From contig NZ_JAAXKX010000007.1 in assembly GCF_012276755.1 (NCBI RefSeq), positions 70,317-102,316 of the forward strand: a stretch of DNA of 32,000 nucleotides, written 5' to 3'. The notes beneath the pieces are model-generated. The model worked only from the letters and a program-made list of their open reading frames with translations. It did not search any database and was not told the DNA's origin. Position numbers and translations under genes: made by a program. Below are positions 1 through 32,000 of the stretch, in pieces. This DNA is from Marichromatium bheemlicum (GTDB lineage: Bacteria > Pseudomonadota > Gammaproteobacteria > Chromatiales > Chromatiaceae). How positions within the stretch are numbered: position 1 is the stretch's first letter; each line of letters opens with the position of its first letter.

Positions 1-2
1 GG

Positions 3-1511
<1,509 letters not shown>

Positions 1512-1515
1512 GTCG

Positions 1516-3714
1516 TCAGCGCGGTAGGCGGATGATGCGCTCGACCAGTGGGATGCGGCGCAGTCGGCGCATGATCTGGGCGAGGTGGACGCGGCTGCGC
1601 ACCAGGATCACGAACTCCAGCGCGGTGGTCATGCCCTCCTTCTCGCAGGAGACCACGGTCTCGATGTTCGAGCCCTGCTCGGCGACGGCGCTGGCGACCA
1701 CCGCCAGGGCGCCGCGGCGATTGCCGATCTCGACGCGGATCTCGGTGGAGAATTCGCCCTCGGGGGCGCCCGCCCACTCCACTGCCAGGCGACGATCACG
1801 CTTGCGCTCGGGGCTGCCGAGATTGCGACACTCGCTGCGATGGACGACGATGCCGCGTCCGGGGCTGAACTGGGCGGCGATGGTATCGCCCGGGATCGGA
1901 CGACAGCAGCGCGCGAAGCTCACCACCATGCCCTCGGTGCCGCGGATCGCCAAGCGCCCGGGGTGGGCTTTGGCCTCATGACGGGCCTCGGCGCTGAGTT
2001 CTTCGAGTTCGGCGCCGACGAGTCGGCGTGCGACCAGGGCGGCGAGTCGGTTACCGAGTCCGATATCGACGAGCAGGGCGTCGAGGTTGGCGAGCTTGGC
2101 CTCGTCGAGATAGGCGGCGAGACGGGGGGCGGCGACCTGTTCGAGATCGAGTTCGAACACCGAGAGTTCGGCGTTGAGCAGCCGCTTGCCGAGTCCGAGC
2201 GCCTCGCGCTGCTTGAGGTTCTTGAGATAGCTGCGGATGCTGGCGCGGGCCTTGCCTGTAGTGACGAAATTCAGCCAGGAGGCGTTGGGCTTGGCCCCGG
2301 GGGCGGTGATGATCTCGACGCGCTGACCGCTGCGCAGCACCGTGCTGAGTGCCACTAAACGGCGGTCGACGCGGGCGGCGACACAGGTGTTGCCGATATC
2401 GGAGTGGATGGCGAAGGCGAAGTCGACGACGGTGGCGCCGCGTTTGAGGGCGATGATCCGGCCCTTGGGGGTGAAGACATAGACCTCGTCGGGGAAGAGG
2501 TCGACCTTGACGTTCTCGAGGAACTCGACCGAGTTACCGGCCTCGCGCTGCATCTCCAGCAGGTTCTGCAGCCAGTCGGCGGCGAGTGCCGCCGGGTTGG
2601 CGCTCTCGCCGCTCTTGTAGAGCCAGTGCGCGGCGATCCCCGACTCGGCCATGCGCTGCATGTCCTCGGTGCGGATCTGCACCTCGATCTGCACCCCTTG
2701 GGGGCCGACCAGGACGGTGTGCAGCGACTGGTAGCCGTTGGCCTTGGGGATGGCGATATAGTCCTTGAAGCGTCCGGGGACCGGTTTGTAGAGGTTGTGG
2801 ACCATGCCGAGCACCCGGTAGCAGGTGTCGACCCGGTCGACGATCACCCGGAAGGCGAAGACGTCGATCACCTCCTCGAAGGCGCGCTGCTTGTCGCGCA
2901 TCTTGCGATAGATGCCGTAGAGGTGTTTGCGTCGCCCCTCGACGCTGCCGGGAATCGCCTCTTGGGCGAGGGTCTCGCGCAGCGCGTGTTCGACGGCGCT
3001 GATCATCTCGATGCGCGCTCCCTGGGTGCGTTGCACCGCGCGGTGGATGACCTGGCGCCGCCACGGCCAGTGGTGCTCGAAGCCCAGCTCCTCGAGTTCG
3101 ATACGGACCCGGTTGATGCCCAGTCGATTGGCGATCGGGGCGTAGATCTCCAGGGTCTCGCGCGAGATCCGGCGGCAGGCCTCGGGGCGCATCGCGTCGA
3201 GGGTGCGCATGTTGTGCAGGCGGTCGGCGAGCTTGATGAGGATCACGCGGATGTCGCGGGTCATCGCCAGCAGCATCTTCTGCAGGCTCGCCGCCTGTGC
3301 CTCGGCGCGTGAGCCGAAGTCGATCTGCGAGAGCTTGCTGACCCCGTCGACCAGCTCGGCGACCTCGTCGCCGAAGGTCGCGGCGACCTCGGCCTTGGCG
3401 ATGTCGGTGTCCTCGATGACGTCGTGCAGCAGCGCCGCCATCAGGCACTTGTAGTCCATATGCATCCCGGCGAGGATGCGGGCCACCGCGACCGGGTGGT
3501 AGATGTAGGGCTCGCCGGACTTGCGCTTCTGGCCGTCGTGGGCCTCGGCGCCGAACAGATAGGCGCGGTAGAACTCGCGGATCTGATCGGGGGGGAGATA
3601 GGTGTCGAGATAAGCGCAGAGGTCGCTGATGAGATAGCGCGGCGGTTCGGCGCAACGGGGCGGTTCGGGCGCGCGGGCGGTGGGCGGCGCGGCGGTCAGC
3701 GGATCGGCGGGCAT
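1516..3714 (-). CDS. spoT: Bifunctional (p)ppGpp synthetase/hydrolase SpoT/RelA family
   Basis: HD hydrolase motif HDVIEDT and synthetase motif RFKDYIAIPKANGYQSLHT, followed by TGS and ACT-like C-terminal regions. It lies directly downstream of rpoZ. The start is ambiguous: ATG at 3714 or GTG at 3759. Neither has a clear SD. Confidence 0.93.
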   Translation of the reverse strand: MPADPLTAAPPTARAPEPPRCAEPPRYLISDLCAYLDTYLPPDQIREFYRAYLFGAEAHDGQKRKSGEPYIYHPVAVARILAGMHMDYKCLMAALLHDVIEDTDIAKAEVAATFGDEVAELVDGVSKLSQIDFGSRAEAQAASLQKMLLAMTRDIRVILIKLADRLHNMRTLDAMRPEACRRISRETLEIYAPIANRLGINRVRIELEELGFEHHWPWRRQVIHRAVQRTQGARIEMISAVEHALRETLAQEAIPGSVEGRRKHLYGIYRKMRDKQRAFEEVIDVFAFRVIVDRVDTCYRVLGMVHNLYKPVPGRFKDYIAIPKANGYQSLHTVLVGPQGVQIEVQIRTEDMQRMAESGIAAHWLYKSGESANPAALAADWLQNLLEMQREAGNSVEFLENVKVDLFPDEVYVFTPKGRIIALKRGATVVDFAFAIHSDIGNTCVAARVDRRLVALSTVLRSGQRVEIITAPGAKPNASWLNFVTTGKARASIRSYLKNLKQREALGLGKRLLNAELSVFELDLEQVAAPRLAAYLDEAKLANLDALLVDIGLGNRLAALVARRLVGAELEELSAEARHEAKAHPGRLAIRGTEGMVVSFARCCRPIPGDTIAAQFSPGRGIVVHRSECRNLGSPERKRDRRLAVEWAGAPEGEFSTEIRVEIGNRRGALAVVASAVAEQGSNIETVVSCEKEGMTTALEFVILVRSRVHLAQIMRRLRRIPLVERIIRLPR

Positions 3715-3820
3715 GGACGGCGCGATGCGGGGGTGGGGGTTGATCCATGCGTGCGCCACCGGGCGTGTTGCCGGTGTGCACGCCCGGGTGCGGGTCCGGT
3801 GGCCCGCGGCGAGGACACGG

Positions 3821-4108
3821 CTAACGCGCCTCGTTGCGTGGCGCCTCGGTCGCGGCCAGTTCAGCGGCGAGCGCCTGCTCGAGCGAGGCGGCCTCGTCGA
3901 TCTCGCTCTGTGCCTCCTGAATGGTGCTCTTGGAGACGTTCTCTGCGGCGATCTCGCGCAGCGCCATCACCGTCGGCTTGTCGTTCTCCCAGGGCAGGGT
4001 GGGCTCGACGCCATTGGCGAGCTGGCGCGCGCGCTTGGTCGCGAGCAGCACCAGATCGAAGCGGTTGTCGACGTTCTTGAGGCAGTCCTCGACAGTAATT
4101 CTTGCCAT
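3821..4108 (-). CDS. rpoZ: DNA-directed RNA polymerase subunit omega
   Basis: The N-terminus [30 protein letters not shown] is the canonical RpoZ sequence. The gmk-rpoZ-spoT order is conserved. Confidence 0.95.
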
Positions 4109-4377
4109 GGTCGGGTGATCTCTAAAAAGCTATTTCCGAAGCGGATGAGTCCGGGGCGGACCGGGTGTCTCGACGCGCTGTATGGCGTCGCGACGGGGTC
4201 TCGGGGCGGTCCTGGTGACGGCCCGCGAACAGGGTGTGAACAGCCTCCAGACTACCACAAGATCGCGGCGCCCAAACAGGGTGCCGGCGGTCGTGGTCGG
4301 TCTCTTCTCCGATTCCTAGTTGGTGGCGTTCGGGTCGGGCCCCAAGGGTGTTCGCGCACGCCCGGCGCCGGGGCCGG

Positions 4378-4983
4378 TCAGTCGCCGAGCAGCTCGGTGA
4401 GCTTGGGTTGCTGGCGTGGTTGGCGTTGGCGCTCGGCGGCGATGATCGCCGTCAGGGTGGTGAGTGCGTCCTCGAAGTCGCCGTTGACCACCAGGTAATC
4501 GTATTCGTCGCCGTGGATCATCTCGTCGCGTGCCTGGGCCATGCGTTCGGCGATCACGGTGTCGCTGTCGGTGCCGCGTCCACGCAGCCGGCGTTCGAGT
4601 TCGGTGATCGAGGGCGGTAGCACGAAGATGCTCACCGCCTCGGGGATACGAGCACGGACCTGACGCGCGCCCTGCCAATCGATCTCAAGGATCAGGTCCT
4701 CGCCGGCCTCGAGGCGCGCGCGCACGTCCTGCTCGCGGGTGCCGTAGAGGTTGCCGAAGACCTCGGCCGACTCGAGGAAGTCGCCGGCGGCGATCGCCTG
4801 CTCGAAGCGTTCGCGGGCGAGGAAGTGATAGTGGACGCCGTCGCGCTCGCCGGTGCGCGGCGCGCGGGTGGTGCAGGAGACCGAGAGCGCGAGCGCGCGA
4901 TCACGCTCGAGGAGCGCCCGGACCAGACTGGTCTTGCCGGCGCCGGAGGGCGCCGAGACGATGAAGAGGATGCCTTGTCCCAT
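4378..4983 (-). CDS. gmk: Guanylate kinase
   Basis: P-loop SAPSGAGKTS directly after the internal ATG at 4983 (MGQGILFIVSAPSGAGKTS). The product is 201 aa. The longer ORF to 5094 adds an Arg/Gly-rich non-homologous extension and is rejected. Confidence 0.93.
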   Translation of the reverse strand: MGQGILFIVSAPSGAGKTSLVRALLERDRALALSVSCTTRAPRTGERDGVHYHFLARERFEQAIAAGDFLESAEVFGNLYGTREQDVRARLEAGEDLILEIDWQGARQVRARIPEAVSIFVLPPSITELERRLRGRGTDSDTVIAERMAQARDEMIHGDEYDYLVVNGDFEDALTTLTAIIAAERQRQPRQQPKLTELLGD

Positions 4984-5131
4984 TACGGGTGTGCCTTCGA
5001 CGGTGGGGGTCCCGCACGCTCGCCGACGGTGTCTGGTGCCGGCGCTGCGGCCGCGAGAACAACGACCCCGGGGCGCGATGCCGGACGCGTCCACGCGTGA
5101 ATCGAGGCGCGCGAGACGGAAAAAAGGCGAG

Positions 5132-5161
5132 ATTATACGACCCTGCGGGCGCTTGCGTCAG
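5132..5161 (-). promoter_or_regulatory. Candidate sigma-70 promoter for gmk-rpoZ-spoT (CTGACG-N18-TATAAT on minus strand)
   Basis: There is a perfect TATAAT hexamer (plus-strand attata, 5132-5137) in an otherwise GC-rich context. CTGACG (5156-5161) lies 18 nt upstream and overlaps the phnP stop codon. The site is about 150 nt upstream of the gmk ATG. Confidence 0.35.
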
Positions 5162-6000
5162 GTTACAAGTCGCGCCTCAGGGGGCGAGCGGGTCGCATCG
5201 GCGTGTCGCGAGGGGCGGTGCGTTGTCCGCACCTGGCCATCGCCCGCCAGGCGCAGGCCGTCGGCGGCGACCCGGACGCCCTCGGGCAACGCGTTGCCTG
5301 GCTGACGCAACCAGTCGTCGAGGTGATGGCCGACATGGGTCAGCCACAACCGGGGGGCGCCACTCGCGCGCCATAGCGCCAGCGCGGTGGTGAGGTCGTT
5401 GTGATTGCGTGGCGGCCGTGGCTGTGGCGGGACGTGGCAGTCGAGCACCAGGGCGGCGACCGGGTGTCGCTGTAGGTGGCGCAGCGTCGTTTCGGGCAGG
5501 CCGGCGGTATCGGTCAGGTAGGCGAGCCGATGGCGCTGATGGCGCAGCACATAGCCCTGGGTCGGGCGGGAGTGGCGCAACGGCAGCGGGGTGATGTGCA
5601 GGTCGCCGAGGTCGTGTTCGACGAAGGGCGCGAGGGGGGGGCGGAAGTCGAGTACCCCGGGGTGCTTGTAGAGATCATCGGCGCCGATCGGGTCGTCGGG
5701 GCGGTGCACCGGGATGCGGGGCGTGCGTTCGCACCAGCGCAGCGGGAACAGCCCCTGGACGTGATCCATGTGGAAGTGGGTGAGGAGAATGCGACGGATC
5801 TGGCCGAAGGCGAAGCGGCGTGCGAGGTCGCCGACACCGGCATCGATCAGGGTCACGCCGGTCTCGGTGTGAACGGCCACACAGGCGCTCTCGCGCCGGC
5901 GCGCGGGGTCAGCGCTGGCGCGCCGGCAGGCCGGGCAGTCGCATCCCCACACCGGGACGCCGGCGGCGTCACCCGTGCCGATGAACTCGATCTCAAACAT
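5158..6000 (-). CDS. phnP: Phosphoribosyl 1,2-cyclic phosphate phosphodiesterase PhnP (metallo-beta-lactamase fold)
   Basis: MBL motif HFHMDH and the N-terminal Cys cluster GCDCPAC typical of PhnP. It is the last gene of the phn cluster. The ATG at 6000 overlaps the phnN stop by 8 nt. The upstream ORF extension to 6159 is rejected. Confidence 0.88.
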   Translation of the reverse strand: MFEIEFIGTGDAAGVPVWGCDCPACRRASADPARRRESACVAVHTETGVTLIDAGVGDLARRFAFGQIRRILLTHFHMDHVQGLFPLRWCERTPRIPVHRPDDPIGADDLYKHPGVLDFRPPLAPFVEHDLGDLHITPLPLRHSRPTQGYVLRHQRHRLAYLTDTAGLPETTLRHLQRHPVAALVLDCHVPPQPRPPRNHNDLTTALALWRASGAPRLWLTHVGHHLDDWLRQPGNALPEGVRVAADGLRLAGDGQVRTTHRPSRHADATRSPPEARLVT

Positions 6001-6562
6001 CGGCGGGTGCTCCGAGATGGGCGAGCAACAGGCGCTGTAGCCGTGTGAGCGCGGCGTCGAGGTCGCCGTTGTTGTCGATTCGCAGCGTCTGTCCCCGTCG
6101 TTCGCGTTCGAGTCGGGCGTTGCGGGCGAGACGGGCGCTGATCGCCGCCTCGTCCTCACGTCCGCGCGCGCGCAGTCGTTGTCGCAGGCGTTGCGGGTCG
6201 ACCCGCACCTCCACCGGCATCAGTCGTTCGCCGAAGCAGCGCCGGGCCTGTTCGAGGTGGGCACGCGAGCCGTTGGCGATTACCGACTGGCCGCTGTCCA
6301 GCCAGGCGTCGAGTTCGATACCGAGGGCGTAGCGGCAACCGTTGGCCTGCCAGTGCAGCTTGAACAGCCCACGCTCGAGCCGTTGCGCGAATTCCTCGGC
6401 GCTCAGCGCGATGTGGTTCTCGCCGCCGGCGTGCCAGTCGCGGGTGATGTAACGGTGGGCGAAGAGCAGCGGCGCGCGCCCGCCGAGGCGCTGGCGCAGC
6501 CCCTGGAGCAGGGCGTCCTTGCCGCTGCCCGAGGGGCCGATCAGGTAGAACAGCGTGGCCAT
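5993..6562 (-). CDS. phnN: Ribose 1,5-bisphosphate phosphokinase PhnN
   Basis: MATLFYLIGPSGSGKDALL P-loop, 189 aa, guanylate-kinase-like fold. It sits between phnM and phnP. The longer ORF to 6880 is rejected. Confidence 0.88.
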   Translation of the reverse strand: MATLFYLIGPSGSGKDALLQGLRQRLGGRAPLLFAHRYITRDWHAGGENHIALSAEEFAQRLERGLFKLHWQANGCRYALGIELDAWLDSGQSVIANGSRAHLEQARRCFGERLMPVEVRVDPQRLRQRLRARGREDEAAISARLARNARLERERRGQTLRIDNNGDLDAALTRLQRLLLAHLGAPADV

Positions 6563-6569
6563 GATGTGC

Positions 6570-7706
6570 TCAGAACACCCGCTCGCCGTCCTTCCACACC
6601 CGATGGATGTGGGCGTGGTCGTCGATCGCCTCGCACCACACCAGATCGGCCTTGAGCCCGGGGGCGATACGACCGCGATCGCGTAGGCCGGCAGCGGCGG
6701 CGGGGCGGGTGCTGACCAGCGCGGTGGCGGCGGCGAGGTCGTAGTCGTTGCGCGCGTCGCCGGCGAGCTTGAAGACCGCATCGAGCAGGCTCGCCGGGTA
6801 ATAGTCGCTGGAGAGGATGTCGAGCAAGCCCGCGCTGGCGAGGGTGTGGGCGGCGATGTTGCCCGAGTGTGAGCCGCCACGCACCACGTTGGGCGCGCCC
6901 ATCAGCACGGCGATGCCGCGGTCGTGGGAGGCGCGTGCGGCCTCGTGGGTGGTGGGGAACTCGGCGATGACCATGCCCAGGGTGTGCGACTCCTCGACAT
7001 GTGCGCTGGTGGCGTCGTCGTGGCTCGCCAGCGGGATGCCGTGCTCGCGGCAACTGGCACAGATCGCTTGGCGATAACGGTCGCTGTAGCGGCGACTGGC
7101 CTCGCTCTGACGGGCGACGAAGGTCTCGAGTTCGGCGTCGCTGAGCTTGTACTTGCCCTGGTAGTACTCGCGGTACTTGACCGGGTCGGCGAACTGGCGC
7201 TGGCCGGGTGAGTGATCCATCACCGAGACCAGCTGCGGCGGGTGCTCGACGAGTAGTCGCTCGAAGTTCTCCAGGGTGTCGGCATGGCTGACCTCGCAGC
7301 GCAGGTGCAGCAGGTGCTCGGCGCGGGTCAGGCCGCGGCGGCGGCACGTCTCGAGCGCCTCGGCCATGCGGGTCAGGTTGCCGACGCGCTCGCTGCGCTC
7401 GATCACGTCGCCGATGGCGATGGCATCGAAGACCGTGGTGATGCCGGCGCTGATCATCTGCGCGTCGTGTACCTTGAACGCCTGCGTCCCCGGCCAGGCG
7501 ACCCCGGGGCGCGGGGTGAAGTGCTTCTCCATGTTGTCGGTGTGCAGCTCGATCAGCCCCGGCAGCAGGTAGCCCCCGGCGCAGTCGAGCGCCCCGGGCA
7601 GATTGGTGGTGGCGCTGTCGAGCGCGCTGATGCGACCGTCGCGGATCTCCAGCGAGCCGTGGATGATGTCGTCGTCGAGGACGATGCGGGCGTTGGTCAG
7701 AATCAC
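6570..7706 (-). CDS. phnM: Alpha-D-ribose 1-methylphosphonate 5-triphosphate diphosphatase PhnM (amidohydrolase)
   Basis: [12 protein letters not shown]...[18 protein letters not shown] amidohydrolase metal motif. The product is 378 aa, the same size as I recall for E. coli PhnM. The GTG start at 7706 forms a GTGA overlap with the phnL stop. The 576-aa ORF N-terminal part is in-frame read-through of phnL antisense space and is rejected. Confidence 0.88.
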
Positions 7707-8413
7707 GAGGCCATCCTGTCGGTTGCGGCTTGGGGTTGGACGTGGAAGATCCGGTCGGCGACGGCGTCGCGCACCTCGCTGTCGTGGAAGATGCCGACGA
7801 TGGCGGTGCCGCGATCGCGCGCTTGGCCGATCAGCTCGACCACGGTGGCGGCGTTGCGCCGGTCGAGCGAGGCGGTGGGCTCGTCGAGCAGCAGGATCGG
7901 GTAGTCGACGATGAAGCCGCGGGCGATGTTGACGCGTTGTTGTTCGCCGCCGGAGAAGGTCCCGGGCGGTAGCGACCACAGCCGCTGCGGGATGTGCAGC
8001 CGTTCGAGCAGCTCGCCGGCACGGGCCTGGGCCTGGGCGGTCTCGACACCGCGCAGGCGCAGTGGCTCGGCGACTACCTCCAGGGTCGGGACCCGGGGGA
8101 TGACGCGCAGGAACTGGCTGACATAACCGATGGTCTCGCGGCGGATCTGCAGCAGCGTCTGGCTGTCGGCGCCGCTCAGCGCCACCAGCTCGCCGCGATG
8201 ACGGACATGGATGCTGCCGCTGGTGGGCAGATAGTTGGCATAGAGCGAGCGCAGCAGGGTGCTCTTGCCCGAGCCGCTCTCGCCGAACAGTACCGTGCAC
8301 TCACCGCGCTTGGCGGTGAAGTCGATGCCGCGGAACACGGGCAGCTGGGTGCCGCCCTGGTTGTGCAGGGTGAAGACCTTGGTCAGTCCCCGCACCTCGA
8401 TCATGGTCTGCAT
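7703..8413 (-). CDS. phnL: C-P lyase system ATP-binding subunit PhnL
   Basis: ABC ATPase motifs [21 protein letters not shown] and [15 protein letters not shown] lies 8 nt upstream of the ATG at 8413. It sits between phnK and phnM. Confidence 0.9.
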
Positions 8414-8429
8414 CGGATCGTCTCCGGGG

Positions 8430-9206
8430 TCAGGCGGTGAGGACGGAGGACACCAGCAGCTGGGTGTAGGCGTGCTGGGGGTCGTCGAGTACCTGGTCGG
8501 TGAGGCCGCTCTCGACGACCTGGCTGCGGCGCATCACGATCAGCCGCTGGGCGAGCAGTCGTGCCACCGCCAGGTCGTGGGTGACGATCACCACCGCCAG
8601 CCCGAGCTCGGTGACCAGCTGGCGCAGCAGGTCGAGCAGCCGCGCCTGGACCGAGACATCGAGCCCGCCGGTGGGCTCGTCCATGAACACCAGACGCGGA
8701 TGGGTGACCAGGTTGCGGGCGATCTGCAGCCGTTGCTGCATGCCGCCGGAGTAGGTCGTCGGTCGATCGTCGATCCGCCCGACGTCGAGCTCGACGTCAC
8801 GCATCCAGCGCGCGGCGGTGGCGCGTAGCTGGCCGTAGTGGCGCTCGCCGGTGGCCATCAGTCGCTCGCCGATGTTGGCCCCGCCGGAGACGCCCATGCG
8901 CAGCCCGTCGCGGGCGTGCTGGTGGACGATGCCCCACTCGGTGCGTTGCAGTTGACGCTGACGCGCCTCGCTGAGCTGGTAGAGATCGACGGTCTCGCCC
9001 GCGTCGGTGCGATAGAGGATCGATCCCGAGTCCGGCGCCAGTCGCGCCGACAGGCAGCTCAGCAGGGTCGACTTACCGGAGCCGGACTCGCCGACGATGC
9101 CGAGCACCTCACCGGGATAGAGATCGAAGCTGACCTCGCGACAGCCCTTGCCCGGGGCGTGGAGCTTGGTGAGCTGGCGCACCTGCAGCAGTGGTTCGCG
9201 GTTCAT
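8430..9206 (-). CDS. phnK: C-P lyase system ATP-binding protein PhnK
   Basis: ABC ATPase motifs [21 protein letters not shown] and [14 protein letters not shown] start/stop overlap with phnJ. Confidence 0.9.
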
Positions 9207-10063
9207 GCCTTCTCCTCCTGGCGTGCCAGGCGTGTGCGGCAGTAGTCGGTGTCGGAGCAGATGAAGGTGTGGCCACCCTGGTCGTCCAGGATCACCTCAT
9301 CGAGGAAGCTGTCGGTAGCGCCGCAGATGGCGCAGCACTGGTCCCAGCGCTGGACCTCGAAGGGGTGGTCGGCGAAGTCGAGGCTACGCACCTCGGTGTA
9401 GGGCGGGACGGCATAGATGCGTTTCTCGCGCCCGGCGCCGAACAGCTGCAGCGCCGGTGAGTGGTCCATCTTCGGGTTGTCGAACTTGGGGATCGGCGAG
9501 GGATCCATCACATAGCGCCCGTTTACCCGTACCGGATAGGCGTAGGAGGTGGCGATGTGACCGAATTGGGCGATGTCCTCATAAAGCTTGATGTGCATCA
9601 CCCCGTAATCCTCGAGCGCGTGCATCTTGCGCGTCTCCACCTCGCTCGGTTCGATGAAGCGCAACGGCTCCGGGATGGGGACCTGATAGACCAGGATCTG
9701 GTCCTCGTGCAGCGGGGTCTCGGGGATGCGGTGCCGGGTCTGGATCAGCGTCGCCTGCTCGGTGCGCTCGGTGGTCGCGACCCCGGTGAGATCCCGGAAG
9801 AAGGCGCGGATGCTGACCGCGTTGGTGGTGTCGTCGGCGCCCTGGTCGATCACCTTGAGGCAGTCGTCACGACCGATGATCGCGGCGCTCACCTGCATGC
9901 CGCCGGTGCCCCAGCCGTAGGGCATCGGCATCTCGCGACCGCCGAAGGGCACCTGATAACCGGGGATGGCCACCGCCTTGAGCAGGGCGCGCCGGATCAT
10001 GCCCTTGGTCTGCTCGTCGAGATAGGCGAAGTTGTAGCCGGCACGGGTGGCGGGTGCGCTCAT
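9203..10063 (-). CDS. phnJ: Alpha-D-ribose 1-methylphosphonate 5-phosphate C-P lyase PhnJ (radical SAM-type)
   Basis: The highly conserved PhnJ N-terminus YNFAYLDEQTKGMIRRALLKAVAIPGYQVPFGGREMPMPYGWGTGG. C-terminal Cys cluster CCAICG...ICSDTDYC. The ATG at 10063 forms an ATGA overlap with the phnI stop. The ORF extension to 10387 is rejected. Confidence 0.93.
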   Translation of the reverse strand: MSAPATRAGYNFAYLDEQTKGMIRRALLKAVAIPGYQVPFGGREMPMPYGWGTGGMQVSAAIIGRDDCLKVIDQGADDTTNAVSIRAFFRDLTGVATTERTEQATLIQTRHRIPETPLHEDQILVYQVPIPEPLRFIEPSEVETRKMHALEDYGVMHIKLYEDIAQFGHIATSYAYPVRVNGRYVMDPSPIPKFDNPKMDHSPALQLFGAGREKRIYAVPPYTEVRSLDFADHPFEVQRWDQCCAICGATDSFLDEVILDDQGGHTFICSDTDYCRTRLARQEEKA

Positions 10064-11169
10064 GCCGGATCCTCCTCGCCGGCGCTGTCGGCAGCGGCGC
10101 GGATACGGCGCAGCAGCTCCAGTTCGGACTGGAAGTCGACATAGTGCGGCAGCTTGAGATGGGAGACGAAGCCGGCGGCCTCGACGTTGTCGCAGTGCGA
10201 GAGCACGAACTCCTCCTGTTGTGCCGGCGAGACCGCGGTCTCGCCATGGTCCTCGGCCTGCAGGGCGCGATCGACCAGCGCCATGGCCATCGCCTTGCGC
10301 TCGCACTGGCCGAGTCCGAGCCCGTAGCCGCGGGTGAAACGCACCTCGCCGTCGTCGTGCCGGGTGAAGCCGTTGACCGTCTCGCACTCGGTGACCTGGA
10401 GGGTGCCGATGGTGATCGGGAAGCCCAGTTCCTCGGGGACGATCTCGACCTCGACCTCACCGATGCGGATCTCGCCGGCGAAGGGGTGGTTGCGGCCGTA
10501 GCCGCGCTGGGTGGAATAGCCCAACGCCAGCAGGAAGCCCTCGTCACCGCGCACCAGCGCCTGCAGTCGGGCGCTGCGGTCACAGGGATAGGTCGGCGGG
10601 TCCTGGGTGATGTCGGTCGGCTCGTCGCCGCGGTCGTGCTCGCCGATCATCAGCCCCTCGCGCTCGAGCAGCTCCAGCACGCGCGGGGTCGGTGGCGGCT
10701 GCGACGCTGCTGGTGCGGTGTCGACCGTCTCCGACGGCGGTGCCGGTGCGGCGGGTTCACCCTCGGCCAGCAGGCTGAAGTCGAGCAGGCGGTGGGTGTA
10801 GTCGAAGGTCGGGCCGAGCACTTGTCCTCCGGGCAGATCCTTGTAGGTCGCCGAGATCCGCCGCTCGATGTGCATGTGCGTGGTGTCGATCGGCTCACTG
10901 CTGGTGAAGCGCGGCAAGGTGGTGCGATAGGCACGCAGCAGGAAGATCGCCTCGACCAGATCGCCGGCGGCCTGCTTGATCGCCAGCGCCGCCAGCTCGC
11001 GGTCGTAGACCGAGCCCTCGGTCATCACCCGGTCGACGGCCAGCGCCAGTTGTTGGTCAATCTGCGCGACCCCGATCTCGGGGGTCTCGGGCGCGCCTCG
11101 GCGCCGTTTGGCGAGCAGCGTGTGGGCCGCGGCGATGGCACGCTCCCCGCCTTTGACTGCGACATACAT
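10060..11169 (-). CDS. phnI: RPnTP synthase subunit PhnI
   Basis: MYVAVKGGERAIAAAHTLL...AIKQAAGDLVEAIFLLRAYRTTLPRF is the typical PhnI N-terminus. The product is 369 aa. Its start overlaps the phnH stop by 1 nt (TGATG). The ORF extension to 11583 is rejected. Confidence 0.9.
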   Translation of the reverse strand: MYVAVKGGERAIAAAHTLLAKRRRGAPETPEIGVAQIDQQLALAVDRVMTEGSVYDRELAALAIKQAAGDLVEAIFLLRAYRTTLPRFTSSEPIDTTHMHIERRISATYKDLPGGQVLGPTFDYTHRLLDFSLLAEGEPAAPAPPSETVDTAPAASQPPPTPRVLELLEREGLMIGEHDRGDEPTDITQDPPTYPCDRSARLQALVRGDEGFLLALGYSTQRGYGRNHPFAGEIRIGEVEVEIVPEELGFPITIGTLQVTECETVNGFTRHDDGEVRFTRGYGLGLGQCERKAMAMALVDRALQAEDHGETAVSPAQQEEFVLSHCDNVEAAGFVSHLKLPHYVDFQSELELLRRIRAAADSAGEEDPA

Positions 11170-11774
11170 CAGTTCACCTCCACACGGGTCGTGCGTGGGA
11201 TGGCCGCGACCTGATCCTGGGCCAGCAGCACCAGGTCGAGACCGAGTGGGAAGGGGTGGGGCCGTTCGACCAGATAGCGCGTCAGCCGGGTGTCGAGCCC
11301 GGTCACGCCCAACTGGCGCGATGTGGCGATGCCCGGCCCGGACAGGCGCAGCGCGGTGGCCTGCTCGGTGGCGGTGGTGGCCAGCGCCTCGACCTGGACG
11401 AGCAGGGTGCAGCTGCGATCGGGGTACTCGGCGGTGCCGGCACGCAGCGTCATCAGCTCGGGGAGTTCGCCGGCACGGGCAAGCACGAAGTCGGCCGCAG
11501 CGGGGTCGACGACGATCCGGCAACCGCTGTGGAAGCCGAGGTTGGCGCGGACCGTCTCGGTGTCGAGCGCACCGCCGAGCCATAGGGTCGTGGTGGCGTC
11601 GAGCAGTGTCTGGCAGGCGCTGAAGGTCGCAGGGGTGAGCGTGTCGAGCGCGGTGGCGGCGGCCAATGGCCGGATCACGCCCGGCTCACTCATCACCTTG
11701 AGCAGGTGGCGGAAGGCCTGTTGGCTGTCCTCGACCGGGTTGGCGAAGCCGGCCTGCAGCTGTGGTTGCGACAT
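11169..11774 (-). CDS. phnH: RPnTP synthase subunit PhnH
   Basis: 201-aa product in the PhnH position. The N-terminus FANPVEDSQQAFRHLLKVMSEPG resembles the PhnH family. The start lies 3 nt after the phnG stop. Confidence 0.85.
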   Translation of the reverse strand: MSQPQLQAGFANPVEDSQQAFRHLLKVMSEPGVIRPLAAATALDTLTPATFSACQTLLDATTTLWLGGALDTETVRANLGFHSGCRIVVDPAAADFVLARAGELPELMTLRAGTAEYPDRSCTLLVQVEALATTATEQATALRLSGPGIATSRQLGVTGLDTRLTRYLVERPHPFPLGLDLVLLAQDQVAAIPRTTRVEVN

Positions 11775-11777
11775 CGG

Positions 11778-12227
11778 TCAATCCTCTCCTCGGACCAGGG
11801 TGAAGAAGTCCACCCGAGTGGTCTCGACGTCGCGCTGCTCGGTGTGACGCGCGCGCTGTCGTTGTCGTTCCAGGGGTTCGATCACCCGCTGGTGCAGGTG
11901 GGCGTCGAACTGCGGGGTCTGCAGCAGGGCGTCGAGCTGTGCGGCGCGCAGTGCATGGGGCTTGCTGCGACCGGCGACCTGGCCGTGACCAGTGGTGCCG
12001 AAGTGCGAGCGCACGACACAGCGCGTCAGGGTCATGTCGCCGAGATTGAAGGCGGCGCCGGTGCCACCGGCGCGTGCGCGAACCTGGACGAGACCGATCT
12101 CGGGGGCACGGATCAGCTCGAACTCGGCATCGGCGATGGCGGGCTCGGAGAGTTGCAGCAGGGTGTCGGTCGGCGCCTGGGCGAGTACCGACATCCAGTG
12201 TCGGCGGCGCGCGATGTCAGGGGTCAT
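11778..12227 (-). CDS. phnG: RPnTP synthase subunit PhnG
   Basis: 149-aa product in the PhnG position (ELIRAPEIGLVQVRARAGGTGAAFNLGDMTLTRC). The ATG at 12227 forms an ATGA overlap with the phnF stop. The ORF extension to 12524 is rejected. Confidence 0.85.
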   Translation of the reverse strand: MTPDIARRRHWMSVLAQAPTDTLLQLSEPAIADAEFELIRAPEIGLVQVRARAGGTGAAFNLGDMTLTRCVVRSHFGTTGHGQVAGRSKPHALRAAQLDALLQTPQFDAHLHQRVIEPLERQRQRARHTEQRDVETTRVDFFTLVRGED

Positions 12228-12922
12228 GGCTTGGGCTCCATGCTGTATTCGAAGAGATCGCTGCGGCTGCGCGAGATCGAGTACTCGCGCAATCGGTCGC
12301 TGTGGCGGCAGTAATTGCGGGTATGGACCTCCATCACTGGGGTGCCGCGACCGATGGCGAGCTGGGCGCGCTCGTCGAGCGTCGGCATGCGCGCGCGCAG
12401 TCGGGTGGTGCCGCGGCGCAGCTCGATGCCGTAATGCTCGCGCAGGAAGGCGTGCAATGAGGGGCCGGTGAAGGCCGCGAGCGCGTCCTCGGGCAGGTCG
12501 AACAGGAAGTGGCGGATCAGACATACCGGCTCACCCTCGATCAGGCGGCGGGTGTGCAGCTCCAGCACTCGGGTACTTGGGCTGAGGTCGAGTCGTCCGG
12601 CCAGCGCCACGGGCAGTTCGGTGGCGCGCCAGCCCTGGATCTCGGTGGCCAGGCCGAGCCCGAGCTGGTCGAGGTTGTGGGAGAAGGCGGCGTGATCGTG
12701 CAGGGCATAGTCGATCGGGGTCTGCACGATGCGGCAGCCAAGACCCTGGTAGCGGCGCACCAAGCCGTCGTGCACCAGCTCGTCGATGGCGCGACGGATG
12801 GTGTGGCGGTTGACCGCGAAGCGCTCGGCGAGCTGGCCCTCGGAGGGCAGCAGCTCACCGGCGCGGTAGTGGCCGCGGATCTCGTCGTGCAACTGGGCTG
12901 CGATGTCGCGGTATCGGCTCAT
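12224..12922 (-). CDS. phnF: GntR/HutC-family phosphonate regulon repressor PhnF
   Basis: Winged-helix LPSEGQLAERFAVNRHTIRRAIDELVHDGLV plus a UTRA-like C-terminal domain. It sits between phnE and phnG. The ATG at 12922 is preferred over the TTG at 12934. Confidence 0.88.
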   Translation of the reverse strand: MSRYRDIAAQLHDEIRGHYRAGELLPSEGQLAERFAVNRHTIRRAIDELVHDGLVRRYQGLGCRIVQTPIDYALHDHAAFSHNLDQLGLGLATEIQGWRATELPVALAGRLDLSPSTRVLELHTRRLIEGEPVCLIRHFLFDLPEDALAAFTGPSLHAFLREHYGIELRRGTTRLRARMPTLDERAQLAIGRGTPVMEVHTRNYCRHSDRLREYSISRSRSDLFEYSMEPKP

Positions 12923-12934
12923 TTGTCTATACAA
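12923..12934 (-). promoter_or_regulatory. Candidate PhnF (HutC-type) operator, TTGTATAGACAA on minus strand, abutting the phnF ATG
   Basis: It contains the GT-N-TA-N-AC core expected for HutC-subfamily GntR regulators. It shares the 11-mer TGT(A/C)TAGACAA with the phnC promoter palindrome at 15711-15720. Confidence 0.5.
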
Positions 12935-12944
12935 GTTGCGGGTG

Positions 12945-13739
12945 TCAGATGAAGGCCTTGCGCAGCTGCTGCGAGAGCAGGTCGGTGAGGGTCACGCAGG
13001 CGATGATCACCAGCATCACCGCGCAGGTCTGCTGGAACTGGAAGCCGCGGATGCTCTCCCACAGGATCACGCCGATGCCGCCGGCGCCGACCATGCCGAC
13101 CACCGTGGCCGAGCGCACGTTGGACTCGAAACGATAGAGCGAGTAGGAGATCCACAGCGGCAGTACCTGGGGGATGACGCCATAGACGATCTCCTCGAGC
13201 GGGTTGGCGCCGGTGGCGCGCACCCCCTCGACCGGGCGTGGGTCGATCGCCTCGACGGCCTCGGAGAAGAGCTTGGCGAGTACCCCGGTGGTATGGACGA
13301 ACAGCGCCAGCACGCCGGCGAAGGGTCCCAACCCCACCGCGACGACGAACAGCATCGCGAACACCATCTCGTTGATCGCGCGGGTGGCGTCCATCAATCG
13401 GCGCACCGGCTGGTGGACCCAGACCGGGGTCAGGTTCTCGGCGCTGAGCAGCCCGAAGGGGATCGAGAGCAGGATCGAGAGCACCGTGCCCCAGAGGGCG
13501 ATGTGCAGCGTCACCAGCATCTCCTCGAGGTAGTAGCCGATGTCGCTGAAGTCTGGCGGGAAGAAGTCGGCGGCGAACTCGAGCATGCTGCCGCCCTCGC
13601 GGATCAGTAGCAGCGGGTCGATCTCCGCGCCCTCCCAACCCCACCCCAGCAGCAGGAAGAGGACGGCCCAGCCGAGTGCTGCCAGCCAGTTGAACGGCTT
13701 GCGCGCAACGGGCGTGTTGGTTGCTGTCGATTGGATCAT
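12945..13739 (-). CDS. phnE: Phosphonate ABC transporter permease PhnE
   Basis: Multi-span membrane protein with an ABC permease EAA-type loop ([33 protein letters not shown]). The ATG at 13739 gives MIQSTATN. The ORF extension to 14027 is rejected. Confidence 0.9.
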
Positions 13740-13794
13740 GGTGCGCTCTTGATGACGGAAGGGAGGCGGGCGACCCGTGGCCGCCGCGCCGGTT

Positions 13795-14799
13795 TCAGTG
13801 GGGGGCCGCCTCGAGCGCCTCGATGCGCTGCTCGAGTGCGGCGAGCCGGGCATCGAGCGCGCGGCGGCGCTCGGCCTTGGCGGCCGCGGAGAGTCGGGTG
13901 TCGGCCTCGAGTCGGAGACGCTCCGCAAACAGCGTGAGCTGGCGTATCGGCAACAACTGCGCGTTGCTGGAGGGACGGAAGGGTGCCCACTGCAGGTCGG
14001 TGAGCACCGCCTGTTCGTGCGGGTCACCGGTGGTGCCGTAGGTCATGAAGAACGCACGGATCCGTTGCTTGGCCGACTCGGGCAGGTTCTTGCGCCAGAC
14101 GATCGGGTCGGCCGGGATCAGCGGCGAGCGCCAGATCACCTTCACCTGGTCGTACTTGTCCGGAAAGGTCTCGCGGATCCGGGCGATGGTCTCGGTGTTG
14201 TTGGTGGCGACATCGAGCTGACCATTGGCGACGGCGAGGAAGTTGGCCTCGTGGCTGGCGTTGGTCATACGCTTGAAGACCTGCTTCGCGTCGACACCGT
14301 TGCGGGCGAAGACGTAGTAGCTCGGCACCAGATAACCGGAGGTGGAGTTGGGGTCGCCATTGCCGAAGCTCAGGGTCTCGGCATGGGCGAGCACGTCCTC
14401 GACTGAGTTGAGCCGGTCGTCGTCGGCCGCGGCGATCAGTACGCTCCAGTACCCGGGGTTGCCTGAGGCATCGACGGTCTGGGCGAAGACCTCGCCGCCG
14501 GCGCGGTCGACCGCCTCCATCGCCGCCTTGTTGCCGTACCAGGCGACATCGACTTTGTCGAAGCGCATCGCCTGGACGATGCCGGCGTAATCGGAGGCGA
14601 AGAAGGGTTCGACCTCGATGCCGAGCTGCGCGGACATGTCGGTGAGGAAGGGCTCCCAGACGGTCTTGAGGTTCTGTGACGACTCGGTGGAGATGATGCC
14701 GAAGCTGAGGGTCTCCAGCGGCTCGGCCTGACTGGCCGGGGCGCCGAGCAGCAGGGTGCCGAGGGCCAGCCCCGCGGTCAGTGATGACAGGGTGTTCAT
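13795..14799 (-). CDS. phnD: Phosphonate ABC transporter periplasmic binding protein PhnD
   Basis: Signal peptide [25 protein letters not shown], then PhnD-like SFGIISTES...[14 protein letters not shown]...YWSVLI. The C-terminus is a coiled tail. ATG at 14799. Confidence 0.9.
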
Positions 14800-14821
14800 G
14801 GGCGTTGGGTCCGTGTGCGCG

Positions 14822-15649
14822 TCAAACCGGGTTGAGCTCGAGGCCACTGGCCTGACGGGGGCGTGAGGGGATCAATGGTCGCTCGGCGGTCTCGTGGGCG
14901 GTGCCGTAGAGGGTGGCGAGGGTGGTGTCGTCGAGGGCGCTGATGGGACCGTTGAAGAAGACCTCGCCATCACGCAGGGCGATGGCGCGTCGACAGTACT
15001 GGCGGGCGTAGTCGACCTGGTGCAGGGTGACGATGACGGTGATGCCGCGCTCGCGGTTGATCCGCTGCAAGGTCTCCATCACCAGCCGCGAGGACTCGGG
15101 ATCGAGTGAGGCGATGGGCTCATCGGCGAGGATGACCTCGGCCTGCTGCATCAACGCCCGGGCGATGGCGACACGCTGTTGCTGGCCACCGGAGAGCGTC
15201 GAGGCGCGTTTCATGGCGTGCTCGCGCAACCCGACCAGTTCCAGCGCCTCGAGCGCCAGACGGCGCTCGGCATCGGTGAACCAGCCCGGCAGGCTGCGCC
15301 ACACTGGCACGCGACCGAGTGCCCCGATCAGCACATTGGTCTGGACGCTGAGCCGGTTGATTAGGTTGAACTGCTGGAAGACGTGGCCGATGCGGGCGCG
15401 GGTGCGACGGATGTCGCTGGCGGCACGGCCGTGTTGCTGCACCTTGCGCCCCAGGACCTCGACCAGCGAGGCAGGGCCGCGGTCGGCCAGGGTCAGCCCC
15501 GAGAGGTGACGCATCAGCGTCGATTTACCGGAACCGGACGAGCCGATCAGGGCCAACATCTCACCCTGCTCGACCTCGACGGAGATACCCTTGAGCACCG
15601 GCGCCCCGGTGAAGCTCTTCTGCAGTGCGTTGACCTTGATGGCTGACAT
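14822..15649 (-). CDS. phnC: Phosphonate ABC transporter ATP-binding protein PhnC
   Basis: [12 protein letters not shown] Walker A, LSGGQQQRVAIA signature and ILADEPIASLD Walker B. The ATG at 15649 is preceded by AGGACAGGA. It is the first gene of the operon. Confidence 0.92.
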   Translation of the reverse strand: MSAIKVNALQKSFTGAPVLKGISVEVEQGEMLALIGSSGSGKSTLMRHLSGLTLADRGPASLVEVLGRKVQQHGRAASDIRRTRARIGHVFQQFNLINRLSVQTNVLIGALGRVPVWRSLPGWFTDAERRLALEALELVGLREHAMKRASTLSGGQQQRVAIARALMQQAEVILADEPIASLDPESSRLVMETLQRINRERGITVIVTLHQVDYARQYCRRAIALRDGEVFFNGPISALDDTTLATLYGTAHETAERPLIPSRPRQASGLELNPV

Positions 15650-15708
15650 GCGACAGTCCTGTCCTGGTGTGACCTGCCGCAAGCTTAGGGAGACGGGGTT
15701 ACATCAGG

Positions 15709-15722
15709 GTTGTCTAGACATG
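15709..15722 (-). promoter_or_regulatory. Candidate PhnF operator: perfect 10-bp palindrome TGTCTAGACA (15711-15720) in the phnC promoter
   Basis: Perfect palindrome with a GT-N-TA-N-AC core, about 60-70 nt upstream of the phnC ATG. It matches 11 of 14 positions with the phnE/phnF junction site. Confidence 0.55.
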
Positions 15723-15748
15723 TCGGTTCATTGAAGGTTTGTTGACGG
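15720..15748 (-). promoter_or_regulatory. Pho-box-like element: three 7-bp direct repeats at 11-bp spacing (CCGTCAA-CAAA-CCTTCAA-TGAA-CCGACAT, minus strand)
   Basis: The repeats match the CTGTCAT PhoB half-site at 5/7, 4/7 and 5/7 positions, with A-rich 4-bp spacers. The position upstream of phnC matches the known PhoB dependence of the E. coli phn promoter. Confidence 0.45.
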
Positions 15749-15761
15749 TCGTGTTGCTAGA

Positions 15762-15838
15762 TTTTAGCCAACAGCCGCCAGCCGCTAGCTTTCAGTCGCC
15801 AGTTGCCAGCTTTTAGCCATCGGCCGTCGACCGTCAGC
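15762..15838. repeat. Degenerate heptad array, 11 units, consensus NNNCAGC
   Basis: Read in a 7-nt register the units are: ttttagc caacagc cgccagc cgctagc tttcagt cgccagt tgccagc ttttagc catcggc cgtcgac cgtcagc. The units are reverse-complement types of the downstream perfect repeats. cgccagt is the exact reverse complement of ACTGGCG, and caacagc matches the reverse complement of GCTGTTA at 6/7. Confidence 0.7.
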
Positions 15839-15956
15839 GACCTGTGGGGGGCGGTACTCGACGGCCCCGTATCGCTCATTCGGTTCTGGGGGCTCGTCAT
15901 CGGTGGCCGAGGGCGCGGACCTGTGCCATCGATGACCTGTTGGCTGTCTACTGGGG

Positions 15957-16033
15957 GCTGTTAGCTGTTAGCTGTTAGCTGTTAGCTGTTAGCTGTTAGC
16001 TGTTAGCTGTTAGCTGTTAGCTGTTAGCTGTTA
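15957..16033. repeat. Perfect tandem heptanucleotide repeat (GCTGTTA)x11
   Basis: Counted directly: 11 identical units covering 77 bp. Three degenerate in-register units precede it (cctgttg gctgtct actgggg, 15936-15956). Confidence 0.98.
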
Positions 16034-16034
16034 G

Positions 16035-16087
16035 CTGGCGACTGGCGACTGGCGACTGGCGACTGGCGACTGGCGACTGGCGACTGG
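16035..16087. repeat. Perfect tandem heptanucleotide repeat (CTGGCGA)x7 plus partial CTGG
   Basis: Counted directly. It abuts the previous array in the same 7-nt register (phased as GCTGGCG + ACTGGCG x6 + ACTGGGA). It ends 24 nt from the yicC stop codon. Confidence 0.98.
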
Positions 16088-16111
16088 GAGGAGAGCAACG
16101 CCCTCGGTCGC

Positions 16112-16978
16112 TCACTCGATGTTCTGGATCTGCTCGCGCATCTGCTCGATCAGCACCTTCATGTCGACCACGGTGCGGGTGATGGTGACGTCGGAGGACT
16201 TGGAGCCGATGGTGTTGGTCTCGCGGTTGAGCTCCTGCATCAGGAAGTCGAGGCGTCGGCCGATCGGTTCGTCGCGTTCGAGCACGCTGCGCACCTCGGC
16301 GATGTGGGCGGTGAGACGATCCATCTCCTCGTCGACGTCGAGTTTGGTGGCGACGAGCACGATCTCCTGTTCGAGCCTGCCCTCGTCGAGCTCCTCGCGC
16401 AGCTCGGTGAGGCGTTCGGTGAGGCGGGCGCGGGTCTCGGCGATGACCTCGGGCATGCGCTCGCGCACCTGCTCGACACAGACCTCAAGCCGGTCGCAGC
16501 GCTCGCGGATCAGCTGTGCCAGGCGCGCGCCCTCGCGCTCGCGGGTGGTGACCAGGCTGTCGAGGGCCTGATCGAGCAGCGCCATCGCGGCGGCGCCGAC
16601 CTGATCGAGGTCGCGCTCCTGTTCATGGATCACGCCGGGCCAGCGCAGCAGTTCGAAGGGGGTGGGACGGGTATCGCGGCCACTGAGCGCGGCCAGGGCG
16701 TCGCCGGCGGCGAGCAACTGCTCGACCAGTGGGCGGTTGAGTTCGAGTGCGACCGGCGTGCCGGCGCCGGGGTTGAAGCGCAGCGCGCAGTCGACCTTGC
16801 CGCGGTGCAACCGTTCGCCGAGTCGTGCGCGGATGCGGGTGTCGAGGCCGCGCAGCTCCTCGGGCAGGCGCAGTAGCGGCTCGAGATAGCGGTGGTTGAC
16901 GGTCTTGAGCTCCCAGGTGAGTTCGCCCAGTGCGCTCTGGCTGGATTCTCGGGCGAAGGCGGTCATGCTCTTGATCAT
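16112..16978 (-). CDS. yicC: YicC-family stress-induced protein / endoribonuclease
   Basis: MIKSMTAFARES...WELKTVNHRYLE N-terminus and the conserved C-terminal FLMQELNRETNTIGSKS motif. The product is 288 aa. Confidence 0.92.
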   Translation of the reverse strand: MIKSMTAFARESSQSALGELTWELKTVNHRYLEPLLRLPEELRGLDTRIRARLGERLHRGKVDCALRFNPGAGTPVALELNRPLVEQLLAAGDALAALSGRDTRPTPFELLRWPGVIHEQERDLDQVGAAAMALLDQALDSLVTTREREGARLAQLIRERCDRLEVCVEQVRERMPEVIAETRARLTERLTELREELDEGRLEQEIVLVATKLDVDEEMDRLTAHIAEVRSVLERDEPIGRRLDFLMQELNRETNTIGSKSSDVTITRTVVDMKVLIEQMREQIQNIE

Positions 16979-17171
16979 GTGGATGGGGCTCTCGATGTGG
17001 CTGGGCTGCTCGATGGCGCTCAGTATAAGACGCGTGTCAGGGGCTTTCGAGTCGCGTCCGGTCGAGTGCCGCTGGTGCGTATACTTGTCCCAGGTGCGTC
17101 CCCTTCGGAAGATACGATGAGGGGGCCGGCATGGTGCATGCGAATTTCAGTTGAGTGGCAGATACGCAGCA

Positions 17172-18110
17172 ATGGCCTTGGCGCGAAAAAGCCTTTCCTC
17201 GGGCACCCTGGTGGGTGCCTATCAGCTCGCCGAGGTCATCGGCAAGGGTGGTTTCAGCCTGATCTATCTGGCGCACGACCTCGACAGCGGTGCCGAGGTG
17301 GTGATCAAGGAATACATGCCGAAGAAGCTCGCCCGGCGTCAGCGCGACGGCCGGGTGGTGCCGATGGCCGCCGAGCAGGCGCTGGCGCTGCACCACGGTC
17401 GGCGGCTGTTCTTCCAGGAGGTGCAGGCGTTGGCCTCGCTGCAGCACCCGAGCATCGTCCGGGTGCTCGATTTCTTTCTCGCCAACGACACCGGTTATCT
17501 GGTCATGCCCAACGAGCGCGGGCGCAACCTCTCGGCCTATCTGCAGCAGCGCCGCGGCGGCCTCAGCACCACCTTTCTGCTGGATGTCTTCGTGCCGGTG
17601 CTCGATGCCCTGGCGCTGATGCATGCACACGCGATGGTCCATCTCGACGTCAAGCCCGGTAACATCCATCTGCGTCACGGCAACCAACCGTTGCTGCTCG
17701 ATCTCGGCGCGGTGCACCCGCTCAACCGTGAGCGCGCCCGTGGCAGCCAGGTGGTCACCGCCGGTTATTCGCCGGTCGAGCAGTACTTCAGTCGCGCCGA
17801 ACTCGGTCCCTGGACCGATGTCTATGCCGTCGGCGCCACCATTCGCGCGTGCATGGAGCGCACCACCCCGCCGCCAGCGCTCGAGCGCAACAAGCAAGAT
17901 ACCCTGGTGCCGGCCTGCGAGGCGCTCGCCGGGCGCTATCCGCGTTTTTTGCTCGAGGCGGTCGATTGGGCGATGCAGATGGAGGCGGCGCGCCGCCCGC
18001 ACGATGCCAGCGCGCTACTGGCGTGGCTGCGCCCGCAGCTCGAACGTCATCGGGCGGAGCTGGCCGAGGCCGGTGGCGATAGCCGTCTGGTCAGTGCGGA
18101 GGCGCATTGA
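17172..18110 (+). CDS. Stand-alone Hanks-type serine/threonine protein kinase (non-RD, no sensor or TM domain)
   Basis: Gly loop [13 protein letters not shown]-like VVIKEY, alphaC Glu in FFQEVQAL, catalytic loop [12 protein letters not shown] in place of DFG, and SPVEQ in place of APE. The ATG at 17172 is preferred to the TTG at 17151. Confidence 0.85.
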
Positions 18111-18166
18111 CGCCCCTGGGGGTGGCGGTCGAAGATGACCGGCCCATCAATAGAGAGCCAGACCCC

Positions 18167-18883
18167 ATGCGACCATCCCAACGCCGTCCCGATCAGCTGC
18201 GCCCACTGCGTTTCACCCGTGGCTTCACCAAGCACGCCGAGGGGTCGGTGTTGGTGGAGTGTGGCGAGACCCGCGTGCTCTGCACCGCCAGCGTCGAGGC
18301 CCGGGTACCGCCCTTCCTGCGTGGTCAGGGCAAGGGCTGGGTGACCGCCGAGTACGGCATGCTGCCGCGCGCCACCGGCGAGCGCAGTCCCCGCGAGGCG
18401 GCGCGCGGCAAGCAGGGCGGGCGTACCCTCGAGATCCAGCGTCTGATCGGGCGCGCGCTGCGCGCGGCGATCGATCTCGACGCCCTCGGCGAGCGCACCA
18501 TCACCCTCGACTGCGACGTCCTCCAGGCCGACGGCGGTACCCGCACCGCGGCGATCTCCGGCGCCTGGGTGGCGCTGCGCGAGGCCGTCGACGGTCTGCT
18601 CGCCAGTGGCGCGCTCGGCGCCGATCCGTTGCACACCCAGGTCGCGGCGGTCTCGGTCGGGGTGTTCGAGGGCCAGCCGGTGCTCGACCTCGACTATGCC
18701 GAGGACAGCAAGGCCGAGACCGACATGAATCTGGTGATGGACGCCGACGGGCGCTTCATCGAGATCCAGGGCACCGCCGAGGGCGTGCCCTTCGCCCGCA
18801 GCGAACTCGACGCCTTGCTGGCGCTGGGCGAGGCCGGTATCCGTGAGATCCAGGCCGCGCAGCGCGCGGTGCTGGCCGACTGA
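18167..18883 (+). CDS. rph: Ribonuclease PH
   Basis: [39 protein letters not shown]...[19 protein letters not shown]. The product is 238 aa, the size I recall for E. coli RNase PH. Confidence 0.95.
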
Positions 18884-18905
18884 TCACCGCTCAATCCACC
18901 TGCCG

Positions 18906-19535
18906 ATGGACCCTGCCATGAACCCAAACGCACCCGAGACCCGGATCGTGCTGGCGAGCAACAATGCCGGTAAGGTCCGCGAGATCAACCAGTTGCTCGC
19001 CGCCAGCGGGCTGCAGGTCGAGCCGCAGCGCGACCACGCCATCCCCGAGGTCGAGGAGACCGGGCTGACCTTTGTCGAGAACGCCATCCTCAAGGCGCGC
19101 AACGCCGCGCGCCACAGTGGGCTGCCGGCAATCGCCGACGACTCCGGGATCGAGGTCGATGCCCTCCAGGGCGCGCCCGGGATCCGCTCGGCGCGCTATG
19201 CCGGTGAGGACGCGAGCGATGCCGAGAACCTTGCTCAACTGCTGCGTGCGCTCGCCGGGGTCGCCCCCGAGGCGCGCGGCGCGCGCTTCCAGTGCGTGCT
19301 GGTCTATCTGCGTCATGCCGAGGATCCGACCCCGGTGATCTGTCAGGGCACCTGGGAGGGCCGGGTGCTGGAGACCCCGCGCGGCACCAACGGCTTCGGC
19401 TACGACCCGGTGTTCTTCGTCCCCGAGACCGGCTGCAGTGCCGCCGAGCTCGACGCCGAGACCAAGAACCGGCTCAGTCATCGCGGCCAGGCGCTGCGCT
19501 TGCTGCAGGCGCGGCTGGCGCCGCCGCGCGCCTGA
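18906..19535 (+). CDS. rdgB: Non-canonical purine NTP (dITP/XTP) pyrophosphatase RdgB
   Basis: [37 protein letters not shown] and [10 protein letters not shown] motifs. The start is either ATG 18906 or ATG 18918. Confidence 0.9.
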
Positions 19536-19560
19536 GCCTCCAACCGATACGCGATCGATC

Positions 19561-20256
19561 ATGACCCAAGAGACCATCGACGCGCGGCTGCAGCAGGTGC
19601 AGTCGCGGATTCAGGCCGCCGCCGCGCGCGCCGGGCGCGACCCGGCGACAATCACACTGCTGGCGGTGAGCAAGAAGCAGCCGTTGGCGGCTATCGCCGC
19701 CGCCCATGGCGCCGGTCAGCGCGCCTTCGGCGAGAGCTATGTGCAGGAGGCGCTCGACAAGATCAGCGCACTCGAGGCCCCCGGCATCGAGTGGCACTTC
19801 ATCGGTCGGGTGCAGTCGAACAAGACGCGCCAGATCGCTGCTCACTTCGATTGGGTGCACGGGCTGTGCAGCCCGGATCACGCCCGTCGGCTCAACGACC
19901 AGCGCCCTGCGGGCGCTGCGCCGCTCAATGTCTGCCTCCAGGTCAACCTCGCCGGCGAGGCGAGCAAGGCCGGGCTCGTACCCGAGCAGGTCGCCGAGCT
20001 GCTGGCGCTGTGCCAGACCCTGCCGGCGCTGCGCGTGCGCGGGCTGATGACGCTGCCGCCGCCGGCCGAGGACGAGGCCGTGCAGCGCGCGCCCTTCCGC
20101 GCGCTGCGCCAGCTGCGCGACGCGTTGGCCACCCCGGCCACTCCACTGGAGTGTCTGTCAATGGGGATGTCGGGCGATCTCGAGGCGGCGATCCTCGAGG
20201 GCTCGACCCTGGTGCGGGTCGGTACCGCGGTGTTCGGCCCGCGTCCCTATAATTGA
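19561..20256 (+). CDS. yggS: YggS-family pyridoxal-phosphate homeostasis protein
   Basis: LLAVSKKQP (PLP lysine), HFIGRVQSNK and LSMGMSGDLEAAI motifs. ATG at 19561. Confidence 0.9.
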   Translation: MTQETIDARLQQVQSRIQAAAARAGRDPATITLLAVSKKQPLAAIAAAHGAGQRAFGESYVQEALDKISALEAPGIEWHFIGRVQSNKTRQIAAHFDWVHGLCSPDHARRLNDQRPAGAAPLNVCLQVNLAGEASKAGLVPEQVAELLALCQTLPALRVRGLMTLPPPAEDEAVQRAPFRALRQLRDALATPATPLECLSMGMSGDLEAAILEGSTLVRVGTAVFGPRPYN

Positions 20257-20317
20257 GCTTTGGCATGGCACCCGCGGGGTGTCTGCCGCATGGTTTCCAT
20301 TCGTTTCCGGGGTTGAC

Positions 20318-21148
20318 ATGACGACAGCCAGCATTGCCTTCATCGGTGGCGGCAACATGGCCACCAGCCTGATCGCCGGCCTGATCGCCGACGGCTACGA
20401 TGCCGCCGCGATCCGGGTCGCCGAGCCCGATGCCCAGCGTCGCGGTGAGCTGCAGACGCGCTTCGGGGTGCGTCCCTTTGCCGATAACCACGCCGCACTG
20501 GACGGGGTCGAGATCATTGCCCTGTGCGTCAAGCCGCAGATCGCCGCTGCGGTCTGTCGTGGCTTGGCCCCGGCGCTCGCCGGCCGCCGGGTGCTGGTGA
20601 TCTCGGTGATGGCCGGGGTGCGTGAGGGGACGCTGCAGCGTTGGCTCGGCGCGCCGCTACCGGTGGTACGGGCGATGCCCAACACCCCGGCGATGGTGCA
20701 GACTGGCGCGATCGGGTTGCACGCCAGTGCTGAGGTCGACGCCACCGGGCGCAACCATGCCGAGACCATCCTGCGCGCCGCCGGGCTGACCCGCTGGGTC
20801 GAGAGCGAGGCGCAGATCGATGCCGTTACCGCCGTCTCCGGTAGTGGTCCGGCCTACTTCCTGCGTTTCATGGAGGCGCTCGAGGAGGCCGGTGTCGCCC
20901 TCGGACTGGATGCCGAGACGGCGCGTCTGTTGACCGTGCAGACCGCGCTCGGCGCGGCCAAGATGGCGATGGAGAGTGAGGAGACCCCGGCGCGGCTGCG
21001 CGAGCGGGTGACCTCGCCCGGCGGTACCACGGCACGGGCGCTGGCGGTGTTCGACGGCGCTGACCTGCACGACCTGGTAGCGCGTGCCGCGCGTGCCGCG
21101 CGGGATCGTGCCGCCGAGATCTCGGCCGAACTCGAGGCGCAGTCATGA
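20318..21148 (+). CDS. proC: Pyrroline-5-carboxylate reductase
   Basis: IAFIGGGNMATSLIAGL Rossmann motif and C-terminal VTSPGGTTARAL. ATG at 20318. Confidence 0.92.
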   Translation: MTTASIAFIGGGNMATSLIAGLIADGYDAAAIRVAEPDAQRRGELQTRFGVRPFADNHAALDGVEIIALCVKPQIAAAVCRGLAPALAGRRVLVISVMAGVREGTLQRWLGAPLPVVRAMPNTPAMVQTGAIGLHASAEVDATGRNHAETILRAAGLTRWVESEAQIDAVTAVSGSGPAYFLRFMEALEEAGVALGLDAETARLLTVQTALGAAKMAMESEETPARLRERVTSPGGTTARALAVFDGADLHDLVARAARAARDRAAEISAELEAQS

Positions 21149-21720
21149 GTTCGTCCTATCTGCTCAATCCCGTCGTCTTCCTGATCCAGACCCTGTTCGG
21201 ACTCTATGCCGCGGTGGTGGCCATCCGTTTTCTGCTGCAGTGGGTGCGCGCCGACTTCTACAACCCGATCTCGCAGTTCGTGGTCAAGGTCACCACCCCG
21301 GTGCTGCGCCCGTTGCGCAAGCTGGTGCCCGGCTACGGCGGGCTCGATCTCGCCTCGCTGCTGCTGGTGTGGTTGCTGCTCGCCGTCGAGTCGTTGTTGC
21401 TGATGCTGTTGCTCGGGGTCGAGCGCTCGCCCTTCGCGGTGCTCGGCTGGGCCGTGCCCGGGGTGTTGGAGCTGTTCTTCGACATCTTCTTCTTCGCCGT
21501 GCTGGCGCGGGTGATCCTCAGTTGGGTCAACCCCGATCCCTTCAATCCGGCCGTGGCGCTACTCGTGCGCCTGACCGATCCGATCATGCGCCCAGCGCAG
21601 CGGTTGATTCGGCCGATCGGTGGCATCGATCTGTCGCCGATGCTGGTACTGATCGGGTTGGTGCTGCTGGAGATGTTGTTGGTGCCGCCGCTCAATTTCC
21701 TCGTCGGCAACCCCTTCTGA
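21145..21720 (+). CDS. yggT: YggT-family integral membrane protein
   Basis: Duplicated YGGT-type hydrophobic repeats (FYNPISQFVVKVTTPVLRPLRKLVP and NPAVALLVRLTDPIMRPAQRLIRP). ATGA overlap with proC. Confidence 0.85.
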   Translation: MSSSYLLNPVVFLIQTLFGLYAAVVAIRFLLQWVRADFYNPISQFVVKVTTPVLRPLRKLVPGYGGLDLASLLLVWLLLAVESLLLMLLLGVERSPFAVLGWAVPGVLELFFDIFFFAVLARVILSWVNPDPFNPAVALLVRLTDPIMRPAQRLIRPIGGIDLSPMLVLIGLVLLEMLLVPPLNFLVGNPF

Positions 21721-21727
21721 GGCGGCT

Positions 21728-22018
21728 ATGAGCTGGTACCGCTGGAACGGAGAGGATCTGGAGCTGTCGCTGCGGGTGCAGGTGCGTGCCCCGCGTGACG
21801 CCTTTGTCGGCCCCGATCCCGGTGGCGAGTACTACCGGGTGCGGATCAAGGCCCCGCCGGTCGATGGCAAGGGCAATCAGGCGCTGCGTCGGTTCGTCGC
21901 CGACGCCTTCGGGGTGGCACCCTCGCGGGTCACCCTGATCGGGGGCGAGCATGCTCGCTACAAGCGGCTGCGTATCGAGGCGCCGCCGCAGCTGCCGCTG
22001 CCCGTCGAGCGTCCCTGA
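21728..22018 (+). CDS. yggU: DUF167 (YggU) family protein
   Basis: 96-aa product with KAPPVDGKGNQALRRFVADAFGV, the typical DUF167 core. It sits immediately after yggT. Confidence 0.8.
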   Translation: MSWYRWNGEDLELSLRVQVRAPRDAFVGPDPGGEYYRVRIKAPPVDGKGNQALRRFVADAFGVAPSRVTLIGGEHARYKRLRIEAPPQLPLPVERP

Positions 22019-22062
22019 AGCCGCGAGTCTTTCGCTCAATGTGTTCAACAGGAGATTGCGTC

Positions 22063-22521
22063 ATGTTCAGACTTCGAGCCTTGCTGCTCCCGCTCGGCGT
22101 GGCACTGAGCCTCAGCGCCCCGGTCGGCGCCGAGACCACCACCAGTGCCGATGGCTACCACATCCACTACAACGCCATCCCCACCGCGACGCTCAATCCC
22201 GAGATCGCCAGCGAGTTCGACATCCTGCGCAGCAAGCGTCGCGGCATGCTCAACGTCGGCGTGCGCGGCCCGAGCGAACAGGGGATGGGTGCGCCGACAC
22301 GCGCGCGCATCGAGGTCGAGGCCCTGACCCCGCCCTCGACCGAGACCACGCGCGTGCCGATGCGCGAGATCACCATCCCCGAGCGCGGCACCGTGCACTA
22401 TGTCGGCGAGTTCCCGATCGAGGAGGAGCAGCTGATGGTGTTCCGTATCGCGGTGACCCCGGAGGGCAGCGATCAGACCACCGAGGTCGAGCTCGAACAG
22501 CAGTTCTTCACCGAGGATTGA
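22063..22521 (+). CDS. Secreted DUF4426-like protein
   Basis: Signal peptide MFRLRALLLPLGVALSLSAPVGA, GGAG SD at 22051-22054, and HYNAIPTATLNPEIASEFDILRSKRRGMLNV resembling DUF4426. The family assignment is from memory. Confidence 0.65.
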   Translation: MFRLRALLLPLGVALSLSAPVGAETTTSADGYHIHYNAIPTATLNPEIASEFDILRSKRRGMLNVGVRGPSEQGMGAPTRARIEVEALTPPSTETTRVPMREITIPERGTVHYVGEFPIEEEQLMVFRIAVTPEGSDQTTEVELEQQFFTED

Positions 22522-22536
22522 CCCCGCCGCGCGTGC

Positions 22537-23235
22537 TCAGCGCAGCACCACCAGCTGCCCGAGCGCGTGCACCCCGAAGCCCATCACTACGACCCCGGCG
22601 AGTCGGCGCACCCAGACGCGCTCGCCGAGCCGGGCCGCGGCGCCGGCGAGCAGCCCGAGCCCGACCAGGGTTGGCAGGGTGCCGGCGCCGAAGGCGAGCA
22701 TCACCAGTGCGCCGCGTCCGGCATCGGCGCTCGCCAGGGCATTGATCAACATGCTGTAGACCAGCCCGCAGGGCAGCCAGGCCCAGATCAACCCGATCAG
22801 CGCCGCGCGCGGCAGGGTGCGTATCGGCAACAGCGCGCGCCCGAGCGGCTCGAGCCGGCGCCACAGCACCAGTCCCAGCCGTTCGGCGGGGGCGAGCGCC
22901 CGCCACCAGCCGCCGAGATAGAGCCCGAGCAGGATCATCACCACCCCGGCGAGGCCATAGAGCGCGCGCTGCACCGCCAGCAGCGGACCGAGCTCGACCA
23001 GCAGTGCCCCTAGCGCGCCGACCAGCGCCCCGGCCAGGGCATAACCGGCGATGCGCGCGAGATTGTAGGCGAGCAGGAAGGGCAGCAGGCGCAGTGGTCG
23101 GGTGCGGGTCGTGGGATCGAGCCCGAGGGTGAGGGTGCCGGCCACGCCGCCGCACATCCCCAGGCAGTGCACGCCGCCGAGCAGGCCGACGAGGAAGGCG
23201 GTGGGATAGAGTCCCAGTGGGGCCTGTTCGAGCAT
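22537..23235 (-). CDS. DsbD_2 / TauE-SafE-like integral membrane protein
   Basis: Six-plus hydrophobic spans. The N-terminal [11 protein letters not shown] motif is characteristic of the DsbD_2 (UreH-like) membrane family. Confidence 0.75.
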
Positions 23236-23380
23236 TGATCTCCTCCCCGCAGGGCATCGCCCCTGCTCAAATGTGCCGCTGAGCGTTTATCCTATTGCTG
23301 TTGCGACACCACGTGTCGAGGCGCAATCGCCGCATCGACCGTTGATCCATCCACCCGACGTTTTCTTTCAGGACGCCCCC

Positions 23381-24025
23381 ATGATGCAAGACTACCAGCG
23401 TGACCTTCTGGACTTCGCGACCTCGATCGGTGCGCTCAGGTTTGGCGAGTTCACGCTGAAATCCGGCCGTCAGAGCCCCTATTTCTTCAATGCCGGTCTG
23501 TTCGACAGCGGGGTGCGTCTGGCGCGGTTGGGCAAGGCCTTTGCCCAGCGCATCGTCGATGCCGGGGTCGAGTTCGATGTGCTCTACGGCCCCGCCTACA
23601 AGGGCATTCCGCTGGCGGCGACCACCGCCATCGCGCTCGCCACCGAGCACGATCGTGACCAGCCCTATGCCTTCAACCGCAAGGAGGCCAAGGACCATGG
23701 TGAGGGCGGCACCATCGTCGGCAGTCCGCTACGTGGCCGAGTGCTGATCATCGACGATGTCATCACCGCCGGGACCTCGGTGCGCGAGTCGGTCGAGATC
23801 ATCCGCGCCGCCGGCGCCGAACCCGCAGGGGTGGTGATCGCGCTCGATCGCCAGGAGCGTGGGCGCGATGCCCGCTCGGCGGTGCAGGAGGTCGAGGAGA
23901 CCTATGCCATGCCGGTCTACAGTGTGGTCACCCTCGGCGACCTCATCGCCTTCCTCGGTGAACGTCCCGAGGCCACCGAGATGGCCGCCGCGGTACGTGA
24001 CTATCGCGCCCGTTACGGCGCCTGA
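23381..24025 (+). CDS. pyrE: Orotate phosphoribosyltransferase
   Basis: [30 protein letters not shown] and the PRPP motif [13 protein letters not shown]. The product is 214 aa. Confidence 0.95.
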
Positions 24026-24051
24026 TCATTTCCCATTCCGGGTGCCATGGA

Positions 24052-24079
24052 GGGCGGGGCAGTATGCGCTGCCCGGCCC
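24052..24079 (+). terminator. Possible intrinsic terminator after pyrE (GC-rich hairpin, weak U-tract)
   Basis: gggcggggcag / ctgcccggccc form an 11-bp stem with one mismatch and the loop tatgcg. The following sequence is ggtggttctat. The U-tract is poor. Confidence 0.3.
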
Positions 24080-24160
24080 GGTGGTTCTATCCGTGCCCGA
24101 GGATTGACGTGACCTGTGAGGGCGCGCCGGGCCGCCACCAGATCGTCCGGAGGCCCAACG

Positions 24161-25093
24161 ATGTCGAAGCGATTCTCGCCCCTTCGTCACCTCTACTGGC
24201 TGTCTGTGCCGTTGCTGCTGGGGTGTTGCTACGCCCAGGCTGGCGACGGCCGTCTCTATCGTTGGGTCGATGAGGCGGGCAATGTCCACTATGGCGATTT
24301 CCTGCCCGCCGACTCGGTCGAACAGGGACATGCCGAACTCGACGCTCGCGGCGTCGAGCGCGAGCGGGTGCCGCCGGTCCCGAGCGAGCAGGAGCGCGCT
24401 GCGGCGCGGTCGCAGGCGCAGGCGCGCGCGCGCGATCAGCGCATCCTGGCCACTTACCGCAGCGTTGAGGACGTGCGCATGGCCAGGGACGGGCGGCTGA
24501 CCGGGATCGACGCCCGTATCCAGGTCTTGCGCGATGGTATCCGTCACCAACGCGACCGGCTCGAGGGGCTCGCTGACCGACTCGCCGGGCAGGATCGGGA
24601 CCAACTTGATGTCGCTCGGGCGCTGGAGGCGGAGGTGATCGAGGTCGAGGGGCAGATCCTCGACGACTATCGTCGGATCGTCGGGCTCGAACACGACAAG
24701 GACGCCGTGCGTCGTCAGTTCGCCGCCGTGGAGGCGCGGTTGCGTGAGCTGCGGGGGTTGGGTGAGATCCCGGACCAAGCGCCGTCGGCGCCGCCGCACC
24801 GCGTCACCTGCCGCGATCTGGTCGGCTGTGGCCGCGATTGGGAGCGTGCGCGTGCCTATCTGCAGGCGCGTTTCGGCACGCCCGAGCTGCATCAGAGCAT
24901 CGATCTGCTGATGGCCCGGGCACGCGACGAGCGTGAGGTGCGGGTGCTCACCCTGGCGCGGTTGAGTGGGCTCGAGGAGGGCACGGTGCTCTATCTCGAC
25001 TTGCAGTGCAAGAACCGTCTGACCGGTGCCGATACCTGCATCGACACCGCCGCCAAGGCGGCGGTGCGCGGCTTCCGCGCTGCGCTGCGCTGA
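24161..25093 (+). CDS. DUF4124 domain-containing secreted protein with coiled-coil region
   Basis: Signal-like LYWLSVPLLLGCCYAQA followed by the DUF4124 signature LYRWVDEAGNVHYGD. The middle is rich in Arg/Glu/Gln heptad-like sequence. Confidence 0.75.
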   Translation: MSKRFSPLRHLYWLSVPLLLGCCYAQAGDGRLYRWVDEAGNVHYGDFLPADSVEQGHAELDARGVERERVPPVPSEQERAAARSQAQARARDQRILATYRSVEDVRMARDGRLTGIDARIQVLRDGIRHQRDRLEGLADRLAGQDRDQLDVARALEAEVIEVEGQILDDYRRIVGLEHDKDAVRRQFAAVEARLRELRGLGEIPDQAPSAPPHRVTCRDLVGCGRDWERARAYLQARFGTPELHQSIDLLMARARDEREVRVLTLARLSGLEEGTVLYLDLQCKNRLTGADTCIDTAAKAAVRGFRAALR

Positions 25094-25096
25094 GCC

Positions 25097-26631
<1,535 letters not shown>

Positions 26632-26648
<17 letters not shown>

Positions 26649-27843
26649 GGTGTTCGAGATAGCGTTCGGCGATAAGCTCGGCCAACGCCCGCGCGAGTCG
26701 GGGTTTGGCCATCATGGGCAGGTCGCGCTGGCCATCGGGCCAGAGCACGGTAAGCGCGTTCTCCTCGCGCTCGAAGCCGCCACGCGGACCGCCGACACGA
26801 TTAGCGGCGATCATGTCCAGGCCCTTGTCGACGAGCTTGCCACGGGCATAGTGCTCGACGCGCTCGGTCTCGGCGGCGAAACCGACGGTGAAGGGGGCGG
26901 GGCGGCGTGCGGCGACCTCGGCGAGGATGTCGGGATTGCGTTCGAGACGGATCTCGAGCGCGGCCCGTTCCTTCTTGATCTTGGTCTCGGCCGGATCGAC
27001 CGGGCGATAGTCGGCGACCGCGGCGGTGCCGACGAACAGCTCACAGGCGTCGGCACGGGCGAGCACCTCGGCGTGCATCTGCAGCGCGGTCTCGACCTGT
27101 ACCACCTGCTCGAGCGGTGGTGGTGTCAGCGCGGTGGGGCCGCTGACCAGGGTCACCCGGGCGCCGAGCGCGGTGAGCGCCTCGGCCAGCGCATAACCCA
27201 TGCGCCCGGAGCTGCGGTTGCCGAGATAGCGCACCGGGTCGAGCGGCTCGCGGGTGGGGCCGGCGGTGAGCAGTACCCGGACCCCGTCGAGCGGTCGTGC
27301 CGGGTGCAGCGCGGCGGCAATCTCGGCCGGTTCGAGCATCCGCCCCGGGCCCTCGTCGCCGCACGCCTGGACGCCGACGCCGGGGCCGATCACCTGGACG
27401 CCGCGCGCGCGCAACCGCGCCAGGTTGTCCTGGGTGGCCGGGTGGCGCCACATCTGTTGGTTCATCGCCGGGGCGAGCGCCAGCGGTGCCGGGCTGGCCA
27501 GCACCAGGGTTGTGAGCAGGTCGTCGGCGATGCCGGCGGCCAGTCGCGCCATCAGGTCGGCGGTGGCCGGTGCGATGAGGATCTGGTCGGCCCAGCGGGC
27601 GAGTTCGATGTGGCCCATCCCGGCCTCGGCGCCCGAGTCGAGCATCTCGACCCGGGCCGGGCGCCCGGAGACGGCTTGGAAGGTCAGCGGACCGACGAAG
27701 GCGGTGGCCGCCCGGGTCATCACCACCTGTACCTCGCAGCCCTGCTCGCTGAGGCGACGGACCAGCTCGACCGACTTGTAGGCGGCAATACCGCCCCCGA
27801 CCCCGAGCAGGATGCGGGATCCCGCGCTTGGTTGAGTCGACAA
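26632..27843 (-). CDS. coaBC: Bifunctional phosphopantothenoylcysteine decarboxylase / phosphopantothenate-cysteine ligase
   Basis: [13 protein letters not shown] flavoprotein motif and C-terminal CoaB domain ([22 protein letters not shown]). The apparent start is TTG at 27843, with AAGGA 7 nt upstream. There is no in-frame ATG or GTG nearby. It overlaps the dut start by 17 nt. Confidence 0.92.
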
Positions 27844-27942
27844 ATCGTGTATCCTTGGTGTTCGAATCCGACCAGTTTAACGCAGATCGCCGGGTGCCAT
27901 CGCGGGCCATGGGCCAGCGGCACCCGGCGGGAGACGGCGCCG

Positions 27943-28617
27943 ATGCCGATCCGCGACTGGCCGCGCGCCGAGCGCCCGCGCGAGAAGCTGCTGGCGCACG
28001 GCGCGCAGGCGCTCACCGACGCCGAGCTGTTGGCGATCTTCCTGCGCACCGGGGTGACCGGCAAGAGCGCGGTCGATCTGGCACGCGAGCTGCTCGCCGA
28101 CTACGGCGGGCTGCCCGGCCTGCTCGCCGCCGATCAGCGTCGCTTCTGCGCCGGCAAGGGGCTGGGTGCGGCCAAGTACGCGCAGCTCCAGGCGGTGCTC
28201 GAACTCAGCCGCCGCTATCTGTTCAGCCGCATCGGCGGCGAGGACGCACTCAGCGACGTGCAGTGCACCCGTGACTATCTCAAGCTGCGTCTCTACGGCT
28301 CGCCGCACGAGATCTTCGCCTGTCTCTTCCTCGACACCCGCAACCGGGTGATCCGCTACGAGGAGCTGTTCCGCGGCACCGTCGACGGCGCCAGCGTGCA
28401 CCCGCGCGAGGTGGTGCGGCGGGTGCTCGAGACCAACGCCGCGGCGGTGATCTTCGCCCACAACCACCCCTCCGGGGTCGCCGAGCCGAGCCAGGCCGAT
28501 CTACGCATCACCGAGCGGTTGCGCGCCGCCCTGGCGCTGATCGACGTGCGCGTGCTCGACCACTTCGTCATCGGCGCCGGCGAGGGCGTCTCCTTCGCCG
28601 AGCGCGGTCTGCTCTGA
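27943..28617 (+). CDS. radC: RadC-family JAMM protein
   Basis: [29 protein letters not shown] motif [15 protein letters not shown], and the C-terminal FAERGLL. Only the last 224 codons of the 663-aa track ORF are credited. Confidence 0.9.
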
Positions 28618-29400
28618 GTCCGGTCGCGGCCGGTCGCTCGGCCAGCCCGGTTCGGGCAGCTCGCCCTCGGTCATGATCGGGCGCATGGCGTGGAGCATGT
28701 TGGCGAACAGCCCCTGGTGCTCGCGCTCCTCGCGTGCCAACAGGGTCTTCATGTAGGCGCGCTGCGAGGGCATGGTGAAACAGGCCGGGCAACTATCGGG
28801 CACCACCGGCAGCCCGGCGTGGGCGGCGAAGTCGGCGGTCTGGCGTTCGCGACAGTAGGCCAGCGGGCGGATCACCCGCAGGTCGCCCTCCTGGTTGCGA
28901 TAGTGCGCCTTCATGGTGCGCAGTTGGCCGCCGTGGAATAGCGACATCATCAGGCTCTCGGCGAGGTCGTCGAGGTGCTGGCCGAGGGCGAGCACGTTGT
29001 AGCCGTGCTCGCGACAGAGGCGGTACATGATGCCGCGCTTCATCCGCGAGCAGTAGGCGCAGAAGGAGTCGCCATCCATGTGCGTCTTGGCCTGCTCCAT
29101 CAGCGGCTGTTGCTCGTAGTGCCAGGGCACGCCGAGGCGGGTGTAGTAGTCCTTGAGCGGCTGCGGGTCGAAGCCCGGCACCTCGGGGTCGACGGTGAGC
29201 GCGGCGAGCTCGAAGCGCACCGGGGCATAGGTGCGCAGATGGGCGAGGACGTGGAGCAGCGACAGCGAGTCCTTGCCGCCGGAGACGCCGAGCAGGATGC
29301 GGTCGCCGTCGCCGATCATACGGAAGTCGGCGATGGCGCGGCCGACCTGACGCAGCAGGGACTTCGGGGGTTTGACGAGGTGCGCGGTGGTTGAACTCAT
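28501..29400 (-). CDS. ttcA: TtcA-family PP-loop ATPase (tRNA 2-thiocytidine synthetase-like)
   Basis: PP-loop GVSGGKDS, Cys motifs [10 protein letters not shown] and DSCPAC, and [12 protein letters not shown]. The last roughly 40 codons are non-conserved-looking and run antisense into radC. Confidence 0.78.
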
Positions 29401-29411
29401 GAATGGTGTCG

Positions 29412-29975
29412 TCAGGCGATGCGCGCGCGTGGCGCGTGCGAATGGGTGAATCTGTGCACCTCGACCGTCCAGGCCGAGGCGCGTGCCTCGAGGATCAGGC
29501 AGGAGGGGCCGCCGTGGGTCCGGGTACGTCCCGCGGCCCCGGGATTGAGCACCCAGGGCGCGGCGTCGGTGTCAACGACCAGCCGGTGGCTGTGACCGTA
29601 CACCAGGACCCGGGCCTCGGGAAAGCGCCGGCGCAGCCAGCCGTGGCGATCGCGGGCCGGGGTCTGGTGACCGTGGATCACCACCAGGGTGCCGCCGGGC
29701 AGGGGGTAGGCGCGCCACTCCGGCAGGTGCTGGAGCAGCTCGCGGTCGGCGCTCGGCCACTGGCGGGGCGAGTCGTTGTTGCCGTAGACGGCGAGCACCC
29801 GTCCCTGACGGGGTTGTAGGCGCGCGAGTATGGCGGCGTTACCGATGTCGCCGGCGTGCACCGCGAGGTCGCAGTCGACGATCAGCTGCTCAATGCGTCC
29901 ATCGAGACTGCCGTGGGTATCGGCGAGCAGGGCCACGCGCAGCGCGGGTTCGGGTTGTGGGGCGGGGGTTGGCAT
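29412..29975 (-). CDS. YfcE/MJ0936-type metallophosphoesterase
   Basis: Motifs LLADTHG, VHAGD, YGNND, IHGH and GHSH. The ATG at 29975 is preferred. The ORF extension to 30215 is Arg/Pro-rich and rejected. A GTG at 29936 is an alternative start. Confidence 0.8.
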   Translation of the reverse strand: MPTPAPQPEPALRVALLADTHGSLDGRIEQLIVDCDLAVHAGDIGNAAILARLQPRQGRVLAVYGNNDSPRQWPSADRELLQHLPEWRAYPLPGGTLVVIHGHQTPARDRHGWLRRRFPEARVLVYGHSHRLVVDTDAAPWVLNPGAAGRTRTHGGPSCLILEARASAWTVEVHRFTHSHAPRARIA

Positions 29976-30270
29976 GATCTCGGTCCATGAACGGCGCGTG
30001 GCGAAGGCATCCGTCGCCAAGGCCGTCGGGTGGTGCGGGTGCGATGCCGGATCACGCCGTGCGTGCGGTCGCGAGTGTCCGCATGCCCGGGGCCTGGGTG
30101 GCGCTGGCGGGGCGTTTGCTGGACGGCCCGCCGGGGATGATCGCGACAGTCTACTGACAATCCTCAATGTGAGGGTGACCGGGGCACATCGACAAGACCC
30201 TGGTGTCTGACACAATCAGTCCACACGCTAGGTGTCAGTGAGTCCCTACTCGTCGTGAGGAGTGCTCGAC

Positions 30271-31845
<1,575 letters not shown>

Positions 31846-31875
31846 GGGGCGGGTCGTGCTGGGGCCGAAACGATG

Positions 31876-31907
31876 CGCCCCCGGGCCGGGTGTCGGCACC
31901 GGGGGCG
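31876..31907. terminator. Possible bidirectional intrinsic terminator between convergent genes
   Basis: Perfect 9-bp GC stem cgcccccgg / ccgggggcg with a 14-nt loop. It is followed by tt on the plus strand and by a ttt-containing tail on the minus strand. Confidence 0.4.
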
Positions 31908-31938
31908 TTGCGGGCTCAAGGTCCCGCGCGGTGGGTGA

Positions 31939-32000
31939 TCACTTCAGCTCGACGCGGCGGCGCTCGGCGCGCTCGGTCTTCGGCAGGTGGACCTCGAGGA
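31939..32000 (-). CDS. 3' end of an unidentified minus-strand gene running off the window (...LEVHLPKTERAERRRVELK*)
   Basis: Open frame from the window edge to a TGA at 31939-31941, followed by the hairpin above. It is too short to identify. Confidence 0.3.
   Translation of the reverse strand, partial: LEVHLPKTERAERRRVELK

Follow-up and report, generated by a model that had tools for sequence, protein, structure and literature searches.

Opposed heptanucleotide arrays downstream of yicC in Marichromatium bheemlicum belong to a recurrent kind of bacterial and phage hairpin microsatellite

Intergenic arrays of tandem heptanucleotides, opposed pairs included, have been described in several bacteria (PMC4692102, PMC2700814, PMC4679880), and the first-pass annotation of the locus treated here, which knew of no described element of this form, needs correction on that point. 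In Xanthomonas, Rehm et al. (2015) described intergenic (GGGAATC)n or (GGGANTN)n arrays of 2-26 units, either perfect or heterogeneous around a conserved core, which start on average 28 nt past the upstream ORF and lie mostly between co-directional genes (PMC4692102). Convergent pairs, in which a stem-loop or a cruciform is possible, account for 70 of 186 arrays, and array length varies among closely related species; the authors could identify no regulatory role for these repeats (PMC4692102). The same paper cites the STRR sequences of cyanobacteria, three tandem heptanucleotides of Calothrix PCC 7601 (PMC4692102). In Geobacter metallireducens, Aklujkar et al. (2009) found class 3 repeats of five tandem MTYCTGA units, arranged as opposite-strand pairs (eight pairs per genome) and annotated as putative global-regulator sites, possibly for IHF or HU (PMC2700814).

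Direct TAACTGA repeats have been reported by MacGregor (2015) from marine Beggiatoaceae, Thiocystis violascens, cyanobacteria and Bacteroidetes (PMC4679880). The repeats, 2-6 copies long in 'Maribeggiatoa', lie directly upstream of start codons, with one indirect repeat among 170 sets, and S1, Csp or CsrA-type proteins were proposed to bind them (PMC4679880). At the hmw locus of Haemophilus influenzae, the heptameric simple sequence repeat (SSR) (ATCTTTC)n forms one arm of a long hairpin that is cleaved by RNase III; added repeats leave the fold unchanged, and changes in copy number need transcription, the hairpin and RNase III (PMC12721329). A full-text literature search with the repeat strings of the present locus returned no paper.

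The element lies between yicC and phnC in a 32,000-nt stretch of Marichromatium bheemlicum DNA, the window hereafter. The features of the region, in window coordinates, are as follows.

5095-16111, minus strand: insertion of about 11 kb that separates yicC from gmk (gene calls), with the repeat element and the phn promoter followed by phnC, D, E ... H ... K, L, M, N, P
14822-15649, minus strand: phnC, first gene of the phosphonate cluster (TIGR02315, 5.9e-90)
15700-15752, minus strand: phn promoter/operator block, separate from the repeat element (alignment to other phnC upstream regions)
15762-15838, minus strand: decayed opposite arm of 11 heptads, NNNCAGY on the plus strand and RCUGNNN in the yicC sense (shuffles, TRF)
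15839-15935, no strand assigned: unique 97-nt spacer between the arms, with GACCTGT three times and CTGGGGGCT twice
15936-15956, minus strand: three degenerate heptads sharing the register of the perfect arrays (in the yicC sense CCCCAGU, AGACAGC, CAACAGG)
15957-16033, minus strand: loop-proximal block 2 of the yicC-proximal arm, perfect (UAACAGC)11 in the yicC sense, (GCTGTTA)11 on the plus strand (TRF)
16034-16089, minus strand: block 1 of the yicC-proximal arm, perfect UCCCAGU (CGCCAGU)6 CGCCAGC in the yicC sense (TRF and in-register printout)
16090-16111, minus strand: 22-nt linker from the yicC stop codon to the first heptad (inverted-repeat search, printout)
16112-16978, minus strand: yicC, endoribonuclease of the YicC/YloC family (TIGR00255 over its full length, E 1.2e-90)

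The yicC-proximal arm is a single run of 22 heptads in one register (15936-16089), within which the in-register printout shows perfect (GCTGTTA)11 and (ACTGGCG)6-7. On the plus strand the order is CCTGTTG, GCTGTCT, ACTGGGG, eleven GCTGTTA, GCTGGCG, six ACTGGCG and ACTGGGA; [AG]CTG recurs 21 times at strict 7-nt steps from 15943, while the variable triplets are TTA, GCG, TTG, TCT, GGG and GGA. TRF finds (GCTGTTA)11.6 at 15957-16037 (score 162) and (CTGGCGA)7.6 at 16035-16087 (score 106), both with 100% matches and zero indels. The arm thus has the many head-to-tail 7-nt units of a heptanucleotide microsatellite, and the printout and TRF together bear out the earlier description of about 19 consecutive heptads in unbroken register, preceded by three degenerate in-register units. 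In block 2 the tetramer AGCU occurs once per 7 nt. Arrays as perfect as these probably reflect recent slippage and, presumably, an unstable copy number, with probable length polymorphism of the VNTR type.

The opposite arm is decayed. Of its 11 in-phase heptads, nine end in YAGY (maximum four in 2000 dinucleotide shuffles), and when it is aligned locally with the right arrays in reverse complement the score is 25, whereas shuffles give 7.9 +/- 1.3 and never exceed 13; the array of eleven reverse-complement heptads noted earlier is therefore real. Units such as CGCCAGT, CGCCAGC, TGCCAGC and CAACAGC are recognisable, the variable triplets being TTT, CAA, CGC, TGC, CAT and CGT, and TRF detects a period of 21 at 15772-15818. 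As had been noticed, ACTGGCG has its exact reverse complement in one unit (CGCCAGT at 15797), and another (CAACAGC at 15769) shares six of its seven positions with that of GCTGTTA. The spacer repeats were also counted correctly in the first-pass annotation. The spacer contains a local 17-nt imperfect hairpin (15896-15912 with 15920-15936), and no second copy of it (15839-15935) was found in the window or in any fetched locus. In the linker, CCGAGGGCG forms a perfect 9-nt inverted repeat with 15907-15915. The whole element measures 328 bp (15762-16089), its G+C content is 56-61% and that of the flanks 65-70%. It begins 22 nt past the yicC stop codon, not 24 nt as first estimated.

The arrays lie, as proposed, between yicC and the phn promoter, yicC and phnC both being on the minus strand; phnD and then phnE follow phnC, whose product is identical to M. 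bheemlicum PhnC (100% over 275 aa). The element is bounded by the yicC stop codon and the phnC start codon, and no ORF of at least 40 aa crosses the arrays. The earlier conclusion that the region is non-coding therefore stands, but not the statement that all frames of both arrays hit stop codons: (CTGGCGA)n alone has zero stops in all frames of both strands, and it is the GCTGTTA block that closes every frame, with TAG on one strand and TAA on the other.

Downstream, the block at 15700-15752 contains three Pho-box-like boxes in 11-bp phase (CCGTCAA, CCTTCAA and CCGACAT) and a palindrome, TGTCTAGACA, and is conserved upstream of phnC in Aestuariirhabdus and Marinobacterium. From the known forms of Pho boxes and GntR operators, these would be PhoB and PhnF-type sites. 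The distance of 210-370 bp to the Pho-box-like element given earlier applies to the perfect arrays; the decayed array is only about 10 nt from the Pho-box-like repeats (15720-15752). A promoter scan found no sigma-70 consensus, the sequence upstream of the arrays included, and no intrinsic terminator (a G+C-rich stem-loop with a U-run) was detected on either strand of 15400-16400. The 3' arm of the element is followed by GCUAAAAUCUAGCAAC. A comparison with Rfam 15 families gave three chance-level matches (E-values 0.25-0.28), with bit scores far below gathering.

The phn cluster is a horizontal acquisition that was inserted into the normally tight yicC-gmk junction. In M. gracile, whose YicC is 93% identical to that of the window, yicC is followed by a 227-nt spacer and gmk, and both the phn genes and the arrays are absent. 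Among 72 related loci, gmk lies directly downstream of yicC in 40, and none carries phnC. The nearest PhnC outside Marichromatium, from an Aestuariirhabdus isolate, is 75% identical, and no arrays were found upstream of phnC in the two closest retrievable phn clusters (Aestuariirhabdus and Marinobacterium). The repeat element forms the yicC-proximal edge of the insertion, upstream of the conserved promoter block; the far end of the cluster is a 63-nt phnP-gmk spacer without a comparable array. Alignment of the M. gracile yicC-gmk spacer yields a weak 13-nt match beside yicC, in the linker (16090-16111), which is too short to define the junction position precisely, and, at the opposite end of the insertion, the promoter region of gmk.

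Wider searches gave the following picture. Exact-protein look-ups with the YicC and PhnC of the window found no contig with the same locus; a YicC scan of a genome collection returned no Marichromatium among the matches listed, the best being 69% identical; and a metagenome scan with the unique flank CTGGGAGGAGAGCAACGCCCTC had zero matches. A search for further arrays, recommended in the first-pass annotation, was negative in the window and in M. gracile (one locus in 32 kb and none in 20.9 kb, respectively) and positive in contigs of other organisms.

A long imperfect hairpin, suggested earlier from the opposed orientation, is predicted on both strands. Its long-range helix comprises 46 predicted pairs (mean pair probability 0.85) between 16034-16089 and 15766-15821. 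The full fold reaches -155.5 kcal/mol, compared with -122.7 for the two halves folded apart, and the z-scores of the two strands against shuffles are -7.6 and -8.0, values that are inflated because shuffling destroys any inverted repeat, functional or otherwise. The (GCTGTTA)11 block has no predicted partner in the other arm, 40 of its 41 paired nucleotides staying within the array.

The window element belongs to a recurrent kind of hairpin microsatellite of bacteria and phages. We defined the class operationally as an (NNNCAGY)n arm and then, on the same strand and within 300 nt, an (RCTGNNN)n arm, a definition that includes the Geobacter class 3 sites. The window element follows this order, with the NNNCAGY arm at 15762-15838 and the RCTGNNN arm at 15936-16089. 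Like other members, it combines a fixed 4-nt core with three variable positions and lies between co-directional genes, close behind a stop codon. Its 97-nt gap falls within the class range of 1-292 nt and compares with a median of 24-30 nt among the matches listed. Similar anatomy is seen at four gammaproteobacterial loci (L112, L122, L125 and L129) and in GC-rich contigs L022 and L056, and metagenomic contigs L174, L169 and L153 have near-identical units in composite in-register arms. In phage-like contigs, most of the junctions inspected have such pairs filling the interval from a stop codon to the following Shine-Dalgarno sequence.

Core preference was judged from the architecture per locus among the matches listed, totals not being comparable. 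On this basis, the CAGT core gives 81 opposed pairs in 76 loci and CAGC 26 in 64, as against 1 in 70 for GACT, 3 in 49 for GTCA and 1 in 76 for GCAC. Also among the matches listed, heterogeneous arrays make up 76% of CAGT arrays, and the NNNCAGY-then-RCTGNNN order is found in 67 of 81 CAGT and 21 of 26 CAGC pairs. A strict polarity rule was considered and rejected: the excess of 88 over 19 pairs becomes much weaker when counted by contig, and the metagenomic (RCTGGCG)n pairs divide 8 to 5 (among the matches listed). The preferred arm order is thus a tendency only. A reading of the arrays as Chi sites was also dropped for the window, whose units do not contain the E. coli Chi octamer found in phage (GCTGGTG)n. 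Taken together, the observations suggest that opposed heptad arrays do not simply arise at random as microsatellites grow, but are tied to the CAGT/CAGC core and to the gap between stop codon and ribosome-binding site.

Microsatellites of period 7 are the dominant type in related genomes, with 21 arrays of at least four copies in 1.37 Mb, compared with 5, 3, 4 and 3 arrays for periods 6, 8, 9 and 12. In related contigs, copy number within the same heptad class differs in 3 of 11 same-locus groups (18 versus 12, 16 versus 12, and 6/14/18). The (RCTGGCG)n arrays are numerous in metagenomic contigs, at least as many as the matches listed; about 10% of those listed have an opposed partner within 400 nt, and solitary arrays are therefore the rule.

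Given the array anatomy, the insertion context, membership of a recurrent class of pairs and the predicted fold, we regard the element, with slightly more than even confidence, as a slippage-prone heptad hairpin in the 3' region of yicC that, if active, would most likely work as an intercistronic RNA stem-loop for processing or insulation and not as a phase switch of phn. It is a hairpin microsatellite, an inverted pair of heterogeneous arrays, (NNNCAGY)n, spacer and (RCTGNNN)n, sharing the CAGY core. The yicC-proximal arm has recently expanded to (CGCCAGU)7 and (UAACAGC)11, most likely by strand slippage. Its position 22 nt past the stop codon suggests that the element is transcribed as yicC 3' untranslated region. 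In such a transcript, (CGCCAGU)7 and the decayed arm could form a helix of about 46 bp, closing a domain of about 250 nt that would display the unpaired (UAACAGC)11. The stem-loop could block 3' exonucleases or be cleaved by a double-strand RNase such as RNase III, and would uncouple yicC transcripts from the downstream Pho-regulated phn operon. In practical terms, the locus is a probable hypervariable marker that would be useful for strain typing in Marichromatium, and the element marks the boundary of the phosphonate (C-P lyase) cluster gained by horizontal transfer.

It seems rather unlikely, although this is the rival account that survives best, that the element is a neutral by-product: slippage microsatellites without function, whose inversion arose from hairpin-promoted template switching or slippage, or from inverted duplication. 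Perfect blocks beside a decayed array present the classic picture of birth and decay, the (GCTGTTA)11 block is unpaired with the other arm, and the (RCTGGCG)n arrays are mostly solitary (among the matches listed). The class moreover shows no pair-specific covariation. In 109 pairs, the complementarity of variable triplets between partner arms is 0.29-0.31, compared with 0.42 for arms of other pairs at the same locus and 0.30 between loci; true arms are no more complementary than swapped ones, and covariation therefore gives no sign of selected pairing. The failure of the Xanthomonas study to identify a regulatory role points the same way (PMC4692102), and the same paper cites the hypothesis that an excess of heptamers results from the geometry of polymerase slippage (PMC4692102). 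However, opposed pairs are 10-100 times commoner for CAGT/CAGC than for composition-matched cores and have a preferred order (among the matches listed), the pairs of phage-like contigs fit exactly into the interval from a stop codon to the following ribosome-binding site, and the core is conserved while the three other positions vary, heterogeneity being the majority state of the listed CAGT arrays. These regularities of core, order and position make slippage alone a hard explanation.

The conserved core could instead be read by a protein. HutP, for example, reads NAG triplets at 7-nt spacing. An iterated array might bind a nucleoid-associated protein or global regulator as DNA, or a multimeric HutP-like protein with one motif every 7 nt as RNA. 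In both the window and the class, the CAGY/RCTG core is kept at strict 7-nt spacing while the other positions vary; the absence of arm covariation fits motif reading better than a helix, and the unpaired (UAACAGC)11 would, in the predicted fold, be displayed in a loop. Binding proteins have been suggested both for the Geobacter MTYCTGA pairs (PMC2700814) and for TAACTGA (PMC4679880). Nevertheless, these Geobacter and Beggiatoaceae ideas are proposals only, no candidate protein is encoded beside the element, the hosts of the class are so diverse that one dedicated factor seems unlikely, and a single locus in 32 kb is unlike a regulon. Nor do the data favour, over the alternatives, the earlier suggestion that a 21-bp repeat of two helical turns would suit a protein-binding array. 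We therefore hold a protein-binding array to be improbable.

The position of the element exactly at the yicC-proximal boundary of the 11-kb insertion raises the question of whether it is a remnant of the arrival of the phn cluster, such as a mobile or MITE-like terminal structure or a recombination scar. Its G+C content, lower than that of the flanks, and the absence of other heptad arrays from the 32-kb window and from 20.9 kb of M. gracile would agree with this, and contig L056 has, at two places, a module of about 100 nt flanked by heptad arrays. However, the window contains no integrase, transposase or target-site duplication, the phnP-gmk end of the insertion has no comparable array, the spacer is single-copy in all data examined and the closest phn clusters are array-free upstream of phnC. 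A remnant of this type is quite doubtful.

A phase-variable regulator of phn, in which copy number would switch or tune phosphonate use as the upstream SSR does at hmw, is very improbable, and the link to phn regulation drawn in the first-pass annotation is accordingly unlikely. Hypermutable-looking arrays do lie upstream of phnC, and hmw shows that a heptameric SSR in a hairpin arm can set an expression level (PMC12721329). The precedent quoted earlier, slippage of an 8-bp repeat that switches phn in E. coli K-12, is factually correct (PMC6469041) but, being inside phnE, irrelevant to a mechanism here. The element ends at 15762, beyond the block at about 15700-15752, and thus lies wholly upstream of a promoter/operator block that is shared with array-free phnC genes of other genera; it is neither between promoter elements nor in the phn 5'UTR, and changes in its copy number can alter neither the promoter spacing nor that 5'UTR. 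Action on phn would be possible only through read-through from yicC. No sigma-70-like promoter was found upstream of the arrays.

That the copy numbers or the arrays come from mis-assembled low-complexity reads is extremely improbable: the 154-nt tract (15936-16089) is comparable in length to an ordinary short read and exact unit counts in the draft assembly may therefore be unreliable, but the register runs unbroken from one block into the other, unique sequence flanks the tract on either side and also makes up the decayed partner array, and equal units and lengths were assembled independently elsewhere, (GCTGTTA)11 in L028 and L035 and (ACTGGCG)15 in L201.

A broader proposal can be formulated, which we consider unlikely as it stands. 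Opposed CAGY heptad arrays could together make up one widespread class of intercistronic RNA element under functional selection, uniting STRR, TAACTGA, the Geobacter class 3 sites and the elements at phage junctions; they would be read by a double-strand RNase or by a protein recognising cores spaced by 7 nt, and their copy number would change through transcription-coupled processing, as at hmw, and not by passive slippage. If this were true, the window element would act as the border that separates a housekeeping gene from an operon gained recently. The class links scattered reports from Xanthomonas, Geobacter, cyanobacteria, Beggiatoaceae and the hmw locus of Haemophilus, and if the pattern holds in a proper census it would deserve attention like that given to REP sequences and phage RNase III sites.

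Comparison with these systems shows what the slippage-prone hairpin preferred here shares with each of them. Like the Xanthomonas arrays, it is a 7-nt, intergenic and opposed repeat near the upstream ORF (22 nt in the window versus 28 nt in Xanthomonas). However, the Xanthomonas unit is G-rich and forms G-quadruplexes, whereas GCTGTTA and ACTGGCG have no G-tracts of three or more, and Xanthomonas has about 185 copies per genome, compared with one locus in 32 kb of the window and none in 21 kb of the sister species. With Geobacter class 3 it shares tandem CTG/CAG heptads on opposite strands at variable distance, which in Geobacter are multicopy and lie between genes of one operon, for example proB-proA. 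In contrast to the window, the Geobacter repeats have a fixed number of five units and long perfect expansions are not reported there.

The STRR sequences are likewise non-coding tandem heptads, with the units CCCCAGT, CAACAGT and TTGGTCA in Calothrix. The arrays of Nostoc PCC 7120 are GGGGA(C/T)T, of which GGGGACT is the reverse complement of AGTCCCC, that is, CCCCAGT in NNNCAGT form. The CCCCAGT unit occurs in the window as a single flanking heptad (ACTGGGG at 15950), and CAACAG(G/C) too is present only as single flanking heptads. The main units are instead TAACAGC and CGCCAGT, and the purple sulfur gammaproteobacterium Marichromatium is the host. In heterocystous cyanobacteria, STRR occur in highly dispersed form and serve for strain fingerprinting; the 32 kb of the window, in contrast, contain one locus and the 20.9 kb of M. 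gracile none, admittedly a small sample.

The TAACTGA repeats are also intergenic heptamers interrupted by related 7-mers, occur in a member of the Chromatiaceae and have been given a proposed post-transcriptional role; read on the complementary strand in the window register they become TATCAGT, of the NNNCAGT form. Unlike the window arrays, they are short, lie upstream of start codons and are almost never inverted. The hmw repeat differs in its unit (ATCTTTC) and in where it lies, past the promoter and within the 5'UTR of the gene whose expression it sets, whereas the window element occupies the 3' region of yicC and precedes the phn promoter block. Nevertheless, both are heptameric SSRs of at least 11 units that make up one arm of a long imperfect RNA hairpin with a non-repeat partner, in the window as predicted in silico. 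Of the systems compared, hmw offers the best experimental guide to the way an element of this type can work.

Judged on its sequence, the repeat element behind yicC (15762-16089) belongs to an already described sort of intergenic heptad repeat, here as an opposed pair with a CAGY core, (NNNCAGY)n and (RCTGNNN)n arrays facing each other across a loop. Its parts and the adjacent phn promoter block are as follows.

15762-15838: decayed left array, eleven in-phase heptads
15896-15936: local imperfect hairpin in the spacer, between both arrays; 17-nt arms GTCATCGGTGGCCGAGG / CCTGTGCCATCGATGAC
15957-16037: (GCTGTTA)11.6; Tandem Repeats Finder, 100% identity, 0 indels
16035-16087: (CTGGCGA)7.6; Tandem Repeats Finder, 100% identity, 0 indels
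15700-15752, minus strand: phnC upstream block; three 11-bp-phased boxes CCGTCAA, CCTTCAA, CCGACAT and palindrome TGTCTAGACA

The perfect right-hand arrays described in the first-pass annotation are borne out by Tandem Repeats Finder and by an in-register printout: 15936-16089 reads, in 7-nt steps, CCTGTTG, GCTGTCT, ACTGGGG, 11x GCTGTTA, GCTGGCG, 6x ACTGGCG, ACTGGGA. In this right-hand tract [AG]CTG appears 21 times, always exactly 7 nt apart. The left array is likewise a genuine decayed heptad array, as had been proposed, since YAGY ends nine of its 11 in-phase heptads (maximum four in 2000 dinucleotide shuffles) and a score of 25 (shuffles 7.9 +/- 1.3) is reached when it is aligned to the right arrays in reverse complement. 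The short spacer repeats are present as well, and the spacer hairpin has a predicted stem of ~12 bp on both strands, without a U-run after it. The element does start just behind the yicC stop, at 22 nt rather than 24. The tract is non-coding, no ORF of at least 40 aa being found across it; the statement that all frames of both arrays hit stop codons fails, since every frame of (CTGGCGA)n by itself is open and the GCTGTTA block is what makes the tract non-coding.

The minus-strand order in the window is spoT, gmk, phnP, N, M, L, K ... H ... E, D, C, repeat element, yicC. YicC is 93% identical to its M. gracile counterpart, and in that species a spacer of 227 nt separates yicC from gmk, rpoZ and spoT, with neither phn genes nor heptad arrays at the yicC-gmk locus. 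The immediate downstream neighbour of yicC is gmk, usually 8-100 nt away, in 40 of 72 loci from related gammaproteobacteria, and phnC is near yicC in none of the 72. Because this adjacency occurs without phn in M. gracile and related loci, the ~11-kb phn cluster (5095-16111) is, on gene order, an insertion into an otherwise tight junction. The repeat element occupies the yicC-proximal edge of this insertion, the other edge still shows the gmk promoter region, and the 32-kb window revealed no integrase or transposase. PhnC is 100% identical to a Marichromatium bheemlicum protein; its next best match is from an Aestuariirhabdus isolate (75% identity), and then come other gammaproteobacteria of marine origin, Amphritea and Marinobacterium among them. 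The upstream block CAAAC.GACATGTCTAGACAACC..GTGTAAC is common to the Aestuariirhabdus (L145) and Marinobacterium (L146) loci, where arrays upstream of phnC are absent. It is preceded by the three phased boxes, which are Pho-box-like, and the palindrome looks like a GntR/PhnF-type operator. A separate G+C-rich tandem repeat occurs near the 5' end of the spoT ORF (3637-3710; period 15-18, ~3.6 copies, 76% matches, with indels).

RNA folding predicts, for either strand, long-range pairing of the (CGCCAGU)7 block with the decayed arm; the z-scores, -7.6 and -8.0, are no evidence of selection, since an inverted repeat of any kind outscores its shuffles. The yicC-sense helix comprises 46 pairs (16078..15939 with 15821..15766; mean pair probability 0.85), and folding the two halves apart costs ~33 kcal/mol. 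The (UAACAGC)11 block finds partners solely within itself, via AGCU tetranucleotides. Consensus scans found no terminator-like U-run (15400-16400, both strands) and no sigma-70 promoter at the element, and Rfam gave no match there. In silico, the hairpin or cruciform suggested earlier is thus possible on both strands, and the suggestion of slippage is upheld by the perfection of the arrays.

Similar arrays are widespread. In 1.37 Mb around yicC from 80 gammaproteobacteria, microsatellites of period 7 far outnumber those of any other period, with 21 arrays of at least four copies (5, 3, 4 and 3 for periods 6, 8, 9 and 12), and opposed pairs occur in loci L112 (twice), L122, L125 and L129. Thiorhodococcus minor (L072, 19174-19218) carries the composite in-register array CTGTTAG (CCGTTAG)3 (CTGGTAG)2, its units 1-2 changes from the GCTGTTA and GCTGGCG of the window. 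The longest array of the sample is (GAGCAGT)38 (97% identity), ~9 kb downstream of yicC in a Chromatiaceae-like MAG (L073, 19725-19988). A metagenome scan for (RCTGGCG)4 gave at least 82 arrays of 4-23 units, mostly in 62-70% G+C DNA; among the matches listed, 10 of 82 are composite in one register and roughly a tenth face an opposed CAG-phase array no more than 400 nt away. Metagenomic L174, L169 and L153 match the anatomy of the window almost unit for unit.

Phage-like contigs show a recurrent layout at most gene junctions inspected: stop codon, (NNNCAGT)n, short loop, (ACTGNNN)n, Shine-Dalgarno sequence, ATG. In L014, L022, L327, L319, L306 and L297, units without a partner often make up the part of the 3' arm nearest the loop, and a complementary block lies distal to them.

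L014, 1170-5880: GC-rich contig with the junction layout
L022, 2840-12600: GC-rich contig with the junction layout
L056: GC-rich contig with the junction layout
L327, L319, L306, L297: ~60% G+C contigs with the junction layout

In L056 (74% G+C), CAG-type heptad arrays are followed at both 4256-4470 and 8873-9146 by a homologous ~100-nt module (GGTGGCGCGGGACCGAT.GGA.GGCGTGGGCGG ... GAACC.C.AAG.CGCGAAG), which suggests a dispersed repeat carrying heptad arrays. Arrays of (GCTGGTG)n, 6-22 units and often at contig ends, were seen in the viral contigs L002, L007, L009, L020, L024, L030, L038, L041, L045, L048, L050 and L057; with the next G added, each unit spells the Chi octamer of E. coli, GCTGGTGG, which makes the arrays tandem Chi sites. 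Their copy number differs across related viral contigs (18 vs 12; 6/14/18).

The viral collection was scanned for six-unit arrays with five fixed 4-nt cores; core totals are not comparable, and the comparison rests on per-locus architecture among the matches listed.

Opposite-strand array pairs within 300 nt, by core, among the matches listed
CAGT: 81 pairs, 76 loci
CAGC: 26 pairs, 64 loci
GACT (control): 1 pair, 70 loci
GTCA (control): 3 pairs, 49 loci
GCAC (control): 1 pair, 76 loci

Among these matches, 88/107 pairs with a CAGT or CAGC core have the order of the window, (NNNCAGY)n then (RCTGNNN)n, a bias that is weak when counted by contig, and the median gap between arms is 24-30 nt. Several dense contigs are probably related phages, and 'viral' contigs may include bacterial DNA. 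Related contigs differ in the copy number of long arrays of the CAGY class (18 vs 12, 16 vs 12, 6/14/18). Partner arms show no greater complementarity in their variable triplets than non-partner arms do. It seems rather doubtful that opposed arrays with a CAGY core are a single, selected class of intercistronic RNA element in bacteria and phages.

The reading somewhat favoured here is that the heptad element is slippage-prone, would be transcribed behind yicC and, if it matters at all, would act on yicC transcripts as an RNA stem-loop, by ending them, protecting them or being cleaved from them; such action is proposed to insulate the Pho-controlled phn operon. The main rival, a purely neutral by-product, is less probable and still a serious contender. 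That a protein reads the array is unlikely, and little probability attaches to a relic of the insertion event. Phase-variable control of phn is more improbable still and is disfavoured by position: the element ends at 15762, just upstream of the conserved phnC block, and so lies outside the phn promoter and 5'UTR, and the earlier link to phn control is not borne out. The phnE precedent was correctly cited but is an intragenic frameshift (PMC6469041) and has no bearing on the mechanism here. Exact unit counts should not be trusted in a draft assembly; that the arrays themselves are an assembly artefact is very improbable.

The first-pass annotation knew of no such element, a claim overturned by published intergenic heptad repeats. 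Heptamers are reported to be the long SSR that is over-represented in bacteria, and GGGGA(C/T)T arrays are described in Nostoc and three heptanucleotide families in Calothrix (works cited in PMC4692102). Xanthomonas genomes each hold ~185 (GGGAATC)n arrays, lying a mean 28 nt behind the upstream ORF; in X. campestris, convergent pairs hold 70/186, and lengths vary between species in a study that found no function (PMC4692102). In Geobacter metallireducens, five-unit MTYCTGA sites form eight opposite-strand pairs, one of them between proB and proA, and the annotation treats them as putative global-regulator sites (PMC2700814). TAACTGA arrays occur in Beggiatoaceae, Thiocystis and cyanobacteria (PMC4679880). 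The hmw array of H. influenzae is the one well-studied case among known heptad repeats: (ATCTTTC)n supplies one side of a long hairpin in the 5'UTR that RNase III cuts, and change in repeat number needs transcription, hairpin and RNase III, all three (PMC12721329).
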